Source: a virus. Taken from it: a stretch of 32,394 bases of DNA. Positions 1 to 32,394 of this stretch are shown here, piece by piece. A program made the translations under genes and the position numbers. How positions within the stretch are numbered: position 1 is the first letter of the stretch; each line of letters begins with the position of its first letter. Under the pieces are notes generated by a model that did no database searches, was not told the origin of the DNA, and saw only the letters and a list, made by a program, of their open reading frames with translations. The stretch spans positions 1 through 32,394 of the IMG/VR virus record IMGVR_UViG_3300010167_000008. The stretch is one strand, 5' to 3'.

Positions 1-123
1 CAACAATGCCTGCAAAGTCTTTTATTACTTTCCCCAAATTTGGAAACGTGTCGCTCGTGATTAACACATCGCCACCGCTGCCATGACTTGCGATTGCAAG
101 GAAACGCCACATGTGCGCAAGTG
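1..123. repeat. Terminal overlap, copy 1 (identical to 32272..32394); marks circular closure, unique genome length 32,271 bp
   Basis: Direct comparison: the 123 nt caacaatgcc...gtgcgcaagtg occur at both window ends and lie inside the terminase large-subunit reading frame. Confidence 0.95.
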
Positions 124-223
124 TCTTTCCCGAACGCCGCCCGCCGCGAAGTATAATGACGGGCTCCCGTGTGGTTGCCTTGAAGAAATCGATGTAAACT
201 TGGTCGGGGCGGAGTAGTTGCAT
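1..223 (-). CDS. terL: Terminase large subunit, 5' part of the gene (ATG at 223..221); continues across the circular junction into 31352..32394
   Basis: Reverse reading from 223 gives MQLLRPDQVYIDFFKATTREPVIILRGGRRSGKTLAH then MWRFLAIASHGSGGDV, in frame with the 31352..32383 ORF; Walker A GGRRSGKT encoded at about 122..148. Confidence 0.85.
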   Translation of the reverse strand, partial: MQLLRPDQVYIDFFKATTREPVIILRGGRRSGKTLAHMWRFLAIASHGSGGDVLITSDTFPNLGKVIKDFAGIV

Positions 224-228
224 GGCGG

Positions 229-636
229 TTATTCAAGGTCGGTTAATGGTACAATGTCCGTGTCGTCCGTCTGAATGACTGTCGTGCTCTTCAACGTGTC
301 GCGGTCGCGTTGTGTCCCGTAACGCTTGATAAATAGTGCAAACTCCGCAGCCCCCGCCCGTGCTGTGTCCAACTTGTTGAACAGTTTTAAGTCAGCCCGC
401 TCAACGAATGTCGCACGGTTGTCGTCAAGTGCCTTGCGTATGGCGTAGAAATCATTGTGGCATTGAACAGTCCTTGCGGTGCAATGGTAGTGCTCGCCAA
501 CCTGATAAGTGCAGGTGTATTCGTTTTCTTGAATAACTTCTATAACCTCTTGAACGTCAATAGGTAACTTTGCGGGTTGCCCTCGTTTGAGCTGATTTGT
601 AGGTGGTTGCGTTGTGATTGGTTTGTCGGGTCTCAT
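229..636 (-). CDS. Putative terminase small subunit (135 aa)
   Basis: ORF immediately upstream of terL (5-nt gap) and first gene after a long intergenic region; assigned by position and size only, no motif recognised. Confidence 0.45.
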   Translation of the reverse strand: MRPDKPITTQPPTNQLKRGQPAKLPIDVQEVIEVIQENEYTCTYQVGEHYHCTARTVQCHNDFYAIRKALDDNRATFVERADLKLFNKLDTARAGAAEFALFIKRYGTQRDRDTLKSTTVIQTDDTDIVPLTDLE

Positions 637-776
637 ACTAAACTATTTCAAAGCGCGAAAGTAAGGAAAGTTTCTTTTGCCGCTGCCTGTCAGCACGGTC
701 AGCGGGTTATCTATTTGATACAGAAAGGAATAAAGTTTTTGCGGGTTATTAAACCAACGGAAACGCTATAAAGAAG

Positions 777-1003
777 CCATATAATAACAATATAACAATA
801 CATTTAACAATATAATATAAAGAACAACAACTATTTATGTTTGATTATTATATTATTATATAGATCTATTGATATGTATATATATTGATGTTGTTTTTTT
901 GAGAATTTTTTTTGTTTCTCTTTATGCAAACTTATAACTTTTAACAATCGCCCGAAACGCGCTATGTGTTAATACTTTCCGCACTTAAAAACGTTGTTAA
1001 ATG
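777..1003. repeat. AT-rich intergenic element, copy A (227 bp), homologous to 14299..14525; bounded by the inverted repeat CATTTAACAA (801..810) / TTGTTAAATG (994..1003)
   Basis: Blocks shared with copy B: CCATATAATA, CATTTAACAATA, TTCTCTTTATGCA (916..928), TTAACAATCGC (941..951), ACGTTGTTAAATG (991..1003); three TAACAATA copies at 785, 793 and 805. Confidence 0.8.
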
Positions 1004-1095
1004 GTTTTATTCGTATAACAATTTTATATCTGTGTGGTTGTGTGGTTGTTGCGGGCTGATTTTTGGCAGTTTTCGGCTCGAAACTCGATGGAACG

Positions 1096-1130
1096 ACAAA
1101 AAAGGCACGAGAATTGCTTCCCGTACCTTG
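1096..1130 (-). terminator. Rho-independent terminator after the lysis cassette
   Basis: Minus-sense AAGGUACG (1129..1122) pairs with CGUGCCUU (1109..1102), with one G-U pair, followed by a U run (A run 1098..1103 on plus); starts 18 nt after the stop at 1148. Confidence 0.6.
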
Positions 1131-1147
1131 TTAAATTTTAACATTCA

Positions 1148-1696
1148 TTAACGTTTGTAAAATTTGTAAAGATATGCCACCCGTGCCTCGTTGTTCAGTA
1201 CGTCGTAACCGATGAGGAAATTGTTCCCTTTGATTTCGAACCCGATTTGAGGTGCGAGCGATATTTTTGCAGATTTGATATTGTAACCAACCTCCGCGCC
1301 TGCCAAAAGTCCCCATTTTTGATAATTGTGGTTAGTGCGGTCGATGGTGTGTGTAATTGTAGTATTTTTTTCTCGATACTTGAGACTGTCAAGCCTGCAA
1401 TCGTAACCCGTAATCCATGCCTGATAATTTGTGTCAGAGTAATAGTACTCTGAAATAGGTAACGGAACGGACAATGTGGTGTCGTTTGCAGTAATGGTAT
1501 AGATAACAGTATCAACAACTCGCTCAATGTGAAACACGGGTGTAATAATGCTCACAACTGAATAATCAACGATTGTGTCGCGTGTTTCACGGACTTCAAC
1601 CCTGTCAATATACGATACTTTTTGGTTACATGATTTAGCAAAGAAAACTAATGCCAACGCCACCGCTGCAATTATGATATAATCTTTGTACGTCAT
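1148..1696 (-). CDS. Putative lipoprotein of the lysis cassette (182 aa; spanin-like or outer-membrane associated)
   Basis: N-terminal signal peptide with a lipobox-like ALVFFAKS|C; beta-rich C-terminal part; ATGA overlap with the upstream ORF at 1693..1696. Confidence 0.45.
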   Translation of the reverse strand: MTYKDYIIIAAVALALVFFAKSCNQKVSYIDRVEVRETRDTIVDYSVVSIITPVFHIERVVDTVIYTITANDTTLSVPLPISEYYYSDTNYQAWITGYDCRLDSLKYREKNTTITHTIDRTNHNYQKWGLLAGAEVGYNIKSAKISLAPQIGFEIKGNNFLIGYDVLNNEARVAYLYKFYKR

Positions 1697-1956
1697 TGTT
1701 CGGGTGGTGGTTTAAGTTGCTCGTTTCCGAGATTTGCGAATTCTCTTTCCATTGTATCGAGTTCGTTACGAACTTGTATGTTCATGTAACCAACAAGTTC
1801 GGGCGATACGTTAATCACACGGATTTTCCCTTTTGGCGATGTAAGAGTAAGAACGGATTGTTCTTTCATAGGTTCTTCAAAAATTTTCAGATAATGCTGA
1901 TAAGCGGTTATCATGAAATCTAATTGGTTGGCTCTTGCGAGCAATTCTTGTGTCAT
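1693..1956 (-). CDS. Hypothetical protein (87 aa) in the lysis cassette
   Basis: Internal ATG at 1956..1954 (MTQELLARANQ...) lies 11 nt after the endolysin stop; the longer track ORF (to 2052) would overlap the endolysin. Confidence 0.5.
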   Translation of the reverse strand: MTQELLARANQLDFMITAYQHYLKIFEEPMKEQSVLTLTSPKGKIRVINVSPELVGYMNIQVRNELDTMEREFANLGNEQLKPPPEQ

Positions 1957-1967
1957 AGGTAATAAAA

Positions 1968-2330
1968 TTAATAGAGCCAAACTACGTTCTGAGGTAACGT
2001 CTTTCCGCTTCCGATGTGAATAAAATCTTTGTGGATTCCGATACGATTGCATCCCTCAGCGAGAGCAGCCTTGATGATTCCCATCTTGGATGTTCCGTCT
2101 TTTGCAATAATATCTGTACCTGTTCGATTCGGATGGTCGCCACTTCCTGAGCGACCTTTCGATTTTTCCCATGCCACAGAACGAAACGCGCTTGTAAGTA
2201 TCATCGCCTTCCCGTAACGCGCACGGATACGGTCAAGGAGATTCATGTGGTCTTGTGTCATGTCTTGCAATGAACACGGGGGAGAGCATTTCTTAAATTC
2301 CTCCTCCTTGAAATACTTTGACGTTATCAT
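1968..2330 (-). CDS. Endolysin, peptidase M15A-like (zinc D-Ala-D-Ala carboxypeptidase fold), 120 aa
   Basis: MITSKYFKEEEFKKC..., TSAFRS, H-x6-D (GDHPNRTGTDI) and FIHIG match the M15A metal-ligand pattern; ATG at 2330 forms an ATGA overlap with the stop of the upstream ORF. Confidence 0.7.
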   Translation of the reverse strand: MITSKYFKEEEFKKCSPPCSLQDMTQDHMNLLDRIRARYGKAMILTSAFRSVAWEKSKGRSGSGDHPNRTGTDIIAKDGTSKMGIIKAALAEGCNRIGIHKDFIHIGSGKTLPQNVVWLY

Positions 2331-2761
2331 GGCTTGATAATTGAAAAAGTGATGTAATAGTTTCCGTCGTCGTCTTTGGTATGGCTGCAATAGTCGCTCA
2401 TTGCTATCTGATTGACTGCCTTTTGTACACCTAACTTCCGAAAATAGTTGGCTTCTTTTTGTGGTGTCTTGAACTTGCTGGTCTTCTTCAATGGGAAGCA
2501 CTTGCGCTCAATTGGGATAATAATACGGGCAAATTGGTCTTTCAATTTCTGATACTGCTCCTTGAAATTCTGCTCGGCGTTGTCAAGTTCTTGTTTGTGC
2601 CGTTCGGCGTCCGTTTGTTTTTGTCCGAGATAAATCTTGCGGAGGTCAATGCCAACGCTCTCGGTTACGCGCCGCGTGGTTACTTTGGCGCAAATCATCC
2701 ACGCAATTATGAAGCCCGCGAGGATGAATAGGGGGGCGGTGATAATTAAGATAATACTCAT
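2327..2761 (-). CDS. Membrane-anchored coiled-coil protein (144 aa), holin or i-spanin candidate
   Basis: N-terminal TM segment IILIITAPLFILAGFIIAWMICA followed by a charged helical region; first gene of the lysis cassette. Confidence 0.5.
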   Translation of the reverse strand: MSIILIITAPLFILAGFIIAWMICAKVTTRRVTESVGIDLRKIYLGQKQTDAERHKQELDNAEQNFKEQYQKLKDQFARIIIPIERKCFPLKKTSKFKTPQKEANYFRKLGVQKAVNQIAMSDYCSHTKDDDGNYYITFSIIKP

Positions 2762-2778
2762 GATGTAAATAATTAAAT

Positions 2779-2786
2779 GTTAATAA
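2779..2786 (-). promoter_or_regulatory. TTATTAAC motif (mRNA sense), 17 nt upstream of the ATG at 2761
   Basis: GTTAATAA on plus; one of eight similarly placed sites. Confidence 0.35.
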
Positions 2787-2956
2787 TTTACGGTCTTATA
2801 TGACACGCATTTGTGATTTTCTTTTGGATTGACATTTCCGTTGCGTGAGTTTGCACGTTGGTTCTGTCTCGAATTTGTTCTTTTTTCTATCAAAAAGGTA
2901 AAGGCATTTTTTCGGTTGGGACATTTTGTTTGTGTTTATTCAGTGGATTAAATGGC

Positions 2957-3022
2957 AGGGGACAGTCCGTTTGGCAGGCACGATTTAAATTAACCGCGCA
3001 CACGTCTCGGCGCGTGTCCCCT
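2957..3022 (-). other. GC-rich structured element between the methyltransferase gene and the lysis cassette
   Basis: 8-bp stem aggggaca (2957..2964) / tgtcccct (3015..3022), plus an adjacent 5-bp stem cgcgc (2995..2999) / gcgcg (3010..3014). Confidence 0.35.
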
Positions 3023-3056
3023 TCCCTCATAGTAATTAAAAAGCGGCAACGTTCAA

Positions 3057-4742
3057 TCATGGTTTTTTGAAGATTAAAACGTTCTGATGCACTCTGACGA
3101 CTTTGCTCGTCTTCATGCAGTTGTTGGCTCGCATTCCCGCGTTGCCAAATTTATTAACGAGGATAATCTCGTTGTAAAACTTGCAGCCCGCGTCCGTGAA
3201 CGCTCGGATAGTGTCGGGGACGAACCCATAGTAATTCCCGTCCTTGTCGCGAAATTCGCTAACTACAAAGGCAGCAAACCCGCCACGTTTGAGCACACCG
3301 CAAGACTTTTCTATTATCTGTCGGTACACCTGCATAAACGCGGGATATTTCATCGTGGATAGGTCTTCTGGAATGTCGCTGTACACTTCGAGGTCTCCAT
3401 ACGGAGGGCAACTCATAACCATATCAAACTCCGCTCCTTCGAGCATATCAAGGATTTGATTGCTGTCGCCGATAATCCAATTCGGCATCTTGATTTCAGG
3501 AGCCGCAACGGGGGTGCGCATGGTGGGTCGAATGCCAACTATCCACAGTAGGTCAGCGGGTTGTAGAAAGTCAATACACTTCGCCTCGTAGTATGGGTCG
3601 AGTTGAATTCCATTGTAAGTAGTAACCATTGCAGCGGAATGATAATCGCTACCATCGACGTCGACGATAGTAACCATGTCCCTCCAATTTGGCGGCGCGT
3701 ACTTATCAAGTCGCACCTCAGGGTCAGCACCAACGCGCACCGCAACAACGGGGATGTCCCGCATAGTGTCGCGCAACCCCCAAAGTACACCCGCAAGGGT
3801 CATGCCGCTTCCGCATGGCATTACAATCCGATTGACTTCGGGTGGAATGTTCTGAACTTGTTGGCGGTTCTGAGTAACAGCCTCTTCGCACTCCATACCA
3901 AAGGGGACGTCAAGATAATTCTCGGCGGCGGCAAATTCTCGGCTCCGTGCAATAATGACGGAGTTATAACCTTCCTTGTGCTGAATTATCCTCGCGCCGC
4001 TGTCTTGCGCCGCAATTAGTTCGTCGGATAACTGACCTTCGGGCGCGTGTACCACAACGGGAATGCCAAAGGCTTTTCCAATTTTGGCGAGGATATTGAT
4101 TTGCGGGCTGCTTCTGCTCCCCGCCGTTGTTATCCCCTGACCGACCGTGCGGTTCTTGATAACGAATTGAGAAGCCGTGCGAGCCTTCCCGCCAACCGCG
4201 CCACCGATTTCGAACAAGTCGTCCCGCTTGAAATAGACGTCGTCTATCAGTTGCACGGGGGTTAATTCGTTCGGGTTGCTGATGATTTGCGGTTTGGCGT
4301 TGGCAGGTGATTTGAATATTTCGCGGGCTTGCTCGTAATTGCTCTCGACCTGCTCCTTGCGGAGTTCAATGCCCGTGTAATCATAACCGAGTTTGTTGGC
4401 AACAATTCCTCGAACGGAGCCTCCTGCAAATGGATCAAGAATAGTCCCTCCCGTTGGCGCAAACCACTTGTATAACACTTCGCAGAGTGTCGCGCTGAAT
4501 ATACTTATATTAGATTTGAATTGTGTGCCAAATCTTGCATTATTCCTATTAGCGCCGCACCGTTCATTTCTTCCTAATTCTGACTTGATTCCCTTGCGTA
4601 ACCATTTGCCCTCGTTTTTATTATAATCGCCCGAGCGGGTGTCAATTATGGAAAATGGGTTCAGTAGGTACTTCCCCGCGCAAGTGGTTGTCGCGTCGAC
4701 CTTGTCGCCGAATAAGTTGTAATTTTTATTTTGTTCTGTCAT
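3057..4742 (-). CDS. Fusion protein (561 aa): permuted N6/N4 DNA amino-methyltransferase with an inserted ACC-deaminase/D-cysteine-desulfhydrase-like PLP enzyme domain (aa ~158-407, nt ~3522..4271)
   Basis: MTase motif I ILDPFAGGSVRGIVANKLGYDYTGIEL (aa 101-127) and motif IV FDMVMSCPPYGDLEVYSD (aa 439-456). Insert carries TPVQ, FKRDDL, GGAVGGKAR (K186), ITTAGSRSSPQ, PCGSGMTLAGVLWGL and GIQLDPYYEAKC. ATGA overlap with the helicase gene. Confidence 0.8.
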   Translation of the reverse strand: MTEQNKNYNLFGDKVDATTTCAGKYLLNPFSIIDTRSGDYNKNEGKWLRKGIKSELGRNERCGANRNNARFGTQFKSNISIFSATLCEVLYKWFAPTGGTILDPFAGGSVRGIVANKLGYDYTGIELRKEQVESNYEQAREIFKSPANAKPQIISNPNELTPVQLIDDVYFKRDDLFEIGGAVGGKARTASQFVIKNRTVGQGITTAGSRSSPQINILAKIGKAFGIPVVVHAPEGQLSDELIAAQDSGARIIQHKEGYNSVIIARSREFAAAENYLDVPFGMECEEAVTQNRQQVQNIPPEVNRIVMPCGSGMTLAGVLWGLRDTMRDIPVVAVRVGADPEVRLDKYAPPNWRDMVTIVDVDGSDYHSAAMVTTYNGIQLDPYYEAKCIDFLQPADLLWIVGIRPTMRTPVAAPEIKMPNWIIGDSNQILDMLEGAEFDMVMSCPPYGDLEVYSDIPEDLSTMKYPAFMQVYRQIIEKSCGVLKRGGFAAFVVSEFRDKDGNYYGFVPDTIRAFTDAGCKFYNEIILVNKFGNAGMRANNCMKTSKVVRVHQNVLIFKKP

Positions 4743-6178
4743 ACTTTTTTTGATTTAGTTGGTAGTGAAAAAGGGTCGAGTTCGCCGAAGCAAAAGTCAA
4801 GGTCGGGCATCGCCCAATCGAGACCGACATAGCAATAACAGTTTTCGAAGCCCTTGCGGTTTACGTTCTTTTTGACAACGCCCTGCCTTGATAACTCTTG
4901 GTCGATGAGTTTACGGGTTGCAATCGGCAACACCCCAAAGGTGCTCCGCAACTTGTCGTTCACGTCTTTAACCGCAAGTATTGCCAACGGGTTATCCTTG
5001 TCAATCATAAAGATTTTCATATACTCCGAATAACTCGTTTGCACGGTTTTATCCGTTCGGTTGAGTTTGGGCTTGTAACGGAAACTTTTAATAAAATCGA
5101 CAATAATCTTGTTGCGTTCGGGTTGGAATACGTCGAGGAAGTTGGTGTTTCTGTCCCACGCAATTTCAAGCGTTTTCTCGGGACTTTCATATTCAATCAT
5201 ACGTCTAATTGTCCCGCTGTCAATATCGTTTATTACAATGGGATTATTACTGAAATACACCACACTTGCGCACACTTGCAACGTGCCGCCGTTGGTACTC
5301 AATTCACGATAAGGAACGCTCGTGCCACTTGTAATCCTCTTGATGAGGTTGTTGTCTTTTTGGCGTTCGTTGCTTTCGTCAATCAGTATCGTCGAGGCGC
5401 GGTTCATCTTGCGTTTTTCGACGATAAAGTCGTAACCGCTGACCCGTGTGCTGAATGCCTCCTCAGTAATCTCGCAGATAAGTCCGTCAAAGATTTGGCA
5501 CATGAGAGCAACGAATGTCGATTTGCCGCTCCCGCCTTTTCCTTTGACAGATACAAAGTATTGTCCGCCCCGTGTACGTTGGAGCGATTTGCTGAACACC
5601 GAAAGGAGTTCGTAGTATTCGTCCTCATCCTTGACGCCGAAAACATTGTAACAAAGTTTCCGAAAGTTGCTCGGCGGCTCTTTGTCTTCCCAATCGAGAT
5701 TATCCACGAGTACGCTGTCAATGCAGCACACCTCGCGGCATCGCGGGGATAATGTTTCAGGTTTCAGATATCGAACGATGTACGGGTGCGGCTTGAGCCA
5801 CAACCCGAGTTCGATGTTGTCGTCGGCGTGGTTACGGAAGTGCAAATTGCGCTCGTAACCATTTGCCGCCGCCCGCTGTTCGCGGTCAATTATACGCTTG
5901 AAAATCTGGTCGATAAAGTCTTTGCAGTCTATAAGTTCCTGTCGGTCAGTGAGTATCTCTTGGATGTCGGGATACTCATGCTCTTCGGGTGTCATATTCG
6001 CCAACACCCGCCGCGCAATAAGGTAACAGACGGGGAATTGTGTACTCGATTCCTTGACCGAAATCTTATACATTACTCCCTCGTCGTTGAACCAATATTC
6101 GCCGCCATAATAGACAATGTCGTCAATCCAATACTTTCCGCGTGATGTGATATAGGTGGAAAAATCTTTGCTATCCAT
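4739..6178 (-). CDS. SF3 helicase, D5/P4-type NTPase (479 aa)
   Basis: Walker A VKGKGGSGKSTF, Walker B-like ILIDES, then LIKRITSGTSVPYRELSTNGGTLQVCASVVYFSNNP, typical of P4/D5 C-terminal helicase domains; no primase motifs recognised. Confidence 0.7.
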   Translation of the reverse strand: MDSKDFSTYITSRGKYWIDDIVYYGGEYWFNDEGVMYKISVKESSTQFPVCYLIARRVLANMTPEEHEYPDIQEILTDRQELIDCKDFIDQIFKRIIDREQRAAANGYERNLHFRNHADDNIELGLWLKPHPYIVRYLKPETLSPRCREVCCIDSVLVDNLDWEDKEPPSNFRKLCYNVFGVKDEDEYYELLSVFSKSLQRTRGGQYFVSVKGKGGSGKSTFVALMCQIFDGLICEITEEAFSTRVSGYDFIVEKRKMNRASTILIDESNERQKDNNLIKRITSGTSVPYRELSTNGGTLQVCASVVYFSNNPIVINDIDSGTIRRMIEYESPEKTLEIAWDRNTNFLDVFQPERNKIIVDFIKSFRYKPKLNRTDKTVQTSYSEYMKIFMIDKDNPLAILAVKDVNDKLRSTFGVLPIATRKLIDQELSRQGVVKKNVNRKGFENCYCYVGLDWAMPDLDFCFGELDPFSLPTKSKKV

Positions 6179-6399
6179 TATATTTCGATATAGAATTTTC
6201 CTCCTTGTTTAATTACTTTGCGCCCGCTCTTTTTTGCGCAATGAGCGTAAAAAAGTTTGTTTCCGCCCTTTACTTTTTCGATAAAATCGAACACGTTGGC
6301 AGCGGGGGACACTTCCTTGAATTCCTCCTCGCAAAGTGCAAGAAATTTCAACGCCTCCTCGCGTTGTATTTGATTAAAAGTTTTTCGTTTTTCGTCCAT
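6178..6399 (-). CDS. Hypothetical protein (73 aa)
   Basis: ORF with TAATG stop/start overlap with the helicase gene. Confidence 0.5.
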   Translation of the reverse strand: MDEKRKTFNQIQREEALKFLALCEEEFKEVSPAANVFDFIEKVKGGNKLFYAHCAKKSGRKVIKQGGKFYIEI

Positions 6400-6589
6400 A
6401 GTTCTTCCGATTTAAGATTAATGATAATATGATGACAAGGAAGCCCGTGCCAAAGGTTGACCAAAGTGGCGCGGTTATCCACAGCCAACTCCACGACACA
6501 GCGTCGAAGAGTTTCATGAGTAGAAAGCAAATGAATATCAGCAAGATAAACATGAGCGCAATGGTTGATGATGTTGTAGGTTCTTTCAT
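6374..6589 (-). CDS. Small membrane protein (71 aa, 2-3 TM segments)
   Basis: Hydrophobic stretches IALMFILLIFICFLLM and FGTGFLVIILSLIL; overlaps the next ORF by 26 nt. Confidence 0.5.
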   Translation of the reverse strand: MKEPTTSSTIALMFILLIFICFLLMKLFDAVSWSWLWITAPLWSTFGTGFLVIILSLILNRKNYGRKTKNF

Positions 6590-6675
6590 AGTAAAATTTT
6601 ATTTGTAAGTAATTGATTATCGGCACGATGTACGATCTTTTTAAACTCGTATGGTAGTGCCATTTTAAAGGAAAG

Positions 6676-6708
6676 TGCGACAAAATGCAAGAAAAGTGCC
6701 TTGTCGCA
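6676..6708 (-). terminator. Candidate intrinsic terminator or attenuator between the MBL gene and the membrane-protein gene
   Basis: 8-bp stem tgcgacaa (6676..6683) / ttgtcgca (6701..6708) with a 17-nt loop, followed in minus sense by CUUUCCUUUAAAAU. Confidence 0.35.
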
Positions 6709-6726
6709 AACGTTAATATTTACAAG

Positions 6727-7410
6727 TCAGACGATTATCGTTGTGCCGCGAACGGCAACGCGAACCCGATTGAAGCCCGCACGAGCGAACTTCGCGAGTA
6801 TCATTCCCGCCCGTGCGCCGCTTTCTGATTTATGCAGTGTTATAATTTTGGTGGTCTTGTTGTGCGCAATTCTGCTCACATAGTCGACACACTTGTCGTC
6901 TGAACAATGGTTGCGCAACCGCTCTTTTTTATCCTCGTCGAGGTCTTCAAAAATGAAGTTGTTGTAACTGCATTCAATCATAATCGCGTCGAAATTGTAG
7001 TGGCTGAGTTGGTCGATGACCTCGTCGTCAATGTGATAAAAGTCGGTTGCGTATAATATGGTCTTCTTGCATTTGGTTTGTATTATAAAGCCGTTGCAAG
7101 TTGAGGCGTTGTCGCGCAAGATTTTCGCATGATAATCGTGATGCACGGGGAAGGAGTACACGTCGAATTCCGTTACCTGCTTTCCGAAGAAAATCTCGTA
7201 TTGCTTTGAAACGTTAAAAACGAAGTGGTCGGAGTGTCGGTGGCTGACAATGAAGCCGCAATATTCTTTCGCCTCCTTTGTGTTGGCGATGACGGAGGAG
7301 TAGTTGAGCCACGCCTCAACGACGAGGCAGTTGCCCGCCTCGTCGATAAGAGCATAACTGTTTCCACTGCTACCTGTCCCGAGTACTTTAATTGTCGCCA
7401 TTGATGTCAA
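6727..7410 (-). CDS. Metallo-beta-lactamase-fold hydrolase (227 aa), probable nuclease of the recombination module
   Basis: IKVLGTGSSGNS near the N-terminus and an HxHxDH motif (VSHRHSDH). Confidence 0.7.
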   Translation of the reverse strand: MTSMATIKVLGTGSSGNSYALIDEAGNCLVVEAWLNYSSVIANTKEAKEYCGFIVSHRHSDHFVFNVSKQYEIFFGKQVTEFDVYSFPVHHDYHAKILRDNASTCNGFIIQTKCKKTILYATDFYHIDDEVIDQLSHYNFDAIMIECSYNNFIFEDLDEDKKERLRNHCSDDKCVDYVSRIAHNKTTKIITLHKSESGARAGMILAKFARAGFNRVRVAVRGTTIIV

Positions 7411-7651
7411 ATTTTAAAAGAAAACGTTTCTTTAAGTTTGAATTACAAACAGTTGTAGATTCTAAAATAGACTTTTCAAATGCTTTTATTGCTTTTTCTA
7501 TTATTTCTTCTTCGGAGAGTTCAACTGCTTTAATTGCATCTTTTTTAAGAATCGTTTCGATTGTGATTTTTTCATTGCTTAATATGTTTCCATTATAAGA
7601 AACAAATACTATCGCATTATCGATAAATTTACTTGCGTTTTTACTTTGCAT
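7388..7651 (-). CDS. Hypothetical protein (87 aa)
   Basis: ORF whose start shares one base with the RecT-like stop; AT-rich. Confidence 0.45.
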   Translation of the reverse strand: MQSKNASKFIDNAIVFVSYNGNILSNEKITIETILKKDAIKAVELSEEEIIEKAIKAFEKSILESTTVCNSNLKKRFLLKFDINGDN

Positions 7652-8577
7652 TAATCGAATGGGTGTTCTTCGGGTTCGGTTGTTACGGGTTCGGGTTCGG
7701 ATTTGAGCCCTGCAATAATTGCCTCTTTTTTTGGCGGCGGTGGTGTGTCCGCTTGCGCGGGTGGGTGTTGCGTTTCTTTCTTCGGTTCGGATACTTTGGT
7801 TAATACCTTGTTATCTTTGACCTCAACGTATTCAACGTCAATCGGTTTGCCTTCGTTTTCTTGCGAATAACCTGCAAACTCGTTCGGGAATGCTCGCTCA
7901 AACGCTTGCGCGAGTGCCACCTTGCAAATCATGAACGCGGGGCGCGTGAGCCATATCTCGTTCACTTCCTTGTCGGTGTACTTTCTAAGTTTGTCGTCCC
8001 AGTTGGTATTCTTTGCATTGTTGAAGCGGTTTTCCTCGAAAGATACTTCGCTGATTTCGTGGTGTTCCCAATCCTTGCGATATACCTCCGCCCATCCTGC
8101 AATGAGGATTTCCTTTGGCAGCAACCACTCGCCCGCACGACGAACGAGTTCGCCTTTGTCGGTTACAACGATGATTCCGTGTTTGCAGCCATTGTAGTTC
8201 GGGCTCATGGCAGCGCGGCGCATGGCAACCTCGTAGGATGGCATTAACACCACTTTTCCGCCTTTCTTTGTAATGGATACATCGCGGCTTGCGGGGTTGA
8301 GACCGAGAATTTGCGCGTCGATAAATACCTGCAATAATTCGCCATAATCCCAACAATTTTCGAAGTCTTTCTTCGCTTGGTGTGGCAACTCTGCCTCGCA
8401 GGATTTCCCCATATTTTTCAGAAAATCCTCCTTTGATGTAATGTCTTTCAAGCCAAAGAAGGCTCGCATGGTTATTCCGCATCTCTCCTTACAAAGTGCG
8501 GCGGCTTCCTGAGCCGTTGCAAGTGCAATCGCCTCTTGCATGGTTACTTTTTTGATTGCTTTGGTTTCGTCACTCAT
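7651..8577 (-). CDS. RecT/Bet-like single-strand annealing protein (308 aa)
   Basis: LGLNPASRDVSITKKGGKVVLMPSYEVAMRRA and WLTRPAFMICKVALAQAFERAFPNEF resemble the RecT-family core; Pro/Glu-rich acidic C-terminal tail ending EEHPFD. Confidence 0.6.
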   Translation of the reverse strand: MSDETKAIKKVTMQEAIALATAQEAAALCKERCGITMRAFFGLKDITSKEDFLKNMGKSCEAELPHQAKKDFENCWDYGELLQVFIDAQILGLNPASRDVSITKKGGKVVLMPSYEVAMRRAAMSPNYNGCKHGIIVVTDKGELVRRAGEWLLPKEILIAGWAEVYRKDWEHHEISEVSFEENRFNNAKNTNWDDKLRKYTDKEVNEIWLTRPAFMICKVALAQAFERAFPNEFAGYSQENEGKPIDVEYVEVKDNKVLTKVSEPKKETQHPPAQADTPPPPKKEAIIAGLKSEPEPVTTEPEEHPFD

Positions 8578-8746
8578 TTTCTTTTAAATTAAGTTGATAA
8601 TTTGTTTGTTGCAATAATGCTTCGAGGGCTTCTTTTTGGTAGTAACGGCGATTCTGGTCAATGGTTGCCCGCCATATTTCGTCGTCCAATTTTTTAATCA
8701 TCTCCTCGAGCGATTTCCGTTTGTGTTCATCGAGATTTGTTGCCAT
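8570..8746 (-). CDS. Small coiled-coil protein (58 aa; below the ORF-track cutoff)
   Basis: Hand translation gives MATNLDEHKRKSLEEMIKKLDDEIWRATIDQNRRYYQKEALEALLQQTNYQLNLKENE; its stop overlaps the RecT-like start (ATGAGTGA). Confidence 0.45.
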   Translation of the reverse strand: MATNLDEHKRKSLEEMIKKLDDEIWRATIDQNRRYYQKEALEALLQQTNYQLNLKENE

Positions 8747-8758
8747 ACTATAACGGTT

Positions 8759-8890
8759 TTAAAAGTGCAACGGATCCGCGAAACGGTTGGTAGGTTCGCT
8801 CGCAATGTAACATATTGAGCCGTGTTTGCGTTTGAATTTCAGCCACCTCTTTTGTTCTCGCAGGTGGTCGCGATAGTCTTCAAAGGTCAT
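8759..8890 (-). CDS. Small hypothetical protein (43 aa; alternative start at 8920)
   Basis: MTFEDYRDHLREQKRWLKFKRKHGSICYIASEPTNRFADPLHF; the longer track ORF (to 9205) would overlap 8880..9305 in another frame. Confidence 0.3.
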   Translation of the reverse strand: MTFEDYRDHLREQKRWLKFKRKHGSICYIASEPTNRFADPLHF

Positions 8891-9305
8891 TCCTTTGGGA
8901 CGGGAGGATAAAATAGTCATCGGGATTAAATTTTGGTTTGTACTTCTTTTCGTAAAAATCTTTAACTTTTTGGCACTTTTCAGCGTCTTGGAAGTTGTTG
9001 GTGTACTTCTTTGCCTTTCTGAATAGATCGTGGAACTCATGCAAGTTTTCGGACATTTCTTGCAGCCCTTTCCGTATGGCAGCCCATCGGGATAATTCGG
9101 CGAGCATCCGCTCATTTTCCATCTGAGCAATCTCGGGCGTGATATACTTTGTCTTCCGTTGTTGCGCCGCGTGTGCCGTCTGCAATTCACACCTGCCATT
9201 TGCACGGCATTCCCCGCAAGGTGTGAAGCAAGGGTGTTGCGAGTAGTTTGGGTTGCGGGGAAACACTACTCGTTCCATAGGATAATTCGCCGCTTGATTA
9301 GTCAT
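8880..9305 (-). CDS. Hypothetical protein with an N-terminal Cys cluster (141 aa)
   Basis: CFTPCGECRANGRC; ATGA overlap with the stop of the Rad50-like gene. Confidence 0.5.
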   Translation of the reverse strand: MTNQAANYPMERVVFPRNPNYSQHPCFTPCGECRANGRCELQTAHAAQQRKTKYITPEIAQMENERMLAELSRWAAIRKGLQEMSENLHEFHDLFRKAKKYTNNFQDAEKCQKVKDFYEKKYKPKFNPDDYFILPSQRNDL

Positions 9306-11233
9306 GACTCAATAATTAACGGGGAATTTTCTTTAACCCGTAACTCCACGAGGCACGGCAACAACGGCATATTCTTTTTCTCGCAGTTTTCGGCATTGTC
9401 GAAAAAGATAGGAAGGGCAACGGCGAAATGGTCTTGAAATCGTTGGCAGAGCATTGATAGTTTCGCATTTGCGCGGCTTGTATTTGGATTTTCAAACCCG
9501 TCAATCTTCATAATGGCAACCTCTTCGAAGCCCTCTTGCGTTATAAGTTTACGGAACAAAGTGATTTCAATTCCATCGGGAAGAAACTTGGAAATAGCGT
9601 CCTGACAATCAGTGCGATAATCGTTCTCAGCCTGCTCAATGGCAATCATTTGTCGCTCGTTCTCAATTAACGCCTTGCGCACCATTTCCGAACGGGCATC
9701 ATTTTTCGCAATCTGCTCGTCCGCCGTTGCATACCCATACGCAATCTCATCAGCCTTTTTGTCTTCGGATTGTAACTGCTCGATTTCGAGTTTGGCTGCT
9801 TGGATTTTTTCGCTGTTATTCACACCCTTGAAATCCGTGATGATTTTGGCTTGTAACTCCGCAATCCTCTTCGCCTTGTCGTCTTCCCACTTGCAAAGGT
9901 TGGCAGCGTTTTCGTCGTTGATAACCTGATTGTCGTGCGAAAACTGTTCACGGGCTTTCGCGTTGGTTTCGTTAATGGCAGCGTTACGGGCGGCGATTTC
10001 CTCGTTCTCCTTCTTTATTGCTTCGTTCTGCAATTCGATTGACTCGTTAAAAGTCTTGTCAAGGTTGCGCAATTCCGAACCTTGCTTTGTAACCGCGTCA
10101 ATCTCGGCAACAATGGCGGCTTTCCGCTCTTCAAGATTTTGCACCGATTTGTCAATCTCTTCCAATTTGGCAGCAATTTTCAGAGCGGCGTCAGCCTTGC
10201 TCGTATTGCGTTGAATTTCGGCGCAATCGGCATTCGTGCAGTACGGGCAAACCATACAGATGAAGTCCTCTTTATCGGCGGCGGCGGAGGTTACACTTGC
10301 AACCGTTTCTCGCTGTTTATTCCAATATGCAATCTTTTCATCGATGGCTTCGCGTTCTGCTACCTTCCCGCGATAAGTTACCAACAACCGCTCAATTTCG
10401 GGGTTCTTCTTGAGTTCAAGGTACATTTTAGGAGCCTCAATTTCGGCGGGCGTGAAAACGAGTTGCGGTTTGGGTGTAAACTTTTCGCCGTGAATATCTT
10501 GTATCTTTTCGCGGAGGCTTTGATTTTCCGCTAAAACATCGCTTGACACGGCGGCACGTTCTTCTTCATACATTTGCTCGATTTCTTTTTGAAGTGCGCT
10601 GATTCGGGCTGTATTGCGGTCGGTTTTTGGTTTTTCAGCGAAAGTCTCCCGCAAACTCTTTGATTTTATGTTCAACTCCTCCATTTCAGCCTTCTGCTCG
10701 TTGATTTCCTTGCGCAACACCGCTTTATTCGGAAGTTCGCGAATATAGTCAATCAGGTTCACGTTCACAATGGAGGAAATTATCTTGAGTTTATCCTTTT
10801 GCGCAAGGCTGATGAAATATTGCGGGTTTGTGAAAAGAGCAAGGTCGTAACCCTTGCAAGTATCCGCGATAGCGGCATTGTAGTCCGCCAACTTTACGGG
10901 CGTTTCGTTAAGAAAATATTCGCAGTTCAATTCGGTTTTTAACTTTTCGTCGTCCGTGCCGCGCTCGCGGGAATATAGTGGCTTTGCAGCCTTGCGGAAA
11001 ATCATGTCGTCCGTGTGGAAGGCAACTTCGGCAAATCGGTTGCCGTCCCTGTCTTCGTGGTTGTACACGTTGGACGATGTGAATTCTTTCATGTCGATAG
11101 AGCGTTGGTTCATACACCATAAAAAAGCATCTAAAATGGTGGTTTTTCCGCTCCCGTTTTCGCCGCTCACGGTGGCGGGGAATGCCACCGTGAGGTCGTG
11201 GTGTTTCTTGAATCTTTTAATTTCGATTTTCAT
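9302..11233 (-). CDS. Rad50/SbcC-like SMC-type ATPase with a zinc hook (643 aa)
   Basis: Walker A GENGSGKTT, long coiled-coil middle, mid-protein CPYC hook (aa 329-332, nt ~10238..10249), C-terminal Walker B-like LPIFFDNAE. Confidence 0.7.
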   Translation of the reverse strand: MKIEIKRFKKHHDLTVAFPATVSGENGSGKTTILDAFLWCMNQRSIDMKEFTSSNVYNHEDRDGNRFAEVAFHTDDMIFRKAAKPLYSRERGTDDEKLKTELNCEYFLNETPVKLADYNAAIADTCKGYDLALFTNPQYFISLAQKDKLKIISSIVNVNLIDYIRELPNKAVLRKEINEQKAEMEELNIKSKSLRETFAEKPKTDRNTARISALQKEIEQMYEEERAAVSSDVLAENQSLREKIQDIHGEKFTPKPQLVFTPAEIEAPKMYLELKKNPEIERLLVTYRGKVAEREAIDEKIAYWNKQRETVASVTSAAADKEDFICMVCPYCTNADCAEIQRNTSKADAALKIAAKLEEIDKSVQNLEERKAAIVAEIDAVTKQGSELRNLDKTFNESIELQNEAIKKENEEIAARNAAINETNAKAREQFSHDNQVINDENAANLCKWEDDKAKRIAELQAKIITDFKGVNNSEKIQAAKLEIEQLQSEDKKADEIAYGYATADEQIAKNDARSEMVRKALIENERQMIAIEQAENDYRTDCQDAISKFLPDGIEITLFRKLITQEGFEEVAIMKIDGFENPNTSRANAKLSMLCQRFQDHFAVALPIFFDNAENCEKKNMPLLPCLVELRVKENSPLIIES

Positions 11234-11315
11234 TGATTACTTTGGTGTTAAGATATTTTTGATACAAGTTGTAAAAAAATGCAGCACGGCGGATTTGAGA
11301 TTGATATTCTTCAAT

Positions 11316-11474
11316 TTATTTTTCTGCCTCTGCCTTGCGTTCCTCAGCGGAGGATAACATAGTTTTATAATCCCTGATTTTCTTTTGGGAATGGTACATG
11401 GCGTCGCTTATGAAAGCACTTTCTTCGGCTTCAATCTTATAGATGAGAGCGTCTAATGGTTCGGGTTGTTTCAT
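11316..11474 (-). CDS. Small hypothetical protein (52 aa; below the ORF-track cutoff)
   Basis: Hand translation gives MKQPEPLDALIYKIEAEESAFISDAMYHSQKKIRDYKTMLSSAEERKAEAEK; starts 1 nt after the stop of 11476..11733. Confidence 0.35.
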   Translation of the reverse strand: MKQPEPLDALIYKIEAEESAFISDAMYHSQKKIRDYKTMLSSAEERKAEAEK

Positions 11475-11475
11475 G

Positions 11476-11733
11476 TTAGTCAATGTTAGCGATTATGTCT
11501 TCTTTATTTTCGTATAAGTTCCACTCGTTAGCGGTTGATTCGTGTTTACAACCGTTGCGGTTGTCGGCGGTTATTACCTCATAGAGTACATGAGTATCAA
11601 TTTCCTCATTTCCGTCTCTTTGGCTTCGATTTTGGGTTTGGGTTTGGATTTTTTTCACAGTAACGCGAATAATACTGCAATGGTCTATTAAATAAACCTC
11701 TTGTCCGATGTTGAATTTTGTTTTAATGTCCAT
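11476..11733 (-). CDS. Hypothetical protein (85 aa)
   Basis: ORF on the coding strand within the early operon. Confidence 0.5.
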   Translation of the reverse strand: MDIKTKFNIGQEVYLIDHCSIIRVTVKKIQTQTQNRSQRDGNEEIDTHVLYEVITADNRNGCKHESTANEWNLYENKEDIIANID

Positions 11734-11754
11734 AATGTAATGAAATTTAATTTG

Positions 11755-12339
11755 TTAAACGTTATAATCTGAAATTGCAAGCGGCATAATAACCGCGATT
11801 GAATTTTGCCAACGGGGTTCGTCGGATGTGCAAACAATCGGAACTTTATCCCCTTTGAAGTTGTAGATGATTTTCTTGTGCGCAAAGGCGTCAATCAACG
11901 AGCGATAAATCTCTGAGTTGATTGCAACCCGTGTAACGCCATTTTCGCAACCCTCTTGAGGTTCGAGTTCTTTGGCATTTTTTATAAATTCGTCAATGTC
12001 GGGAAATTTCAGTTCGTCGCCCGAATAAAAGGCAAAGAATGCTCCTTTGATTCCTTTTGCGTTGGTACATTGAATTCCGTCCTCTTGGACGATAATAGAA
12101 TGACATCCGAGCATTGCTGCATAACTTTCGCCATGCAAGATTTTCCCGTCAAGGAGTGTAATTTGCTCCTCGCTGAGGTTGCAGATGTCAGTCAGGTAGT
12201 TTTTAATCGCGCAATGTGCGTCAGTTGCATACGCAAACCCACCCTTGAAATGAATGTAATTCATTGCGGGGCGAATTTCGTCTTTGAGACACGCCTTGTG
12301 CATTTTCACAGACGAGTAGAAGTTGATTTTTTTTGCCAT
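11755..12339 (-). CDS. Sliding-clamp (DnaN)-like domain protein (194 aa)
   Basis: EIRPAMNYIHFKGGFAYATDAHCAI resembles the DnaN domain-I RP...TD pattern; KFPDIDEFI resembles the clamp FPDY..VIP linker; C-terminal IAVIMPLAI. Weak, by eye. Confidence 0.4.
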   Translation of the reverse strand: MAKKINFYSSVKMHKACLKDEIRPAMNYIHFKGGFAYATDAHCAIKNYLTDICNLSEEQITLLDGKILHGESYAAMLGCHSIIVQEDGIQCTNAKGIKGAFFAFYSGDELKFPDIDEFIKNAKELEPQEGCENGVTRVAINSEIYRSLIDAFAHKKIIYNFKGDKVPIVCTSDEPRWQNSIAVIMPLAISDYNV

Positions 12340-12354
12340 AATGATAAAATTTTG

Positions 12355-12362
12355 GTTAATAG
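12355..12362 (-). promoter_or_regulatory. CTATTAAC motif (variant of TTATTAAC), 15 nt upstream of the ATG at 12339
   Basis: GTTAATAG on plus. Confidence 0.3.
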
Positions 12363-12366
12363 TTAA

Positions 12367-13242
12367 TTATAAGGAGTTTACATAATCCTTCAATTCTTGG
12401 ATATAGGTAACGCGCTCGCGTTCTTCTGTGTCTTTTAGTTCAAAAAACAAGTTTTCGTCAAACACGCTGTTAATTGCTTCCTCACACATGGATTGTATTT
12501 TTTCTGGGCGCACGGCGTCGAGTTCCACTTGTCCCAACCCATCCCAATTCGCTGTCCTGCTATCCGTAACCTTTGCAGGCGCGGGCGGCAACTTCCACTC
12601 GATAACTTGGTGCTCCATGAGCGAAATCCGTCTCACGTCCACGTCCACTCCGAGTTTCATGAGATTATCCTTGATTGCGCGTGGTATGTCCTCCCCACTT
12701 GGGTCATAGTCGCCAAAGTACAATATCACGGGTGTTTTTCCATGTCTCACGGCACGTTTGAAACGGCGGGATGCTTCATATAGAAACGTCAAAGAAGGAT
12801 AACCCTTGCAAGCCCCCAACCCGACGTCGTGTTTACTGCACACCTTGTCAAATACTCCCTCGAGTGCCTTTTTTTCAATAAATACCTCAGGATAAATCGG
12901 TTGATTTTCCCAACGGTTTTTTCTGTAAACCGTCATCCACAATCCGACCTGACGTTGTCCTTCGTCAATCTTGTCAGATAACACGGTTTCGTCGGCGTTG
13001 GTGTCGTTTGCCATTTCTCTATCCCTGTCGCAGAATGTATCAAAATCAACAAGCCCGTCCCACCTTGCAACGCCCATCGCCGCAACGACGCGGTCGTAGT
13101 GTTGTTGTGTGTTGGTCATGCCGATAGATACGAGTTGGTAGTGGAGTGCTCTGATTGTGAGCACTCCTTTTTCGTAGCGTTTGATAATCTCTAGGCTGTT
13201 CTCAATTATCCATTGTCTTGTAAATTGGTCTCTTGCTGCCAT
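12367..13242 (-). CDS. Spo11/Topoisomerase VI-A-like protein (5Y-CAP + Toprim), 291 aa
   Basis: R31-A-L-H-Y35 matches the R-x3-Y catalytic Tyr motif; Toprim Glu in VFIEKKALEGVF; KGYPS; DxD in ILYFGDYDPSGEDI; C-terminal GQVELDAV. Confidence 0.65.
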   Translation of the reverse strand: MAARDQFTRQWIIENSLEIIKRYEKGVLTIRALHYQLVSIGMTNTQQHYDRVVAAMGVARWDGLVDFDTFCDRDREMANDTNADETVLSDKIDEGQRQVGLWMTVYRKNRWENQPIYPEVFIEKKALEGVFDKVCSKHDVGLGACKGYPSLTFLYEASRRFKRAVRHGKTPVILYFGDYDPSGEDIPRAIKDNLMKLGVDVDVRRISLMEHQVIEWKLPPAPAKVTDSRTANWDGLGQVELDAVRPEKIQSMCEEAINSVFDENLFFELKDTEERERVTYIQELKDYVNSL

Positions 13243-13251
13243 AACTACCTC

Positions 13252-13686
13252 CTACCATTTAACCTCGAAGTCAGACTTCGACGTTTGATTTACAATTTCC
13301 ATTCCCAAATCTATCGCCTGCTTTGGCAACACGATATTCTCGGCGCGATACGCTTTCACTATTACTCTCTGAATGGCTTGAAGAGCATACCATTCTTCGC
13401 TCGTGTATGTTCCCCGCTTGATAGTCGGATAATAGTAGGAGCGGGCGTTTTTTGTGCAAAATCCTTTAAATGAACACTTGTAAGTACGGGCGGGCATTTC
13501 GGTCGATACTATCATCTCCTCGCCGTCAGGTGCTTGGAGGTCGAGTACAACCATTTTTTCGGGGATTGCTTCCCGCCTCACGAGTTCACTTTTTTTCCAA
13601 TCATTCGTGAAAATGATTGTGTTGGTAGCGTTTCCGCAACGTACTTCGTAGCGGGCATTTTTGTCGTTCAATTTGTTTTTTATCAT
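13252..13686 (-). CDS. Hypothetical protein (144 aa), first gene of the early operon
   Basis: ORF on the coding strand after the ~900-bp non-coding region. Confidence 0.55.
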   Translation of the reverse strand: MIKNKLNDKNARYEVRCGNATNTIIFTNDWKKSELVRREAIPEKMVVLDLQAPDGEEMIVSTEMPARTYKCSFKGFCTKNARSYYYPTIKRGTYTSEEWYALQAIQRVIVKAYRAENIVLPKQAIDLGMEIVNQTSKSDFEVKW

Positions 13687-13705
13687 AATGTACTGAAATT
13701 TTTTG

Positions 13706-13725
13706 GTTAATAATGTTGTTAATAA
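13706..13725 (-). promoter_or_regulatory. Two tandem TTATTAAC motifs (13706..13713 and 13718..13725) upstream of the ATG at 13686
   Basis: GTTAATAA twice on plus; the proximal copy is 19 nt from the ATG. Confidence 0.35.
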
Positions 13726-13740
13726 ATATACTATATAAGT

Positions 13741-13783
13741 GGCGGGCGGCGGTTGCGAGCCGCCATTGTGTTAAACGCCCGCC
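13741..13783 (-). other. GC-rich stem-loop with alternative pairings in the early-operon leader
   Basis: ggcgggcg (13741..13748) pairs with cgcccgcc (13776..13783); ggcgg (13748..13752) can instead pair with ccgcc (13760..13764). Confidence 0.45.
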
Positions 13784-14298
13784 GTTAATGTTTTATGTTG
13801 TCATCTATAAGTACTCGCGCCTTTTTTCCATCCGCTTTCGTTTTTTCGCAAAGTCTCAGATATTGTCGTTGAGGTTGGTAGTTTGAGAGTTCTTTGCTTC
13901 GAGGTTTATACTCCCCTCGCTCTGGAGGTTTTTAGTCGGTGGCTCCCGCCGTTCCGCTTTGGTGTTTTTTTCGCAGGTGTTCCCGTCCTGCATCAAAGAG
14001 CGCGTTTTTTTTGTGTTACTTTCGTTTAGTTTCACACCGCAAAAATAAAACTATTTCAATACAAAAATTTTTATCTCGCATTTTTTTTGCATTTTTTTTT
14101 GAAAATAATGTTAAGTTGTTGAAAATAAGCCGATAAAAATGTTTACTTAATAATCAAAGTTAATTAGGAACGTAAAGTGCTGATTATCGCAAAGATAAAC
14201 GATCTATCTCGCAGAGGTATAAACACACGAGAAAAAAAGAAGTGCCGTTAAATCGCACAAAATCGGCATTGTCGGGCAAATTGCTTTTCTTATAATAT

Positions 14299-14525
14299 CC
14301 ATATAATACACATTTAACAATAAAAATAACTATATAATATAATAATAATCAACAAGTTATGTTTTAGAATTATATAATTATATTGATCTTATATATACCT
14401 CTGATTTTTTGGTGTTTTTTATCGATTTTTCTGTTGTTCTCTTTATGCAGGTGTTTAACAATTTAACAAATCGCGTCAAACGCTGTACGGGTGCGGTTTC
14501 TCGCGGTTAAATACGTTGTTAAATG
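14299..14525. repeat. AT-rich intergenic element, copy B (227 bp), homologous to 777..1003; inverted repeat CATTTAACAA (14311..14320) / TTGTTAAATG (14516..14525)
   Basis: Same shared blocks as copy A: TTCTCTTTATGCA at 14437..14449, TTAACAAATCGC at 14463..14474, ACGTTGTTAAATG at 14513..14525. Confidence 0.8.
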
Positions 14526-14535
14526 TTAAATGAAC

Positions 14536-14558
14536 AAAAAAAAGCGGCACGGAGCCGC
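14536..14558 (-). terminator. Rho-independent terminator ending the late/accessory transcription unit
   Basis: Stem gcggc (14544..14548) / gccgc (14554..14558) with a 5-nt loop, followed in minus sense by eight U (A run 14536..14543); lies ~30 nt after the stop at 14591. Confidence 0.65.
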
Positions 14559-14590
14559 CATTTTCGAAAAAGTAAGTTTTTCGCAATTCA

Positions 14591-15085
14591 CTACAAACAG
14601 AAGTATTTTCTAACGTCGAATTTTCCGTCCTTGTCCTTGAGTTTGTTCAGCGCAAGGGCATGAATGAGGGGGAGCATTTCTCGGTCGTCTACCTCCTCCG
14701 CACGGTTGCGGCTGAATGTGAATAGTGCCAAAGTGGGAGCGTCGTCAGAATAAATCATTGAACACACGAGCCAAAGTGCATAACAGTTGTACACACTCTC
14801 CTCGTCTTTTTCAAGGTTCAAGGATTCGATGTGTTGTAAAAACTGAGAGTGATTCCACTTTGGAGCGGGCGTCATCGTTTGATATACTTTCTCGGCTTCC
14901 TCTTTGGTTACATATTGTTTCCAACCCATGCCCGACAACTTGTCGATAACACGTTTGGCAGCGTCGGAATACTTATCAGCACACCACGCAAACAAATCTT
15001 TGAAGGCACTGTCAAACAGCGTGTAATCGCTGTCTTTTTTGCGGGCTTTCATCAATTCATCAAATTTTTCAATATATTCCTTCAT
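14591..15085 (-). CDS. Hypothetical accessory protein (164 aa)
   Basis: Last ORF of the late unit, followed by the terminator. Confidence 0.55.
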   Translation of the reverse strand: MKEYIEKFDELMKARKKDSDYTLFDSAFKDLFAWCADKYSDAAKRVIDKLSGMGWKQYVTKEEAEKVYQTMTPAPKWNHSQFLQHIESLNLEKDEESVYNCYALWLVCSMIYSDDAPTLALFTFSRNRAEEVDDREMLPLIHALALNKLKDKDGKFDVRKYFCL

Positions 15086-15102
15086 AATAGATTGATTTTA
15101 AG

Positions 15103-15110
15103 GTTATTAA
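15103..15110 (-). promoter_or_regulatory. TTAATAAC motif (variant of TTATTAAC), 17 nt upstream of the ATG at 15085
   Basis: GTTATTAA on plus; overlaps the stop of the 41-aa ORF. Confidence 0.3.
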
Positions 15111-15232
15111 TCACAAATAGTGCAATATCCACAAGAGTAACATTTGCCGTTGCTCATCTTGGATCCACACACGGGACACTCCCCGTTGAGTAAGTCGTTG
15201 GACTCCTTTTTTGGTTTTTTTTCGTCAGACAT
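15107..15232 (-). CDS. Zinc-ribbon mini-protein (41 aa; below the ORF-track cutoff)
   Basis: Hand translation gives MSDEKKPKKESNDLLNGECPVCGSKMSNGKCYSCGYCTICD; CxxC...CxxCxxCxxC; start overlaps the stop of 15225..15476. Confidence 0.45.
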   Translation of the reverse strand: MSDEKKPKKESNDLLNGECPVCGSKMSNGKCYSCGYCTICD

Positions 15233-15476
15233 TGTCGTTAAGTTTTAAGGGTTCGTCAATTACGGTCGGGGTTTTCTTCTTTGGTACAATATTCATCGCG
15301 TCAATCGCCGCGATAATTTGTTTGAGTGTGGTTTCTAACTGCTCCACTTTTGCCCCGATACGCTTGGTGCGAGATTGGGTCATAATGGCGGCGCAAGATA
15401 AAACATCATAATCGGGCTCATCGAGCACGAGTTGGCATGTGGCACAATCGCCGAGACACATGAATTTTTCCATCAC
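15225..15476 (-). CDS. Hypothetical protein (83 aa) with N-terminal CxxxCxxC
   Basis: ORF; ATGA overlap with the upstream ORF at 15473..15476. Confidence 0.5.
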   Translation of the reverse strand: MMEKFMCLGDCATCQLVLDEPDYDVLSCAAIMTQSRTKRIGAKVEQLETTLKQIIAAIDAMNIVPKKKTPTVIDEPLKLNDNV

Positions 15477-15715
15477 TTTTTGAATTGCATTGCAAGGGGA
15501 ATCACGGACGCGATGTTCTTGATGCCACCCTTGACAATCTTGTTAAACATTTCACGGATAACTCCCTGATTCTTGCGTATCATCGGGGCTGCCGATAATA
15601 AGTCCCCACCATTTAAGCGGAGTATTCCCGACAGTTCGTCGAGAACTTGCTGAACTTGTTGTGTTTCAGCGTCGTCGCGGCAATCAACCGCTATATTAAG
15701 TCTTTTCCAACCCAT
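15473..15715 (-). CDS. Hypothetical protein (80 aa)
   Basis: ORF tightly packed with its neighbours. Confidence 0.5.
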   Translation of the reverse strand: MGWKRLNIAVDCRDDAETQQVQQVLDELSGILRLNGGDLLSAAPMIRKNQGVIREMFNKIVKGGIKNIASVIPLAMQFKK

Positions 15716-15716
15716 A

Positions 15717-16133
15717 CTATTCAGATTTTTCGGTTAATATTTCGTCATCATACACAATCGGCTCGCTCACAATGGGCGTGTTCTCGGTTGCTTCGGCGAG
15801 TTTACTGCCTGCCACACCACCGAACACCGCCGAAGCCGCGCCGATAAGAATTGGTTTGCCAACCTCTACAATGGAAGGATTTTCCTTCATGAAGTCGGAA
15901 ATAGTTTTCAAAGTTTGGAGCCACCCTTTTACACCCTTTTCCTTGATTTCGGTGCGCGTTGGCAACGCCATACGTTCGGCATATTCGGTCGAGAATTTGA
16001 AAGCGCGTTCCGAAGCATTTTCAATGTCCACCCCGTCGCCTTGCAACTTTATGAATAGATATTGATAAGCCTCTTGAGCACTGCCAAACACTTGAACTTC
16101 TTTTTTGCTGCTATTACTGAATATCATACGCAA
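15717..16133 (-). CDS. Hypothetical protein (138 aa) with one C-proximal hydrophobic segment
   Basis: PILIGAASAVFGGVAGSKLA; follows a terminator-like hairpin. Confidence 0.5.
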   Translation of the reverse strand: MRMIFSNSSKKEVQVFGSAQEAYQYLFIKLQGDGVDIENASERAFKFSTEYAERMALPTRTEIKEKGVKGWLQTLKTISDFMKENPSIVEVGKPILIGAASAVFGGVAGSKLAEATENTPIVSEPIVYDDEILTEKSE

Positions 16134-16147
16134 AGAGAATTAAAAGA

Positions 16148-16179
16148 ATCGGGCGAAAATCTTGCGACTCTCGCCCGAT
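16148..16179 (-). terminator. Candidate rho-independent terminator inside the accessory cluster
   Basis: 9-bp stem atcgggcga (16148..16156) / tcgcccgat (16171..16179) with a 14-nt loop, followed in minus sense by UCUUUUAAUUCUCUUU. Confidence 0.5.
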
Positions 16180-16185
16180 CTATCT

Positions 16186-16710
16186 TTATCCGTTACATAC
16201 ACAATCCTCAATCACGTTAGCGGTTGGAGTCCCCGCTGTGTAAGGTGTGGTTGTGATGAATTTCCGTCCGCAATTTCCGTGTCTGTGTTCGCCGCAACCG
16301 CCGCGTTCTTCACGTCCACGTCTTCCGCAACCTAACTCGTCGCCGATGTAACCGAAAGGATAGCATCTTTTTTCAAGTTCGGAAATTTCTTCCTTGTTGC
16401 TGCATACTTGCGCCTTCACGAAATCGAGTTGACCGTGAGTTACATAGTCATGCTCTTGCAGGCGGGCAACTTCGCGCTCTAACATCTTGATTGAGCAACC
16501 ATGTTCGCCGCGTTCGGAATGGTAGGTTCTTTCGGATCTGTGGTCTTCGCAACGTTCGTCGTGATGACGTCTGAACCAAAATACGATAATTGCGAGCACA
16601 ATAACAACACCAATAACCCACGCGATACTCTTGAGAGCGTGGTGGTCGCCGTGCTCAGTTTCCAGATCGCGCAAGGCGATCACATCTTGCATTGACAAAT
16701 CTTTGTCCAT
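16186..16710 (-). CDS. His/Cys/Gly-rich single-pass membrane protein (174 aa)
   Basis: TM segment IAWVIGVVIVLAIIVFWF, then HHDERCEDHRSERTYHSERGEHGC ... GCGRRGREERGGCGEHRHGNCGRK ... DCVCNG. Confidence 0.55.
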   Translation of the reverse strand: MDKDLSMQDVIALRDLETEHGDHHALKSIAWVIGVVIVLAIIVFWFRRHHDERCEDHRSERTYHSERGEHGCSIKMLEREVARLQEHDYVTHGQLDFVKAQVCSNKEEISELEKRCYPFGYIGDELGCGRRGREERGGCGEHRHGNCGRKFITTTPYTAGTPTANVIEDCVCNG

Positions 16711-16790
16711 AATGAAATAAATTTATTGCCCTCTTACTGCTTCGGGCATTGCGCCGCGAATAAAGGACAAAGTAACCGCGAACAACGCGA

Positions 16791-17147
16791 TTAACAAAGA
16801 TTTTCCGTGAATAAAATGACGTCCAACTTCCGATATTGTCCGTGTTCCTTGATTTTATGGAACTTGTCGAGAAACTTATCGACAAATCGGCGGCTGATGG
16901 CTTCCATGCCGCAACGTTGGATTTTACGGTTAATGTAACCAATAATCTCTTCAAACTTGATACTTTCGTCCCCGTTGAATTGTAGCAACCGTTGACATTG
17001 CTCATAGGTGGCATTACTGTTCGCACTTTCAAGCCGTGCAATTTGTGCCGCTGCAAAATCACGGGCATCTCCGTCGAGTTCTCCGTTGGCGGCTGCAATT
17101 ATTAACTGCTCCTTTGCAACGCGGTTGAGTGTTTCTTGTTCTGTCAT
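16791..17147 (-). CDS. Hypothetical protein (118 aa)
   Basis: ORF; ATGA-type overlap with the upstream membrane protein gene (17144..17147). Confidence 0.5.
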   Translation of the reverse strand: MTEQETLNRVAKEQLIIAAANGELDGDARDFAAAQIARLESANSNATYEQCQRLLQFNGDESIKFEEIIGYINRKIQRCGMEAISRRFVDKFLDKFHKIKEHGQYRKLDVILFTENLC

Positions 17148-17578
17148 CTTTTGGATGGATTTTTATGTTTATATAAGTAAGTCGATAAGATAATTGCTGA
17201 AATGCAAAGAAACAGCGTGAAAAAATAGATATTCATCGAAAATGTTTCGTCAAATACATATCTATCTACTAACTGCATAATTACAAAATTAGCGGTAATG
17301 AAATAAATTGGAATCTGGTGATATTTGCAGAATTTTAATTGAAAACTTAACACGAGTAAAAATGCCATACATAGATAATTGAATAAGTATGCAAGGAAAT
17401 TAGAAACGGGTGTGTCGTAATAAGTCATCATATATTCCCCTTTGGCATTATACAACGGAATTGAATTTGAAAAATAAAAGGAGTGCAGCGTTTCACACGT
17501 CGCCACTCCAATCATTGCAATAATCACAAACGGAAGTATCCGTGTGAATTTTACTTTGAGTTTTTCTTTAATTGACAT
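17144..17578 (-). CDS. Polytopic membrane protein (144 aa, ~4 TM), AT-rich
   Basis: Hydrophobic segments ILPFVIIAMIGVA, LAYLFNYLCMAFLLVLSF, IPIYFITANFVIMQL and IYFFTLFLCISAIILSTYL. Confidence 0.55.
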   Translation of the reverse strand: MSIKEKLKVKFTRILPFVIIAMIGVATCETLHSFYFSNSIPLYNAKGEYMMTYYDTPVSNFLAYLFNYLCMAFLLVLSFQLKFCKYHQIPIYFITANFVIMQLVDRYVFDETFSMNIYFFTLFLCISAIILSTYLYKHKNPSKR

Positions 17579-17759
17579 TTTTTTTTCTGATTTTGAACTT
17601 TGCCACCAAACCTGTCGGCTTCATTGCGAAAAGTACATTGTCCTCTTCGTCGCAAATCTCAATATCATAATCACTAATGTCAGAAAACTCGATTTCAGCA
17701 TTCAAGGTCAAAAATTCCTCGTCTTGCTGTGTTGATTCGTTTTTTGCTTTTAAGTTCAT
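17568..17759 (-). CDS. Small acidic protein (63 aa)
   Basis: ORF rich in D/E (EIEFSDISDYDIEICDEEDN). Confidence 0.45.
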   Translation of the reverse strand: MNLKAKNESTQQDEEFLTLNAEIEFSDISDYDIEICDEEDNVLFAMKPTGLVAKFKIRKKNVN

Positions 17760-17772
17760 GATGATTAATTAG

Positions 17773-17780
17773 GTTAATAC
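17773..17780 (-). promoter_or_regulatory. GTATTAAC motif (variant of TTATTAAC), 13 nt upstream of the ATG at 17759
   Basis: GTTAATAC on plus; the same variant occurs at 968..975 inside repeat copy A. Confidence 0.3.
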
Positions 17781-17818
17781 GGCGGCAAAAGTAAGTTGAT
17801 AAATCATGTACAACGCGA

Positions 17819-18901
17819 TTACCGGAATAATTGAACTTGCAAATCTATTACATATATTTTTGCTCCAATATCTTTACTCTCAGGAACAATCATTTTGTCT
17901 CTCCAACGTAACCAATTATAAGCAAATAAATTTGATAATACATCAAGATTATAAGTCCTATACGTATAATCTAACATGGAAAAGAATATAATTTCTTTTC
18001 CTGAATGATTATATATAAGTGCATCATTTCTAAATATTTGTAATCCATAAATGAAAGGGTATTGTAAATTAGTATTAATAGATGTTTCATCCAACAAATT
18101 AAAAACAACATACCAACCTGTTCCTTGTACACCCGAACCAATTAATATTTTGTCGTGAAATAAAGCCATTATATTATTCCCGTTACTTCTTGACGCTGCT
18201 GCTAATGTAACTATACGAGTTTTTTCAGTTGTTAAATCTATAATGTCAATAATATTAGTATCGCTTCTATGTACATATAGATTTCCTCTCCACACCACAC
18301 CACAAAACCGATTTGCTGACGCTAGAAGAACCATCATACGATAGGTTTCAGTATTTAAGTCAAAAATGCAACAAAGATTGCTATTGGGTGCGAAAATGTA
18401 CAATGCATCACGATATATAATTGAAAATGTTGTCGAAGTAAAAGGAATATTAACAGTTCTAACTACTTTTGTTTGTGTATTAATTATTTCAATATTTGCT
18501 TGATTGCTTGTTATATATAAGTTATCTTTCCAAGCATTTATTGAATTTCTAACTCTTGAACTTCCCAACGATACTTCGCTTGCAGTTTCAGTAATACAAT
18601 CAAAAATTGTCATATTTTGACTATTATATCCTGCACCATAAAAAACATCATTATGAATACATGATGCTCTTATTTCTCCTTGTTCTGTACGGTTATATGA
18701 CCTAAATTTTGGAGTTGGATCAGGAACTTTTACAACAACGGGATTAAACCCATCAACTCCACTGTCGACGTTGTATGTCCCGTTGGCAGTAACATTCAAA
18801 GGATTAATTACGGGAGGAGTAGTTGTTCCTCCACTCCCTTCGGCTTCAAAGTAGCGGGTAATTATAACCCGTTTTTCTTTCATATCTTTTGATAATTGCA
18901 T
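17819..18901 (-). CDS. Putative receptor-binding tail protein with a ~7-bladed beta-propeller-like repeat domain (360 aa)
   Basis: Seven ~40-aa repeats sharing (W/Y/F)(R/K/H)(D/G)xLY ... hhhDhxTE, e.g. MTIFDCITETASEV, IEIINTQTKVV, CCIFDLNTETYRM, IDIIDLTTEKTRI, VVFNLLDETSI, IFFSMLDYTYRT, IYVIDLQVQ; last large gene of the tail module; very AT-rich. Confidence 0.55.
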   Translation of the reverse strand: MQLSKDMKEKRVIITRYFEAEGSGGTTTPPVINPLNVTANGTYNVDSGVDGFNPVVVKVPDPTPKFRSYNRTEQGEIRASCIHNDVFYGAGYNSQNMTIFDCITETASEVSLGSSRVRNSINAWKDNLYITSNQANIEIINTQTKVVRTVNIPFTSTTFSIIYRDALYIFAPNSNLCCIFDLNTETYRMMVLLASANRFCGVVWRGNLYVHRSDTNIIDIIDLTTEKTRIVTLAAASRSNGNNIMALFHDKILIGSGVQGTGWYVVFNLLDETSINTNLQYPFIYGLQIFRNDALIYNHSGKEIIFFSMLDYTYRTYNLDVLSNLFAYNWLRWRDKMIVPESKDIGAKIYVIDLQVQLFR

Positions 18902-18918
18902 GATAATAAATATTTTAA

Positions 18919-18926
18919 GTTAATAA
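18919..18926 (-). promoter_or_regulatory. TTATTAAC motif, 17 nt upstream of the ATG at 18901
   Basis: GTTAATAA on plus. Confidence 0.35.
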
Positions 18927-18953
18927 ATAAAGTTCAAAAATATATAAATTCTA

Positions 18954-20804
18954 TTAATCCAATAAAATCAGAGTTAATTCTGCTATCCCTTTCTGCCATG
19001 TGCCTCCCGAGCAAGCGTATTTTTTCGCTTTTAAAATAAAGGTTGTTTTTTCTTTAATGTTATGGAATTCATATTGATACATATATAATTTCGCAATAAC
19101 TTCGGTCGATTTTTCATAAATATTATCTAGATGCGAATTTGGGAAGAATTGTATCCTTTTGAATTTTGAATTTGGTGCTGCCATCATTAATTCAGCACCA
19201 TCCCTTTTCAAAAAAAAGTTTACCCCATCAGAATGAATATCATCAGAAAAGGAAACACCGTCTTCTTCGTTAGTTTCCGAAAATGGTATAACGAATAATT
19301 CTTTTTCAACGGGCAAATTATCATTTTCTATCTCTAATACCCTTATTTGATTATTTTTAACATAATCAAGACTATCAAATCTAACTATGTTTTTTTGAGC
19401 GGAATCAATAAATGTTCTTCTTACAGACTTTATAGAAATAATTTTATCTGTAATATCGATTATATTATTATCAGGAAAATTGTAATCAAAGAATTCAATT
19501 TCATTGTCATTAATAATAATTCCATTTTTAGTTAAATTAGATATTGTTAATATCAAATCAACCGCCGTGCATTGTGGCATATTGAATTGAAGATGTACGT
19601 AATTGTTATAGATTAATTCTTCTTGAAATTCTTCTATTTCTGCAAAAAAAAGACCATGCCTACCATTATTTGAGGCATCCGTTCCGAGTGCCTGCGAAGA
19701 ATCTAATTCAACCCACCCGTCAGGTTTGTTATAAGATTCAGGAGTTAATGCAAGGAAATTATGTTTATTCCATAATTGAAAATAAATTTCTTGTCCTTCT
19801 TCGAGTTCATACGGTTTAAATGGCGGAAATGGTGCGGTGTTGTTCTGTCTCCATATAACTAACTGTTTAGGCGTAACATTGTAATAGTTCATATTTTGGT
19901 CAAACGCGAGTTGCCCCCACGTTGATGGTTTAACTAATCCCCATACACTTTGCCCCGTTTGGCTATCTATTCGAATAACATCCCACATTGCAGTAGTTAC
20001 TTTCATTTTTTTATTCGCACGAAAACCATATACCCAATGCCAAACTCCGTCAAGTGTCTGAAATTGTCTACTTACAATAGATATTTCAGATGGATTATTT
20101 GGCAAAAAATATGTTCTGATATTTGGATTAGTAGGATGCGACCCATAACCACCGAGAACTATTATTTCTTTTGTCAAATAGTTAATGCTGCCACCTAAAT
20201 CATTTCTTTTAATATAAACATTGTTTATTAGAGTTGGTATATTTTTTGAAGTAATTCCGAAATTTAATAGGCTTTTTTCTAAAAGATACTTTAATTTTAC
20301 GCTTGGCAAATAATTAATTTTATTCGGTATATCCGCTTCCATTAAATTCAAATATTTTCCAATTCCATAATTTCCAACTTGGTCTGAATTGACAGGTGGA
20401 TTAGTTGCACCCCAAAAAACTTTATCTGAAAGTGTAAGATATGTATCTATTAATCCAGATTCTCGTAATTCCTTCAATTTAATTATATTTCCATACGCAA
20501 ATATGCAATCATAAGAATCATTAAATTCTCGAATTAATAATTCGCCATGTATAACTCCGTTTGGAAAATAAATATTAGCATTCTTCTTCGTTCTAATAAA
20601 TGTACCTCTATATTGTGGAAGATGAGCGAAATTGAATATCCTATCGTTTGTAGGTGTTCGATTTACTTTGAAAGATTGTGTTCTGTTTAATTTCATTTTC
20701 TCAAACATAAATAATGAATTCTCATACATATAAGAAAATGAAATATCGTCTAATTCTATCTCAACTCCGTCTATAAATAATCTGTTCATAATACTGTCCT
20801 CCAA
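18954..20804 (-). CDS. Large tail-tip/baseplate protein (616 aa; alternative start at 20789 gives an ATGA overlap with the upstream stop)
   Basis: Second gene downstream of the tape measure; AT-rich; assigned by synteny only. Confidence 0.5.
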   Translation of the reverse strand: MEDSIMNRLFIDGVEIELDDISFSYMYENSLFMFEKMKLNRTQSFKVNRTPTNDRIFNFAHLPQYRGTFIRTKKNANIYFPNGVIHGELLIREFNDSYDCIFAYGNIIKLKELRESGLIDTYLTLSDKVFWGATNPPVNSDQVGNYGIGKYLNLMEADIPNKINYLPSVKLKYLLEKSLLNFGITSKNIPTLINNVYIKRNDLGGSINYLTKEIIVLGGYGSHPTNPNIRTYFLPNNPSEISIVSRQFQTLDGVWHWVYGFRANKKMKVTTAMWDVIRIDSQTGQSVWGLVKPSTWGQLAFDQNMNYYNVTPKQLVIWRQNNTAPFPPFKPYELEEGQEIYFQLWNKHNFLALTPESYNKPDGWVELDSSQALGTDASNNGRHGLFFAEIEEFQEELIYNNYVHLQFNMPQCTAVDLILTISNLTKNGIIINDNEIEFFDYNFPDNNIIDITDKIISIKSVRRTFIDSAQKNIVRFDSLDYVKNNQIRVLEIENDNLPVEKELFVIPFSETNEEDGVSFSDDIHSDGVNFFLKRDGAELMMAAPNSKFKRIQFFPNSHLDNIYEKSTEVIAKLYMYQYEFHNIKEKTTFILKAKKYACSGGTWQKGIAELTLILLD

Positions 20805-21742
20805 TTTTTAACCTGCATTGTAAAGATAACCGTTTGCGTCACTTGTTTTTCTTCGACCCTGAATTGCTTTTCTTTTATATTGACGGGAAGCCATTTGCCG
20901 CTAACTTCGTCAAGATAAGCAACACTGTCAGATAACACAATGTCGCTCAAATATTTACGTGTCAGCAAATCGGCGTTTTCGTGTCCTATTATAATGTCTA
21001 ACAACTTGTCTGACATTGTGTTATATCCGTCAGGATTTGACGTTTTAAACACGTCTATTGACTTGCTCGTGCTGTGGATAACAGCATGGCGGGAAAAGTA
21101 CCAATATTTTGTAAAATTATTTTGAGACAGCCACCTGATACATTGGTAGTAAATCCCGCAACGAGGCTGAAAGAATTCAATTATGTAGCGGTGGTCGCTT
21201 CCATAGTAATGTTCAAACGTCTTGTCGAAAGTGTTGTCAAAAGTACCCGCGTGTTCAAAGATTTCGCCGATAGTAAATCGTTTCGTGCTTTGCCACACAT
21301 TTAACGATTGTACCTTGTTTTCGACTGTTCCCCACACGGTTGAAGTTCCGTCATAGTTTACACGCCGAATTTCTTGTCCAACCCTATCAGGCATGAAAAA
21401 CAAGACAGGAAACGAACCACTTATTGACACAATAGGTATTTTTAACGGAGGATAAATATCTTCAAATAAAATATTCGCACCGTTTTGGGCTGACCAAGTC
21501 AGCGTCAAAATCACCCCGTCGTTATGATTTCGCACAAGAAATTGTCCGCTATGATACACACGGATATAATCAGTAACGTCGACAGTTATTGTGTTGGCAT
21601 AGAAATTGTACCAAATTTCATTCACTTTGATACGTGGAATATTCGTTGCTTTTCGGGTTATAGTGATAAGGTGTGTTTCCCACCAATTTGTCCTGTCGTC
21701 AAAATATTCTATTTTGAAATCGTTGTTGTTAAAAATTCTCAT
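20786..21742 (-). CDS. Distal tail protein candidate (318 aa)
   Basis: Immediately downstream of the tape measure gene with a 4-nt overlap; assigned by synteny only. Confidence 0.45.
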   Translation of the reverse strand: MRIFNNNDFKIEYFDDRTNWWETHLITITRKATNIPRIKVNEIWYNFYANTITVDVTDYIRVYHSGQFLVRNHNDGVILTLTWSAQNGANILFEDIYPPLKIPIVSISGSFPVLFFMPDRVGQEIRRVNYDGTSTVWGTVENKVQSLNVWQSTKRFTIGEIFEHAGTFDNTFDKTFEHYYGSDHRYIIEFFQPRCGIYYQCIRWLSQNNFTKYWYFSRHAVIHSTSKSIDVFKTSNPDGYNTMSDKLLDIIIGHENADLLTRKYLSDIVLSDSVAYLDEVSGKWLPVNIKEKQFRVEEKQVTQTVIFTMQVKNWRTVL

Positions 21743-24675
21743 ATCGTAATGTGTTTTTCCATTAAGTCAATACCTTTTTCAAATTCCGTAAACTCGCGAT
21801 AATCCATTAGTAGCGTTATTTTTGACGCTGCGTCTTCAAACACTTCTCCGAGTGCCTCGTAATCTATTCCCCTGCCAAAGTTACCATTTTCAATCGCGCT
21901 CCATAATTCCCTCTGTTGCCCCTTATTCATCACTATTTCTCCCGTGCTGAGCCTTGCGTTTATCTGGTCGGAATATGAGTTACCTTGAACAATACCACCG
22001 CCCGCGAATTTGGGGCTTTTTGGCGGTTCTTTCAATACATTGTACGCTCCAACGATGGCGGCGGCAACCGCTCCAACACCCGTCGCAATGGCAACAAGAT
22101 TTAACGGGAACATCTGACCCGCCCCCGCTGCAATGGCTTCTGAAATTCCGACCGCAAGGTTGGCTCCGATTTGGAACAGCGCAAGGGCTTTCGTGAACCC
22201 CGCCATCGTTTCATTATCCTCCGCCAAAGTGGATATCATGTCTTTAAGTGCGCCCGTAATAGAACCCATTGCGGCGATGTTTGTTTGCGCCGTTTTTCGT
22301 ATGGTCTCAGCCACTTTCTTTTCCCCCTCTATAACTTCTCTTTGTGCCGCAAGTTTCGCCGCCTGATACGCTGCATCGCTTTGAAATAACGCCGCTTTTG
22401 TCTCTGCATCGAGGTTAATTAGAAAATCAGCCCGTTGTTGCGCTGATTCCTGCTCTATTATCGCGGTCTGCACCTCATCGTCCATAAACAACTGTAATCG
22501 CTCCTCGTAACCGTTGGCAACGGCGAGCGTTTGTGCTTCAATTCGGTTACGGATTTCCTGATTTAACACCTCCGTCTCCTGCATTGCGTACTTCTGCGAT
22601 ATGGCGTTCAATTCAATAATCGAATTCTGCCATATAGAGAACTCCTCCGCGCTTCCTGCTTTCACGCCTTGCAACCTTGCGTCGAGTGTCTTTTGATATT
22701 CATGCAGTTCTTCCGTGCGCAAGGATTCAATCATTTTCAACCGCAAATCTCTCTCCTCCGCGCTGCCTTTGGCGGCAACTTCGAGCAACAACTGTATCCG
22801 CTTTTGTTCTTGCGTTACCTGCTTTTGAAAGGCTTCCTCGCTATATTTTACCTTTATGTCAATTATACTCTGCTCGCTGCCTTTTTGCATGGCTTCGATT
22901 GTGGCTTGAATGCTCGCCCGTGCCTCCTTTGTCAAGGTTTTTTCTTTGTCGAGCCTCTTTTGCAGGTCTTCAATCTTGCGGCGTGTGGCAACCTTTTCCG
23001 CCTCTATATCTCGCTCCTCCCCCGCCTTGCGTAACTTGAGCAATTCATCCTCAAGGTTACGGGCTGCGTCGAGCGTTTCTTTGATACGTTTGGCACGTTC
23101 ATCGGCGGCTTGCTTTCCCGCGTCCTTTTGCGCCTTGACAGCGGCGTCTGCGATGTCTTGCAACTTTTGTTCGGCGGTTTTTACCTCCGTTGTAATCTCG
23201 ACCCCGATTTGCACTTGCGCCTCAAACCCTTCAATCTGCTCTTTCAATTCCTTCAATTCCTTGTCAATCTTTTTGCGGCGGCGGCGTCCCGCGTCTTCTC
23301 GTTCCTTTTCAATAGCACGCTCTTTATCTTGTGCCTTTTGTAGTAATAACTCGTTGTTTTTCAGGTTTTTAACCTCGTTTTCGTGTTCGCTCTCGCGTTG
23401 CTTTGCCGATGCCAACCTTGCATCCGCCAACTCCTGCTCCGCTTTCTGAATGTCTTTGGTTGCTTCGCCCCGCGCTTTCATGCGGTCGATGTCCCGTTGT
23501 TGCGCCTCAAAGACTTCGTCTTGTGCCTTTTTCTGACGCTCCATAATGCGAATATTTTCGCGCAATTCTTCATTATAATCGGCTTGCGCACTTTTCGCCT
23601 CTTTGCTACTACCTATTAACATCGCGATCCCTGCTGTCAATGCAATTAACGCGGTTAATATCAATATTGCGGGGTTGGCTGACAACGCTGCATTCAGCAA
23701 CCACGTTGCCGCCGCCGCGAGTTTGGTTACGACCGTTCCTGTTCCCATGACTGTCGCCTTTGCCGCCTCCGCTTTCGTTTGCGCCACCGTTTGCGATAAA
23801 CCTATCTTGTCGAGCAAGTTTTTAGAGGCTTGAAAAACGAGGCTCTTCTGATTGAGCATGATATTAACTTGTTGAACGGTGGAAAGTGCCACCATTGCAA
23901 TCTGAAGTTTCTGCATTAACTCAGCCGCCCGCTCGTTGTCTATGTTCAACGAGTTCAGCGTGTTCTGAAATAACATCATGGAGGTATTAACCCCCTGCAT
24001 TGCACCTTGTAACGCTCCGATATTTGTACTCGATTTTGCACTTGCATCAAGTTCGGCATTTAAGGAGTTGATTTGTCTTTTTACTTCACCCGCCTCTTTT
24101 GCAATCTGTCGATATTCCTCGCTGTTCTTTCCCCCCGCTTGCGCTAACACGTCCATTTCGTTCTTTAATTCCTTGAGTGTGGTTTTAAGGGTTTTATTGC
24201 CGACCTCATAGTTACCAACTTGTCGGGTGTACACGCCGAAAGATTTTTCGGTTTCGAGAACCTTTGAATTCAGTTCTGCCAACGTCTTGAGCATTTCCTT
24301 TCCACCCGTACTTTGACGCTGTTCTTCGCTCAAGGCTGCATATTGCTGTTTCAAGTTCCCAATCGCCGCCCGTTGTTCGTTGAGCGAACTGCCATAACTG
24401 AGCGTGTCCTTGTTCAGCGTGTTCAAGGTTTGCACGGCGGTCTTCTGCTCCGCTTGTAACATCTTGAGTTCGCTCTTGTTGTCCGCTATTTTGGCGGTGT
24501 TCTGCGCAATCTGTTCGGCATTTGCCTTGTAATTATCCGACAGACTTTTGTTTGCTGCTTCAAGTTGCGCCGTTTCATTCTTATTGTCTTGAATGACTTT
24601 GACAAGGTTCTGCAACTTTGTCATCGTGTCGGTTTCGTTTATTTCAACGTCTATAATTACTGTCGTGTTTGCCAT
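21739..24675 (-). CDS. Tail tape measure protein (978 aa)
   Basis: Largest ORF; extended Ala/Gln/Glu/Lys-rich helical sequence; central hydrophobic segments (AAAATWLLNAALSANPAILILTALIALTAGIAMLIG) and a second near the C-terminus (LAVGISEAIAAGAGQMFPLNLVAIATGVGAVAAAIVGA). Confidence 0.8.
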   Translation of the reverse strand: MANTTVIIDVEINETDTMTKLQNLVKVIQDNKNETAQLEAANKSLSDNYKANAEQIAQNTAKIADNKSELKMLQAEQKTAVQTLNTLNKDTLSYGSSLNEQRAAIGNLKQQYAALSEEQRQSTGGKEMLKTLAELNSKVLETEKSFGVYTRQVGNYEVGNKTLKTTLKELKNEMDVLAQAGGKNSEEYRQIAKEAGEVKRQINSLNAELDASAKSSTNIGALQGAMQGVNTSMMLFQNTLNSLNIDNERAAELMQKLQIAMVALSTVQQVNIMLNQKSLVFQASKNLLDKIGLSQTVAQTKAEAAKATVMGTGTVVTKLAAAATWLLNAALSANPAILILTALIALTAGIAMLIGSSKEAKSAQADYNEELRENIRIMERQKKAQDEVFEAQQRDIDRMKARGEATKDIQKAEQELADARLASAKQRESEHENEVKNLKNNELLLQKAQDKERAIEKEREDAGRRRRKKIDKELKELKEQIEGFEAQVQIGVEITTEVKTAEQKLQDIADAAVKAQKDAGKQAADERAKRIKETLDAARNLEDELLKLRKAGEERDIEAEKVATRRKIEDLQKRLDKEKTLTKEARASIQATIEAMQKGSEQSIIDIKVKYSEEAFQKQVTQEQKRIQLLLEVAAKGSAEERDLRLKMIESLRTEELHEYQKTLDARLQGVKAGSAEEFSIWQNSIIELNAISQKYAMQETEVLNQEIRNRIEAQTLAVANGYEERLQLFMDDEVQTAIIEQESAQQRADFLINLDAETKAALFQSDAAYQAAKLAAQREVIEGEKKVAETIRKTAQTNIAAMGSITGALKDMISTLAEDNETMAGFTKALALFQIGANLAVGISEAIAAGAGQMFPLNLVAIATGVGAVAAAIVGAYNVLKEPPKSPKFAGGGIVQGNSYSDQINARLSTGEIVMNKGQQRELWSAIENGNFGRGIDYEALGEVFEDAASKITLLMDYREFTEFEKGIDLMEKHITI

Positions 24676-24677
24676 AA

Positions 24678-25193
24678 TTAGTGAATTGTCAGTGTTTTAA
24701 CAACGTTATCGAGTATAACTTTCTCTATTTCTCTGACCGCGTCAGGCACAACGTTTGAATATATGTCGTTGCGCGGGTTTCGGTGTCTGTCCGTTCCTTT
24801 TTCTGCGATATTGTGCGCAATGGCTCCCGCCATTGCATCAAGTCCACGCTCGGCGGGGTCTTTGGGCGGAAAACGCCTTTGCATTGCTTCGCTATTCAGA
24901 TATCGCTCGGAGTATTGCAACGGCGCAACGGTTATGCCTTTGTCTTTTATCCATTGTTTGATGATAGATCGAAAACCTTGTGGCACGTCGCCCGCTTCCC
25001 TACCTATTTCCAACGTTCCAATCGGAGCCGTCCCTTCTCCCCCCGCAACCAACCGAACACCGTTGTCGTCTATTTCAATGTGAAAACTTTCGCTCGTCCG
25101 ACCGCTCGCGTTAATACCTTGCGCCTGCATATTATTTTGAATTTGCACGGCAACACCTTCGAGAACTTCTGCTACTTCGTTTTTCATACGCAA
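24678..25193 (-). CDS. Virion-module protein (171 aa), possible head-tail joining protein
   Basis: Position upstream of the tape measure; weak resemblance to HK97 gp10-like proteins by eye only. Confidence 0.4.
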   Translation of the reverse strand: MRMKNEVAEVLEGVAVQIQNNMQAQGINASGRTSESFHIEIDDNGVRLVAGGEGTAPIGTLEIGREAGDVPQGFRSIIKQWIKDKGITVAPLQYSERYLNSEAMQRRFPPKDPAERGLDAMAGAIAHNIAEKGTDRHRNPRNDIYSNVVPDAVREIEKVILDNVVKTLTIH

Positions 25194-25618
25194 ACTCCTT
25201 TCGTTTCTCGAAGTGTAATCATTAACGCCACCCCTGTCGTTGTTATGTCGAACTGTTCGTAAACCTTTTGAGTATTGTACTCGTTCACCCCGTACTTTAT
25301 AATCTCCACATCGCTCGATTTTCTGAAATTTCGTACCAACGAAATTCCGAGATTTTTCATGGAAGTTATAATTTCCTCGTTCTCGAATGCCGTGAGGTCA
25401 AATTCAGTCTTATCCACCACAAAGAGCAACCAATCGCATTCCTCGCAATAATTCCCAAAATTATTATGCCACTTGCTCTTCGGGTTACGGTATGCAACAA
25501 CACACGGAAGAACAGAAGTATCTACCTCGTTGTTTGCACGGACGAGTTCGTTATAAATAAACGGAAGACTATCGGTTTCGTTTATTATTGATTTTACTTT
25601 TTCGAGTAAGTTCGGCAT
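25184..25618 (-). CDS. Virion-module protein (144 aa), possible tail-completion/neck protein
   Basis: Size and position only. Confidence 0.4.
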   Translation of the reverse strand: MPNLLEKVKSIINETDSLPFIYNELVRANNEVDTSVLPCVVAYRNPKSKWHNNFGNYCEECDWLLFVVDKTEFDLTAFENEEIITSMKNLGISLVRNFRKSSDVEIIKYGVNEYNTQKVYEQFDITTTGVALMITLRETKGVCV

Positions 25619-26105
25619 GATGGCGTCTTTGAAATGTTTCGGTTATAAATGTGTGTTTTTTGGCGAGTAGATATTCGAGGAGCGTAATCCGTTCAGCCGC
25701 CCCGAAGTCTTGCAACCCAAAATATTGACGGGTGAAAATGAGCATTGCTTCAATAATGCTCGGTTGTAACAGCCCAGAGCTTGCAACCTGCTCGGCGGCG
25801 GTTTGCGGGACTTTGTATTGCTCATGTAATTCGTTGAAGAATTTCATGAACTTGTCAACGGCATTGCGCACGGCAACTACCTGAAAGACGGTAACACCGA
25901 TATTGCTGAGTTCAGAATGTAAAACGCGGGGCAACTTGCATTCAAGTAACTCCGCGAATTGTCCGATAGTGAGTTGGTTGAAATCAAAATGGTGGCAAAC
26001 TGTGTATTCCTTTTGAATTTGCTCTATAAACGTATTTAATTGAGCGTCTGGAACTTTGCCTTTGAATTCGTACCATTTTGTCCTATCGTTAATTTCCAAC
26101 CTCAT
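25569..26105 (-). CDS. Virion-module protein (178 aa), possible tail assembly chaperone
   Basis: ATG at 26105 (MRLEINDRTKWYEF...); the longer track ORF would overlap the upstream gene by 68 nt. Confidence 0.4.
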   Translation of the reverse strand: MRLEINDRTKWYEFKGKVPDAQLNTFIEQIQKEYTVCHHFDFNQLTIGQFAELLECKLPRVLHSELSNIGVTVFQVVAVRNAVDKFMKFFNELHEQYKVPQTAAEQVASSGLLQPSIIEAMLIFTRQYFGLQDFGAAERITLLEYLLAKKHTFITETFQRRHHAELTRKSKINNKRNR

Positions 26106-26418
26106 CGTCAAAGTAATGTTTGAGGTTATCCTTGAGCATTCCTTCCTTGATTTCATCCGTTATCGTTGCGCTATTTACACGAACGCCGCGCCAACGTATA
26201 TCAATACCATCTTTTAATTTCAAGGCGTTGTCGTGGCTTGATTTTGCGTTGTCGCTGATATGTTTTAGTAATACAATGGCTTGGTCTTGATAACAGTTGG
26301 AGCACGCCAATTCGGGAGTCCAATCTATCCCGAGTTCTTTGCTCGTGTCCATTACGAATTTCTTTTCCTCTTCCGTGATGGTGCGCTTCCGCGCTATTTT
26401 TCTAAGTTCTTCTTGCAT
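26089..26418 (-). CDS. Hypothetical virion-module protein (109 aa)
   Basis: ORF preceded by a TTATTAAC motif. Confidence 0.45.
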   Translation of the reverse strand: MQEELRKIARKRTITEEEKKFVMDTSKELGIDWTPELACSNCYQDQAIVLLKHISDNAKSSHDNALKLKDGIDIRWRGVRVNSATITDEIKEGMLKDNLKHYFDDEVGN

Positions 26419-26429
26419 TCAGTAGGTTT

Positions 26430-26978
26430 TTAAGGGTTAATAATTACATCCACTTTCGTTTCAAGTTGTGCCGTGCGAGATTTCAATGATACTAATGTGG
26501 TTTCTATTTCTGAAATCGCATTATCTATCAAATCAACAACTCCCTGAGTTACAACGCTATTCTGTAACACATTAACGGCATTTTCAACCGCCGAAACATC
26601 TGTTCTGATGTTATTAACAGCATCTTCAACCGCACGTAAATCAGTATCGAGTTGATTTGTAATATTTTGAAGAGTTACAATGCCTGACTGCATACCTGCG
26701 AAAGTAGTCATCGCGTTGGTGGTGTCGTTAATTGCACGTTGTACGTCCACGTCCATATCTTGAACGTCTTCATAGAGCATACGCTCAGCGGGCAACTCTT
26801 GTTCCGTGTCCCATGTATCAAGGCTTGACACTCCTACCTGCATTTTCTTTACAATGTCGTAAAAAAGTTGTCCGATACGTTGCGCGGTGTTGGCTTCGTA
26901 AGTTGTTTCGTTACTAACTTGCAGAGAACGTGTTAATAACGTTGAAAATGGTACGGTTGAGGGGATTTTAATGTTCAT
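26430..26978 (-). CDS. Coiled-coil fibre-like structural protein (182 aa)
   Basis: Repetitive heptad-like segment LQNITNQLDTDLRAVEDAVNNIRTDVSAVENAVNVLQNSV. Confidence 0.45.
   Translation of the reverse strand: MNIKIPSTVPFSTLLTRSLQVSNETTYEANTAQRIGQLFYDIVKKMQVGVSSLDTWDTEQELPAERMLYEDVQDMDVDVQRAINDTTNAMTTFAGMQSGIVTLQNITNQLDTDLRAVEDAVNNIRTDVSAVENAVNVLQNSVVTQGVVDLIDNAISEIETTLVSLKSRTAQLETKVDVIINP
26436..26443 (-). promoter_or_regulatory. TTATTAAC motif, 17 nt upstream of the ATG at 26418
   Basis: GTTAATAA on plus; overlaps the last codons and stop of 26430..26978. Confidence 0.35.
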
Positions 26979-26993
26979 TTGATTTCTTTTTTT

Positions 26994-27055
26994 GCTGCCA
27001 TTGTGCCGCCGAGTAACAATTAACTATTAAACAAAATAGCGGCGGCACGGACAGC
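26994..27055 (-). other. Long imperfect hairpin after the 199-aa structural gene (terminator/attenuator or RNA-stability element)
   Basis: Core 9-bp stem gtgccgccg (27003..27011) / cggcggcac (27040..27048), extended by gctg/cagc; 28-nt AT-rich loop containing GTAACAATTAAC; the T run follows on the plus side, not the minus side. Confidence 0.45.
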
Positions 27056-27061
27056 GGTTTT

Positions 27062-27661
27062 TTAAGCAGGATAAGATTTCAGCATCAACGCGTCAAACGC
27101 GGCTCGGCTTGTTTGGTAGTTAGTCATGAAGAGGTTTACTTCTGCGAACTGAGCACCTTCTTCAACTAACGTAACAATCCACGCTCCGCCCGTTGATTTG
27201 TCAATGTTATTACGGGTTTGCGTTGTACCAACGAGACCCGTTTCTGAACCAACGATAACGAAAGAACCGTCTCCTACTTTATCTTTCGTTGCCAAAACAA
27301 CCACAAATCCCTCGCGATTTTTCATGAGCGGTTCGATGATGTCTTTGGCAGTATCCGAGCCTCTTTTTGGCACGGCAAAAGAAACGGTCTTATTGTATGC
27401 AGGCATCAATCCGTCGAGGTTTGCCTCGTCCTGAGTTCCGTCATACGGATCGGTCGTTGGGTTGTAAATGGCAACCGTTTTCGCTCCCGTTTTCAGTGTT
27501 ATGTCTGAAATCATACGGGGGTTCGTTGCATCGCGAACATAGTCATCAATATCTTGTTTGTTGATAAGAATGGCGGTGTCTTCGTAACCTGCGAAAATAG
27601 GGTTTGCACAATCAAGAGCTATATTTGCCGCCACTTGGGAGGCACATTTGTTAATCGGCAT
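27062..27661 (-). CDS. Abundant virion structural protein candidate (199 aa), possibly the major tail tube protein
   Basis: Position in the head-tail module and a strong downstream hairpin; no motif recognised. Confidence 0.4.
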   Translation of the reverse strand: MPINKCASQVAANIALDCANPIFAGYEDTAILINKQDIDDYVRDATNPRMISDITLKTGAKTVAIYNPTTDPYDGTQDEANLDGLMPAYNKTVSFAVPKRGSDTAKDIIEPLMKNREGFVVVLATKDKVGDGSFVIVGSETGLVGTTQTRNNIDKSTGGAWIVTLVEEGAQFAEVNLFMTNYQTSRAAFDALMLKSYPA

Positions 27662-27665
27662 AATT

Positions 27666-27974
27666 TTAAGATTTTTTGTTAATAATTTCCTTTAATTTGT
27701 TGTTCTCTTTAACGAGTTCATCTTGTTTACGTTCAAGGTGGTTTATTTTGATTTCGAGTTCGCGTTGGTTAATTTTTAGTTGCATAATTTGAACGTTCTG
27801 TCCGTCTAAGACTTCGAGTAGTAATTTCATGCTATCTTGTTTTTTTTCAATAACTTCGAGTTCTTTTACGTCGGCTTCGGAGTTGGCAGTCCGTTTTTGT
27901 GCGCGGGCTGATATGATGTAAGTCAAGCCTCCGCCGCCAATAAATGATAGTAATGCAATAATAATTTCATTCAT
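27666..27974 (-). CDS. Membrane-anchored coiled-coil protein (102 aa) within the structural module
   Basis: N-terminal TM segment IIIALLSFIGGGGLTYIISA followed by a heptad-rich helix. Confidence 0.5.
   Translation of the reverse strand: MNEIIIALLSFIGGGGLTYIISARAQKRTANSEADVKELEVIEKKQDSMKLLLEVLDGQNVQIMQLKINQRELEIKINHLERKQDELVKENNKLKEIINKKS
27678..27685 (-). promoter_or_regulatory. TTATTAAC motif, 16 nt upstream of the ATG at 27661
   Basis: GTTAATAA on plus, within the last codons of 27666..27974. Confidence 0.35.
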
Positions 27975-27978
27975 AATA

Positions 27979-28380
27979 TTAGTAGTTGAAAAATGGTAAT
28001 ATTAACGGGAATTTCTCGTCAAGGAACTTATTCATTATATTAATCGCCGCGTTGCGACAGTCGGCTTCTTTTTGCACGTCGTACACGGGTTCGCCCTTAA
28101 TTAACTTCGGGTCGACAGCCGTGCCTGCCTGCGTCTTTTTCAGCCTTTGACTTTGCTGCCATACGGCATAAGTCCAATATCGCAACGCTTCGAGTTTTTC
28201 AATATTATCCACAAACGCTTCGGAAATCTTGAAATTGGAGCAAAAGTCCACCGTTGCCAAATCAATAACGCCCGTAAGCCGCGCAATGTCGCGAGGCATA
28301 TCGGAGCGGACGGGGACATAATAGAATTTGTCCTCGTTTATCATTTCGGCGGGTGTGATTAGTGCTGCCATTGTGTTCAA
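27979..28380 (-). CDS. Head-tail connector/adaptor candidate (133 aa)
   Basis: Immediately downstream of the major capsid gene; assigned by synteny only. Confidence 0.4.
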   Translation of the reverse strand: MNTMAALITPAEMINEDKFYYVPVRSDMPRDIARLTGVIDLATVDFCSNFKISEAFVDNIEKLEALRYWTYAVWQQSQRLKKTQAGTAVDPKLIKGEPVYDVQKEADCRNAAINIMNKFLDEKFPLILPFFNY

Positions 28381-28382
28381 GA

Positions 28383-29666
28383 TTACGGAGTTGGTGTGGT
28401 TTTAAGGATTGCAGAAGAAAGCAAGTCATGGATTTGCCCCCCGATGTTTCTTTCTTTTTGGAAGTTCTGAACGTTGTTTTCCCAAAATGGATAAGCAACT
28501 GAAATGTAATTCTTTTCCTTGACCCAATAACCGTCAGGGATAAAACAGATTGCCGCAAGATTAGGGATTTTCAAGATTACGTCCGTGATGTAAATCTCGT
28601 CAACGCCAAACTGTCCTCGCATTTCTTCAATCATACGATAGAAGGAGTCTCCTCCCGCTGCATAACGGAAGCCGCTCAAGCGGGTTAATTCTTGTTGCGT
28701 AAGGATAAGAACCTTCTTCTTATTGTTGGGGTTGCGCACCATGTCGCACATGATACGAATGTCCTGAACAGTAGATTCCGGAGTAGTAACTGTTTTAATG
28801 CTCGTGAAAGCGTCAGCAACCGTTTTCGTTCCAATCGTTTCGAAAGTAGTAATTCGGTTGTTAGTAGTGTTGATAGCATCGCCAACTAAAATCGAAGTGA
28901 TAATCGAATTGATAATCATCTTGTCGAGTTCTTGGTTGAGCCAAGATAGGAAGCGAGTCCATTCGCCTGCTTGTTCAATCTCATCGATATCTTCAAAGGC
29001 GATTTGCTGACGCTTGTAAACATACTGCGTCAAAATCTGCTTCGTAATCGCTGTGATTTGTTGAATGATTTTTTCGCCAGTGTTCGTTTTTTTCCATCCT
29101 TTTGCAAAAATTTCTACGTCAAGCATATCTTGCGTGGTGTAGTGAAATTTCGTGTAGAAAGTCTGGTGGAGCATCGCGTAAAGTGGATTGAGGTCTTCCC
29201 ATTTGTTAGAGATGGTAAAGTCCACAATCTCTTGGAAAGCCAAGCCTGTGATTCCGTTCTTAACCATTACAGCGTTAACCGCATCGGCAACGGCTTTGTT
29301 TTCGCCCACAACGGACGGGGTGCGTAGAATCGCTGCACAAATCTGATTCTTGATTTCGGGCGTGAAGCGGTCGTTCGGTTTGATAGAGTTTTGAACGAGT
29401 TTAAATTTCTCGTTCATTGCGTTGGTTAATTTGTCCGTAACCGCTTGATTTTCTGTACCGATTATATCTTTGACGATACTTTCGATTTCATCTTTCAAGT
29501 CGGTAACGTCAAACTCAACCTCAGAAGTTTCGAGGCGGTCGATTAACGCAAGGATTGCGTCCCGTGCCTCCGCGCCTTTTTCAGTAAAGGCGTTCATGAC
29601 TTTGCGGCGAATGTCTTTCAACTCTTCCGCCGCAACGTTCTTGATTTTCATTGTCTTTTTTGGCAT
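28383..29666 (-). CDS. Major capsid protein (427 aa) with an N-terminal scaffold-like (delta-type) helical region
   Basis: ATG at 29666 (MPKKTMKIKNV...), 10 nt after the protease stop; ~100 aa charged helical N-terminus; directly follows the prohead protease gene. Confidence 0.7.
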   Translation of the reverse strand: MPKKTMKIKNVAAEELKDIRRKVMNAFTEKGAEARDAILALIDRLETSEVEFDVTDLKDEIESIVKDIIGTENQAVTDKLTNAMNEKFKLVQNSIKPNDRFTPEIKNQICAAILRTPSVVGENKAVADAVNAVMVKNGITGLAFQEIVDFTISNKWEDLNPLYAMLHQTFYTKFHYTTQDMLDVEIFAKGWKKTNTGEKIIQQITAITKQILTQYVYKRQQIAFEDIDEIEQAGEWTRFLSWLNQELDKMIINSIITSILVGDAINTTNNRITTFETIGTKTVADAFTSIKTVTTPESTVQDIRIMCDMVRNPNNKKKVLILTQQELTRLSGFRYAAGGDSFYRMIEEMRGQFGVDEIYITDVILKIPNLAAICFIPDGYWVKEKNYISVAYPFWENNVQNFQKERNIGGQIHDLLSSAILKTTPTP

Positions 29667-29676
29667 GACATTTGAT

Positions 29677-30306
29677 TTAATTGAACATTGAATTGAATTT
29701 ATCGATAGGGTCTTGATTGACCTTATTCTCATAATGCAGGGCGTTTTCTACCTTTGTCTCTTGTACCTTTTCAAAAGCGTTGGCGTTGGCAGGTATGGCA
29801 ACAAGGCTCATGCTCACAATGGACATTTTCTTGATGTGAACGTGGCTGAATGAGCCGTCCGTGTTGTAGATGTAATCGTAATCGTAAGCCCAACCACTTT
29901 TTGAAAATCCTTGAATTATTCCCTCTTGCAAAAGGTTTTTTAAAGTGTCATAATGCAGGTAGGTTTTCGGAACATATACTACAAAGTAGAACCCGACACT
30001 ATTAACCTCGAACACCAACACGCGCCCGCAAAGGTGGTTAATGTCATCGCGGTGCTGAACGTCAACGGGGAGGTTTAACTTGTTTTTTACAAAATATTCC
30101 TCCACAAATTCGTCGAAACAGCCTTGCTCGAATGTTTCGCCGTTGGCATTTTTTGCGGAGTTGAATTTCGTTTCGTAACCTTTGATAATCAGTCCGTTGA
30201 GTACTGCTCCGCTTGTATCCTTTTTGTTAATGGTTGTTGCGGGAACGTTTGAAACTTCCTCGTAACTCCCGATTAGTGTGGCGTCTTGAATTTTAATCCG
30301 TTCCAT
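29677..30306 (-). CDS. Prohead protease, HK97 (S78/U35)-like (209 aa)
   Basis: Position between the portal and capsid genes; GETFEQGCFDEF, LPVDVQHRDD and GFSKSG resemble the HK97 protease His/Ser regions. Confidence 0.65.
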   Translation of the reverse strand: MERIKIQDATLIGSYEEVSNVPATTINKKDTSGAVLNGLIIKGYETKFNSAKNANGETFEQGCFDEFVEEYFVKNKLNLPVDVQHRDDINHLCGRVLVFEVNSVGFYFVVYVPKTYLHYDTLKNLLQEGIIQGFSKSGWAYDYDYIYNTDGSFSHVHIKKMSIVSMSLVAIPANANAFEKVQETKVENALHYENKVNQDPIDKFNSMFN

Positions 30307-31286
30307 TAGACAGTCGTTTGTGTGGTTAATAATGGCGCAAGTGTGCGCGTTGGCTTGTTGTATATTGTGTAATCAAGGTCGATCCCGATTGCAATACCGA
30401 AATTTATAAACGTTTGATTTAAAAGCCTTTCAAACGATTGGTATTTCATGAAGTCACCCTCGCGAAGTTCGCTGCCATTGCTGAGGCTTTTTGCCGACAG
30501 AGCGTCAATGATAGCGACCTGATTTGCAGGTACTTTCACGCGGTCGCAAATTGCAAGGATGGCGAGTTTCATCTTTTCATTTGCCTTTGTGTCAATGGCA
30601 GAAAGCGCAACCGTATGAAAGTTCATCGGGCGGTTGAATAGTAGAAACTGCTTTTGTTTGCGCAAACTTCCATAATTTTCCGAAACCTCTTTTGCAATCT
30701 GTTCACGTTGGTCAGGCTTGAGCAATTCGGTTGCTGGGTTCTGTGTTGGCTGAGTTGGCGTTGCTGCAATAAGCGCACCCATACGGGCGGAAACGGTGTT
30801 GCTCCCGTTCATGATATTGTCAATATATTGCAGGTATGGGAGGCAAAGTTGGCGGTCGCTCATTTGGTACTGCTCAAACGTTTGGCTCCGCATGACGTAA
30901 ACCTGCATTGACAGGTCAATGGCTTGAATATAGTTCCATTTGTCCTCCGACCGTGTGATGTATTGGTCGGGGCGTAACAGTTTGAAACCGAGCGCATTGT
31001 AACCGATAACAGCGTATCCGTCGCTGAAAAGTTTGTTGAGCGTCATTTTGCCGTAATGGTTAAAAAACCACTTGAACTCCGCAAGGAGCAAGGCGTCCGC
31101 ACCGCTTGTCTTTGGCATTAAAGTAACGTCATTGACAAGGTCTGTTAATAAATCGCAAATATTGATAAAAATCGCGTTTGCAAACGCAAGGCGGTTTTCC
31201 ATCCAATCCCCGAACATTGCGAAACTTGTGTTCAGGCGGGCATGAGACGGTCGAAATAGTGCAACAATATTATCTATTATTTTCAT
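30306..31286 (-). CDS. Portal protein candidate (326 aa)
   Basis: Lies between terL and the protease gene; ATG at 31286 is preferred over the GTG at 31301; its stop shares one base with the protease start. Confidence 0.6.
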   Translation of the reverse strand: MKIIDNIVALFRPSHARLNTSFAMFGDWMENRLAFANAIFINICDLLTDLVNDVTLMPKTSGADALLLAEFKWFFNHYGKMTLNKLFSDGYAVIGYNALGFKLLRPDQYITRSEDKWNYIQAIDLSMQVYVMRSQTFEQYQMSDRQLCLPYLQYIDNIMNGSNTVSARMGALIAATPTQPTQNPATELLKPDQREQIAKEVSENYGSLRKQKQFLLFNRPMNFHTVALSAIDTKANEKMKLAILAICDRVKVPANQVAIIDALSAKSLSNGSELREGDFMKYQSFERLLNQTFINFGIAIGIDLDYTIYNKPTRTLAPLLTTQTTV

Positions 31287-31351
31287 GCAGCAAATAAACA
31301 CGTTTTTCTTTACGCTCAGCGCACATCTAAAATTTTCTTTATATCAGTATG

Positions 31352-32394
31352 TCAAACAACAAGTTCGCGCATGACAACCATTATGAAAACGTAACGGGCG
31401 GCATCTATGATATTGCGAGCACCCTCGTACACTCCTTCTTTTACTTTATAGTCCTTGAATTCACTTTGAGCATTTTCCCCGCACACATAAATCGTCCACA
31501 ATGCCATTTCCGCAACGCTACTATCAACGTCCATCTTGACTATTGGAACGGTGTACAAATCAAAGTCGGGGTTCTGATGCATATTTAACACACGTGTTCC
31601 ACCTGCCATTGCATTTTCGTACACCATGCAGCGAGCGTCCCGTATGATATTAACTCGCTCCGCTATGACACTATCGGCAACAAATGCCTGATAAAGTTCC
31701 TCCGCAATATAAATTGCTTTGTTGACATAATCGAATTTAACGCTGCAAAGGGCGTTCGGCGCGGTTGTGTCCCCGAAGTCAATACCGAGATACTTGACAA
31801 AGGCATGGCGGTCGAACGTGGCGCGGTCTATGTGGTGTACCTTGTTGAACACCCGCCCGCCGAGTGTTGCGTATTCTCCGAGTATTTCGTTGGCATAACG
31901 TTTGTACTCCGCCGAACCGATTTCGGCATCTTTTCCCTCCTCTTCGATTTTCTTAAACCGTTGCTTTTGCTCGGTAGATAGAAAACTGTTATGCAGGTAG
32001 GAAGTGATTAATGTGTTGGCGGGTGTTTGCAATTTGCGACACCAATGGTCGCTATCTGTCGGGTTCATGTCGCACACTATTTGTCCCTCAACGCCAACCT
32101 CGAGCATTTCATACAGTTCTTTATCAATGCCGTCCAACTCGTTAATATATAACCACTTCATTCGTGTACCTTTGGCGTCTTGCGGTCGGTTGAACGACCT
32201 GAACCGAAATGTCATACGCTTGTAACGTGCGATGTATTCTCCTTCCGCCTGCTTATATTGCGGCGCAATGCCAACAATGCCTGCAAAGTCTTTTATTACT
32301 TTCCCCAAATTTGGAAACGTGTCGCTCGTGATTAACACATCGCCACCGCTGCCATGACTTGCGATTGCAAGGAAACGCCACATGTGCGCAAGTG
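31352..32394 (-). CDS. terL: Terminase large subunit, main part (reading frame continues past the window edge; true 5' end at 124..223 after circular closure; ~380 aa in total)
   Basis: ATPase region continues from the Walker A encoded at the junction; C-terminal nuclease-like region (CDMNPTDSDHW, GIDFGDTT); sits upstream of the portal gene. Confidence 0.85.
   Translation of the reverse strand, partial: LAHMWRFLAIASHGSGGDVLITSDTFPNLGKVIKDFAGIVGIAPQYKQAEGEYIARYKRMTFRFRSFNRPQDAKGTRMKWLYINELDGIDKELYEMLEVGVEGQIVCDMNPTDSDHWCRKLQTPANTLITSYLHNSFLSTEQKQRFKKIEEEGKDAEIGSAEYKRYANEILGEYATLGGRVFNKVHHIDRATFDRHAFVKYLGIDFGDTTAPNALCSVKFDYVNKAIYIAEELYQAFVADSVIAERVNIIRDARCMVYENAMAGGTRVLNMHQNPDFDLYTVPIVKMDVDSSVAEMALWTIYVCGENAQSEFKDYKVKEGVYEGARNIIDAARYVFIMVVMRELVV
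32272..32394. repeat. Terminal overlap, copy 2 (identical to 1..123)
   Basis: Direct comparison of the window ends. Confidence 0.95.

Follow-up and report, generated by a model that had tools for sequence, protein, structure and literature searches.

Paired intergenic elements with lineage-specific repeats head the two operons of a circular phage genome: candidate modules of the origin type

In phage lambda, OL and OR are two homologous regions heading two operons, and each has several short, lineage-specific sites that overlap a promoter. Phage P4 depends for its replication on a pair of separated iteron loci, ori and crr. At oriF and oriG of T4 and at the primary origin of T7, a promoter is followed by an easily melted AT-rich stretch, and the transcript opens or primes the origin. 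Phages of Bacteroidota lack the promoter and ribosome-binding signals of the model systems. To our knowledge, their replication origins and their early-to-late switch are essentially unmapped.

One of the closest described systems is that of SPP1, which has two homologous origins ~13 kb apart, each with repeats and an AT-rich unwinding element (PMC6316719). One initiator binds both origins, and oriR lies in an intergenic stretch of the late region (PMC6316719, PMC3485210). The second site has been proposed to stall replication forks for the theta-to-sigma switch, a step that needs phage recombination proteins (PMC6316719, PMC3485210). The Rep helicases of SaPIs, initiators that load themselves, provide a second point of comparison: their C-terminal winged-helix domain binds 6-12 penta- or hexanucleotide iterons flanking an AT-rich region, with an iteron specificity that varies between elements (PMC9371898).

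The window analyzed here, the full 32,394 nucleotides of IMG/VR virus record IMGVR_UViG_3300010167_000008, is a circular contig (positions 1-123 equal 32272-32394) with a circle of 32,271 bp. The minus strand carries all genes. They form two co-directional operons, each headed by one copy of the element described below and each copy preceded by a terminator-like hairpin (Table 1). Copies A and B separate a replication/lysis arc of 13.5 kb from a structural arc of 18.7 kb. A first-pass annotation of the sequence had placed the copies after terminators and had them split the circle in this way, and both the hairpins with their T-runs and the circularity of the contig agree with it. Hairpins equivalent to the copy-B terminator are present in two contigs of related phages (L102 and L096).

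The host is probably a member of the Bacteroidota. The nearest homologues are found in Alistipes, Bacteroides, Parabacteroides and Elizabethkingia phages, and the genes lack Shine-Dalgarno sequences. Because of this probable host, a generic sigma-70 promoter scan was disregarded. Megablast and blastn searches of GenBank phages returned no nucleotide relatives, and a search for tRNA genes found none. Its gene products include RecT, a nuclease with a metallo-beta-lactamase fold and an SbcC-like ATPase. Pfam, PHROG and NCBIfam scans of ~30 proteins detected no integrase, sigma factor or partition protein and no protein of the helix-turn-helix or ribbon-helix-helix type. Cumulative GC skew peaks near 12 kb and is lowest near 25-27 kb, neither extreme falling at copy A or B; the skew is uninformative, or confounded, here because every gene lies on one strand.

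Table 1. Features of the two elements and their surroundings (window coordinates).
Feature	Position	Strand	Remark
Copy A	777..1003	-	between replication/lysis-arc terminator and 135-aa gene (636-229) that precedes large terminase
Site S1, copy A: inverted unit CATTTAACAA	994..1003	-	75 nt upstream of ATAAAGA anchor
Promoter-like core, copy A: TTTC (-33-like), 19 nt with direct unit TTGTTAAAA (S2, 947-939), TAAGTTTG (-7, 934-927), CATAAAGAGAA	916..955	-	
A-rich (67% A) tract, then alternating AT, copy A	811..915	-	candidate DNA-unwinding element
Site S3, copy A: three direct units TTGTTAAATG, TTGTTATA, TTGTTATTA	784..810	-	
Copy B	14299..14525	-	head of replication operon; starts ~10 bp after structural-arc terminator
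Site S1, copy B: two overlapping inverted units CATTTAACATTTAACAA	14516..14532	-	
Promoter-like core, copy B: TTTG (-33-like), spacer with two direct units TTGTTAAATTGTTAAA (S2), degenerate -7 AACACCTG, CATAAAGAGAA	14430..14482	-	
A-rich tract with three A-runs at 10-bp spacing, then AT-rich stretch, copy B	14321..14429	-	candidate DNA-unwinding element
Site S3, copy B: direct unit TTGTTAAATG	14311..14320	-	
Separate promoter-like site TTTG-N14-TATTTTTG, A-runs before	14040..14062	-	~250 bp downstream of copy B; outside repeat
479-aa D5/P4-alpha-family SF3 helicase, hypervariable C-terminal 110 aa	4739..6178	-	candidate repeat binder
144-aa protein (gp144), first gene after copy B	13252..13686	-	second candidate binder
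Intrinsic-terminator-like hairpin (1129-1102) and T-run	1092..1129	-	ends replication/lysis arc, 93 bp upstream of copy A; 100% conserved in relative
Intrinsic-terminator-like hairpin (14559-14543) and T8	14535..14559	-	ends structural arc, ~10 bp upstream of copy B

Copies A and B had been described as homologous non-coding sequences, and they can indeed be aligned end to end, with every conserved block listed earlier present. MAFFT alignment gives 73% mean column identity, flanks included, and the gapless segment 777-867 is 78% identical to 14299-14389. When the 32,271-bp genome is compared with itself by BLAST, A/B is the sole internal match (72% over 234 columns, E 1.7e-22). The duplication took place without any gene, because the first genes after the two copies, encoding 135 and 144 amino acids, are not homologous.

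Each copy had also been taken to be bounded by a perfect 10-bp inverted repeat. An exact search finds the 10-mer TTGTTAAATG at four places, at 801-810 (-), 994-1003 (+), 14311-14320 (-) and 14516-14525 (+), which are the four arms, and nowhere else in the genome; the arms are 183 bp (A) and 195 bp (B) apart, as had been stated. One arm of each copy is terminal, but the homology continues past the other by 24 bp (A) or 12 bp (B), so that the inverted repeat stands while its role as a boundary holds at one end only. The inner arms of A and B occupy non-equivalent alignment positions, offset by one unit of a short tandem repeat. The three TAACAATA repeats noted in copy A at 785, 793 and 805 are present.

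The organizing principle of the element is an array of 5-8 short repeat units rather than a perfect inverted repeat at both ends. The units, TGTTAW/GTTAAAW, are enriched relative to dinucleotide shuffles of the elements themselves (GTTAAAW, P 0.0005-0.01; TGTTAW, P <0.006). A tighter feature, shared by all five close copies, is a pair of inverted units, ATTTAACA / TGTTAA, spaced exactly 53-55 bp apart in the 5' portion of the element. Measured from the ATAAAGA anchor, an inverted unit lies at -75/-76 and a direct unit at -21/-22 in 5/5 close copies, and additional direct units are found from +92 to +127. Between S1 and S2, which are opposed in orientation, there is a spacer of 45 bp that contains GC, and the S2 and S3 units, on either side of the AT-rich stretch, have the same orientation. 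In the direction of transcription, the shared plan is an inverted hexamer-repeat site, the core, an A-rich tract, (AT)n and more repeat units.

The core is laid out as TTT(G/C), ~19 nt with direct repeat units, a (T/A)AnnTTTG-like motif and CATAAAGRG, an arrangement resembling Bacteroidota promoters. The 950-901 block of copy A is 100% identical in the relative. On the minus strand between the copy-A terminator and the gene start, TAnnTTTG occurs once, within the copy-A core. This -7 motif is present as TAAGTTTG in the A copies of the window and the relative, matches at 7/8 positions in L120, and is degenerate in window copy B (AACACCTG), in the relative's copy B and in the L096 copy. The -33 motif reads TTTG in window copy B, the L096 copy and L120, and TTTC in window copy A and both copies of the relative. 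The spacing from -33 to -7 is 18-21 nt in all copies compared; in the Bacteroidota sigma-A consensus, TTTG at -33 precedes TAnnTTTG at -7 by 19-21 nt. The separate site at ~250 bp downstream of copy B is identical in L102 and similar in L096 and L120, and is probably the early promoter.

The AT-rich stretch that follows the core is the most easily melted DNA of the genome. The least stable 100-bp duplex is 14295-14394 in copy B (-97.1 kcal/mol), followed by 784-883 in copy A (-98.0 kcal/mol). Both are ~3.8 sd away from the genome mean over 100-bp windows (-134.9 +/- 9.7 kcal/mol), and both are located between sites S2 and S3. A 45-nt A-rich tract after the core is found in 6/7 copies. Phasing of A-tracts at 10 bp, judged by eye, occurs in copy B only, and intrinsic bending is therefore not a conserved property.

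The element is conserved among related phages in the same syntenic placement. A sister phage carries both copies, A at 9665-9891 of contig L089 (88% identical to window copy A) and B at ~5553-5762 of L102 (74% identical to window copy B). In three more distant relatives (L096, with the copy-B orthologue at 1314-1548, L120 and L118), a copy precedes the replication operon; these distant-lineage contigs end before the terminase region, and a further contig, L123, does not include the boundary region. The repeat motif is GTTAAA in the window, the sister phage and L096, TTCTTATA in L120 (4/4 exact copies in 9.4 kb fall within the element) and TTCTATTA in L118 (6/6 exact copies in 11.9 kb). The core, TTT[G/C]...[C/T]ATAAAG[A/G]G, is unchanged across lineages while the repeat motif differs. 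In L096 both inverted-repeat arms are altered together (ATTTAACG / CGTTAAAT).

The 3' block of the sister phage's copy B is 92% identical to its own copy A, as against 76% to the orthologous window copy B. The two copies evolve in concert, and the sister phage shows gene conversion between them. Its copy B has a 23-bp deletion. Around copy A, the entire 1600-700 segment forms a mosaic block of high identity between window and sister phage.

A pattern of 20 specified bases, which fits 4/5 close copies, was scanned against IMG/VR, JGI metagenomes and one genome for each of 185,579 bacterial and archaeal species; the sister phage is the only real match, within the reach of an exact pattern that misses diverged copies, and the host genomes covered contain none; the remaining hits do not carry the element. 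A search by nhmmer with an A/B profile of 80 IMG/VR loci that share a 291-aa topoisomerase-like gene found nothing, indicating that the element is no feature of the wider group with that gene. Four IMG/VR matches to the TTAAANACGTTGTTAAATG motif were taken as chance, none being matched by the nhmmer A/B profile (E<=10). The core pattern CGCGA-N19-22-TGCATAAAGRRAR gave 11 matches in IMG/VR, all in unrelated sequence.

Two phage proteins are candidates for binding the repeats. The SF3 helicase, whose assignment to the SF3/D5 family is consistent, is the sole recognizable initiator-type protein of the phage and matches the P4-family model TIGR01613 (E 4e-9, with a score below the curated cutoff). 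Across the lineages compared, its C-terminal 110 residues are 88/34/18/14% identical, against 97/85/60/58% for the core. The C-terminus is modeled as a helix-helix-hairpin, winged-helix-like fold at pLDDT ~60, in a low-confidence model with a mean pLDDT of 54.6, and residues 426-451 give a weak excisionase-like match (E 0.004, below cutoff). The helicase gene (6178-4739) has copy A 3.7 kb downstream of it and copy B 8.1 kb upstream. A protein from the same sample as L096, P0007, is possibly the helicase of that lineage, the two contigs being non-overlapping, and its C-terminal domain is only 34% identical. If it is, the link between helicase and motif is weakened, because the domain is 34% identical and yet the motif has barely changed. 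The other candidate, gp144, belongs to a family found only in the three lineages with a GTTAA motif and absent from L118 and L120; it has no Pfam, PHROG or NCBIfam match.

The element is, in general, well supported as a conserved cis-element of the protein-binding type, since its position and architecture are conserved, its motif is lineage-specific around an invariant core, and the L096 arms changed together. Our preferred reading, held tentatively and with less than even confidence, is that A and B are paired modules of iterons, promoter and DNA-unwinding element bound by a phage protein, that is, twin regions of the origin type. The TGTTAA/GTTAAA units would be sites for one phage-encoded sequence-specific protein. 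This may be the SF3 initiator-helicase, with its variable C-terminal domain making the contacts, or else the 144-aa protein encoded by the first early gene. The protein would occupy repeats on both sides of the unwinding element. A host-type (Bacteroidota sigma-A-like) core inside the array would direct a transcript into the A-rich tract and could thereby aid opening or priming. The primary origin would be copy B, which heads the replication operon, and copy A, just upstream of the terminase genes, would be a second origin or an initiator-binding locus. Copy A appears to carry the sole recognizable promoter of the structural operon, so that late expression may be coupled to occupancy by the same protein.

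Several observations run against the origin reading: the units on either side of the AT-rich stretch share one orientation, in contrast to SaPI origins, neither element adjoins the helicase gene (distances of 3.7 and 8.1 kb), and the extremes of GC skew, a confounded measure here, lie elsewhere. The position after a terminator and before an operon, and the unit inside the -33/-7 spacer, would fit an operator equally well. As to the embedded promoter, the -7 motif is canonical in the A copies only, near-canonical in L120 and absent in window copy B.

A more elaborate form of the origin reading, unlikely in our estimation, has one initiator acting at both loci and coupling the firing of a copy-B origin, fork arrest or restart at copy A, and activation of a copy-A late promoter. 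Fork arrest or restart at copy A would then give the theta-to-concatemer switch, as proposed for SPP1 oriR. Occupancy of one rapidly co-evolving repeat code would time replication, late transcription and packaging, and gene conversion between A and B would keep both loci matched to the initiator.

The main rival, somewhat less probable than the origin reading, is that the copies are purely transcriptional twin control regions, in which a promoter with operators at -75, -21 and ~+110 is read by one phage regulator, possibly with looping, to bring about an early-to-late switch; the AT-rich stretch would then serve only as flexible loop or untranslated leader. A terminator precedes each copy and the first gene of an operon follows it, the core and its 18-21 nt spacing are compatible with the Bacteroidota -33/-7 layout, and the structural operon has no -7 motif available to it other than TAAGTTTG of copy A. 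Every copy has a repeat unit within the promoter spacer, the S1-S2 spacing is constant at ~5 helical turns, and the motif is lineage-specific, as in immunity operators. The gene immediately after B specifies gp144, a candidate regulator confined to the GTTAA-motif lineages, and repeated promoter cassettes are common in other Bacteroidota siphophages. However, copy B has a degenerate -7 motif and is followed, after a variable 100-250 bp, by a separate conserved promoter-like site, which argues that copy B is neither the early promoter nor its fixed-distance operator. A transcript from the copy-B core would have an untranslated leader of >800 nt, the profile scans of the phage proteins reveal no helix-turn-helix or ribbon-helix-helix regulator, and the most meltable DNA after the core in both copies is left unexplained. 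Promoter/operator and origin are inseparable by sequence alone, the anatomy as read having features of both. These two were among the four candidates offered by the first-pass annotation, with looping sites as a further one, and both find their features in the element; a MITE, the last of the four, is rejected, since homology runs 12-24 bp past one arm, the arms of A and B do not align, placement is syntenic and the exact-pattern scans find no dispersed or host copies.

The remaining readings fare worse. A selfish or neutral repeat, either MITE-like or a sequence at module boundaries retained solely for the recombination it promotes between phages, is highly improbable: inverted 10-bp arms exist, gene conversion indicates that the copies recombine, and the mosaic block surrounds copy A, but the exact-pattern scans of species genomes, metagenomes and IMG/VR yield the sister phage only, the homology does not end where the inverted repeat does, no target-site duplication is seen by eye, and syntenic placement and internal geometry are kept in lineages whose helicases are only 44-47% identical. 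It is very unlikely that copy A is part of a pac/cos packaging region read by the small terminase, with copy B a decayed duplicate or secondary site. Copy A does immediately precede the 135-aa gene and the large terminase gene, the usual place for cos/pac. The 135-aa protein, however, is unconfirmed as a small terminase, with no family match and a poor single-sequence structure model (pLDDT 41), and divergence between window and relative is greatest in its N-terminal half (28-68% nucleotide identity), whereas the copy-A repeat units are identical, the opposite of what is expected for a cognate binder. Moreover, B-type copies are conserved in five lineages far from any terminase gene, and a second packaging site 13.5 kb off would cut genomes. 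Least probable of all is a cis-acting RNA, such as a twin antitermination element of the HK022 putL/putR or lambda nutL/nutR type, or a small RNA gene. Each operon has one of the two copies, and the element is downstream of a promoter-like core and so may be transcribed, but RNA structure in it is unsupported: five copies together give a weak consensus structure (-8.5 kcal/mol over 253 columns) with an unfavorable covariation term, and Rfam gives no match at the gathering threshold or at E<=1 except a below-threshold hit on the terminator. The part that would be transcribed is ~87% A+T, and the 23-bp deletion is tolerated in the sister phage's copy B.

The finding would be a moderate one under either the origin or the operator reading, as element classes of both kinds are already known. 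The phage would nevertheless make a compact experimental case, with two operons on one strand and two homologous modules with a conserved core, and the own repeat code of each lineage should make specificity swaps straightforward. B40-8-like siphophages of Bacteroidota (PDS1, AS73P1, TCUEAP2), which have a replication gene in common with the window phage, likewise have one-strand genomes with intergenic intragenomic repeats at operon heads. Their cassettes, in contrast, are ~100 bp long, occur in 2-4 copies with a canonical TTTG-N19-TATATTTG and a GC hairpin leader, and have no iteron array, long AT-rich stretch or sequence similarity to the window element. The order of core, A-rich tract and (AT)n is that of T4 oriF/oriG and the T7 primary origin, with an R-loop that is only hypothetical here; those origins use phage-specific promoters and lack iteron arrays.

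Like OL and OR of lambda, copies A and B are two homologous multi-site regions that overlap promoter-like sequence at the heads of two operons. In lambda, divergent early operons flank the repressor gene, whereas here co-directional early and late operons are headed 13.5 kb apart; a repressor- or Cro-like fold is not detected in the phage, and the large AT-rich stretch has no counterpart in lambda operators. If the operator reading is true, lambda-like paired-operator logic would be at work in a phage with no recognizable repressor. With the SaPI and P4 origins the copies share a cluster of short repeats with an AT-rich region between repeat groups, and the helicase shares the P4-family match (below the curated cutoff) and a hypervariable C-terminus. 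The ori of SaPIs is immediately downstream of rep, whereas the window elements are kilobases from the helicase gene, and iterons across the AT-rich region are opposed there and co-oriented here.

The likeness to SPP1 oriL and oriR extends to two distant homologous regions ~13 kb apart in a one-strand siphophage, each with repeats and an AT-rich stretch, and to the recombination-type proteins encoded by the phage (RecT, nuclease, SbcC-like ATPase). Both window copies are intergenic, in contrast to oriL, which is internal to the SPP1 initiator gene 38. In SPP1 a DnaB-type helicase works with a separate origin-binding protein and a loader, where the window phage has an SF3 helicase of the D5/P4 family. 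There is no sequence similarity between the two, and the embedded promoter-like core has no described SPP1 counterpart. If the origin reading is true, a lineage-specific hexamer array, a CATAAAGRG core and an A-rich/(AT)n stretch would serve as a signature by which to locate origins in related uncultivated phages, and the SPP1-type design of two homologous origins would extend to a phage with a self-loading SF3 helicase.

The first-pass annotation had proposed that 777-1003 (copy A) and 14299-14525 (copy B) are homologous, and self-BLAST aligns them at 72% over 234 columns (E 1.7e-22), as the sole internal repeat that it finds. The conserved blocks listed there are present in both regions, as are the three TAACAATA repeats of copy A. 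The 10-bp inverted repeat also exists, its exact 10-mer TTGTTAAATG being found at four arms only; contrary to what was claimed, its arms do not mark both limits of the unit. The inner arms of the two copies are offset from each other by one short-tandem-repeat unit. We take the paired element to be genuine and conserved, a cis-regulatory module in two copies that contains a repeat code.

Bases 1-123 recur at 32272-32394, so the contig is read as a circle of 32,271 bp. The minus strand holds all substantial ORFs, in two arcs that close with terminator-like hairpins (see table). Contigs of 32,393-32,411 bp that encode identical proteins occur in three assemblies, one from JGI and two from ENA. 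The host is probably a member of the Bacteroidota: the genes are without Shine-Dalgarno sequences, and the nearest homologues of the 291-aa protein (67-69% identity) are from Alistipes, Elizabethkingia, Bacteroides and Parabacteroides phages.

Genes, repeats and signals around the two elements (window positions unless a contig is named)
Feature	Position	Strand	Remark
Replication/lysis arc	13686 to 1148 in transcription direction	minus	bounded by terminator-like hairpin
144-aa protein		minus	replication/lysis arc; function not assigned
291-aa 'topoisomerase-like' protein		minus	replication/lysis arc; phrog_6247
Protein with weak PHROG matches		minus	replication/lysis arc; RusA-like resolvase, polymerase processivity factor
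SbcC/SMC-like ATPase		minus	replication/lysis arc
RecT, metallo-beta-lactamase-fold hydrolase		minus	replication/lysis arc
DUF5906 helicase, methyltransferase		minus	replication/lysis arc
Lysis cassette		minus	replication/lysis arc; M15 peptidase, DUF6808
Structural arc	636 across junction to 14591	minus	bounded by terminator-like hairpin
135-aa protein, large terminase, portal, S78 protease, capsid, tape-measure, tail proteins		minus	structural arc
561-aa protein	3057-4742	minus
Mom-like protein, Dam-type methylase	L089 5305-6947		sister phage
Sister copy A (relA)	L089 9665-9891
Sister copy B (relB)	L102 about 5553-5762
Extra 90-aa ORF (278-bp insertion)	L089 9239-9511		sister phage; between DUF6808 gene and terminator preceding copy A
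Direct repeat ACAACCACACAACCACACA	1026-1045	minus	A-specific spacer
Extra TTGTTAT unit	1021-1015		A-specific spacer
Tandem repeat-bearing module	L118 5918-6005, 6091-6173
Non-coding stretch, ~600 bp	13687-14298	minus	apparently non-coding; between copy B and first early gene
Promoter-like site TTTG-N14-TATTTTTG	14040-14062	minus	conserved; after A-runs; leader of ~350 nt
GC-rich nested hairpin GGCGGGCG...GGCGGCTCGCAACCGCC...CGCCCGCC	~13742-13783	minus
TTAWTAAC sites, among others	2779-2786, 13706-13725, 15103-15110, 18919-18926, 26436-26443, 27678-27685, 30325-30332	minus
TTAWTAAC site	745-752	minus	just downstream of copy A
~100-bp repeat, phage TCUEAP2 (L115)	22944-23066, 24911-25059, 31012-31126, 38715-38824
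~100-bp repeat, phage PDS1 (L114)	1843-1934, 10349-10440
~100-bp repeat, phage AS73P1 (L113)	10987-11069, 19767-19848

A sister phage (32,980/33,206 bp, 75-88% nucleotide identity) has both copies at equivalent positions. In L096, a more remotely related contig, a B-type copy sits between a terminator and the replication operon. The L120 and L118 lineages, further off still and reached through a helicase search (47% and 44% identity), each show an extended non-coding stretch before an SMC/RecT/helicase operon. The comparison covers seven copies from five lineages, with twin copies documented in two. Copy A is separated from its terminator by an A-specific spacer of ~93 bp, which the sister phage shares at 90-96% conservation and B-type copies lack.

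Positions in the element are given on the transcribed strand, with the conserved ATAAAGA as reference. The five close copies (window, sister and L096) all carry inverted ATTTAAC(A/G) at -75/-76 (S1), direct TGTTAA at -21/-22 (S2) and direct T(T/C)GTTAAATG at +92 to +127, several with additional units. TTT(G/C) lies between S1 and S2, and is followed by 18-21 nt holding direct units, by a -7-like octamer (TAAGTTTG in copy A and relA, degenerate in B copies) and then by CATAAAGAGAA. This is the layout of a putative Bacteroidota promoter; PDS1, AS73P1 and TCUEAP2 provide canonical examples (TTTG-N19-TATATTTG) in their repeated cassettes. Downstream of the core are ~45 nt with 58-67% A and then (AT)n, and it is here that duplex stability over 100-bp windows reaches its two lowest values in the genome (-97.1 and -98.0 kcal/mol vs a mean of -134.9 +/- 9.7). 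Since copy A has the only -7 motif available to the structural operon, we think that it serves as the late promoter, whatever its other roles.

Comparison between lineages is the most telling result. L120 (CACTTTGCGCGA...TTTTGCATAAAGG) and L118 (...TTGTATAAAGGG) retain the core together with its AT-rich downstream stretch, but both differ from the window in the motif that is repeated. L120 has TTTCTTATA, and its 9.4 kb contain four exact copies of TTCTTATA, each of them inside the element. L118 has TTCTATTA/TAATAG, arranged as inverted pairs of two tandem 9-bp units, with 6/6 exact TTCTATTA copies in 11.9 kb inside the element. In L096 both inverted arms are altered together, to ATTTAACG/CGTTAAAT. 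An invariant core with lineage-specific repeats would be expected of a fast-evolving phage DNA-binding protein's sites around the site of a conserved machine, probably the host's. In L118 the repeat-bearing module is tandemly duplicated with a period of ~154-173 bp, each unit being GCGAAAAAACTATTA ... CTATTATTTCTATTA ... TAATAGTTTTAATAG. Orthologues group in the 5' block (copy A-relA 86%, copy B-relB 71%, A vs B 52-64%), whereas the 3' AT block of relB is 92% identical to relA and only 76% to copy B, so the two copies exchange sequence within a genome.

TTAWTAAC is found 16 times in the window, a count that none of 100 shuffles reached (expected 4.3). Twelve of these sites are on the coding strand; most of them precede a start codon by 14-25 nt, usually as ATTATTAACC with an A-rich stretch behind it. 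L096 also has one upstream of a gene. In a host whose genes lack Shine-Dalgarno sequences, the octamer could act as a translation or transcription signal tied to gene starts. Two independent sister-phage assemblies break at or beside the nested hairpin (L092 start, L101 start with poly-A/poly-C junk, L102 end), perhaps because sequencing is impeded there or because the DNA itself has an end. The B40-8-like Bacteroidota siphophages TCUEAP2 (host Elizabethkingia), PDS1 (Parabacteroides) and AS73P1 (Alistipes) have 2-4 copies of a ~100-bp repeat, which is thus common to phages of three host genera. It combines AAAATAAAAGA..TTTTGGTAAT..TATATTTGC (canonical -33/-7) with the leader hairpin ACGACCGGGCGTTTTCCCGG, also conserved.

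At each of its ends the 561-aa protein matches DNA methyltransferases (N6_N4_Mtase, weak Eco57I and PHROG methyltransferase families), and in between it matches a pyridoxal-phosphate enzyme (PALP). The combination is unusual and might point to DNA hypermodification. The locus looks like a module swap because the sister phage has different proteins in its place and the nucleotide match breaks. The tail-fibre region (~17100-21000) has ~27-39% G+C in 300-bp windows, mostly near 30%, vs ~45% elsewhere, and hardly aligns with the sister phage at the nucleotide level (between 17820 and 22660 only 18839-19100 does), which suggests a recently exchanged host-range cassette.

Two proteins are circumstantial candidates for reading the repeats. 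The 479-aa protein (DUF5906; TIGR01613 E 4e-9, below the curated cutoff) has Foldseek matches to MPXV E5, vaccinia D5, ASFV C962R and NrS-1, and is classed by homology as a D5/P4-alpha-family SF3 helicase. Its last 110 residues are 88/34/34/18/14/15% identical to homologues P0006-P0011, vs 97/85/80/60/58/55% for the core; residues 403-451 form a helix-helix-hairpin in a low-confidence model (mean pLDDT 54.6). P0007 and L096 are from the same sample, on non-overlapping contigs; if they belong to one phage, the helicase C-terminus has diverged far more than the repeat motif. The gene of the 144-aa protein directly follows copy B, and its family is found only in the three lineages with the GTTAA motif; this and the 135-aa protein have only one or two homologues each among 5.8 billion proteins.

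The suggestion of a degenerate MITE was rejected: the inverted repeat is not terminal, no target-site duplication is seen by eye, and a 20-specified-base pattern that fits four of the five close copies, scanned for exact matches in IMG/VR, JGI metagenomes and one genome per species for 185,579 species, finds the element only in the sister phage, other matches being without it. A structured RNA was rejected also, the consensus fold being weak, the covariation term unfavourable and an Rfam scan of the element without match. A role in terminase recognition is improbable: between window and sister, no segment diverges more than the N-terminal half of the neighbouring 135-aa protein, copy A repeat units are identical in the sister, and B-type copies are conserved far from terminase genes.

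Two proposals of the first-pass annotation, a promoter/operator and an iteron origin, fit the element and are not mutually exclusive. Operator-type control sites, the less probable of the two readings, would account for the location past terminators and ahead of operons, for a repeat unit within the predicted promoter spacer and for the constant distance from S1 to S2; they explain less well the degenerate -7 motif of copy B, the separate conserved predicted promoter 100-250 bp beyond it at variable distance, and the most unstable DNA right after the core. That the elements are origin-type loci has somewhat less than an even chance in our judgement, and would account for the iteron-like array, the predicted promoter that runs straight into the DNA easiest to melt, the initiator-type helicase of superfamily SF3 and the two matched loci. 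The module falls among known classes, iteron origins or paired operators. For origin-type loci, the P4 origin is one clear precedent. Others are SPP1 oriL/oriR (PMC6316719, PMC3485210) and the SaPI origins (PMC9371898).

Follow-up and report, generated by a model that had tools for sequence, protein, structure and literature searches.

A phage DNA methyltransferase-like enzyme split by a PLP domain of the DNA-acting decarboxylase family: a candidate for single-gene hypermodification of DNA

Introduction

What is a complete PLP enzyme doing in the middle of a DNA methyltransferase (MTase)? The question is raised by one gene of a viral genome, IMG/VR record IMGVR_UViG_3300010167_000008, whose entire 32,394 nt were analysed here and are called the window. 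SAM is known to donate alkyl groups other than methyl in the case of tRNA, rRNA, diphthamide, microcin C and polyamines; for DNA, we found no aminopropyl or 3-amino-3-carboxypropyl (acp) base reported in the literature searched.

Results

The fusion gene and its locus

The gene is an intact ORF of 561 aa. Its ATG start codon overlaps the stop of the upstream ORF, an SF3-helicase gene, in an ATGA that couples the two translationally.

3057..4742, (-) strand: whole gene, MTase-like enzyme with inserted PLP domain
4739..6178: upstream 479-aa DUF5906/SF3-helicase ORF, coupled to the fusion gene via the ATGA

Three contigs of 32.3-32.4 kb, assembled independently and starting at different points, encode the identical 561-aa protein, which excludes a frameshift or an assembly artefact. 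Replication genes lie on one side of the fusion gene and packaging genes on the other. The GC content of the PLP insert is 0.531, compared with 0.459 and 0.484 for the two MTase halves and 0.429 for the genome, and falls in the top 0.9% of 750-nt windows.

Pfam marks and a PHROG scan of the ~32.4-kb genome, several small ORFs of which are unannotated, revealed no 5-hmdU pathway genes and neither a 5-hmdU kinase nor an aGPT-Pplase2 amino-acid:DNA transferase gene. A conserved partner gene was likewise absent, as the neighbourhoods of five diverse family members were wholly different. Therefore, either the fused domain or a common metabolite must supply the substrate of the PLP domain. A defence system was considered and rejected, PADLOC returning generic Type II MTase matches only.

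A complete PLP domain separates the two halves of an MTase

Pfam profiles identified both components above their cut-offs: PALP (PF00291) matched aa 167-341 (E=2.3e-12, 47.3 bits, cut-off 35 bits) and N6_N4_Mtase (PF01555) matched in two stretches (E=2.8e-10, 41 bits, cut-off 26.7). A complete fold-type-II PLP domain (aa 158-407) separates the half with motif I from the half with motif IV in a PF01555-type MTase, at a place where relatives without the insert connect the two halves by a short linker. The AF2 model was confident for each of the two domains and for the protein as a whole (pLDDT 88, pTM 0.80). The insertion lies between the helix that follows strand 2 and strand 3, which is also the junction of a circular permutation and a structurally permissive spot. 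The permutation is apparent from the order of the motifs, I preceding IV: aa 424-496 align to residues 26-99 of the beta-class MTase 2zie, so that the second half of the protein corresponds to the N-terminal part of 2zie, and the C-terminal end of PF01555 matches aa 82-134. The linear order of the beta class is instead IV to I.

4563..4673, (-) strand: N-terminal conserved element, aa 24-60, consensus 'PPFSVLD..G.WQ.RKR.W..LGI.SE.GR'
4299..4520, (-) strand: first half of the MTase-like fold, aa 75-148, with motifs X, I and II (AdoMet-binding half)
4407..4436, (-) strand: motif I DPFAGGSVRG, aa 103-112, Gly/Arg type
4377..4379, (-) strand: Y122, which changes together with G108 and R111 in a sister subclade
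3060..3491, (-) strand: second half of the MTase-like fold, aa 418-561, with strand 3 (WIIGDS), motif IV and motifs V-VIII
3399..3413, (-) strand: motif IV S-C-P-P-Y, aa 444-448, Cys replacing the canonical D/N/S

The architecture is common. A search at E<=0.001 returned 5417 proteins, and PF00291 and PF01555 occur together in nearly all of the 120 matches listed; residue conservation over the fusions was counted in these best 120 of the 5417 matches. Its distribution is very wide: the gene occurs in phages and prophages across many phyla, gut Bacteroidota included. Motif I is strictly conserved among the listed fusions at D103, F105, G107 and G108. The motif IV Cys is present in 116 of the 120 and in insert-less relatives as well, and is a hallmark of the clade. 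We discarded CPPY as a marker of PLP-linked enzymes, as it occurs in insert-less and AdoMetDC-linked relatives alike. The N-terminal element at aa 24-60 is common to the whole CPPY-MTase clade and, in many relatives, is preceded by an N-terminal ParB DNA-binding domain that the 561-aa protein lacks.

A mobile insertion, such as an intein or a homing element of the kind represented by the ShiLan insertion in mycobacteriophage methylases, was rejected: the insert makes up an entire PLP enzyme whose catalytic residues are conserved, and stand-alone genes for this enzyme exist.

These results agree with much of a preliminary description of this DNA made from its sequence, which had reported the uninterrupted ORF with its ATGA overlap, the permuted order of the motifs, a PLP insert where ordinary relatives have a short linker, and an insert richer in GC than its MTase flanks. 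The proposed family assignments (PF01555 for the MTase parts, PF00291 for the insert) were recovered by profile, no frameshift splits the gene, and the fusion has thousands of metagenomic relatives and also exists in two-gene versions. That description also knew of no characterised enzyme with this architecture. We too found none in the literature searched, nor any description of an MTase-PLP fusion, an earlier in-silico mention being possible, but the architecture itself is far from unique. As for the suggestion that both enzymes are catalytically intact, it holds for the predicted PLP site, whereas the MTase half departs from the textbook through its clade-wide CPPY motif IV.

The insert groups with phage decarboxylases that act on DNA

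4271..3522 in coding order, i.e. 3522..4271, (-) strand: inserted fold-type-II PLP domain, aa 158-407, ViI gp226/M6 gp52 family, PHROG 3650
4185..4187, (-) strand: K186 codon, predicted internal-aldimine (Schiff-base) lysine
4101..4109, (-) strand: S212-P213-Q214
3801..3812, (-) strand: G311-S312-G313-M314, phosphate-binding glycine loop, aligning to the 1j0a loop
3579..3590, (-) strand: Y385-E386-A387-K388 block

ViI gp226 and M6 gp52 were shown, as purified proteins, to be PLP-containing decarboxylases of amino-acid:base conjugates in polymeric DNA, with O-seryl- and glycinyl-thymidine as substrates (Lee et al., NAR 2021, PMC8989533). We took PHROG 3650 and 7093 to represent this DNA-acting family. 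The insert matched PHROG 3650 with E=2.6e-30, gp226 being the archetype of that family (E=2.5e-241). Pairwise, the insert aligned with gp226 (E=1e-7, K186 opposite K92) and end to end with gp52 (E=6e-4, K186 opposite K36). A closer stand-alone homologue, Glutamicibacter phage MONT_41 (E=1e-15), lies within an aGPT-Pplase2/kinase hypermodification cassette. All seven residues invariant in an 11-member family alignment are present in the insert (R173, D175, K186, S312, G338, Y385 and K388), Y385 and K388 being those of the last block listed above. K186, which also aligns with the lysine of the ACC-deaminase homologue 1j0a and had been placed at the Schiff-base position from the start, is kept in 120 of 120 listed fusions, as are G311-S312 and the S-P-Q segment, the latter shared with gp226 ('GSPQ'). 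Hence, judged from its residues, the PLP site of the insert is intact, and by homology the insert is a member of the phage decarboxylase family of gp226 and gp52.

The first reading of the insert had filed it with ACC deaminase and D-cysteine desulfhydrase (DcyD), an identity that we reject. In enzymes of that family the lysine is followed by an S-N-(H/Q) segment, and the Asn of this segment contacts O3' of PLP. In 1j0a the segment reads S-N-H; in the insert it is replaced by S-P-Q, invariant among the fusions. Scores against the NCBIfam models were far below the curated cut-offs (TIGR01275, 27.6 vs 289.4 bits; TIGR01274, 12.7 vs 392), and the insert is ~80 residues shorter. What the insert does share with ACC deaminase and DcyD is the fold-type-II fold, the lysine and the glycine loop. 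With an AF2 pLDDT >90 over the insert, Foldseek gave DcyD, 1j0a, ACC deaminase and threonine deaminase as best matches, with E-values down to 7e-12 (for ACC deaminase/DcyD, TM ~0.6 target-normalised, E ~1e-11), and cysteine synthases are among the top structural neighbours. The nearest functional relatives are nonetheless gp226 and gp52. Fold-type-II enzymes are not classical decarboxylases, and to our knowledge these two proteins are the only precedents.

A sister subclade pairs the same MTase with a SAM decarboxylase

We surveyed 160 loci related to the CPPY MTase clade. In 13 of them, as in Mae-JY30 and Vincenzo, the PLP enzyme is encoded by a separate gene that lies downstream of, and overlaps, an MTase gene of this clade. 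Fused or as overlapping genes, the pair recurs in many lineages. Enzymes with an Asp-type motif I (FAGDxxFG) are followed by an overlapping gene for a pyruvoyl SAM decarboxylase (AdoMetDC) in 45 of 46 loci. Conversely, none of the 110 loci with a Gly/Arg-type motif I (FAGGSVRG, as in the 561-aa protein) has such a gene; they are either solo or paired or fused with the PLP enzyme. The association between motif type and AdoMetDC was strong (Fisher p=2e-39, with related loci counted as independent and uncorrected for phylogeny). Therefore, this MTase clade associates with either a PLP enzyme or a SAM decarboxylase, the two are mutually exclusive, and the cofactor motif matches the partner. We found no description of an MTase-AdoMetDC cassette in the literature searched. 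Cultured phages represent each arrangement: Pseudanabaena phage Pam4 and Erythrobacter phage vB_EliS_R6L the fusion, Mycobacterium phages Vincenzo and AlanGrant (host M. smegmatis mc2 155) and Microcystis phage Mae-JY30 the two-gene version, Croceibacter phage P2559S and Pseudomonas phage ZRG1 the AdoMetDC partner, and Enterococcus phiFL3A and Listeria B054 the solo enzymes.

Relative to the fusion, the AdoMetDC-linked enzymes show G108D, R111F and Y122F, the Asp being present in 100% of members. In a motif alignment it falls at the position of the Asp in the GGGDG motif of spermidine synthase, which binds the amine of dcSAM and repels the carboxylate of SAM (PMC3725402). Every PLP-linked enzyme retains Gly/Arg/Tyr at the cofactor site; the Asp-type dcSAM signature is absent from this group. 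By retaining G, R and Y, the enzyme of the window would bind carboxylated SAM, which implies that decarboxylation follows transfer. The solo Gly/Arg type is the most numerous class in the sample, and its MTase domains are indistinguishable from those of PLP-linked enzymes.

The AdoMetDC of P2559S is a bona fide enzyme that makes free dcSAM, and in phages AdoMetDC genes have been regarded as auxiliary genes for polyamines (PMC9992855). The P2559S genome encodes one AdoMetDC homologue only, so the enzyme tested must be gp67.

Discussion

A proposed model for aminopropylation of DNA

What we infer is the transfer of an acp or aminopropyl group instead of a methyl, the order of the steps, the atom and sequence targeted and the biological role. 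In the proposed model, one self-sufficient bifunctional enzyme would hypermodify phage DNA after replication. The MTase-fold domain would bind ordinary SAM with its carboxylate intact, for which motif logic makes Arg111 of motif I and Tyr122 candidate ligands, flip out the target base and move the SAM-derived acp group onto it, most simply onto the exocyclic amine of adenine (N6) or cytosine (N4). The PLP domain would then bind the amino acid tethered to DNA through its alpha-amino group, as an external aldimine, and decarboxylate it in the manner of gp226 and gp52. The resulting N-(3-aminopropyl) base would carry a positive charge, resemble a polyamine and protect the DNA of the phage against nucleases of the host. 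We give two-step aminopropylation of DNA, in either order, roughly an even chance; the order with acp first takes the greater part of that estimate and is, on its own, a tentative choice. Counting against the model, the insertion point lies on the side of the Rossmann sheet opposite the cofactor pocket.

The comparative evidence thus supports the general idea, already put forward in the preliminary description, of post-replicative hypermodification over plain methylation. One of the chemistries suggested there, PLP-dependent action on the amino-acid moiety of SAM, comes close to the reading favoured here. The other, an alanylation by beta-replacement, found no specific support.

Several known systems resemble parts of this model. 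The insert has full-length PLP homology to gp226 and gp52, with aligned aldimine lysines and the family-invariant residues in common, and shares the SPQ signature and PHROG 3650 with gp226; both proteins are phage-encoded and act after replication. Unlike the insert, they are stand-alone enzymes of a pathway comprising 5-hmdU, a kinase and an amino-acid:DNA transferase, genes that are absent here. As the PLP domain is instead located inside a SAM-dependent MTase-fold enzyme, the tethered amino acid would have another origin, for which we propose SAM. In the aminopropylation of microcin C, MccD (MTase fold) transfers acp and MccE (PLP) decarboxylates (PMC10491745). The likeness to MccD/MccE-NTD, an MTase fold combined with a PLP decarboxylase and an equally ambiguous order of steps, is one of organisation only; there the substrate is a peptidyl-nucleotide phosphoramidate and the two proteins are separate. 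Spermidine synthase with AdoMetDC likewise uses an MTase fold to move an aminopropyl group from dcSAM, and the sister subclade has both the Asp and an adjacent AdoMetDC gene, whereas the enzyme of the window has Gly/Arg at those positions (G108, FAGGSVRG) and no AdoMetDC gene. The acceptor also differs, putrescine in one case and presumably a DNA base in the other. With beta-class MTases such as TTHA0409 and CcrM the enzyme shares the Pfam family (PF01555), the AdoMet-binding motif I and a PPY-containing motif IV, but it is circularly permuted, has CPPY instead of D/N/S-PPY and carries the 250-aa PLP insert. Like the ParB-MTases of the phage ParB-terminase locus, its gene adjoins packaging genes; the ParB domain itself is absent.

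Alternative explanations

The steps could also run in reverse, with the PLP domain converting free SAM into dcSAM and the MTase-fold domain transferring the aminopropyl group as spermidine synthase does. AdoMetDC holds the equivalent genomic position in the sister subclade, the P2559S enzyme yields free dcSAM, a dcSAM-first route may apply even to MccD/MccE, and a fusion would channel dcSAM to the transferase. We nevertheless regard this order as unlikely: the Gly/Arg/Tyr signature is universal among PLP-linked enzymes, those homologues of the PLP domain that have been characterised use amino acids tethered to DNA, not free SAM, as substrates, and solo enzymes with an identical cofactor site lack any decarboxylase. 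An ordinary m6A/m4C MTase whose PLP domain has a separate job (removal of SAH, depletion of SAM as anti-restriction or metabolic help, or an ACC-deaminase/desulfhydrase-like auxiliary activity housed in a permissive loop) would fit the above-threshold PF01555 match, the PADLOC matches, the adenine methylase annotation of relatives, the site of insertion and the structural similarity of the insert to DcyD and ACC-deaminase-like enzymes. An ordinary MTase would, on the other hand, leave unexplained why the same PLP enzyme is repeatedly fused or translationally coupled to one MTase clade, why the sister subclade combines a coupled SAM decarboxylase with a dcSAM-type motif I, and why CPPY is found clade-wide; the insert, moreover, falls below the ACC-deaminase/DcyD thresholds and is far closer to the DNA-acting decarboxylases. 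We consider this explanation improbable, if less so than the other alternatives.

Beta-replacement is common in fold-type-II enzymes, and cysteine synthases are structural neighbours of the insert. In such a scheme, the PLP domain would make aminoacrylate from serine, O-acetylserine or cysteine, and the amine of a base flipped by the MTase domain, reduced to a scaffold, would attack it to give an alanyl-type adduct. The strict conservation of the AdoMet-binding motif I indicates that SAM is used, the sister subclade has a SAM decarboxylase in place of the PLP enzyme, which points to decarboxylation and to a chemistry derived from SAM, and the nearest characterised homologues are decarboxylases, which makes this scheme very improbable. 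Hardly more credible is a target other than DNA, whether a small molecule such as a polyamine-like metabolite, an RNA or a protein, that would be aminopropylated or otherwise modified. The polyamine interpretation of phage AdoMetDC genes and the MTase fold of spermidine synthases speak for it. Against it, the closest Pfam family is that of DNA N6/N4 methylases, motif IV is of the PPY base-flipping type, many family members have the ParB DNA-binding domain, the relatives of the PLP domain act on DNA, and the position of the gene, with replication genes on one side and packaging genes on the other, is that seen in the ParB-terminase loci, reportedly defined by the Aravind group in NAR in 2013. 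A role in modifying DNA during packaging has been predicted for such loci (PMC4738411).

A possible extension to the whole clade

Returning to two-step aminopropylation, a broader and more speculative version, which we put forward as a possibility below even likelihood, is that the entire CPPY clade, i.e. the ParB-MTases of the packaging locus, consists of DNA acp/aminopropyl transferases and not of methyltransferases. In phages and prophages alike, these enzymes would install a cationic base modification new to science, an N-(3-aminopropyl) purine or pyrimidine. The acp base may then be an intermediate, or the end product in solo enzymes, and decarboxylation may proceed by three interchangeable routes: the inserted PLP domain, a separate PLP gene, or a pyruvoyl AdoMetDC, the last going with a dcSAM-adapted cofactor site. 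As a corollary, MTase-coupled phage speD (AdoMetDC) genes may serve DNA modification instead of polyamine synthesis. Counting against this version, and against two-step aminopropylation itself, the solo Gly/Arg enzymes, which are annotated as adenine methylases, may simply methylate; nothing would then be left for the PLP domain to decarboxylate.

Should aminopropylation be confirmed, it would represent a new chemical class of natural DNA modification, with an aminopropyl or acp group derived from the methionine side chain of SAM and made by one self-sufficient gene, and would extend the non-methyl alkyl-donor chemistry of SAM to DNA. It would also account for the thousands of proteins that now bear the annotations 'DNA methylase', 'ParB' or 'ACC deaminase', and at least some AdoMetDC genes of phages would have to be reinterpreted. 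Site-specific primary amines introduced into DNA by one gene would be useful for labelling and for resistance to restriction enzymes or CRISPR, and DNA so modified may sequence oddly, which matters for metagenomics.

Solo loci

Downstream of 85 solo loci, no family dominated among the ORFs, the largest cluster having 14 members. The proteins of this cluster resemble small terminase subunits, by sequence and position only.

The fusion protein and its genome

We confirmed on the window sequence that 3057..4742 (minus strand) is a single uninterrupted ORF of 561 aa, and that its start codon and the stop codon of the 479-aa DUF5906/SF3-helicase gene upstream share an ATGA, as claimed in the preliminary description. 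As for the doubt that resequencing might reveal frameshifts, an identical intact protein is encoded by three independently assembled contigs of 32.3-32.4 kb (ENA, Logan and JGI) with differing start points; therefore, the ORF is not an artefact. The same genes with shifted start points were found in all three assemblies (L003, L004 and L005; 32,301-32,411 bp), implying a circular or circularly permuted genome. The window is thus essentially a whole small phage genome, circular, circularly permuted or terminally redundant. The genes preceding the fusion gene, in minus-strand order, are:

9302..11233, minus strand, SMC/AAA_23 ATPase (SMC_N/AAA_23), 643 aa
7651..8577, minus strand, RecT
6727..7410, minus strand, metallo-beta-lactamase-fold protein
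4739..6178, minus strand, SF3 helicase

The fusion gene is followed by genes for an M15 peptidase endolysin and a DUF6808 protein. Past the wrap-around are the genes for the large terminase, portal, S78 protease, capsid and tail, one of the latter encoding a tape-measure protein of 978 aa. The large terminase gene is apparently cut by the window ends (31352..32383). The recombination/replication module upstream of the fusion gene (6727..13242) includes a weak RusA-like match and a 291-aa protein matching PHROG 6247 ('DNA topoisomerase', E=2e-61). Nearly all of the nearest bacterial insert-less methyltransferase (MTase) halves in GTDB (55-60% identity) come from Bacteroidota or from taxa associated with the gut (Alistipes, Chitinophagales, Parabacteroides, Ca. 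Scatosoma), a distribution suggestive of a Bacteroidota host.

Pfam detected a PLP-enzyme domain (PF00291, aa 167-341, E=2.3e-12) between two pieces of a DNA N6/N4 methylase (PF01555, E=2.8e-10), both above threshold, in keeping with the permuted MTase interrupted at its junction that had been proposed. Residues 82-134 match the C-terminal end (motif I) of the PF01555 profile, and the N-terminal region of the beta-class MTase 2zie, which holds motif IV, aligns with residues 424-496; hence, the motif order I...IV is a circular permutation of the beta class. The PLP domain (~250 aa, aa 158-407) is placed exactly at the permutation junction, and a short linker connects the two MTase halves in insert-less relatives. 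Both domains were well folded in a confident AlphaFold2 model (82 relatives; pLDDT 88.2, pTM 0.80), the best PDB matches of the modelled insert being D-cysteine desulfhydrase and the ACC-deaminase homologue 1j0a.

Within the gene, G+C is indeed highest in the insert (0.531 vs 0.459 and 0.484 in the flanking halves; genome 0.429), and 3522..4271 falls in the top 0.9% of the genome's 750-nt windows for G+C (mean 0.427). Its GC3 (0.564) is not above that of the C-terminal MTase half (0.594), so much of the excess may stem from amino-acid composition and not from a recent foreign origin.

The insert is related to decarboxylases acting on DNA

The initial assignment of the insert to ACC deaminase or DcyD was rejected, as the match scored 27.6 bits against a curated threshold of 289. 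Its best family match was PHROG 3650 (E=2.6e-30), the archetype of which is Salmonella phage ViI gp226 (E=2.5e-241). Purified gp226 and Pseudomonas phage M6 gp52 are demonstrated PLP-dependent decarboxylases that act within polymeric DNA, converting O-seryl-thymidine and C-alpha-glycinyl-thymidine to 5-NeOmdU and 5-NedU, and their internal-aldimine lysines were named as K92 and K36, respectively (PMC8989533). In pairwise comparison the insert aligned to gp226 (E=1e-7) and, from end to end, to gp52 (E=6e-4), placing K186, the predicted Schiff-base lysine, on K92 and K36. An 11-member alignment revealed that the insert covers the decarboxylase family from the first to the last conserved strand and keeps all seven family-invariant residues (R173, D175, K186, S312, G338, Y385 and K388). 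Among stand-alone homologues, MONT_41 of Glutamicibacter phage Montesquieu is nearer still (E=1e-15); it directly adjoins aGPT-Pplase2 and a kinase, which constitute a thymidine-hypermodification cassette. Together, these kinships indicate that the insert's nearest relatives in function work on amino acids already attached to bases in DNA.

K186, S212-P213-Q214, N260, G311-S312, Y385, E386 and K388 are present in 120/120 of the listed fusions. The view that both enzymes are intact therefore holds for the essentially invariant PLP site; the motif IV of the MTase, S-C-P-P-Y, is non-canonical.

A stand-alone 242-aa PLP-domain homologue matching PHROG 7093 (the M6 gp52 family) and PHROG 3650 was also found in a large myovirus, Staphylococcus phage Alsa_1 (Twortvirinae, L010:1915-4675), where an annotated DNA methyltransferase gene lies ~1 kb upstream of it.

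Four arrangements of a widespread MTase clade

A word-indexed protein search with the fusion protein returned 5417 proteins at E<=0.001, and nearly all of the 120 matches listed combine PF00291 and PF01555, many adding an N-terminal ParB domain. The fusion architecture is thus common, and split versions exist as well. Among cultured phages, it is carried by Pseudanabaena phage Pam4 and by R6L and ZS04, which infect Erythrobacter, for example. Fusion genes are located between replication and packaging modules in unrelated phage backbones, and no conserved partner gene was found around the diverse fusion genes examined.

The clade is marked by motif IV '(S/T)CPPY.DLE.YS' and an N-terminal 'PPFSVLD..W..RK..W', with a ParB-N domain in many members. 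The motif IV Cys occurs in 116/120 listed fusions and in insert-less relatives. The MTase is found in four arrangements:

(a) PLP domain inserted in the MTase, as in the window
(b) insert-less MTase with an overlapping downstream stand-alone PLP gene (Microcystis phage Mae-JY30; Mycobacterium phage Vincenzo gp1/gp2)
(c) insert-less MTase with an overlapping downstream pyruvoyl S-adenosylmethionine decarboxylase, AdoMetDC (Pseudomonas phage ZRG1; Croceibacter phage P2559S gp66/gp67)
(d) MTase alone

The downstream gene of ZRG1 matches PF02675 (E=1.6e-23). Complementation of E. coli speD established that the AdoMetDC of P2559S, among other phage enzymes, is a genuine SAM decarboxylase (PMC9992855), and the P2559S genome encodes a single AdoMetDC homologue. 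Immediately upstream of this pair lies gp65, an ASCH-domain protein (L021:2222-3001). The sole relative seen with T-S-P-P-Y in place of CPPY in motif IV, from Clostridium phage phiCTP1 (gp51-gp52, L022:2489-3896), has 'FGGEQTKG' as motif I and an overlapping downstream 171-aa ORF with 'PTGSGET'; this pair may represent another form of the system.

Motif I covaries with the partner gene

We surveyed 160 related loci, drawn in equal numbers (80 each) from IMG/VR and GTDB genomes. AdoMetDC lies immediately downstream in 45/46 loci with motif I 'FAGD(T/S)xFG' (Asp type), the exception stopping at a contig edge, and in 0/110 loci with 'FAGGSVRG' (Gly/Arg type). The latter comprise 5 PLP-fused MTases, 13 with the PLP gene downstream of them and 92 solo MTases (5 of these at a contig edge). 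This association (Fisher p=2e-39, relatedness uncorrected) may reflect only a few evolutionary events. Among the 120 listed fusions, 114 are of the Gly/Arg type (110 exactly AGGSVRG), none is of the Asp type and 6 were missed by the motif search. The E|S self-processing motif is kept in 44/46 AdoMetDC homologues.

Column-by-column comparison revealed that only 11 columns separate AdoMetDC-linked from PLP-linked MTase domains, including G108D (100% vs 100%), R111F and Y122F. In the motif alignment, the Asp between the second and third motif-I glycine positions occupies the site of the spermidine synthase GGGDG Asp. That residue salt-bridges the amine of decarboxylated SAM (dcSAM) and is considered to repel the carboxylate of SAM; with Ile in its place, spermidine synthase becomes a weak methyltransferase (PMC3725402). 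The AdoMetDC-linked subclade resembles aminopropyltransferases that depend on dcSAM, with DNA as the presumed acceptor.

The two-gene phage cassette, an Asp-type ParB/CPPY 'MTase' followed by an overlapping pyruvoyl AdoMetDC, is widespread (46/80 IMG/VR loci; among L025-L104, for example, L025:2890-4880 and L030:707-2351; also L019:1015-2860 and L021:3033-4674). Phage speD genes were previously interpreted as polyamine auxiliary genes; the linkage to the MTase suggests that the dcSAM made by these copies instead serves a DNA aminopropyltransferase. In T4-like cyanophages, most speD genes lack such linkage.

Proposed mechanism and alternatives

[quoted passage not shown] It keeps the Gly/Arg/Tyr cofactor site, as would be expected if the bound SAM still carries its carboxylate, the putative roles of R111 and Y122 in this site being deduced from covariation, and its fused PLP domain belongs to a family decarboxylating amino acids after their attachment to DNA. 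The same chemistry, with a step order likewise undecided, has been put forward for the maturation of microcin C, where MccD has the MTase fold and MccE is the PLP decarboxylase (PMC10491745). Genes of the 5-hmdU pathway, an alternative source of a tethered amino acid, are absent from the window's genome. The PLP domain is inserted on the opposite face of the Rossmann sheet from the cofactor pocket.

Alternatively, the solo Gly/Arg enzymes may simply methylate DNA, and the PLP domain would then require a different substrate. These solo enzymes are the most numerous class in the 160-locus sample and share an identical active-site signature with the PLP-linked ones, as column-by-column comparison found no conserved column distinguishing the two. 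Under aminocarboxypropyl transfer followed by decarboxylation, the modified atom would by default for this Pfam family be N6 of adenine or N4 of cytosine. C5-methyltransferases use covalent catalysis at pyrimidine C6 and alkylate C5, and by analogy the motif IV Cys may serve covalent catalysis at C6 with alkylation at C5.

Novelty and prior annotation

Full-text literature searching found no characterisation of the fusion, consistent with the earlier remark that no characterised enzyme of this architecture was known. The phage PLP tailoring decarboxylase, the MTase-fold alkyl transferase and the MccD/MccE-like logic are of known kinds; no description of their combination in one polypeptide acting on DNA, or of its predicted product, was found in the searchable literature. 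The fusion probably belongs with phage post-replicative DNA hypermodification; there is a substantial chance that it stands for a chemically new class of DNA modification and that the 'DNA methylases' of an entire clade carry the wrong assignment.

The R6L fusion (L020, ORF1) was named a 'CcrM-like' methylase with a predicted GANTC site by its authors, the PLP domain going unnoticed. The stand-alone PLP enzyme of Mae-JY30 (XAI96327, L016:3247-3957) is mislabelled 'DNA modification methylase', and Vincenzo gp2 (L002:1406-2275) bears the misleading labels 'carboxylate deaminase' or 'nucleoside deaminase'. Prophage copies also occur in cultured bacteria among the GTDB genomes, PLP-linked in Nocardiopsis sp. 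FR4, Streptomyces sp. MspMP-M5 and Rhizobium subbaraonis JC85 (L114, L131, L145), and solo Gly/Arg in Parabacteroides hominis NSJ-79, Bacillus velezensis NRRL B-41580, Bacteroides neonati, Sphingobacterium mizutaii DSM 11724 and others (L120, L121, L126, L143, L147, L151).

Follow-up and report, generated by a model that had tools for sequence, protein, structure and literature searches.

The complete, 32.4-kb genome of a virus in the IMG/VR collection (record IMGVR_UViG_3300010167_000008; the window analysed here is the whole record, 32,394 nucleotides) encodes a protein, P0001, in which a DNA amino-methyltransferase-like module is split by a PLP enzyme domain. This raises the question of which reaction a SAM-binding transferase and a PLP enzyme may carry out together on DNA. 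To our knowledge, all PLP-tailored phage DNA hypermodifications known so far begin with 5-hydroxymethyl pyrimidines that are made before replication. A preliminary description of the locus proposed hypermodification of DNA rather than simple methylation, favoured the addition of an alanyl group to a base by beta-replacement, and named PLP-dependent chemistry on the amino-acid moiety of SAM as another option. The comparisons presented below indicate that P0001 probably makes an undescribed DNA base modification, and that it belongs to a family that is widespread and apparently uncharacterised.

The Gene and Its Genomic Setting

P0001 is encoded by one uninterrupted ORF on the minus strand, as had been claimed, and the translational coupling to a helicase gene by an ATGA overlap is real, the partner being the upstream 479-aa primase/helicase-like gene (Table 1). 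A second ATGA overlap couples P0001 to a downstream 56-aa ORF (2890..3060). In the circular map, some seven ORFs and about 2.8 kb separate the gene from the terminase large subunit, upstream of which it lies without being adjacent. At the nucleotide level, nothing closely related to the gene turned up in the phage collection. The insert had been noted as more GC-rich than its surroundings, and this excess is genuine (0.531 vs. 0.459 and 0.485 in the flanks), but GC content was rejected as evidence of a foreign insert: because the excess sits in codon position 1 (0.616) and GC3 is ordinary for the genome (0.564), it is a matter of amino-acid composition rather than of recent acquisition. No other recognisable DNA-modification gene emerged when about 40 ORFs spread over the genome were scanned against PHROG, ten of them (in the left half and at the terminase end) also against Pfam, in line with the earlier reading; in particular, no dUMP hydroxymethylase, 5-hmdU kinase or aGPT-Pplase (aGPT-Pplase2) was found in the complete genome.

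Table 1. Features of the P0001 locus; positions refer to the window.
Feature	Position	Strand	Remarks
P0001, complete 561-aa ORF	3057..4742	minus	CPPY amino-methyltransferase-like module split by PLP domain; stop codon 3057-3059
ATGA overlap, stop of upstream 479-aa gene / start of P0001	4739..4742	minus	
ATGA overlap, stop of P0001 / start of downstream 56-aa ORF	3057..3060	minus	
Upstream gene, D5/DUF5906-type primase-helicase-like	4739..6178	minus	Context, outside the enzyme
N-terminal part of methyltransferase-like module, aa 1-157	4272..4742	minus	Conserved N-terminal element aa ~25-58, helix before motif I, motif I, E126
Motif I DPFAGG, aa 103-108, predicted SAM-binding loop	4419..4436	minus	D103, G107 and G108 invariant
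Fold-type-II PLP domain, aa 158-407	3522..4271	minus	PALP E 3.8e-13; phrog_3650 E 2.6e-30; Foldseek DcyD, 1j0a
K186, predicted Schiff-base lysine	4185..4187	minus	Aligns with 1j0a GGNK lysine, gp226 K92 and gp52 K36
G311-S312-G313, putative glycine loop for PLP phosphate	3804..3812	minus	G311 invariant; S312 and G313 >=90% conserved
Y385-E386-A387-K388	3579..3590	minus	Counterpart of YE(G)K in ACC deaminases and gp226
C-terminal part of methyltransferase-like module, aa 408-561	3060..3521	minus	Strand 3 (WIIGDS), motif IV, remaining fold; Pfam PF01555 positions 2-106, Eco57I
Motif IV C445-P446-P447-Y448	3399..3410	minus	Invariant; Cys replaces Asp, Asn or Ser

The Methyltransferase-Like Module

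Both flanks of the insert had been assigned to a permuted N6/N4 amino-methyltransferase, and the profile search proposed at that time bears this out, with N6_N4_Mtase (PF01555) reaching 41 bits in P0001 against a Pfam cutoff of 26.7. The match falls in two out-of-order stretches, PF01555 positions 166-218 on aa 82-134 and positions 2-106 on aa 440-560, and the module is therefore permuted as well as split. The alignment with the structure 2zie likewise spans aa 75-133 and aa 424-496. Matches of the module profile to the PDB are weak (best E 3.5e-6) and comprise DNA N4/N6 enzymes together with collinear N2-guanine RNA methyltransferases. The nearest solved structures are all methyltransferases. 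At the position of E126, after strand 2, the family consensus has D or E. Motif I, D103 included, is conserved as in ordinary methyltransferases, which would be expected if SAM bound in its normal pose and simply donated its methyl group, and which speaks against the transfer of a larger group that is proposed below.

Motif IV is less conventional, since its sequence CPPY departs from the (D/N/S)-P-P-(Y/F/W) pattern of exocyclic-amine methyltransferases. It is present in all of the 120 best homologues, and CPPY was rejected as a marker for PLP-fused enzymes, for 118 of 119 insert-free relatives share it. About 55 positions of the module are at least 90% conserved in the fused and in the PLP-free group alike. 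No group-specific change was found in motifs I or IV between the two; the differences are peripheral and thus give no evidence for altered cofactor handling. This identity of the catalytic core in fused and PLP-free relatives is a further observation against the transfer proposed below.

Close relatives without PLP are found among the ParB-fused N6/N4 DNA methyltransferases of phage ParB-terminase loci, a type of locus that has been described (PMC4738411). Gp36 of Enterococcus phage phiFL3A and gp77 of Listeria phage B054 contain the same module, with ~44-46% identity over both halves, and the ParB-fused relatives have the motif order, CPPY and the ~55 conserved positions in common with P0001. 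In phiFL3A gp36 a short linker joins the halves, as had been supposed for ordinary relatives; the protein has no PLP domain and its genome is without any phrog_3650 gene. Most members of this family carry an N-terminal ParB, while P0001 has no ParB (PF02195) match, a trait that it shares with 44 homologues of <640 aa. A determined product for the ParB-fused CPPY enzymes was not found in the literature.

The PLP Domain

All sequence motifs quoted in the preliminary description were found in P0001, and its suggestion that the insert be compared with PF00291 led to a clear match: PALP covers aa 167-341 of P0001 (E 2.3e-12; 47.3 bits; cutoff 35), and the insert alone scores 49.9 bits. An AlphaFold2 model of P0001 (mean pLDDT 90.8; pTM 0.84) predicts a compact two-domain protein, in which the insert, according to Foldseek, has a tryptophan-synthase-beta-like fold. 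The best PDB matches are D-cysteine desulfhydrase and ACC-deaminase-type structures (4d92, E 3.6e-13; 1j0a, TM-score 0.65 on target). K186 had been placed at the Schiff-base lysine position, and it does align with the PLP lysine of the ACC-deaminase homologue 1j0a. The acidic residue of the YE(G)K motif presumably lies where the cofactor ring nitrogen is contacted, as in ACC deaminase. Among 110 homologues at 36-55% identity, K186, G311, K388, D103, G107, G108 and C445-P446-P447-Y448 are invariant, a pattern suggesting that the catalytic residues of both modules are under selection and, as first proposed, that both enzymes are catalytically intact.

The assignment to the ACC deaminase / D-cysteine desulfhydrase (DcyD) family itself is another matter. 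These enzymes (1j0a, 4d8t, 1f2d) are the best solved-structure fold matches to the insert, and equivalent positions are occupied by the lysine, by S212 (the serine that comes after it and corresponds to Ser78 of ACC deaminase) and by Y385-E386. The fold and the lysine thus match as claimed, but membership in the family fails: the insert reaches 31.1 bits with TIGR01275, against a cutoff of 289.4, and 15.2 bits with TIGR01274, against a cutoff of 392. Moreover, the insert is about 75 residues shorter than these enzymes and embedded in a DNA enzyme, and the Asn that follows the serine in ACC deaminase and DcyD is a nearly invariant Pro in the insert family, as it is in gp226 of Salmonella phage ViI.

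It is with gp226 that the insert shares its family, phrog_3650 (Table 1), of which gp226 is a core member (E 2.5e-241). Gp226 and gp52 of Pseudomonas phage M6 have been shown biochemically to be decarboxylases of O-serinyl-T and C-alpha-glycinyl-T in DNA, with K92 and K36, respectively, as predicted aldimine lysines (Lee et al., 2021; PMC8989533). Both align collinearly with the insert at ~23-25% identity, with K186 opposite K92 and K36, and have the same best structural template, 1j0a; gp226 has the SPQ, glycine-loop and YExK motifs in common with the insert as well. M6 gp52 sits in phrog_7093 and touches phrog_3650 weakly (E 2.7e-4), while a protein of Glutamicibacter phage MONT_41 matches phrog_3650 (E 6.6e-46) and adjoins an aGPT-Pplase2 gene within a thymidine-hypermodification cluster. 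In pairwise comparisons the insert scores 61 bits with MONT_41, 38 + 35 bits with gp226 and 26 bits with M6 gp52; the corresponding values for cellular relatives in the PDB, obtained with a different program and setting, are 16 bits for 1j0a and 11 bits for DcyD. The PLP domain is, judging from these profiles and alignments, homologous to decarboxylases that act on DNA. The known enzymes are phage-encoded and act post-replicatively on DNA, but they are free-standing and work downstream of 5-hmdU, a DNA kinase and aGPT-Pplase2, whereas the partner in P0001 is a SAM-binding amino-methyltransferase-like module.

Distribution and Domain Arrangements

The architecture is not rare: about 244 of the 255 proteins retrieved contain both modules, in three fusion orders (N-PLP-C in 209, N-C-PLP in 27 and PLP-N-C in ~7). 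When the methyltransferase module is placed in a tree, its well-supported branches imply six or more changes of the N-C-PLP label. Among the best 80 loci in bacterial genomes, five are fused, 13 more have a PLP gene that abuts or overlaps the methyltransferase gene, and 62 have no PLP gene within 4 kb. The 13 stand-alone partner genes keep the lysine, and the glycine loop and YExK are retained in such partners too. No third gene was found to be conserved beside the module pair; all that turned up there were small groups of probable packaging genes. The insertion geometry cannot be essential, given that the PLP part also occurs C-terminally, N-terminally or as a separate gene. Taken together, the two modules are functionally coupled across many lineages.

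The pairing is common in phages and prophages. Both modules occur in prophages of Actinomycetota, Pseudomonadota, Bacteroidota and others, and the cultured hosts of phages with both modules include a cyanobacterium, an alphaproteobacterium and mycobacteria. Gp70 of Pseudanabaena phage Pam4 contains the same two modules in fused form (41.8% identity over 91% of P0001), as do gp1 of Erythrobacter phage vB_EliS_R6L (35% identity) and the homologue in ZS04, but these three proteins differ from P0001 in having an extra ParB N-terminal region and a length of 810-830 aa. The search for split versions that had been recommended was successful too: in the Mycobacterium phages Vincenzo and AlanGrant the pair consists of gp1 and gp2, encoded in Vincenzo by two overlapping genes, methyltransferase then PLP, with gp2 matching phrog_3650 at E 6.3e-85. 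Staphylococcus phage Alsa_1 was rejected as a further split version, its nearby methyltransferase having SPPY and a different motif I. The homologues in cultured phages are annotated merely as 'PLP-dependent enzyme', 'DNA modification methylase' or 'carboxylate deaminase' / 'nucleoside deaminase'. Full-text searches of the literature found no description of the fusion architecture or of CPPY, which agrees with the assertion that no enzyme of this architecture is known to be characterised, although an earlier prediction in Iyer et al. (2013; NAR 41:7635) is possible.

A Proposed Two-Step Base Modification

The reading that we favour, tentatively and at somewhat less than an even chance, is that P0001 is a two-step DNA base modifier in a single polypeptide, which transfers the 3-amino-3-carboxypropyl (acp) group of SAM to a base and then decarboxylates it to an aminopropyl base. 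Module 1 (aa 1-157 and 408-561) would be a SAM-binding, base-flipping transferase of the amino-methyltransferase type with an invariant CPPY, and module 2 (aa 158-407) a PLP enzyme of the ViI gp226 / M6 gp52 family. Module 1 would take acp instead of methyl from SAM and place it on a flipped-out base, at the exocyclic amine (N6-A, N4-C or N2-G), with release of methylthioadenosine. [quoted passage not shown] Other cationic hypermodifications protect phage DNA from host nucleases. In relatives that have no PLP partner, the acp adduct would be the end product.

With hydroxymethyl-dU, kinase and amino-acid-transferase genes all missing from the phage, SAM is the most likely source of the amino acid on which the PLP domain acts; it is the sole amino-acid-bearing ligand implied by P0001 itself. 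Methyltransferase-fold enzymes that move acp or aminopropyl groups include TYW2, nicotianamine synthase and spermidine synthase. A phage methyltransferase homologue, CmoX, is reported to transfer a non-methyl group (PMC12783734). Chemistry on the amino-acid moiety of SAM, one of the options raised at the outset, is closer to what the evidence favours, but every step, from the group transferred and the target atom to the decarboxylation and the biological role, is one that we infer. Homology to decarboxylases is no proof of decarboxylation, for members of one PLP family differ widely in the reactions that they catalyse. Full-text searches of the literature found no DNA base that bears acp or aminopropyl.

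Alternative Explanations

The idea that this locus hypermodifies DNA has gained support from the kinship with gp226 in phrog_3650 and from the way in which the modules are kept together; the main rival is plain methylation. P0001 might be an ordinary DNA methyltransferase producing m6A, m4C or m2G with an accessory PLP domain whose substrate is a small molecule instead of DNA, an explanation that we consider unlikely though a real contender. The accessory domain might degrade the inhibitor S-adenosylhomocysteine or another SAM-derived amino acid and so speed genome-wide methylation, or might have an unrelated metabolic or anti-defence role. The canonical and conserved SAM-binding motifs, the PF01555 score, the structural neighbours and the sameness of the module residues with or without PLP all accord with this, and since the majority of the best loci (62/80) have no PLP gene within 4 kb and the phiFL3A genome has none at all, the module works without one and may simply methylate. 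The PLP domain, however, belongs with decarboxylases that act on DNA rather than with small-molecule enzymes, we know of no fold-type-II PLP enzyme directed at S-adenosylhomocysteine, the invariant Cys of motif IV is non-canonical, and the repeated fusion and tight adjacency across phyla argue for one shared pathway with one substrate. An opposite order of events, in which the PLP domain decarboxylates free SAM and the module then transfers aminopropyl to the base, would account for the identical methyltransferase core of PLP-containing and PLP-free enzymes, for the optional nature of the PLP partner (PLP-free relatives would use the decarboxylated-SAM pool of the host) and for the freedom of the PLP domain in its position in the polypeptide; spermidine synthase provides the precedent of an aminopropyl transferase with a methyltransferase fold. 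This order is nevertheless improbable, as those relatives of the PLP domain that have been characterised use substrates tethered to DNA, and known SAM decarboxylases are pyruvoyl enzymes.

Alanylation, in which a PLP aminoacrylate formed from serine, O-acetylserine or cysteine would undergo beta-replacement on the flipped base as in the willardiine and lupinic acid synthases, had been the favoured idea, and the confirmed fold-type-II fold and the retention of S212 agree with it. It is now left without specific support and appears quite improbable: the insert has no specific similarity to beta-replacement enzymes of the cysteine-synthase type, its closest relatives being decarboxylases, it misses the cellular family models by a wide margin, it shares with gp226 the Pro in place of Asn after the serine, and the conserved SAM site would be left without a role. 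It is scarcely credible that the PLP domain lacks catalytic activity and serves as a structural or DNA-binding insert. Its small size (~250 aa vs. ~325 aa in cellular relatives) could suggest as much, but the lysine, the glycine loop and YExK are invariant or nearly so at 36-55% identity, and the same motifs persist in the stand-alone partner genes.

Implications

If the two-step model of acp transfer and decarboxylation is correct, P0001 and its relatives would provide a self-contained one- or two-gene route that starts from an ordinary base and SAM, and possibly a new cationic base. A broader extension of this model, which we regard as doubtful and less likely than the model itself, is that the CPPY family forms a new class of dsDNA alkyltransferases that move the aminocarboxypropyl or aminopropyl group of SAM, with the fused or adjacent PLP enzyme trimming the adduct; the products, N-(3-amino-3-carboxypropyl) and N-(3-aminopropyl) purines or cytosine, would be natural DNA bases new to science, distributed across phages and prophages of many bacterial phyla. 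A modification on such a scale would affect the biology of restriction and anti-phage defence, could affect nanopore and SMRT base calling, and might offer a compact enzyme for the site-directed labelling of DNA with amines. Should methylation be all that the enzyme does, it would still have to be explained why the pairing of a DNA methyltransferase and a PLP enzyme is conserved. The cultured phages Pam4, R6L and Vincenzo make the family directly testable.

Genomic Setting and Domain Layout

The window spans 32,394 bp and represents an entire viral genome bearing terminal repeats; the minus strand carries nearly all long ORFs. As the preliminary description had it, P0001 is the product of one uninterrupted 561-aa ORF, coupled by an ATGA overlap to a helicase-type gene, here a 479-aa gene of the D5/DUF5906 primase-helicase-like type. 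By Pfam thresholds the protein is a member of two superfamilies. PALP (PF00291) covers aa 167-341 (47.3 bits, cutoff 35), while N6_N4_Mtase (PF01555; 41 bits, cutoff 26.7) matches as two separate segments: aa 82-134 align with the C-terminal portion of the profile and aa 440-560 with its N-terminal portion. Since these segments come in reversed order on either side of PALP, the methyltransferase-like module (aa 1-157 and 408-561) is a permuted version of the Pfam domain, split in two by the PLP domain (aa ~158-407). This confirms the split first read from the sequence. The short linker expected in ordinary phage enzymes of this permuted order is seen in the insert-free relative phiFL3A gp36. 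A confident AlphaFold2 model of P0001 (110 homologues; mean pLDDT 90.8, pTM 0.84) has its best PDB fold matches in D-cysteine desulfhydrase and the ACC-deaminase homologue 1j0a. The higher GC content noted for the insert is real; its surplus falls on the first position of codons, with GC3 at the usual level of this genome, so that it is uninformative on the origin of the insert.

Recombination genes form a module upstream of the helicase gene, and a 291-aa ORF with a strong PHROG match has none in Pfam. The terminase large-subunit gene seems to span both contig ends, and the record therefore appears to have been opened inside it; the right-end ORF begins with roughly the first 80 Terminase_3 profile positions missing.

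Coordinates of features in the window and in comparison loci (L-numbers)
Feature	Position	Strand	Description
P0001 ORF	4742→3057	-	561 aa, no internal stop
Upstream junction	4739-4742	-	ATGA, P0001 ATG overlapping TGA of 479-aa gene
Downstream junction	3057-3060	-	ATGA, P0001 TGA overlapping ATG of 56-aa ORF
Terminase large subunit, left end	2-223	-	74-aa ORF running off left end of window
Terminase large subunit, right end	31352-32392	-	
291-aa ORF	12367-13242	-	'DNA topoisomerase' (phrog_6247, E 1.8e-61)
Recombination module	9302-11233, 7651-8577, 6727-7410	-	643-aa SMC/SbcC-like AAA_23 ATPase, RecT-like annealing protein, metallo-beta-lactamase-fold hydrolase
Two-gene version, Vincenzo/AlanGrant	L003:1-2275		
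gp1/gp2 overlap	nt 1406-1440		Vincenzo NC_028934, same in AlanGrant
Divergent PLP protein	L038:4959-5876		
Divergent PLP protein	L048:1786-2631		
Divergent PLP protein	L049:5023-5766		
Divergent PLP protein	L053:5005-5703		
Divergent PLP protein	L063:5100-5849		
Divergent PLP protein	L074:4846-5631		
Divergent PLP protein	L077:4861-5649		
Divergent PLP protein	L029:125-832		
Divergent PLP protein	L046:1147-1854		
Alsa_1 PLP-like locus	L006:2915-5675		
R6L gp7	L002:2641-3684		Phosphoadenosine-phosphosulfate-reductase-like

The PLP Domain

The best family for the insert alone is phrog_3650 (E 2.6e-30), whose core members include gp226 of Salmonella phage ViI (E 2.5e-241). Another core member is MONT_41 of Glutamicibacter phage Montesquieu, which adjoins an aGPT-Pplase2 gene within a thymidine-hypermodification cluster. 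Work with purified proteins has shown ViI gp226 and M6 gp52 to be PLP-dependent decarboxylases that act on amino acids once these are linked to thymine in DNA (as O-serinyl-T and C-alpha-glycinyl-T), with aldimine lysines predicted at K92 and K36, respectively, on the template 1j0a (Lee et al., PMC8989533). In pairwise and multiple alignments P0001 K186, earlier placed at the Schiff-base position, indeed falls in the same position as K92, K36 and the lysine of the 1j0a GGNK motif. The alignment with gp226 and gp52 is collinear from the TPVE box through the C-terminal LWIVG box, and SPQ and YExK motifs are common to P0001 and gp226. The domain is shown to be homologous to decarboxylases of DNA-tethered amino acids.

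The assignment of the insert to ACC deaminase or D-cysteine desulfhydrase (DcyD) was ruled out by NCBIfam scores of 31 and 15 bits, far under the cutoffs of 289 and 392. The PLP domain has an acidic residue at what we take to be the fold-type-II contact position for the cofactor ring nitrogen, and Pro takes the place of the Asn found after that family's conserved serine in ACC deaminase/DcyD enzymes. From general PLP enzymology, both would fit a reaction specificity other than beta-elimination.

The Methyltransferase-Like Module

The SAM loop (DPFAGG) and the acidic residue after strand 2 are kept. Motif IV reads CPPY and does not match the canonical amino-methyltransferase motif; its Cys is found in all 120 best homologues and in 118 of 119 insert-free relatives. 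Fused and PLP-free modules have about 55 positions in common that reach 90% conservation or more in each group, and neither motif I nor motif IV shows a change specific to one of them. D103, G107 and G108 are invariant and, among 110 homologues of 36-55% identity, so are K186, G311 and K388 of the PLP domain, with S212, P213, Q214, Y385 and E386 at least 90% conserved. Judged by this conservation, both modules are shown to be intact and under selection, in line with the first impression of two intact enzymes.

A PDB search with a profile of the insert-free module returned weak relatives only, led by the beta-class DNA methylase TTHA0409 (E 3.5e-6) and followed by collinear N2-guanine RNA methyltransferases (Trm-G10-type, Tgs1) and DNA N4-cytosine methyltransferases. 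N6-A, N4-C and N2-G are all candidate target atoms. Two related proteins (P0184, 716 aa; P0317, 719 aa) carry tandem modules in the order N-C-N-C and lack a PLP domain.

Fused and Two-Gene Versions

Searches for the same fusion and for split versions recovered both. The fusion occurs in the cultured Pseudanabaena phage Pam4 (gp70) and Erythrobacter phages R6L (gp1) and ZS04. A reductase-like gene, R6L gp7, lies ~1.4 kb upstream of the fused gp1; its presence is not conserved among the remaining loci examined. Mycobacterium phages Vincenzo and AlanGrant (KR080200) encode the modules in separate overlapping genes: gp1 joins ParB to a full methyltransferase module, and gp2 is a free-standing PLP protein (Vincenzo gp2 versus phrog_3650, E 6.3e-85), whose annotation as 'carboxylate deaminase' or 'nucleoside deaminase' is probably wrong.

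Species-representative bacterial genomes yielded 407 related loci; among the best 80 of these, the PLP domain lies within the same ORF in five and in a separate ORF abutting or overlapping the methyltransferase gene in 13 (directly downstream in 12), while 62 have no PLP gene within 4 kb. Stand-alone partners keep the lysine and are of two types, one close (Actinomycetota) and one more divergent, with GGTK and HYDAK motifs, resembling M6 gp52. Divergent proteins, in which the lysine is set in GGTK(A/V)R and one of which (L063) has DPHYDAKAW, adjoin insert-free CPPY genes in Pseudomonadota and Bacteroidota, downstream except at L029, where the gene is upstream. No third conserved neighbour was found at the loci examined, nor a phrog_3650 gene in the phiFL3A genome. 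The PLP enzyme is thus shown to accompany the CPPY module repeatedly but not always.

When the three P0001 segments were mapped onto 255 retrieved proteins, the orders were N-PLP-C (209), N-C-PLP (27) and PLP-N-C (~7). In a FastTree phylogeny of the methyltransferase module, a quick and partly resolved tree, N-C-PLP forms are scattered among inserted forms and well-supported branches force at least six changes of arrangement.

Proposed Chemistry

The window genome encodes none of the thymidine-pathway enzymes that provide tethered amino acids; an alpha-amino acid at the active site would therefore come most simply from SAM. The CPPY module would move the 3-amino-3-carboxypropyl (acp) group of SAM onto a base amine, and the PLP domain would then decarboxylate it to a 3-aminopropyl group. 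Methyltransferase-fold enzymes that transfer acp or aminopropyl groups include TYW2, nicotianamine synthase and spermidine synthase. These, together with the phage carboxymethyl transferase CmoX (PMC12783734), would be precedents by analogy only, and we put the whole scheme forward tentatively.

Against acp transfer followed by decarboxylation count the canonical motif I, the identical core of PLP-free relatives and the abundance of these relatives. All three fit plain methylation with an accessory PLP function, a reading that we consider rather unlikely. They also fit the opposite sequence of steps, with decarboxylated SAM made first by the PLP domain; this appears improbable. Less likely than either are base alanylation, as suggested in the preliminary description, which we regard as very improbable, and a dead PLP domain, which is scarcely credible.

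Relation to Known Systems

P0001 would work most like a ParB-locus phage methyltransferase combined with a gp226-type tailoring decarboxylase. It differs from the thymidine-hypermodification decarboxylases in lacking their defining genomic company, from the ACC deaminase/DcyD families in falling below their cutoffs, and from amino-methyltransferases in its motif IV. We rate it as belonging with phage post-replicative DNA hypermodification with PLP tailoring, a chemistry that we infer. No description of a CPPY-PLP fusion was found in the full-text literature searched, and the preliminary description likewise knew of no characterised enzyme with this architecture.

The family appears unstudied, yet is abundant in databases. 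Among 1.84 billion 50%-identity representatives, 1,919 clusters reach E < 1e-30 with PLP-free relatives counted in; of the best 150, nearly all contain both modules. In the 90%-identity database, PALP is present in all of the best 120 and PF01555 as well in 119, and an N-terminal ParB domain is usual. In Staphylococcus phage Alsa_1, the gene for an unrelated SPPY-type DNA methyltransferase is followed, three genes downstream, by one for a short (242-aa) PLP-like protein that has YEAK and GSG motifs; this may be an independent methyltransferase-PLP enzyme pairing.

Follow-up and report, generated by a model that had tools for sequence, protein, structure and literature searches.

A phage amino-methyltransferase interrupted by a PLP-dependent domain of the DNA decarboxylase clade is a candidate DNA hypermodification enzyme

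Introduction

Hypermodifications of phage DNA influence the arms race between phages and restriction, CRISPR, and further defenses, and they are a source of useful enzymes for epigenomics. To our knowledge, all known post-replicative hypermodifications derived from amino acids start from 5-hydroxymethyl pyrimidines. The closest described enzymes to the one presented here, gp52 of Pseudomonas phage M6 and gp226 of Salmonella phage ViI, are PLP enzymes that have been proven to decarboxylate amino acids attached to bases in DNA, namely Calpha-GlyT and O-SerT (Lee et al., NAR 2021, PMC8989533). The partners of these M6/ViI PLP decarboxylases are a 5-hmdU DNA kinase and an aGPT-Pplase amino-acid:DNA transferase, whereas the PLP domain that we describe is partnered by an amino-methyltransferase.

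Two further systems bear on the chemistry that such a pairing could perform. The SpeD protein of phage P2559S is an experimentally validated S-adenosylmethionine (SAM) decarboxylase that makes free decarboxylated SAM in E. coli; the neighboring P2559S methyltransferase is never mentioned in that report (PMC9992855). In spermidine synthase, Asp101 in the glycine-rich loop is reported to exclude the carboxylate of SAM and to favor decarboxylated SAM (PMC1282579).

Here, we analyze a viral genome, the whole 32,394-nucleotide stretch of IMG/VR record IMGVR_UViG_3300010167_000008 (the window), in which a single gene combines an amino-methyltransferase with a PLP enzyme.

Results

The gene, which starts with ATG and ends in TGA, encodes a 561-aa protein (P0001). 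The earlier note had reported one uninterrupted 561-aa ORF at this position; the ORF stands, while its strand is corrected to minus. The features of the locus are as follows:

3057..4742, minus strand: whole ORF P0001, class-I amino-methyltransferase with a PLP domain inserted
4739..4742, minus strand: ATGA overlap of the P0001 start with the stop of the helicase gene
4739..6178, minus strand: upstream gene, 479 aa, DUF5906 P-loop, SF3-type helicase/primase-like (Pfam; context, outside the enzyme)
4314..4742, minus strand: methyltransferase N-terminal part, aa 1-143 (Pfam PF01555 profile 166-218, AF2 secondary structure, alignments)
4407..4439, minus strand: motif I loop LDPFAGGSVRG, aa 102-112, "G..R" type
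3489..4313, minus strand: inserted fold-type-II PLP domain, aa 144-418 (Pfam PALP, phrog_3650, VIA structure match, pLDDT)
4185..4187, minus strand: codon of K186, the predicted Schiff-base lysine (aligns with the GGNK lysine of 1j0a and K36 of M6 gp52)
3804..3812, minus strand: G311-S312-G313, PLP phosphate-binding glycine loop (aligned to the GSGGT loop of 1j0a)
3579..3590, minus strand: Y385-E386-A387-K388, DPxYExK motif (matches DPVYTGK of ACC deaminase/DcyD)
3060..3488, minus strand: methyltransferase C-terminal part, aa 419-561, strands b3 to b7 and motif IV (Pfam PF01555 profile 2-106)
3399..3410, minus strand: motif IV, C445-P446-P447-Y448, then GDLEVYSD

The reported ATGA overlap with the SF3-type helicase gene is present. 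The same 561-aa sequence occurs, 100% identical, on seven contigs of ~32.3 to 32.4 kb each, among them contigs from ENA, JGI, and Logan assemblies. A frameshift or assembly artifact is thus unlikely. The insert is also richer in GC (53.1%) than the flanking halves (45.2 and 47.6%) and the genome (42.9%), as had been judged by eye, and ranks within the top 1% of the genome's 750-nt windows. Its GC3 (0.564), however, is similar to that of neighboring genes. The excess therefore stems from amino acid composition and is no sign of foreign DNA, which rules out a reading of the insert as recently acquired DNA.

Across the complete 32.4-kb genome, in which many ORFs have no family match, we find no second recognizable DNA-modification gene, in agreement with the first inspection. 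The genome has no thymidylate synthase homolog, DNA kinase, or aGPT-Pplase, and no 5-hmdU pathway of the M6/ViI type was detected; there is also no SpeD (AdoMet_dc) gene. The neighborhoods of six fusion-bearing contigs, including P0001's own, show no additional conserved partner gene.

The two ends of the protein form one methyltransferase. The N6_N4_Mtase profile (PF01555) scores 41 bits (gathering score, 26.7), and its match is divided into two stretches: residues 82-134 fall on profile positions 166-218 (the motif I half) and residues ~440-560 on positions 2-106 (the motif IV half). Residues 1-143 hold a family-specific N-terminal region, strand b1, motif I (DPFAGGSVRG, aa 103-112), strand b2, and helix aB, with a motif X-like SIFSATLCEVLYKWF at aa 80-94, while residues 419-561 match phrog_12517 (E 2e-83). 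In the AF2 model, the halves make up a single class-I Rossmann domain, most like Trm11, TrmN, and Trm14 (Z 17-18, ~180 aligned residues). Motif I precedes motif IV, which is the normal class-I Rossmann order and not the beta-class order of PF01555 enzymes (IV before I). The motif order had earlier been called permuted; this apparent permutation arises only from comparison with Pfam's beta-class model. Motif IV carries a Cys where the (D/N/S)PPY of PF01555 enzymes has D, N, or S. This CPPY is invariant among 50 homologs and is present in 200 of the 201 PALP-set proteins where the motif was found.

The methyltransferase belongs to the phrog_12517/phrog_498 family. Members from Enterococcus phage phiFL3A, Listeria phage B054, and Clostridium phage phiCTP1 have DPFAGGSVRG and CPPY..DLEVYSD in common with P0001 and, like it, lie where the replication and packaging modules of the phage genome meet. 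An N-terminal ParB domain is frequent in the family, and most relatives have one, whereas P0001 does not. In the insert-less relatives phiFL3A gp36, B054 gp77, phiCTP1 gp51, and HCTV-2 gp11, both halves are 38-46% identical to those of P0001. A linker of ~10 residues joins them, where P0001 has a 275-aa PLP domain (aa ~144-418); this agrees with the short linker described earlier for ordinary phage enzymes. The open-access literature searched yielded no data on product or specificity for any member of the family.

Residues 167-341 match PALP (PF00291) at 47.3 bits, against a gathering score of 35 (E 4e-13 to 2e-12). Together with the two-piece PF01555 match and the structure match, this bears out the proposal that a PLP domain splits the amino-methyltransferase. 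The domain is inserted between helix aB and strand b3, in a loop of the methyltransferase that, in the AF2 model, sits on the side of the Rossmann sheet remote from the cofactor edge; its pLDDT is mostly >90. Its best structural matches are ACC deaminase/DcyD enzymes (1j0a, 4d97, and 1rqx; Z 24.8, 24.4, and 23.4, respectively). The match to 1j0a (VIA) extends over aa 155-409 with an rmsd of 2.8 Å and about 252-254 aligned residues. The lysine, the SxxQ/SNH serine, and the DPxY..K tyrosine align, with K186 on the GGNK lysine and with S212 and Y385 as the Ser and Tyr equivalents. The earlier placement of the insert within the ACC deaminase/DcyD family does not hold, however. The insert is ~70 residues shorter and 18-22% identical, its PDB sequence E-values are 0.03 or weaker, and it falls far below the family cutoffs (27.6 bits against 289.4 for TIGR01275; 20.6 against 550 for PRK14045). 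The curated NCBIfam thresholds (TIGR01275, TIGR01274, and NF003029-32 were tested) thus rule out membership and leave a distant relative. The fold, a two-domain alpha/beta one with a glycine-rich phosphate loop, is also common to O-acetylserine sulfhydrylases/cysteine synthases (Z ~20).

Among 261 diverged PLP domains, K186 is conserved in 258; G311, S312, and G313 in 260, 256, and 247, respectively; Y385 and K388 in all 261; and E386 in 260. Each of K186, S212, G311, S312, Y367, Y385, E386, and K388 is kept in at least 256, YExK is universal in the phage clade, and the conserved residues are also present in M6 gp52 and a ViI-like protein. Such conservation rules out a degenerate PLP domain and points to strong constraint on its sequence. 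As first described, the signatures of both catalytic activities are intact, with DPFAGGSVRG, K186, the GSG loop, YEAK, and CPPY all present.

Judged by family matches, the nearest family of the insert is that of ViI gp226, with M6 gp52 farther off. The insert matches phrog_3650 (E 9e-31), a family of Ackermannviridae PLP proteins against which the protein of Aeromonas phage TSW001, 56% identical to those of ViI-like phages, scores E 1e-174. In hhalign profile comparisons, it aligns with MONT_41 of Glutamicibacter phage Montesquieu (probability 99.3%, E 4e-20), a stand-alone, ortholog-like protein encoded in a thymidine hypermodification cluster. There, its gene has aGPT-Pplase2 on one side and two kinase-like genes on the other, and the genome encodes the full 5-hmdU pathway. 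It also aligns with M6 gp52 (probability 89%, E 2e-6, 225 columns), K186 falling on K36. The M6 gp52 family, phrog_7093, is absent among the insert's PHROG matches at E ≤ 0.01, and we consider the predicted link to M6 gp52 itself to be of moderate strength. The insert, M6 gp52, and ViI gp226 are all compact fold-type-II phage PLP enzymes with S212, GSG, Y367, and YExK in common. As a query, the insert retrieves 899 clusters at E ≤ 1e-3 among 1.84 billion representatives. So small a number indicates a discrete PLP clade, set apart from general PALP enzymes.

We find that the best 120 of 4699 database matches all have both a PALP and a methyltransferase domain. By these matches, the pairing is carried by thousands of phages. 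In the 256 homologs collected, the PLP domain is an insertion in 180, C-terminal in 25, and N-terminal in 4. A search for fused and split versions found both among cultured phages: the fusion occurs in Pam4 and in Erythrobacter phages R6L and ZS04, and the split form in mycobacteriophages Vincenzo and AlanGrant. In Vincenzo, gp1 (a ParB-methyltransferase) and gp2 (a PLP enzyme) have a gene overlap of 35 nt. Stand-alone PLP genes, ~50% identical to the insert, adjoin insert-less methyltransferases of the same family at loci L021 (genes abutting) and L019. A complex prediction for the L021 methyltransferase and the stand-alone PLP protein P0196 with SAM and PLP scored 0.00, which is evidence neither way. 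The arrangements (inserted, N- or C-terminal, and separate) are dispersed across the PLP tree.

Most insert-less G..R enzymes sampled (63 of 75, ~84%) have no decarboxylase within 3.5 kb; because they are partnerless, the methyltransferase family may simply methylate. In the methyltransferase core, no diagnostic substitution separates PALP-linked from unlinked G..R enzymes, and the differences that rank highest reflect alignment edges or modest shifts in residue frequency. Neither the fusion nor a methyltransferase-SpeD operon is described in the open-access literature searched. Thus, the earlier statement that no characterized enzyme has this architecture stands for that literature, but the architecture itself is not rare.

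A second, unrelated decarboxylase, AdoMet_dc (SpeD), is linked to the same methyltransferase family. Its gene (PF02675) lies directly downstream of the methyltransferase in P2559S, in ZRG1, and in 3 of 3 sampled metagenomic relatives, and SpeD is directly downstream in 65 of 65 evaluable IMG/VR loci of this sister subfamily. Motif I of the SpeD-linked enzymes reads FAG-D-xx-F-G in 114 of 120 relatives of P2559S gp66, the other six being D..K, a subgroup in which the Asp is present and the SpeD neighbor absent. PALP-linked enzymes have FAG-G-xx-R-G (198 of 199), the P0001 equivalents being G108 and R111. The Asp of aminopropyltransferases is seen only in the SpeD-linked sister subfamily and not in P0001. 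The D..F/SpeD association comprises ~7 clusters at 70% identity and is largely one clade, so that it represents few independent events. The strict co-variation of motif I with SpeD suggests that the methyltransferase has adapted to the product of the decarboxylase. R111 of P0001 would fit a carboxylate-bearing donor, which favors transfer first and decarboxylation after.

Discussion

Architecture, intact catalytic residues, family relationships, and gene linkage are all directly supported, and on architecture and intact signatures P0001 is a good candidate for DNA modification beyond methylation, as the earlier note proposed. Of the routes suggested there, comparative evidence favors PLP chemistry on the amino acid moiety of SAM. 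We propose that P0001 is a self-contained two-module DNA hypermodifier that would place the C3/C4 chain of SAM on a base and decarboxylate it to give an aminopropyl base, a reading to which we assign a probability of roughly 0.45. Module 1 would be the class-I amino-"methyltransferase" (DPFAGGSVRG and CPPY) and module 2 the PLP enzyme of the phage decarboxylase clade. In the first step, the transferase module would bind SAM and pass its 3-amino-3-carboxypropyl chain, not its methyl group, to the exocyclic amine of a flipped base (A, C, or G). [quoted passage not shown] The reverse order, in which the PLP module would decarboxylate SAM before a spermidine synthase-like transfer of the aminopropyl group, would yield the same product; decarboxylation first seems, from motif I and gene order, to operate in the SpeD-coupled sister subfamily. 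Since the genome has neither a 5-hmdU pathway nor SpeD, an amino acid substrate on DNA would have to come from the protein's own transferase module. DNA that bears a cationic side chain would be expected to withstand restriction and other defenses directed at DNA, as with other phage hypermodifications. The transferred group, the step order, the base that is modified, and the biological role are all inferences from the comparisons above.

Counting against hypermodification, the insertion point faces away from the cofactor edge in the AF2 model, the D..F/SpeD association reflects few independent events, and D103-P-F in motif I and xPPY in motif IV are typical of ordinary amino-methyltransferases. 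The protein might thus be a SAM-dependent N6-adenine/N4-cytosine methyltransferase whose PLP module is a metabolic accessory acting on a free small molecule, with DNA untouched by it. It could supply decarboxylated SAM for polyamines, lower the SAM pool of host restriction, or destroy inhibitory SAH. We consider this unlikely, although it survives best among the alternatives: motifs I and IV are canonical, no core residue separates PALP-linked from unlinked enzymes, and most insert-less relatives are partnerless. An auxiliary role in polyamine metabolism has moreover been ascribed to phage SpeD genes, and the P2559S enzyme makes free decarboxylated SAM (PMC9992855). However, a metabolic helper needs no loop insertion, no set of at least three fusion topologies, and no operon adjacency across hundreds of lineages. 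The substrates of the characterized PLP-clade relatives are tethered to DNA (PMC8989533), and the strict co-variation of the motif I loop with SpeD also argues against an accessory role.

That co-variation, with 100% SpeD linkage of the D..F variant, could instead reflect methylation from an orthogonal donor. Decarboxylated SAM retains the sulfonium methyl group; made by SpeD or the PLP enzyme, it could serve as methyl donor, so that DNA is simply methylated while host SAM-dependent defenses are starved. The spermidine synthase-like Asp does predict binding of decarboxylated SAM. Yet P0001 and the other PALP-linked enzymes lack this Asp and keep an invariant Arg, as do their unlinked relatives, and thus nothing suggests that they prefer decarboxylated SAM. 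Furthermore, the natural users of decarboxylated SAM with this fold that we know of transfer the aminopropyl group. We therefore regard this explanation as improbable.

It is more doubtful still that the PLP domain is exapted and non-catalytic, with a role in target recognition, dimerization, or regulation within a plain methyltransferase. The insert does occupy a surface loop of the Rossmann fold, and ACC deaminase and DcyD are dimers. The near invariance of the Schiff-base lysine, phosphate loop, and substrate-site residues over 261 diverged domains speaks for catalysis, and the coexistence of inserted, N-terminal, C-terminal, and separate forms does not fit a fixed structural role. Stand-alone enzymes of the same clade have proven activity (PMC8989533). 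Equally hard to credit is cysteine synthase-like beta-elimination/replacement, in which a flipped base would capture aminoacrylate from serine, O-acetylserine, or cysteine to become an alanyl base: the fold and the intact lysine and glycine loop would allow it, but we found nothing in support of this earlier suggestion, the ViI gp226 family and ACC deaminase/DcyD are closer than cysteine synthases by sequence and structure, respectively, and it would leave the SAM decarboxylase pairing of the same methyltransferase family unexplained and the SAM-binding site without a role.

Returning to the two-module hypermodifier, we extend the proposal, more tentatively, to the thousands of relatives of P0001. 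From the methionine chain of SAM, these may build an undescribed modification on an exocyclic amine of a base, either N-(3-aminopropyl) or the 3-amino-3-carboxypropyl form that precedes it. They would do so by two convergent routes: transfer followed by PLP decarboxylation on DNA, or aminopropyl transfer from SpeD-made decarboxylated SAM. If this is true, a single polypeptide using only an ordinary base and SAM would constitute a new and very compact hypermodification pathway, widespread by database matches in phages of Bacteroidota, Cyanobacteria, Actinobacteria, Proteobacteria, and Firmicutes. Many speD genes of phages, at present interpreted as auxiliary genes for polyamines, would then be DNA-modification genes, and DNA enzymes with a methyltransferase fold would prove able to transfer the C3/C4 arm of SAM. 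Cultured phages carry the variants (P2559S, ZRG1, Pam4, R6L, ZS04, Vincenzo, and AlanGrant), which makes the idea directly testable.

TYW2 transfers an aminocarboxypropyl group onto a nucleic acid base, but this enzyme and the aminocarboxypropyl transferase Tsr3 modify RNA, and a subsequent decarboxylation is not known. Nicotianamine synthase, a Rossmann methyltransferase-fold enzyme, likewise moves the aminocarboxypropyl chain of SAM and not its methyl group (PMC1282579). In the CmoA/CmoX carboxymethylcytosine system of Synechococcus phage S-B43, a methyltransferase-fold enzyme places a non-methyl group on DNA with the help of a SAM-acting partner, and ParB-domain proteins are often close by (PMC12783734). 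That system, however, uses a C5-cytosine methyltransferase and CmoA-made carboxy-SAM, with no PLP enzyme or decarboxylation, and its proteins belong to other families. Spermidine synthase has the class-I methyltransferase fold of the P0001 methyltransferase module and moves the C3 chain of decarboxylated SAM onto an amine, although its acceptor is a polyamine where that of P0001 would be a DNA base. Its Asp in the glycine-rich loop recurs in the sister subfamily, in which the operon linkage to SpeD is strict. P0001 differs from this SpeD-linked system in having Gly and Arg at the loop positions and no SpeD, whose role the PLP domain could fill.

The P0001 gene and its genome

The window is a complete virus genome of 32,394 bp with direct terminal repeats, and its minus strand holds every long gene. 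The gene for P0001, a methyltransferase with a PLP domain inside it, begins with an ATG that overlaps the TGA of an upstream DUF5906 P-loop helicase-like gene (ATGA). Seven contigs of about 32.3-32.4 kb encode an identical P0001, with ENA, JGI, and Logan assemblies among their sources. The uninterrupted frame is therefore unlikely to be an artefact, and the single 561-aa ORF with ATGA overlap described in the earlier note is upheld.

Features of the window and its recombination/replication module (6727..13242)
1148..1696, DUF6808 protein, downstream of the P0001 gene
5413..5775 of locus L008, Peptidase_M15_3 ORF, in the window downstream of the P0001 gene; probable endolysin
4742 to 3057, minus, P0001 ORF, 561 aa
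6727..7410, minus, MBL-fold hydrolase (module)
7651..8577, minus, RecT (module)
9302..11233, minus, SbcC/SMC-like ATPase (module)
11755..12339, minus, RusA-like, weak match (module)
12367..13242, minus, match to phrog_6247 "DNA topoisomerase" (E 2e-61), no Pfam match (module)
17819..20804, minus, two ORFs of 360 and 616 aa, just downstream of a tape-measure-like gene

The last two ORFs have a GC content of 31-32% and a GC3 of 0.20-0.24, against a genome average of 43%, and searches found for them just one weak PHROG match, of unknown function. They may thus be tail-fibre or receptor-binding genes that were exchanged recently. At other loci of the family (L017, L013, L023, L024, L030-L032), the small and large terminase genes usually lie directly downstream of the methyltransferase, with or without a PLP or SpeD (AdoMet_dc, PF02675) partner; this site is where the replication module meets the packaging module.

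A PLP domain within a Rossmann-fold methyltransferase

Pfam places a PALP (PF00291) match at aa 167-341 of P0001 (47.3 bits; gathering score 35) and splits the N6_N4_Mtase (PF01555) match in two: aa 82-134 correspond to the C-terminal end of the profile, with motif I, and aa ~440-560 to its N-terminal end, with motif IV. An AlphaFold2 model built from an alignment of 50 sequences is confident (mean pLDDT 86.9, pTM 0.72). In exhaustive structural comparison, aa 155-409 of this model match the ACC-deaminase homologue 1j0a (Z 24.8, rmsd 2.8 A, 254 residues), D-cysteine desulfhydrase (Z 24.4), and ACC deaminase (Z 23.4). The flanking segments, aa ~22-143 and 419-561, jointly match the single-domain class-I methyltransferases Trm11, TrmN, and Trm14 (Z 17-18, about 180 residues).

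The model runs through b1 (100-103), motif I, b2 (121-126), and a helix (129-143) into the insert (the PLP domain, aa ~144-418), and then through b3 (421-424), b4 (439-444), and the CPPY of motif IV (445-448). This succession is the ordinary Rossmann order; the permuted order proposed in the earlier note appears only relative to the Pfam beta-class model. The PLP domain enters between helix aB and strand b3, on the side of the sheet opposite the cofactor edge. Insert-less relatives in cultured phages (phiFL3A gp36, B054 gp77, phiCTP1 gp51, and HCTV-2 gp11) are 38-46% identical to both halves and have a linker of ~10 residues at this point. Pfam matches, model, and relatives all agree with the earlier claim that a PLP domain splits an amino-methyltransferase.

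The insert was also said to be GC-rich. Its GC content is indeed higher, at 53.1% where the flanks have 45-48% and the whole genome 42.9%, but the excess lies in codon positions 1 and 2, and GC3 (0.564) is close to that of neighbouring genes. The excess is therefore a reflection of amino-acid composition and no sign of recent acquisition, and the idea of a meaningful anomaly is not supported.

The PLP module and its relatives

The PLP catalytic signature is intact, as had been proposed. K186, the predicted Schiff-base lysine, is kept in 258 of 261 PLP domains, and S212, the GSG phosphate loop, Y367, and the YExK motif are likewise very highly conserved. This conservation indicates that the insert is very probably an active PLP enzyme. 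Its earlier assignment to the ACC deaminase/DcyD family is not supported by curated thresholds (27.6 bits against 289.4). Sequence matches to the PDB are marginal (E 0.03 or weaker).

The top family match of the insert is phrog_3650 (E 9e-31), which contains PLP proteins of ViI-like Ackermannviridae. Profile comparison also aligns the insert with MONT_41 of Glutamicibacter phage Montesquieu (99.3% probability, E 4e-20) and with M6 gp52 (89% probability, E 2e-6), where K186 falls on K36. MONT_41 has the gene for aGPT-Pplase clade 2 on one side and two kinase-like genes on the other; a pyrimidine hydroxymethylase and aGPT-Pplase clade 1 are encoded elsewhere in that genome. M6 gp52 and ViI gp226 are PLP-dependent decarboxylases that convert Calpha-glycinylthymidine and O-serinylthymidine in DNA into aminoethyl and aminoethoxymethyl derivatives (Lee et al., PMC8989533). 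ViI gp226 was modelled on 1j0a (PMC8989533), which is also a structural match of the insert. Judged from sequence kinship with phrog_3650, MONT_41, and M6 gp52, the insert therefore belongs to a phage PLP toolkit, whose characterised members trim amino acids already attached to DNA bases.

Distribution and arrangement of the two modules

A word-indexed search of 5.8 billion proteins returned 4699 matches, and the best 120 of these all have both PF00291 and PF01555, many with an additional N-terminal ParB domain. Among cultured phages, the fusion occurs in Pseudanabaena phage Pam4 and in the Erythrobacter phages R6L and ZS04, for example. The earlier claim of rarity is thus not supported. With the insert alone as query, an exhaustive HMMER search of 1.84 billion representatives matched only 899 clusters (50% identity) at E<=1e-3, or 364 under the stricter cut-off of E<=1e-30. 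The PLP clade is therefore discrete and far smaller than the general PALP superfamily.

We classed 256 collected homologues by the succession of N-half, insert, and C-half; several arrangements were confirmed by Pfam.

Arrangements among 256 homologues
PLP domain within the methyltransferase, 180
Complete methyltransferase, then PLP domain, 25
PLP domain, then methyltransferase, 4
PLP domain alone, 38
Fragments, 9

Lone PLP genes ~50% identical to the insert are neighbours of insert-less phrog_12517 methyltransferases; the two genes abut in one locus (L021) and are separated by two small ORFs in another (L019). Mycobacterium phages Vincenzo and AlanGrant carry such a split pair. The Vincenzo genes overlap by 35 nt: gp1 encodes a ParB-methyltransferase that shares 36-37% identity with each half of P0001, and gp2 a PLP enzyme with 30% identity. 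Vincenzo gp2 is in turn 34% identical over its full length to MONT_41, which indicates that one enzyme type serves methyltransferase and thymidine-cluster contexts alike. On a quick PLP-domain tree the arrangements are interspersed, suggesting that the modules have been reshuffled repeatedly yet kept together.

Rare forms of the clade detected by Pfam (P0132, P0222, P0128, and P0150) include a fusion to family-A DNA polymerase, an additional N-terminal class-I methyltransferase, an intein within the fusion, and a methyltransferase-PLP protein with an Asp/Arg beta-hydroxylase-type dioxygenase. The dioxygenase domain hints that the adduct may be further tailored. A family-A polymerase fused to UDG is encoded at the split locus L019 (8702..10801) as well; this type is reported from phages with T-modified genomes (PMC13697223). 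Staphylococcus phage Alsa_1 has a distant methyltransferase of I-then-IV order, with a lone PLP gene ~1 kb downstream.

A SAM decarboxylase as alternative partner

Some insert-less relatives have a small SpeD (SAM decarboxylase) gene directly downstream, overlapping the end of the methyltransferase gene. Examples are Croceibacter phage P2559S, after gp66 (Pfam E 2e-19), and Pseudomonas phage ZRG1 (E 1.6e-23). SpeD is a neighbour in 3/3 sampled metagenomic relatives and in 65/65 evaluable IMG/VR loci of the P2559S gp66 subfamily. In this sister subfamily, with motif I FAGD..FG (L025, L026, L028-L032, and L113-L174), the linkage amounts to 28 clusters at 90% identity but only about 7 at 70%, and thus largely to one clade. 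An E. coli speD mutant regains spermidine when given the SpeD homologue of P2559S, which is thus a genuine SAM decarboxylase (PMC9992855); that paper makes no mention of the adjacent methyltransferase gene. Phage speD has so far been read as a polyamine auxiliary gene. The linkage to a methyltransferase suggests a role in DNA modification.

The identity of the partner co-varies with the motif-I loop, here typed by the residues at P0001 positions 108 and 111 (G108 and R111 in P0001).

Motif I by linked partner
SpeD-linked (relatives of P2559S gp66), FAG-D-(T/S)(V/I)-F-G, 114/120; the other 6 are D..K
PALP-linked, among enzymes with a motif I, FAG-G-xx-R-G, 198/199

Among 160 IMG/VR loci, none combined SpeD with G..R, and none combined a PLP gene with D..F. 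The GxGxG loop touches the carboxypropyl part of SAM, and in spermidine synthase an invariant Asp in mid-loop shuts out the SAM carboxylate, giving specificity for decarboxylated SAM (Kozbial and Mushegian, PMC1282579). By this analogy, the SpeD-linked subfamily looks adapted to decarboxylated SAM, and the Gly and invariant Arg of P0001 look suited to SAM that keeps its carboxylate.

Proposed chemistry

One methyltransferase family thus has two unrelated decarboxylase partners: a proven SAM decarboxylase and a member of a clade that decarboxylates DNA-tethered amino acids. What the two most simply have in common would be removal of CO2 from the methionine-derived chain of SAM. Such a decarboxylated product is relevant to the transferase only if the chain of SAM, rather than its methyl group, reaches the acceptor, and we therefore propose chain transfer for P0001. 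We infer two steps: P0001 would transfer a 3-amino-3-carboxypropyl group onto the exocyclic amine of a flipped base, and PLP-dependent decarboxylation would then yield an aminopropyl base. In the sister subfamily, SpeD would decarboxylate first and aminopropyl transfer would follow. The earlier note had listed as one possibility that the PLP domain acts on the amino-acid part of SAM, and the comparative evidence now favours it.

The main, less likely rival is plain methylation, in which the PLP module would work on free SAM, SAH, or a related metabolite. The catalytic motifs of P0001 are those of ordinary amino-methyltransferases, no residue in the methyltransferase core distinguishes PALP-linked from unlinked enzymes, and of the 75 insert-less G..R enzymes sampled, 63 lack a nearby decarboxylase. 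The insert had matches in 13 phage records, and cultured phages such as phiFL3A and B054 are not in that set. Two further points weigh against chain transfer. The D..K subgroup (FAGDTQKG; L175, L177-L186, L188, L189, and L191) carries the spermidine-synthase-like Asp, yet neither an AdoMet_dc nor a PLP gene lies within about 3 kb, and the modelled insertion point lies across the Rossmann sheet from the cofactor edge. The case for chain transfer has its precedent in spermidine synthase, which transfers a SAM-derived chain instead of a methyl group and has the same fold as the methyltransferase module.

Full-text searches of open-access papers turned up no account of the fusion, of the split pair, or of the methyltransferase-SpeD operon. 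These results strengthen the earlier view of P0001 as a candidate for making a new DNA modification. P0001 is best seen as belonging to a large and internally coherent system, as yet uncharacterised, which occurs in cultured phages and is directly testable there. The system joins an amino-methyltransferase fold to a decarboxylase of PLP or pyruvoyl type; the parts are known, but their combination is not yet described.

Follow-up and report, generated by a model that had tools for sequence, protein, structure and literature searches.

A single protein of 561 residues (P0001) from a phage detected in termite-gut metagenomes carries a fold-type-II PLP enzyme domain between the two halves of a DNA amino-methyltransferase. 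Judging by sequence, the pairing of these two modules recurs in hundreds of phage lineages, and fusions of the P0001 type probably modify a DNA base in some way beyond plain methylation. We tentatively propose, at somewhat less than even chances, that P0001 is a two-module hypermodification enzyme that would act on a SAM-derived amino-acid group on adenine or cytosine.

Gene, genome and domain architecture

The window analyzed here, 32,394 bp in length, is an entire phage genome (123-bp terminal repeat; completeness rating, 100%). The contig was present in three termite-gut metagenome runs, and megablast found no near-identical phage genomes. A first-pass annotation of this DNA had described P0001 as the product of one uninterrupted open reading frame (ORF). 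We confirmed that the frame is open throughout, with zero internal stops, and all peptides quoted in that annotation were found in the translation (Table 1). The reported ATGA coupling to a helicase gene is also real, the upstream gene encoding a DUF5906/D5-type primase-helicase. A second ATGA overlap couples the P0001 ORF to a downstream ORF of 56 aa.

Table 1. Features of the P0001 gene and protein
Feature	Residues	Position (nt)	Strand	Details
Whole ORF P0001	561 aa	3057..4742	minus	Methyltransferase N-half + PLP domain + methyltransferase C-half
Upstream ATGA overlap		4739..4742	minus	Stop of primase-helicase gene (4739..6178) / P0001 start
N-terminal conserved module "Nmot"	20-60	4563..4685	minus	Consensus PPFSxLDxRxGxWxxRKxxWxxLGIxSExGR
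Methyltransferase N-half	76-148	4299..4517	minus	Pre-motif-I helix, SAM motif I, motif II region
Pre-motif-I helix				SIFSATLCE in P0001, SIFDPVLCE in family
SAM motif I	D103-PFAGG	4419-4436	minus	
Inserted segment	149-420	3483..4298	minus	
PALP core	158-405	3528-4271	minus	
Schiff-base lysine	K186	4185-4187	minus	
S-P-Q motif	S212-P213-Q214	4101-4109	minus	
Phosphate loop	C310-GSGM	3801-3815	minus	
Y-E-A-K motif	Y385-E386-A-K388	3579-3590	minus	
Methyltransferase C-half	421-561	3060..3482	minus	Motif III-like strand NWIIGDS; conserved DLEVYSD, RDK, YNE, HQNVL blocks
Motif IV	C445-PPY	3399-3410	minus	
Downstream ATGA overlap		3057..3060	minus	P0001 stop / start of 56-aa ORF (2890..3060)

The annotation had noted no other DNA-modification gene, and Pfam and PHROGs scans of the complete genome bore this out. 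PF01555 matched P0001 only, with no second match. There was no match to a C5 methylase, Dam methylase, ParB, thymidylate synthase (PF00303, Thymidylat_synt) or ADDT (from its name, we take ADDT to be the amino-acid:DNA transferase of thymidine hypermodification), and none to PF18724. Neither a 5-hmdU DNA kinase nor an amino-acid:DNA transferase was found among the 32 ORFs covered by the Pfam or PHROGs scans, and no DNA polymerase gene was found in the complete genome. Hence, any modification would be post-replicative and made by P0001 alone with host metabolites.

Both domains of P0001 scored above curated profile cut-offs. PF01555 (N6_N4_Mtase) gave 41 bits against a gathering cut-off of 26.7 (29.6 bits in the genome scan), and PF00291 (PALP) matched aa 167-341 with 47.3 bits (range, 47-50) against a cut-off of 35. 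The proposal that permuted amino-methyltransferase halves flank the insert agrees with the alignments: aa 82-134 correspond to the C-terminal end of the PF01555 profile (positions 166-218 of 221), whereas aa 424-496 align with the N-terminal part of the beta-class methylase 2zie. Beta-class N4-cytosine and N6-adenine methyltransferases (PF01555; Thermus TTHA0409, 2zie; CcrM, 6pbd) have DPFxGxG and xPPY in common with P0001. However, the linear order of P0001 is permuted, Cys precedes PPY instead of the usual Asp, Asn or Ser, and the PLP domain is placed where a beta-class enzyme would have its termini.

The PLP domain lies at the junction of the two halves, as first described, and the insertion point is single and exact. 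Homologues that lack the insert align to aa 11-148 and 421-560 and have zero residues of their own in between; in Enterococcus phage phiFL3A gp36 the two flanks come together at residue 276, and the same pattern is seen in Listeria B054 gp77. These two phage ParB-methyltransferases are 42-46% identical to P0001 over both methylase halves and share with it Nmot, the permuted order (motif I before motif IV) and the DLEVYSD, RDK and HQNVL blocks. Their motif IV reads TCPPY, that of P0001 SCPPY. They have an N-terminal ParB domain, which P0001 lacks, and no PLP domain was found in either protein or elsewhere in the two phage genomes. We found no record of a determined reaction product for either. 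P0001 also matched phage ParB-methyltransferase families among the PHROGs (phrog_12517, E 2e-83; phrog_498, E 4e-69). ParB_N (PF02195) had no match in P0001 or its genome and is present in many relatives, in which Nmot lies between ParB and the methylase core; Nmot is also found on PLP proteins that have no methylase core.

The insert had been called more GC-rich than its flanks. Its GC content is indeed higher (0.535 versus 0.456 and 0.473), but the excess is confined to codon position 1 (0.61), and its GC3 (0.57) is the same as that of the methylase C-half (0.60) and other genes. The excess is therefore due to amino-acid composition, and we rejected a foreign origin of the insert on this ground.

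Active-site residues of the two modules

The resemblance of the insert to ACC deaminase and D-cysteine desulfhydrase (DcyD), proposed by eye in the first-pass annotation, was recovered by both sequence and fold searches, in which ACC deaminase (1f2d, 1tzk) and DcyD (4d8t) were the best matches. For the AlphaFold2 model of P0001 (pLDDT 88, pTM 0.75), the best PDB matches by Foldseek were DcyD 4d8t (E 9e-12) and the ACC-deaminase homologue 1j0a (E 2.5e-11), with a probability of 1.0. In alignments, the PLP lysine of 1j0a, 4d8t and 1f2d (K51 of 1f2d) falls on K186, as expected for the Schiff-base position assigned to K186, and GSGM aligns with the phosphate loop of these structures. The equivalents of ACC-deaminase K51, S78, Q80, Y295 and E296 (yeast numbering) are kept in P0001. 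Y385-E386 align with Y295-E296 of 1f2d (the Y295F mutant, 1j0e, has F there), whereas DcyD has Y-T or Y-S; the pair is thus of the ACC-deaminase type and not of the DcyD type. Unlike these cellular enzymes, the phage domain sits within a DNA enzyme or is tethered to one, and it is shorter than they are by ~70 residues, at the N terminus, at the C terminus and in the small domain. It scored 27.6-31.1 bits with NCBIfam TIGR01275, far under the cut-off of 289.4.

Across 80 homologues, the invariant residues of the PLP domain are K186, S212-P213-Q214, G311-S312, D382, Y385-E386 and K388, and those of the methylase are D103, F105, G107, G108 and the motif IV residues P446-P447-Y448 together with the preceding Cys445. 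Both modules are under purifying selection. One departure from ACC deaminase and DcyD is general: the Asn that binds PLP O3′ in those enzymes (N79) is an invariant Pro (P213) in the phage PLP family. This replacement, the trimmed size and the position between the SAM-binding and catalytic halves would suit a PLP-fold domain that is not catalytic, serving as a DNA-recognition or structural module at the site of the target-recognition domain in alpha-class methylases. We consider this very unlikely. Hundreds of lineages keep the Schiff-base Lys, the phosphate loop, Ser, Gln and Tyr-Glu without variation, stand-alone and terminal PLP forms exist, and PLP-free relatives work without any such module.

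The first-pass annotation had regarded both enzymes as intact. This holds for K186, the phosphate loop and SAM motif I, but the methylase half is not fully canonical: besides CPPY, it carries D83S and P84A before motif I, changes seen in P0001 only, the D and P being 100% conserved in the other 119 homologues. We found no consistent difference between the methylase cores of PLP-linked and PLP-free proteins, in which motifs X, I and IV-VIII are equally conserved. A candidate PLP-specific core signature (T/V at position 110; W472) was rejected, as both differences track clades. Cys445 is invariant among PLP-linked proteins and is the only core feature that correlates with PLP linkage, but PLP-free phages have it too: PLP-free relatives divide into TSPPY and xCPPY forms. 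The TSPPY motif of PLP-free relatives hints at an N4-cytosine target.

Recurrence of the pairing and its fusion partners

Each of the best 120 database matches to P0001 (44-57% identical) contains both Pfam domains (120/120), indicating that the fusion is not an artefact. With the PLP domain alone, we recovered 899 clusters (50% identity) at E<=1e-3 and 364 at E<=1e-30. The architecture is not rare; it belongs to a very large phage and prophage family, whose members are automatically annotated in public records as "pyridoxal-phosphate dependent enzyme" or "DNA modification methylase." The first-pass annotation had named no characterized enzyme of this architecture, and our full-text literature search likewise found neither a published account of PLP domains occurring within or next to DNA methyltransferases nor an experimental study of any member of the family. 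A survey of ParB-fold proteins lists ParB-N6_N4 methylase fusions but no PLP (PMC12704722), a paper on polyvalent proteins has no PLP domains (PMC5512222), and the R6L genome paper describes ORF1 as a single-domain CcrM-like methylase.

At least four arrangements link the PLP domain with this methyltransferase family (insertion, N-terminal fusion, C-terminal fusion and location in a neighboring gene), so that both the same fusion and its split versions, for which the annotation had suggested searching, do occur. Among 135 cluster representatives, 64 have the insertion, 21 have PLP C-terminal to the methylase, 5 have it N-terminal, and 33 have PLP only. In a FastTree phylogeny of the PLP domain, which is poorly resolved, the architectures interleave, with 44 changes in all; counting well-supported branches alone leaves at least 4-7 changes per architecture state. 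PLP and methylase are adjacent separate genes in Mycobacterium phage Vincenzo (gp1/gp2), and a separate PLP gene with a same-family methylase beside or near it was also found at L011, L018, L020/L021 and L022. Since closely related PLP domains also lie at either end of the methylase or in a gene of their own, insertion as such is not essential. The argument that the PLP site faces the base-binding pocket by virtue of being inserted therefore carries little weight.

Other partners of the PLP domain were found as well. They include ParB-Nmot-PLP proteins (P0155), an Nmot-PLP-DNA polymerase A fusion (P0130) and domains of a tailoring type: a GNAT domain fused to PLP and encoded in a cluster that also contains Mom (PF25680) and another methylase (P0160), Asp/Arg-hydroxylase-like domains in two different topologies (P0154 and P0220) and an additional class-I methyltransferase (P0126). 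The ParB-Nmot-PLP and DNA polymerase A fusions point to DNA as a target of the PLP module itself.

Phage proteins often combine unrelated counter-defense domains (PMC5512222), so the PLP domain may merely be carried with the methyltransferase and have an independent metabolic or anti-defense role, for example, degrading an amino-acid-type metabolite or signal of the host. The cellular PALP-GNAT fusions in Bacillota that occur among the structural neighbors would agree with such a role. We nevertheless judge it unlikely. The partner is always one methylase family, nearly always of the xCPPY form (~200 of 202 fused and 5 of 5 trans-linked proteins), repeated re-fusion in varied orders points to a shared task rather than co-delivery, and the PLP family is almost exclusively viral.

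Candidate reactions

The closest characterized precedent, not mentioned in the first-pass annotation, is provided by PLP decarboxylases that take part in thymidine hypermodification. These enzymes, gp52 of Pseudomonas phage M6 and gp226 of Salmonella phage ViI, decarboxylate base-linked amino acids in polymeric DNA and were modeled on the ACC-deaminase homologue 1j0a (PMC8989533). Like the insert, they are phage-encoded, small (~280 aa) fold-type-II enzymes with the lysine ~36 residues from the start of the domain, and enzymes of this type sometimes form one polypeptide with those that attach the adduct. Homology between the insert and M6 gp52 is remote (BLASTP E 5e-4; hhalign probability 94%, E 9e-8); an acidic residue follows the conserved Tyr in both, within FYD in M6 gp52 and YYE in the insert family. 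The PHROGs differ, being 7093 for M6 gp52 and ViI gp226 and 3650 for P0001 (E 6e-32); P0001 had no match to phrog_7093 at E<=0.01, although relatives do match it (1e-7 to 1e-11). A closer relationship of the insert to M6 gp52 than to cellular enzymes was rejected (with the insert profile, 33 bits by hmmsearch versus 48-50 bits for DcyD and ACC deaminase). The decarboxylase analogy therefore rests on fold, size and phage context and not on close kinship. The partners differ too: M6 gp52 and ViI gp226 work with a 5-hmdU kinase and an amino-acid:DNA transferase on thymidine, whereas the partner in P0001 is a SAM-dependent amino-methyltransferase. One structural neighbor cluster carries ADDT, a Pfam family listed beside aGPT-Pplase3.

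We suggest that P0001 is a self-contained post-replicative base-modifying enzyme of a large phage family, with two modules that would act in succession on one DNA base. The first, a circularly permuted SPPY/CPPY-type amino-methyltransferase core (aa 76-148 plus 421-561), would bind SAM via DPFAGG and flip the target adenine or cytosine into the CPPY pocket. It would then place a SAM-derived primary-amine group on the exocyclic nitrogen, the obvious candidate being 3-amino-3-carboxypropyl (2-aminobutyrate). The second, a trimmed ACC-deaminase-like PLP enzyme (aa ~149-420) with PLP presumably on K186 and Tyr385/Glu386 as in true ACC deaminase, would form an aldimine with the transferred amino acid and tailor it, most likely by decarboxylation to aminopropyl as in the analogy with M6 gp52 and ViI gp226. 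The modified base would bear a bulky, charged adduct other than methyl, which would protect phage DNA from nucleases of the host. In its specific form, in which the aminobutyrate part of SAM rather than the methyl goes to cytosine or adenine and is trimmed to, e.g., an N-(3-aminopropyl) base, while relatives add hydroxylation, acetylation or methylation, the proposal is possible but doubtful. The wybutosine pathway of tRNA offers a parallel: TYW2, a methyltransferase-fold enzyme, transfers aminocarboxypropyl from SAM, and TYW4 and TYW5, a methylase and a 2-oxoglutarate hydroxylase, tailor it, recalling the class-I methylase and Asp/Arg-hydroxylase-like domains fused in PLP relatives. Wybutosine differs in having an RNA substrate, no PLP step and no sequence kinship with the P0001 family.

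Several observations stand against two-step hypermodification. Because the methylase core is the same in PLP-linked and PLP-free proteins (TCPPY is also present in phiFL3A and B054), its simplest reading is methyl transfer, and a methyl group cannot serve as a PLP substrate. To our knowledge, there is no precedent for aminocarboxypropyl transfer to DNA. The invariant Pro in place of the PLP-O3′ Asn, and the D83S/P84A changes and missing ParB domain of P0001, would also argue against it.

These observations leave room for an ordinary m4C or m6A methyltransferase, whose core would methylate DNA as PLP-free relatives presumably do, with a PLP module directed at the 2-aminobutyrate portion of SAM or SAH, free or bound; we regard this as a realistic but doubtful alternative. 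Such an accessory might clear inhibitory SAH, or it might cleave SAM to starve SAM-dependent host defenses, in the latter case by gamma-elimination to methylthioadenosine, 2-oxobutyrate and ammonia. The indistinguishable methylase cores are consistent with it, as is the coupling of PLP to one specific family of SAM-using enzymes. The substrate of the ACC-deaminase site is a C4 amino acid derived from the methionine moiety of SAM, and C4 amino acids of the SAM type would suit the similar site of P0001 (K, S, Q and Y-E). However, the ParB/Nmot-bearing PLP proteins and the DNA polymerase A, GNAT and hydroxylase fusions are hard to explain in this way, the many topologies, separate proteins among them, speak against any fixed arrangement at the cofactor pocket, and a SAM-destroying activity within a SAM-using enzyme would be self-defeating. 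We know of no fold-type-II PLP enzyme that degrades SAH or SAM in such a manner.

The first-pass annotation had raised PLP chemistry on the amino-acid part of SAM as its second idea, and this fits the active site better than its first, a beta-replacement in which a PLP aminoacrylate from serine, O-acetylserine or cysteine is attacked by the amine of the flipped base, leaving an alanyl group on N6-A or N4-C. Fold-type-II enzymes do include beta-replacement enzymes that alkylate nucleobases, and the methylase pocket could activate the exocyclic amine. Yet the ACC-deaminase Glu faces the pyridine nitrogen, where beta-replacement enzymes have Ser/Thr, and P0001 has this Tyr-Glu pair and lacks the Asn-loop signature of cysteine synthases, which also rank under DcyD, ACC deaminase and threonine deaminase in sequence and fold searches. 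The reaction would need the same base in both active sites at once, which is unlikely given the separate-gene and terminal-fusion forms, and would leave the invariant SAM motif without a role. We consider alanylation very unlikely and the least probable of the reactions weighed here. Of the earlier interpretation as a whole, the domain-in-domain arrangement, the catalytic lysine and the absence of other modification genes stand; the GC argument does not, the architecture is not rare, and beta-replacement chemistry fits poorly.

Most known phage DNA hypermodifications begin with a pyrimidine that is altered ahead of replication, and they require several genes. Here, one gene couples a predicted SAM-dependent base-flipping enzyme to a PLP enzyme in a genome that has no polymerase or other modification gene. 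Because this large family includes phages in culture (Pseudanabaena phage Pam4, Erythrobacter phages R6L and ZS04, and Mycobacterium phages Vincenzo and AlanGrant), the question is directly testable. Should the PLP module turn out to work on nothing but SAM or SAH, P0001 would still be novel as a methyltransferase equipped with an enzyme that processes its cofactor. If the product is a non-methyl adduct, it would add a new chemical class to post-replicative modifications of purines or cytosine and provide a one-protein route to cationic hypermodified DNA for which no modified nucleotide pool is required. Such a modification might be a source of artefacts in nanopore or SMRT sequencing of metagenomes, and the enzyme might serve as a compact tool for site-directed DNA derivatization. 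The modification would occur widely, among phages that infect cyanobacteria, proteobacteria, actinobacteria and gut bacteria, with consequences for restriction evasion and for the specificity of type IV restriction.

Architecture and setting of the methylase-PLP protein

Both predicted domains of the 561-aa protein exceeded their Pfam cutoffs: PALP (PF00291) matched aa 167 to 341 (47 bits; cutoff, 35), and N6_N4_Mtase (PF01555) scored 41 bits (cutoff, 26.7). The N-terminal methylase piece (aa 82 to 134) matched the end of the PF01555 profile, and the C-terminal piece (aa 424 to 496) matched the start of the beta-class methylase 2zie; hence, the methylase is circularly permuted relative to PF01555. 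The PLP domain sits at the junction of the permuted halves. Comparison with insert-less relatives made this junction exact: Enterococcus phage phiFL3A gp36 aligned to aa 11 to 148 and 421 to 560, with residue 276 common to both flanks, and the same two-flank alignment was obtained for Listeria phage B054 gp77 and Mycobacterium phage Vincenzo gp1. With 80 homologues as input, AlphaFold2 gave a confident model (pLDDT, 88; pTM, 0.75), which among PDB entries best matched D-cysteine desulfhydrase (4d8t; E = 9e-12) and 1j0a, an ACC-deaminase homologue. These results bear out the first-pass annotation, which had described an amino-methyltransferase split by a PLP domain resembling ACC deaminase or D-cysteine desulfhydrase (DcyD).

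The phage genome has a 123-bp direct terminal repeat and a completeness rating of 100% in its IMG/VR record (32,394 bp), and the contig is present in termite-gut metagenome runs. The minus strand carries every long ORF, and the gene order, read from the terminase end, is portal, tail, and tape-measure genes, a recombination/replication block, the methylase-PLP ORF, and lysis genes. The block encodes a phrog_6247 protein (labeled "topoisomerase," with no Pfam match), a RusA-like protein, an SbcC-like ATPase, RecT, a metallo-hydrolase, and a D5-type primase-helicase; no DNA polymerase gene was detected in the complete 32.4-kb genome. As first described, the methylase-PLP gene is a single uninterrupted ORF coupled to the helicase gene, its ATG sharing an ATGA with the primase-helicase stop codon. 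At a second ATGA, its own stop codon overlaps the ATG of a translationally coupled 56-aa ORF, for which no family was detected. Two adjoining tail-module ORFs have a GC content of 0.31 to 0.32 and a GC3 of 0.20 to 0.24, compared with a GC3 of 0.43 to 0.62 in the other long genes examined. The pair, which had no Pfam match and only one weak PHROG match, looks like a recently acquired cassette and is perhaps a tail fiber or receptor-binding module.

Coordinates of features in the phage genome and in contigs of relatives
Feature	Position	Strand	Description
Methylase-PLP ORF	3057..4742	minus	561 aa, no stops
Nmot	4563-4685		aa 20-60; PPFSxLDxRxGxWxxRKxxWxxLGIxSExGR
D83S and P84A	4491-4496		in SIFDP (SIFDPVLCE)
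56-aa ORF	2890-3060	minus	four Cys
Tail-module ORF	17819-18901	minus	360 aa
Tail-module ORF	18954-20804	minus	616 aa
Nmot-bearing locus	L005:9268-10014		
Methylase/nuclease gene	L005:11766-13241		491 aa
Modification genes	L020/L021:8001-11551		

A widespread and modular phage family

Among the candidates scored in a search of 5.8 billion proteins, 5,417 matched at E ≤ 1e-3. PF00291 and PF01555 were both present in all of the best 120 (44 to 57% identical), many of which also carried an N-terminal ParB domain. When the PLP insert alone was searched exhaustively against 1.8 billion cluster representatives, 899 clusters matched at E ≤ 1e-3, of which 364 reached E ≤ 1e-30. The insert belongs to a well-separated PALP subfamily, whose nearest clusters in an atlas search are almost wholly viral. 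The full fusion also occurs in cultured phages, namely, Pam4 of Pseudanabaena, in which it is annotated "pyridoxal-phosphate dependent enzyme," and R6L and ZS04 of Erythrobacter, in which the label is "DNA modification methylase"; the R6L genome paper took ORF1 for a single-domain CcrM-like methylase. In phiFL3A, B054, and other PLP-free phages, tblastn matches were limited to the two methylase halves. The first-pass annotation knew of no characterized enzyme with this architecture. Full-text literature searches turned up no published characterization of a PLP-methylase fusion. The enzyme is not unique: the fusion belongs to a modular system that is widespread in phages.

To sort 135 cluster representatives, we used one HMM for each of four pieces (Nmot, methylase N-half, PLP domain, and methylase C-half). 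Insertion forms accounted for 64; the PLP domain followed a whole methylase in 21 and preceded the methylase in 5, 4 were Nmot-PLP proteins, and 33 had PLP only, some of which may be fragments. On the PLP-domain tree (FastTree; poorly resolved), these architectural states interleave, with 44 changes, and the well-supported branches alone require at least 4 to 7 changes per state. For example, an insertion form is sister to an N-terminal form (support, 99), and a C-terminal form is sister to stand-alone forms (support, 95).

In the cases with a stand-alone PLP gene (Vincenzo and contigs L011, L018, L020/L021, and L022), a methylase of this family that lacks the insert is encoded next to it or nearby. 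The Vincenzo genes for gp1 (methylase) and gp2 (PLP enzyme) overlap, and Mycobacterium phage AlanGrant likewise has the split arrangement. The methylase lies two genes downstream of the PLP gene in L011 and two genes upstream of a PLP-DNA polymerase A fusion with an N-terminal Nmot in L018; in L022, a ParB-Nmot-PLP protein is followed by a ParB-methylase. In L020/L021, an insert-less xCPPY methylase is directly followed by a PLP-GNAT fusion, and then by a second N6_N4 methylase and a Mom-family protein. The search for fused or split versions proposed in the first-pass annotation yielded insertion, terminal, and separate-gene forms. Among relatives, an Asp/Arg-hydroxylase-like domain is joined in two different topologies (proteins P0154 and P0220), and a class-I methyltransferase is added in P0126. 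We consider it unlikely that the PLP domain has a function unrelated to that of the methylase.

Nmot, a short N-terminal module that may serve in DNA binding or base flipping, behaves as an independent unit: it is found in PLP proteins that lack the methylase core and elsewhere is split into an upstream gene. It was noted in relatives P0130, P0144, P0155, and P0201 and at a locus of contig L005, which comes from a further relative. The methylase-PLP gene of L005 is convergent with a gene whose product joins a full N6_N4 methylase to an Mrr-like/NA-iREase1 nuclease domain. L020/L021 is a large phage contig with a DNA modification island, and a thymidylate synthase gene and a dCTP-deaminase-like gene lie nearby. 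The PLP-bearing proteins P0148 and P0157 have inteins with LAGLIDADG homing endonuclease domains within the methylase C-half.

Conservation of the PLP and methylase sites

A profile of 40 PLP domains was aligned to solved structures. K186, previously proposed as the Schiff-base lysine, lined up with K51 of yeast ACC deaminase (1f2d), S212 and Q214 corresponded to S78 and Q80, and the GSGM of the insert fell on the phosphate loop. Y385-E386 corresponded to Y295-E296 of 1f2d (the Y295F mutant entry, 1j0e, has F in that column), where D-cysteine desulfhydrases have Y-T or Y-S. The one clear departure from the cellular enzymes was P213 for Asn79, and this Pro is invariant across the PLP-insert family. 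The domain is ~70 residues shorter than its cellular relatives. A noncatalytic PLP-fold domain seems very unlikely.

Homologues show no variation in motif I (D103-PFAGG) or in P446-P447-Y448 of the methylase, where PPY is preceded by Cys. The protein of the window is a divergent family member: it departs at 11 of the 149 columns with conservation of 90% or more, whereas the median for the family is 3. Two of these departures, D83S and P84A, fall directly before motif I, at positions occupied by Asp-Pro in 119 of 119 other fused homologues and in at least 85% of 120 PLP-free methylases. Hence, the earlier description of both enzymes as apparently intact holds for the PLP part and must be qualified for the methylase part. 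The fusion is genuine, and apart from these two substitutions its catalytic motifs are preserved.

We compared 206 PLP-linked methylase cores with 120 insert-less cores, and all hallmark positions were equally conserved in the two sets. A core that is unchanged and common to PLP-free phages argues for plain methylation, with the PLP module processing SAM or SAH as a cofactor-directed accessory; this explanation is possible, though on the unlikely side. Position 110 (T/V) and W472 were rejected as a signature of PLP linkage, since the differences track clades. Motif IV was the only core feature that correlated with PLP linkage: xCPPY was present in ~200 of 202 fused proteins and 5 of 5 trans-linked proteins, whereas the insert-less set divided into 58 TSPPY and 52 xCPPY sequences. 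The PLP-free phiFL3A and B054 proteins also have TCPPY. TSPPY is the motif classically associated with N4-cytosine; the base targeted may thus be cytosine and not adenine.

As reported initially, the insert is more GC rich than its flanks (0.535 versus 0.456 and 0.473), but the excess is located at codon position 1 (0.61). GC3 of the insert (0.57) is level with that of the methylase C-half (0.60) and most other genes. Recent acquisition was therefore rejected; the excess reflects amino acid composition, which fits an old, widely shared insertion.

Proposed chemistry and its closest precedent

What the analysis shows is the architecture, the residue conservation, and the genomic associations; all of the chemistry is inferred. 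A PLP enzyme needs a primary amine, so a methyl group is no substrate for the PLP module. The PLP site is of the ACC-deaminase type, whose substrate is a C4 amino acid that originates in the methionine portion of SAM. Given such a site and the constant partnership with a SAM enzyme, the aminobutyrate part of SAM would be the simplest link between the modules, whether it is moved onto DNA, stays attached to SAM, or remains on SAH. Tentatively, we propose that the modules act in sequence, such that a SAM-derived amino acid adduct would be formed on a DNA base and the PLP module would then act on it. Action on DNA would mean hypermodification, and it is favored by PLP proteins that themselves carry ParB and Nmot, by the fusion to DNA polymerase A, by the fused acetyltransferase, hydroxylase, and extra methylase, and by the place in a modification cluster beside a Mom-family protein. 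The first-pass annotation had suggested, as one possibility, beta-replacement giving an alanyl adduct on N6-A or N4-C. The Glu that occupies the pyridine-nitrogen position makes this reading less likely, as do PLP forms encoded by separate genes, and we give it the least credence.

The closest CHARACTERISED precedent is provided by M6 gp52 and ViI gp226, which Lee et al. showed to be PLP enzymes that decarboxylate thymine-attached amino acids in polymeric DNA; their top structural matches are PLP-dependent enzymes, and such enzymes are sometimes fused to the kinase and transferase of the thymidine pathway (PMC8989533). ViI gp226 was modeled on 1j0a (PMC8989533), the same fold as that of the insert. 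Homology of the insert to M6 gp52 is remote (BLASTP E = 5e-4; hhalign probability, 94%), its relatives match the PHROG of gp52 at 1e-7 to 1e-11, and one of its structural neighbor clusters in the atlas search carries the ADDT family, which we take to be the amino-acid:DNA transferase. However, the insert profile scored higher with cellular DcyD and ACC deaminase (48 to 50 bits) than with M6 gp52 (33 bits). Neither a thymidylate-synthase homologue nor an ADDT transferase was found in the complete genome. By analogy, the methylase-PLP protein would work like the gp52/gp226 class in outline without being a member of it. What was first observed, the fusion and its motifs, stands, and its interpretation is borne out in part. 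The methylase-PLP fusion can tentatively be placed with phage post-replicative DNA hypermodification and PLP tailoring, which is known in kind.

Follow-up and report, generated by a model that had tools for sequence, protein, structure and literature searches.

The question raised by this locus is what chemistry is performed on phage DNA by a protein in which an amino-methyltransferase-like enzyme is interrupted by a PLP-dependent enzyme domain. The protein is encoded within a 32,394-nucleotide stretch (the window) of IMG/VR virus record IMGVR_UViG_3300010167_000008, and the host of the ORF is a small siphovirus-like phage. Features are given in window coordinates, and all lie on the minus strand.

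Gene organization

The ORF (P0001) occupies positions 3057..4742 and runs uninterrupted for 561 aa, with the coordinates of the initial annotation. The ORF call, profile searches and an AlphaFold2 model (pLDDT 90.6, pTM 0.82) divide the product into a methyltransferase-like N-terminal half, an inserted PLP domain and a methyltransferase-like C-terminal half. The same product, 100% identical, is encoded in three independent assemblies (ENA, Logan and JGI; contigs of 32.3-32.4 kb) and is therefore neither a frameshift nor an assembly artefact. Read directly, the minus strand at 4742-4739 is GTATGACA, an ATGA (4739..4742) in which the stop codon of the preceding gene overlaps the start codon of the ORF. 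This overlap had been annotated as coupling to a helicase gene and was confirmed; by profile search the partner in the shared operon is a 479-aa replication gene (4739..6178) with Pfam DUF5906 and a P-loop, which is SF3-helicase-like. PHROG scans of 30 other ORFs of the window detected no further DNA-modification gene, as had been claimed, many of these ORFs being without any match.

The insert had also been described as more GC-rich than its surroundings, and at 53.2% it exceeds the flanking halves (45.9% and 48.1%) and the window (42.9%). As a sign of recent foreign origin the difference fails, because third-codon-position GC is similar (0.57 in the insert vs 0.51 and 0.59 in the flanking halves) and the excess is due to amino-acid composition.

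The methyltransferase-like domain

The N-terminal region (aa 1-75, 4518..4742) carries a PFS..D.R.G.W..R block that is family-wide in the homologue consensus. No ParB domain was detected in this region of P0001, where most homologues have a 200-350-aa ParB_N extension (PF02195). An AdoMet-binding half and a catalytic half had been proposed to lie on either side of the insert, and this is borne out by Pfam, by alignment to the solved methylase 2zie and by secondary structure. Pfam N6_N4_Mtase (PF01555) matches in two stretches at 41 bits, above its gathering score of 26.7. The N-terminal half (aa 76-150, 4293..4517) comprises beta1, motif I (DPFAGGSVRG, aa 103-112, 4407..4436), beta2 and a helix; the C-terminal half (aa 418-561, 3060..3491), delimited by profiles, 2zie, the model and insert-less relatives, comprises beta3, beta4 with motif IV (C445-P-P-Y448, 3399..3410) and beta5-7. 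The two motifs do not follow the beta-class order (IV N-terminal, I C-terminal). The motif I region matches the C-terminal end of the beta-class model (aa 82-134 to N6_N4_Mtase positions 166-218) and of 2zie (aa 75-133 to residues 213-271), and the motif IV region aligns near the start of the 2zie chain (aa 424-496 to residues 26-99). Both alignments are circularly permuted, and the motif order is therefore permuted, with I before IV.

Motif IV departs from the canonical (D/N/S)-P-P-(Y/F/W) in having Cys for Asp, Asn or Ser. CPPY is invariant across a 116-sequence alignment and Cys445 is present in almost all of 381 family cores; the motif is not specific to the PLP-bearing enzymes. In insert-less relatives, 57-65% identical to both halves, aa ~143-160 are joined directly to aa ~418-420, and the predicted fold of one such relative is a complete class-I methyltransferase with matches to PrmA, Trm11 and TrmN. 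Once the insert is removed, the class-I SAM-binding Rossmann fold of P0001 is likewise complete as modelled. PLP-less close relatives with identical motifs are present in complete phage genomes, for example phiFL3A and B054.

The inserted PLP domain

The insert (aa 158-410, 3513..4271) was delimited by Pfam PALP, Foldseek and hhalign to DcyD and the M6 gp52 family. PALP (PF00291) matches aa 167-341 (E 2.3e-12, 47.3 bits, gathering score 35), and the best Foldseek matches of the model are Salmonella D-cysteine desulfhydrase 4d8t (E 8.6e-12), the Pyrococcus ACC-deaminase homologue 1j0a and ACC deaminases; both searches agree with the earlier assignment to fold-type-II PLP enzymes of the ACC deaminase/DcyD kind. 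The predicted Schiff-base lysine, Lys186 (codon 4185..4187), was correctly placed, aligning with Lys54 of 1j0a, the GGNK lysine of DcyD and Lys36 of phage M6 gp52. Alignments further identify a phosphate-binding glycine loop, GSGMT (aa 311-315, 3798..3812), and Y385-E386-A-K388 (3579..3590), the equivalent of the ACC-deaminase Tyr294-Glu295 motif, which reads YDLK in M6 gp52 and YTGK in DcyD; Y385-E386 aligns with YEGK of 1f2d, and the Tyr-Glu pair of true ACC deaminases is present. S212-P213-Q214 (4101..4109) replaces the Ser-Asn-His/Gln loop of ACC deaminase and DcyD. Lys186 is conserved in 293 of the 293 PLP domains that cover the position, YE[AGS]K in 294/296 and SPQ in 282/296; the GSGM loop is likewise retained. 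From these motifs the PLP domain looks catalytic, and the initial view that both enzymes appear catalytically intact is upheld by conservation of both motif sets over hundreds of homologues.

In the model, the insert appears to enter at the loop before beta-strand 3, at the sheet edge opposite the cofactor. Such a point, remote from where the cofactor binds, does not imply channelling. It also looks unlikely that the two enzymes form one composite active site in which PLP faces the base-binding pocket, given the insertion edge and the existence of split and tandem forms.

The nearest functional precedents are M6 gp52 and ViI gp226, purified PLP-dependent decarboxylases whose substrates are amino acids coupled to nucleobases within polymeric DNA (Lee et al., NAR 2021, PMC8989533); ViI gp226 was itself modelled on 1j0a (PMC8989533). 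In hhalign, 223 columns of the PLP-domain profile match the M6 gp52 family at a probability of 95.4% (E 1.9e-8), with Lys186 opposite Lys36 and YEAK opposite YDLK. Stand-alone relatives 53% identical to the insert match the gp52 family phrog_7093 at E 1e-12; P0001 itself gave no match to phrog_7093 at E<=0.01. The domain profile scores 69.6 with E. coli DcyD (E 1.3e-9) vs 46.9 with M6 gp52 (E 3.2e-6), and by sequence comparison the domain is no closer to the DNA-acting decarboxylase than to free-amino-acid lyases. Structural neighbours in the ESM Atlas include viral proteins with Pfam ADDT and aGPT-Pplase3, aGPT-Pplase being a thymidine-hypermodification transferase family. Neither a 5-hmdU DNA kinase nor an aGPT-Pplase was found in the 30 scanned window ORFs or in 38 PLP-positive loci.

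Family size and gene arrangements

The architecture had been thought unusual, and this is not so: the PLP subfamily comprises 363 clusters (50% identity) at E<=1e-30, is almost entirely viral, and includes tandem fusions and separate neighbouring genes. The statement that no enzyme of this architecture has been characterised stands, in that a literature search found no paper characterising it. The searched-for fusions and split versions were both recovered, in at least four arrangements. The PLP domain and the CPPY methylase form an inserted fusion in 178/256 fetched proteins, a methylase-then-PLP tandem fusion in 25 and a PLP-then-methylase fusion in 4-5; they are split into adjacent genes, in either order, in Mycobacterium phage Vincenzo (gp1/gp2) and in IMG/VR loci L035, L037, L038, L041 and L043. 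Where the PLP domain stands alone or is fused to DNA polymerase A, a CPPY methylase is still found within ~1 kb. On the methylase-core tree the arrangements are interspersed among one another, with at least 5, 4, 5 and 3 label changes on well-supported branches (inserted, tandem-C, split and tandem-N, respectively), and at the 38 PLP-positive loci the two have no further conserved gene alongside them. The genetic linkage of the two enzymes is recurrent and speaks for a functional link between them. Some relatives carry the PLP domain joined to SET domains, which are another methyltransferase fold that depends on SAM; these SET-PLP proteins also have an N-terminal TSPPY methylase-like region.

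A sister clade linked to SAM decarboxylase

A sister clade of the methylase (SH-aLRT 100) has the motif I FD[CT]FAGD[ST]VFG, in which Asp replaces Gly108 and Phe replaces Arg111. At 67 of 74 sister-clade IMG/VR loci a SpeD homologue with its ESH processing site kept lies within ~25 nt downstream, and none of 80 sister-clade loci has a PLP domain. Among the Arg-type search loci (L012-L091) the sole SpeD homologue follows the second, Asp-type methylase copy of L069. Motif I and the decarboxylase covary, but the Asp-type clade is a single evolutionary event. We take the sister-clade Asp, in canonical motif-I register, to correspond to the spermidine-synthase Asp of GGGDGG that selects decarboxylated SAM, as an equivalence of motif register only, hhalign having given no alignment to SpeE. 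In Croceibacter phage P2559S the methylase/SpeD pair is gp66/gp67, and the SpeD homologue has been shown experimentally to be a genuine SAM decarboxylase (PMC9992855).

P0001 has Gly108 and Arg111 at the two positions changed in the sister clade, and no SpeD homologue was found in the window. GGSVRG is read in 183/201 inserted forms, and PLP-linked enzymes keep Arg111 just like PLP-less ones, a retention that fits carboxylate-bearing SAM as the donor, with decarboxylation following transfer. Taken over the family, the comparisons point to a role for the amino-acid end of SAM in CPPY methylases. PLP chemistry on the amino-acid moiety of SAM was the second suggestion of the initial annotation, and the M6 gp52 homology and the sister clade both point there.

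Proposed function

The reading favoured here, with rather less than even confidence, is that the methylase-like domain transfers the 3-amino-3-carboxypropyl (acp) group of SAM to a base amine and that the PLP domain decarboxylates it to aminopropyl. It is put forward because of the linkage of the two enzymes, the apparently catalytic PLP domain, the gp52/gp226 precedent, the SpeD-linked clade and the retention of Arg111. The ORF would then encode a self-contained, two-step enzyme of post-replicative DNA hypermodification. In the first step the methyltransferase-like domain (DPFAGGSVRG, CPPY) would flip the base out, and SAM would be not, or not only, a methyl donor, its acp group passing to the exocyclic amine at N6 of adenine or N4 of cytosine, with release of methylthioadenosine. 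In the second step Lys186 would form a Schiff base with the alpha-amino group of the DNA-tethered amino acid, whose decarboxylation would leave a cationic 3-aminopropyl group on the base, in the manner of M6 gp52 and ViI gp226 on thymine conjugated to glycine or serine. In the sister clade an identical product would arise by the reverse order, SAM decarboxylase providing decarboxylated SAM from which the Asp-bearing variant transfers aminopropyl. By extension, and just as tentatively, CPPY enzymes could be, instead of methyltransferases, a widespread family of phage DNA aminoalkyl transferases (acp or aminopropyl on adenine or cytosine) with two convergent routes to an aminopropyl base, a PLP decarboxylase working on the DNA adduct (P0001) or a SAM decarboxylase working on the donor (sister clade).

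The acp-transfer model has observations against it as well. To our knowledge, the PF01555 enzymes characterised so far are almost all simple methyltransferases of N6-A or N4-C, and the PLP domain scores higher with DcyD. Should the PLP-less relatives (phiFL3A, B054) be ordinary methylases, DNA would offer the PLP domain no amino acid to act on. The origin of the Asp-type clade in one event, the register-based equivalence of its Asp, the retention of some inserts that have lost the lysine and the position of the insertion point also count against the model.

An unlikely alternative, though the one that fares best, is that P0001 is an ordinary N6-adenine/N4-cytosine DNA methylase whose PLP domain works on the cofactor and not on DNA, either destroying the inhibitor S-adenosylhomocysteine ('self-cleaning') or degrading SAM as a PLP-dependent lyase and thereby depriving host defences that rely on it. 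The above-threshold N6_N4_Mtase score and the full methyltransferase fold of an insert-less relative agree with a plain methylase, and motifs I and IV are identical in forms with and without PLP, which interleave on the tree; this suggests transfer chemistry that does not depend on the PLP domain. That domain is moreover at least as similar to DcyD/ACC deaminase lyases as to the DNA decarboxylase, and the SET fusions suggest the cofactor, not a DNA adduct, as the common denominator; however, the SET-PLP proteins bear the TSPPY region too, we know of no ACC-deaminase/DcyD family member that acts on S-adenosyl compounds, and a SAM lyase fused to a SAM consumer would be self-defeating. An ordinary methylase also leaves unexplained the link of the sister clade to a genuine SAM decarboxylase, the motif-I changes in that clade, which are those expected for a carboxylate-less donor, and the invariant Cys of motif IV.

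Improbable, in our estimate, is a PLP domain that serves as a PLP-dependent SAM decarboxylase, a non-homologous analogue of SpeD, with decarboxylation preceding aminopropyl transfer. PLP and SpeD partners are mutually exclusive over ~160 loci, as expected of isofunctional replacements, and a scarce cofactor would be passed on more readily within a fused protein. The pyridine-N position is occupied by Glu386, and an acidic residue there fits decarboxylase-type PLP chemistry. Yet Gly108 and Arg111 are kept as in PLP-less forms, without the Asp and Phe of the sister clade, and the characterised phage relatives act on DNA-bound substrates.

Very little probability is given to a mainly structural or regulatory PLP domain (dimerisation module or small-molecule sensor) with no chemistry in the DNA modification. 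Fold-type-II enzymes are typically dimers, the insert has been gained and lost among close relatives, and inserts without the lysine are retained in Erythrobacter phages R6L and ZS04 and at loci L036 and L039; the domain can therefore also have a non-catalytic role. Against this as its main role, hardly any variation is seen at Lys186, the phosphate loop, SPQ or YE.K across 296 sequences of ~45-60% identity, among them stand-alone genes that have no scaffold to regulate. Least probable is cysteine-synthase-like beta-replacement or elimination placing an alanyl or other free-amino-acid-derived group on the flipped base, the first suggestion of the initial annotation: the fold-type-II fold, the intact lysine and the fusion to a base-flipping scaffold are real, but the domain belongs to the ACC-deaminase/DcyD branch and not the cysteine-synthase branch, with an acidic residue at the Glu295 position, its characterised phage relatives are decarboxylases of DNA-linked amino acids, full conservation of the SAM-binding motifs shows that SAM remains in use, the split and tandem arrangements and distal insertion point speak against a shared active site, and the SAM-decarboxylase-linked sister clade is left unexplained.

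The comparative evidence thus points to an enzyme product larger than methyl. The initial reading of hypermodification beyond simple methylation, involving the amino-acid end of SAM, keeps its footing; alanylation and the supposed rarity of the architecture do not.

Significance

DNA hypermodification is the main means by which phages evade restriction and other nucleic-acid-targeting defences, and hypermodifications also supply tools for sequencing and labelling and for making DNA nuclease-resistant. All PLP-tailored pathways known to us start from 5-hydroxymethyl-pyrimidines made before replication. If acp transfer followed by decarboxylation is correct, P0001 would represent a compact post-replicative route of one or two genes, drawing on the host for SAM and PLP alone and yielding a cationic or zwitterionic purine or cytosine adduct. 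Such a base would be the first aminoalkyl modification of DNA derived from SAM (the literature searched reports none with acp or aminopropyl), and P0001 would be the first case of a PLP enzyme lodged inside a methylase fold that modifies DNA. The model would also account for a validated SAM decarboxylase without spermidine synthase in some marine phages (e.g. P2559S). Even with methyl transfer, a methylase with a built-in PLP accessory would be new enzymology. The family is abundant, uncharacterised and present in cultivable phage-host pairs, its carriers including Mycobacterium smegmatis phages Vincenzo and AlanGrant, Pseudanabaena phage Pam4, Croceibacter phage P2559S and Stutzerimonas phage ZRG1.

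Comparison with known systems

P0001 shares the class-I Rossmann fold, a DPFxG motif I and a PPY motif IV with PF01555 methylases (Thermus TTHA0409 2zie, CcrM, M.MboIIA), and most of its homologues resemble phage ParB-methylase fusions in having an N-terminal ParB domain. It differs from PF01555 methylases in its permuted order, in the invariant Cys that begins motif IV, in a motif I that ends Ser-Val-Arg-Gly and not Ser-Gly-Thr-Thr, and in the 250-aa PLP enzyme between the post-beta2 helix and beta3.

Spermidine synthase (SpeE) and the nucleic-acid acp transferases Tyw2, Tsr3 and TapT are class-I methyltransferase folds that move the aminopropyl or acp part of SAM or decarboxylated SAM, and a decarboxylase is paired with such transfer in SpeD/SpeE and in muraymycin Mur24/Mur23 (PLP-dependent alkyl transfer plus decarboxylation). 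The sister clade resembles SpeE/SpeD in its pairing with a validated SAM decarboxylase and in a motif-I Asp like that of GGGDGG; unlike SpeE, to which no sequence relationship is detectable, the acceptor here is presumably a DNA base. Phage S-B43 CmoX is reported to be a DNA carboxymethyltransferase with CmoA/CmoB-type use of an altered SAM donor (PMC12783734). It is of the C5-cytosine methyltransferase class, with a different accessory enzyme and no PLP; the likeness lies in a methyltransferase-fold enzyme that places a non-methyl group on phage DNA, with an accessory tailoring the SAM-derived group (PMC12783734).

The ACC deaminase/DcyD family (AcdS, DcyD, PH0054) gives the best structural and profile matches to the PLP domain and shares its lysine, its glycine loop and, in true ACC deaminases, the Tyr-Glu pair. 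The family models are far from reached, however (TIGR01275 27.6-31.3 bits vs a cut-off of 289.4; TIGR01274 15.2 vs 392), and the window domain is ~80 residues shorter, has Ser-Pro-Gln for the Ser-Asn-His/Gln loop that contacts PLP-O3' and substrate, and belongs to a virus-restricted family fused to a DNA enzyme. M6 gp52 and ViI gp226 work with a 5-hmdU DNA kinase and an aGPT-Pplase amino-acid:DNA transferase on the thymine C5-methyl, whereas the partner in the window is a SAM-dependent amino-methyltransferase-like enzyme; identity to M6 gp52 is ~21%, and gp52 lacks the SPQ loop. With the window domain they share a compact (~250-280 aa) viral fold-type-II enzyme of the 1j0a-like branch, full-length profile homology with an aligned Schiff-base lysine and Tyr-acid-x-Lys motif, and a gene that adjoins or is fused to the enzyme placing the group on DNA.

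The P0001 ORF and its phage genome

P0001, the 561-aa protein in which methylase-like halves flank an inserted fold-type-II PLP domain, is encoded, as described in the initial annotation, by a single uninterrupted ORF at 3057..4742; the ORF lies on the minus strand. An identical protein was found on three independently assembled contigs of 32.3–32.4 kb (ENA, Logan and JGI data) whose ends are circularly permuted, and P0001 is therefore neither a frameshift product nor an assembly chimera. The ATG of the ORF and the TGA of the upstream gene share an ATGA overlap, in keeping with the translational coupling to a helicase-type gene proposed earlier; the neighbour is a 479-aa DUF5906/P-loop replication gene. 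The three assemblies of the phage (the window, with L008–L010 compared) were 32,301–32,411 bp in length and started at different positions, a pattern suggestive of a complete genome of ~32.3 kb with circular permutation. The ORF for the large terminase at the high end of the window continues in L008 directly beyond the window's low end. No near-identical phage was found in the INPHARED collection.

The window represents the genome of a small siphovirus-like phage and encodes, by PHROG comparison, a large terminase, prohead protease, tape-measure protein, RecT, SbcC-like ATPase, RusA and endolysin. A 291-aa ORF (12367–13242, minus strand) matched phrog_6247 (E 1.8e-61), annotated as "DNA topoisomerase". 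The earlier statement that no second DNA-modification gene is visible held for the 30 window ORFs scanned against PHROG, many of which had no family match.

Domain organization of P0001

The Pfam PALP model matched P0001 at aa 167–341 (E 2.3e-12, 47.3 bits, threshold 35) and the N6_N4_Mtase model matched at 41 bits (threshold 26.7), with aa 82–134 corresponding to the C-terminal, motif-I part of the latter. In comparison to the solved Thermus methylase 2zie, the N-terminal motif IV region corresponded to aa 424–496 of P0001 and the C-terminal motif I region to aa 75–133; because the two ends align in swapped order, the arrangement in P0001 is permuted, with motif I preceding motif IV. In a confident AlphaFold2 model built from 116 homologues (pLDDT 90.6, pTM 0.82), the PLP domain (aa ~158–410) sits between the post-beta2 helix (aa 129–143) and beta3 (aa 421–424), a point that in the model would lie on the edge of the sheet opposite the cofactor site. 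The best Foldseek matches to the model were the D-cysteine desulfhydrase (DcyD) 4d8t (E 8.6e-12), 1j0a (an ACC-deaminase homologue) and ACC deaminases, in line with the ACC deaminase/DcyD family named for the insert in the initial annotation. Insert-less relatives, 57–65% identical to both halves, join aa ~143–160 straight to aa ~418–420, and one of these adopts a full class-I methyltransferase fold similar to those of PrmA, Trm11 and TrmN. The insert was also said to be more GC-rich than its flanks; this was correct overall (53.2% versus 45.9% and 48.1%) but did not hold at third codon positions, so the excess reflects amino-acid composition, and a recent foreign origin of the insert, as judged from GC, was rejected.

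The motif IV [ST]-C-P-P-Y and the motif I D-P-F-A-G-G-S-V-R-G are common to the whole methylase family, with or without PLP, and depart from the (D/N/S)PPY and DPFxGSGTT of canonical amino-methyltransferases. Neither motif could be taken as a signature of PLP association, as insert-less relatives carry the same ones.

The PLP domain

Lys186, the predicted Schiff-base lysine, was present in all 293 domains covering its column (296 domains compared) and aligned with the lysines that form the Schiff base in 1j0a and DcyD, so the original assignment of this residue stands. The YE[AGS]K, SPQ and GSGM motifs were kept in 294, 282 and 261 of the 296 domains, respectively. ACC deaminase and DcyD have a Ser-Asn-His loop where the P0001 domain has Ser-Pro-Gln; Tyr385-Glu386 aligns with the Tyr-Glu pair found in true ACC deaminases, a position at which DcyD has Tyr-Thr. 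PLP-domain scores against curated ACC-deaminase and DcyD models were far below the cut-offs, and the domain was therefore placed in a separate, compact subfamily of viral enzymes and not counted as an ACC deaminase. In L002 (Erythrobacter phage vB_EliS_R6L gp1), L036 and L039, inserted PLP-like domains have Thr or Leu in place of the Schiff-base lysine and have lost SPQ, yet are retained; these inserts are apparently inactivated.

The sole characterised phage relatives of the PLP domain are M6 gp52 and ViI gp226, which were shown as purified proteins to act as decarboxylases on conjugates of glycine or serine with thymine within polymeric DNA; ViI gp226 has been modelled on 1j0a (PMC8989533). 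The alignment of the gp52 family with the PLP-domain profile spanned 223 columns (probability 95.4%, E 1.9e-8), with gp52 Lys36 aligned to Lys186 and YDLK to YEAK, and stand-alone PLP relatives matched phrog_7093, the gp52 family (E 1e-12). The PLP domain was not closer to M6 gp52 than to DcyD: E. coli DcyD scored 69.6 with the PLP-domain profile versus 46.9 for gp52, and a decarboxylase function is thus not singled out by homology alone.

Linkage of the PLP and methylase domains

The PLP domain was inserted between the N- and C-terminal methylase parts in 178 of 256 fetched proteins, followed the methylase in 25, preceded it in 4–5 and stood with no detectable methylase in 41, counts that are not population frequencies as the locus sets were picked by similarity search. 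A PLP gene and an insert-less CPPY methylase gene were neighbours, in either order, in the IMG/VR loci L035, L037, L038, L041 and L043, and a CPPY methylase was located within ~1 kb of a PLP-DNA polymerase A fusion and likewise of one stand-alone PLP gene. The arrangements were interspersed in a maximum-likelihood tree of 97 methylase cores, in which well-supported branches forced at least five label changes for the inserted form, four for tandem-C, five for split and three for tandem-N; the clade containing P0001 (SH-aLRT 98) comprised four insert-less forms, three inserted ones and one that is split. No third conserved partner gene was found beside the pair in 38 loci. Taken together, these observations are a strong Rosetta-stone signal of a module with two components, within which the PLP enzyme is an add-on, gained and lost. 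The split and tandem forms, with the predicted insertion point on the sheet edge opposite the cofactor site, argue for two sequential active sites rather than a composite one. Complex prediction for the methylase and PLP protein of the split pair in L035 scored 0.03 (mark 0.32), which bears neither way on binding.

The possibility that Vincenzo gp1/gp2 is a frameshifted fusion was rejected: the methylase in gp1 is unbroken and has no insert, and gp2 is a PLP gene of its own that retains the lysine. In the polymerase fusion, P0129 (1049 aa, L099:8001-11150), the same viral PLP domain lies at the N-terminus of a family-A DNA polymerase, with a CPPY methylase gene 1 kb upstream; P0221 (680 aa, L097:4564-6606) has PLP and SET domains and an N-terminal TSPPY methylase-like region; and P0256 (735 aa) combines the PLP domain with a SET domain and DUF5872. 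Staphylococcus phage Alsa_1 (Twort-like, 146 kb; L186:2915-5675) encodes a TSPPY-type methylase and, 1 kb downstream, a stand-alone PLP homologue with the YEAK motif, and the pairing therefore reaches large myoviruses of Gram-positive hosts. Microcystis phage Mae-JY30 (L006, 1639-3957) has three adjoining ParB/methylase genes.

Distribution of the family

Among 5.8 billion proteins searched, 5417 relatives were retrieved at E ≤ 1e-5; the best 120 of these all carried PF00291 and PF01555, many with a ParB N-terminal domain in addition. With the PLP domain alone as query, 892 clusters (50% identity) were retrieved, including 363 with E ≤ 1e-30. A census covering 36,145 prokaryotic genera showed close relatives of the PLP subfamily to be nearly absent from cellular genomes; almost all of the 516 "carriers" were remote PALP enzymes that fell in the lowest score band, and true carriers were too few for an informative neighbour test. 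ESM Atlas neighbours were 84–100% viral. Among cultured phages, the fusion was found in Pseudanabaena phage Pam4 and Erythrobacter phages R6L and ZS04, and both parts as adjoining genes in Mycobacterium phages Vincenzo and AlanGrant. The inserted-PLP methylase architecture is common yet uncharacterised; a full-text literature search found no paper on a PLP-methylase fusion, a CPPY methylase, or an aminocarboxypropyl or aminopropyl DNA modification.

ESM Atlas neighbours of P0001 aa 156–412 included Bacillota proteins of 483–561 aa, in which a PALP domain of similar structure (TM 0.82–0.85) is joined to GNAT acetyltransferase domains, and viral 732-aa proteins with a PALP-like domain fused to ADDT/aGPT-Pplase3. 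Campylobacter jejuni Cj0600 (PDB 9jqf) is a solved compact 281-aa PALP protein of insert-like size and fold (TM 0.66 by target).

The SAM-decarboxylase-linked sister clade

In a sister clade of the methylases (SH-aLRT 100), here called Asp-type, motif I reads F-D-[CT]-F-A-G-D-[ST]-V-F-G, equivalent to Gly108 to Asp and Arg111 to Phe in P0001; P0001 and other methylases with the Arg are called Arg-type. A minimal homologue of the SAM decarboxylase SpeD, with its ESH self-processing site kept, directly follows the Asp-type gene (≤ ~25 nt or overlapping) in 67 of 74 IMG/VR loci, all within a clade that counts as a single evolutionary event. The PLP domain was found in none of 80 Asp-type loci (IMG/VR L103–L182). 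Two paralogous CPPY methylases per phage were seen in L060, L069 and L072; those of L069 are one Arg-type and one Asp-type, and the SpeD homologue after the latter, second copy is the only one among the Arg-type loci. No spermidine synthase was noticed near Asp-type/SpeD pairs. A sister-clade methylase and SpeD-type gene are also present in Stutzerimonas phage ZRG1 (L007:2003-3860).

The Asp of GGGDGG in spermidine synthases selects decarboxylated SAM, and by canonical motif-I register the new Asp of the clade presumably occupies the same position; hhalign returned no alignment between the Asp-type methylase and E. coli spermidine synthase (probability 1%). The Asp-type methylase looks like an unrecognised enzyme using decarboxylated SAM on DNA. 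In Croceibacter phage P2559S, the methylase/SpeD pair is gp66/gp67 (L184:2033-3674). Li et al. showed that an E. coli speD mutant regains spermidine synthesis when it carries the P2559S SpeD homologue, which is thus a genuine SAM decarboxylase (PMC9992855); we infer that the gene tested was gp67, annotated as SAM decarboxylase in the retrieved part of the P2559S record.

Proposed mechanism

The architecture, its conservation, the linkage of the two enzymes and the covariation of motif I with the decarboxylase are direct observations; the group transferred, the base targeted and the decarboxylation step are inferred. In the best mechanistic reading, the two accessory enzymes, PLP and SpeD, are mutually exclusive amino-acid decarboxylases. 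The CPPY family would transfer the aminocarboxypropyl side of SAM to a target base, instead of or besides the methyl. The pyruvoyl enzyme would act on the donor, its partner methylase having lost the Arg and gained an Asp where the donor carboxylate should lie. The methylase partnered by PLP keeps the Arg and in this does not differ from members that have no PLP domain.

An ordinary m6A or m4C methylase with a PLP domain that works on SAH or SAM is an unlikely alternative of some weight: PLP-less relatives with identical motifs, the similarity of the PLP domain to DcyD and its fusions to SET domains are all consistent with it, but it leaves the SAM-decarboxylase clade unexplained. A PLP-dependent SAM decarboxylase working before transfer is improbable given the retained Arg111. 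That the PLP domain has a structural or regulatory role would suit the inserts without the lysine, present in Erythrobacter phages and in two loci from metagenomes, but is very improbable with catalytic residues near-invariant elsewhere. The beta-replacement chemistry put forward in the initial annotation is the least probable.

The simplest model, which is favoured tentatively, is aminocarboxypropyl transfer followed by PLP-dependent decarboxylation on DNA: the PLP domain of P0001 would decarboxylate a DNA-tethered amino acid to leave an aminopropyl group, much as gp52 and gp226 act on thymine adducts.
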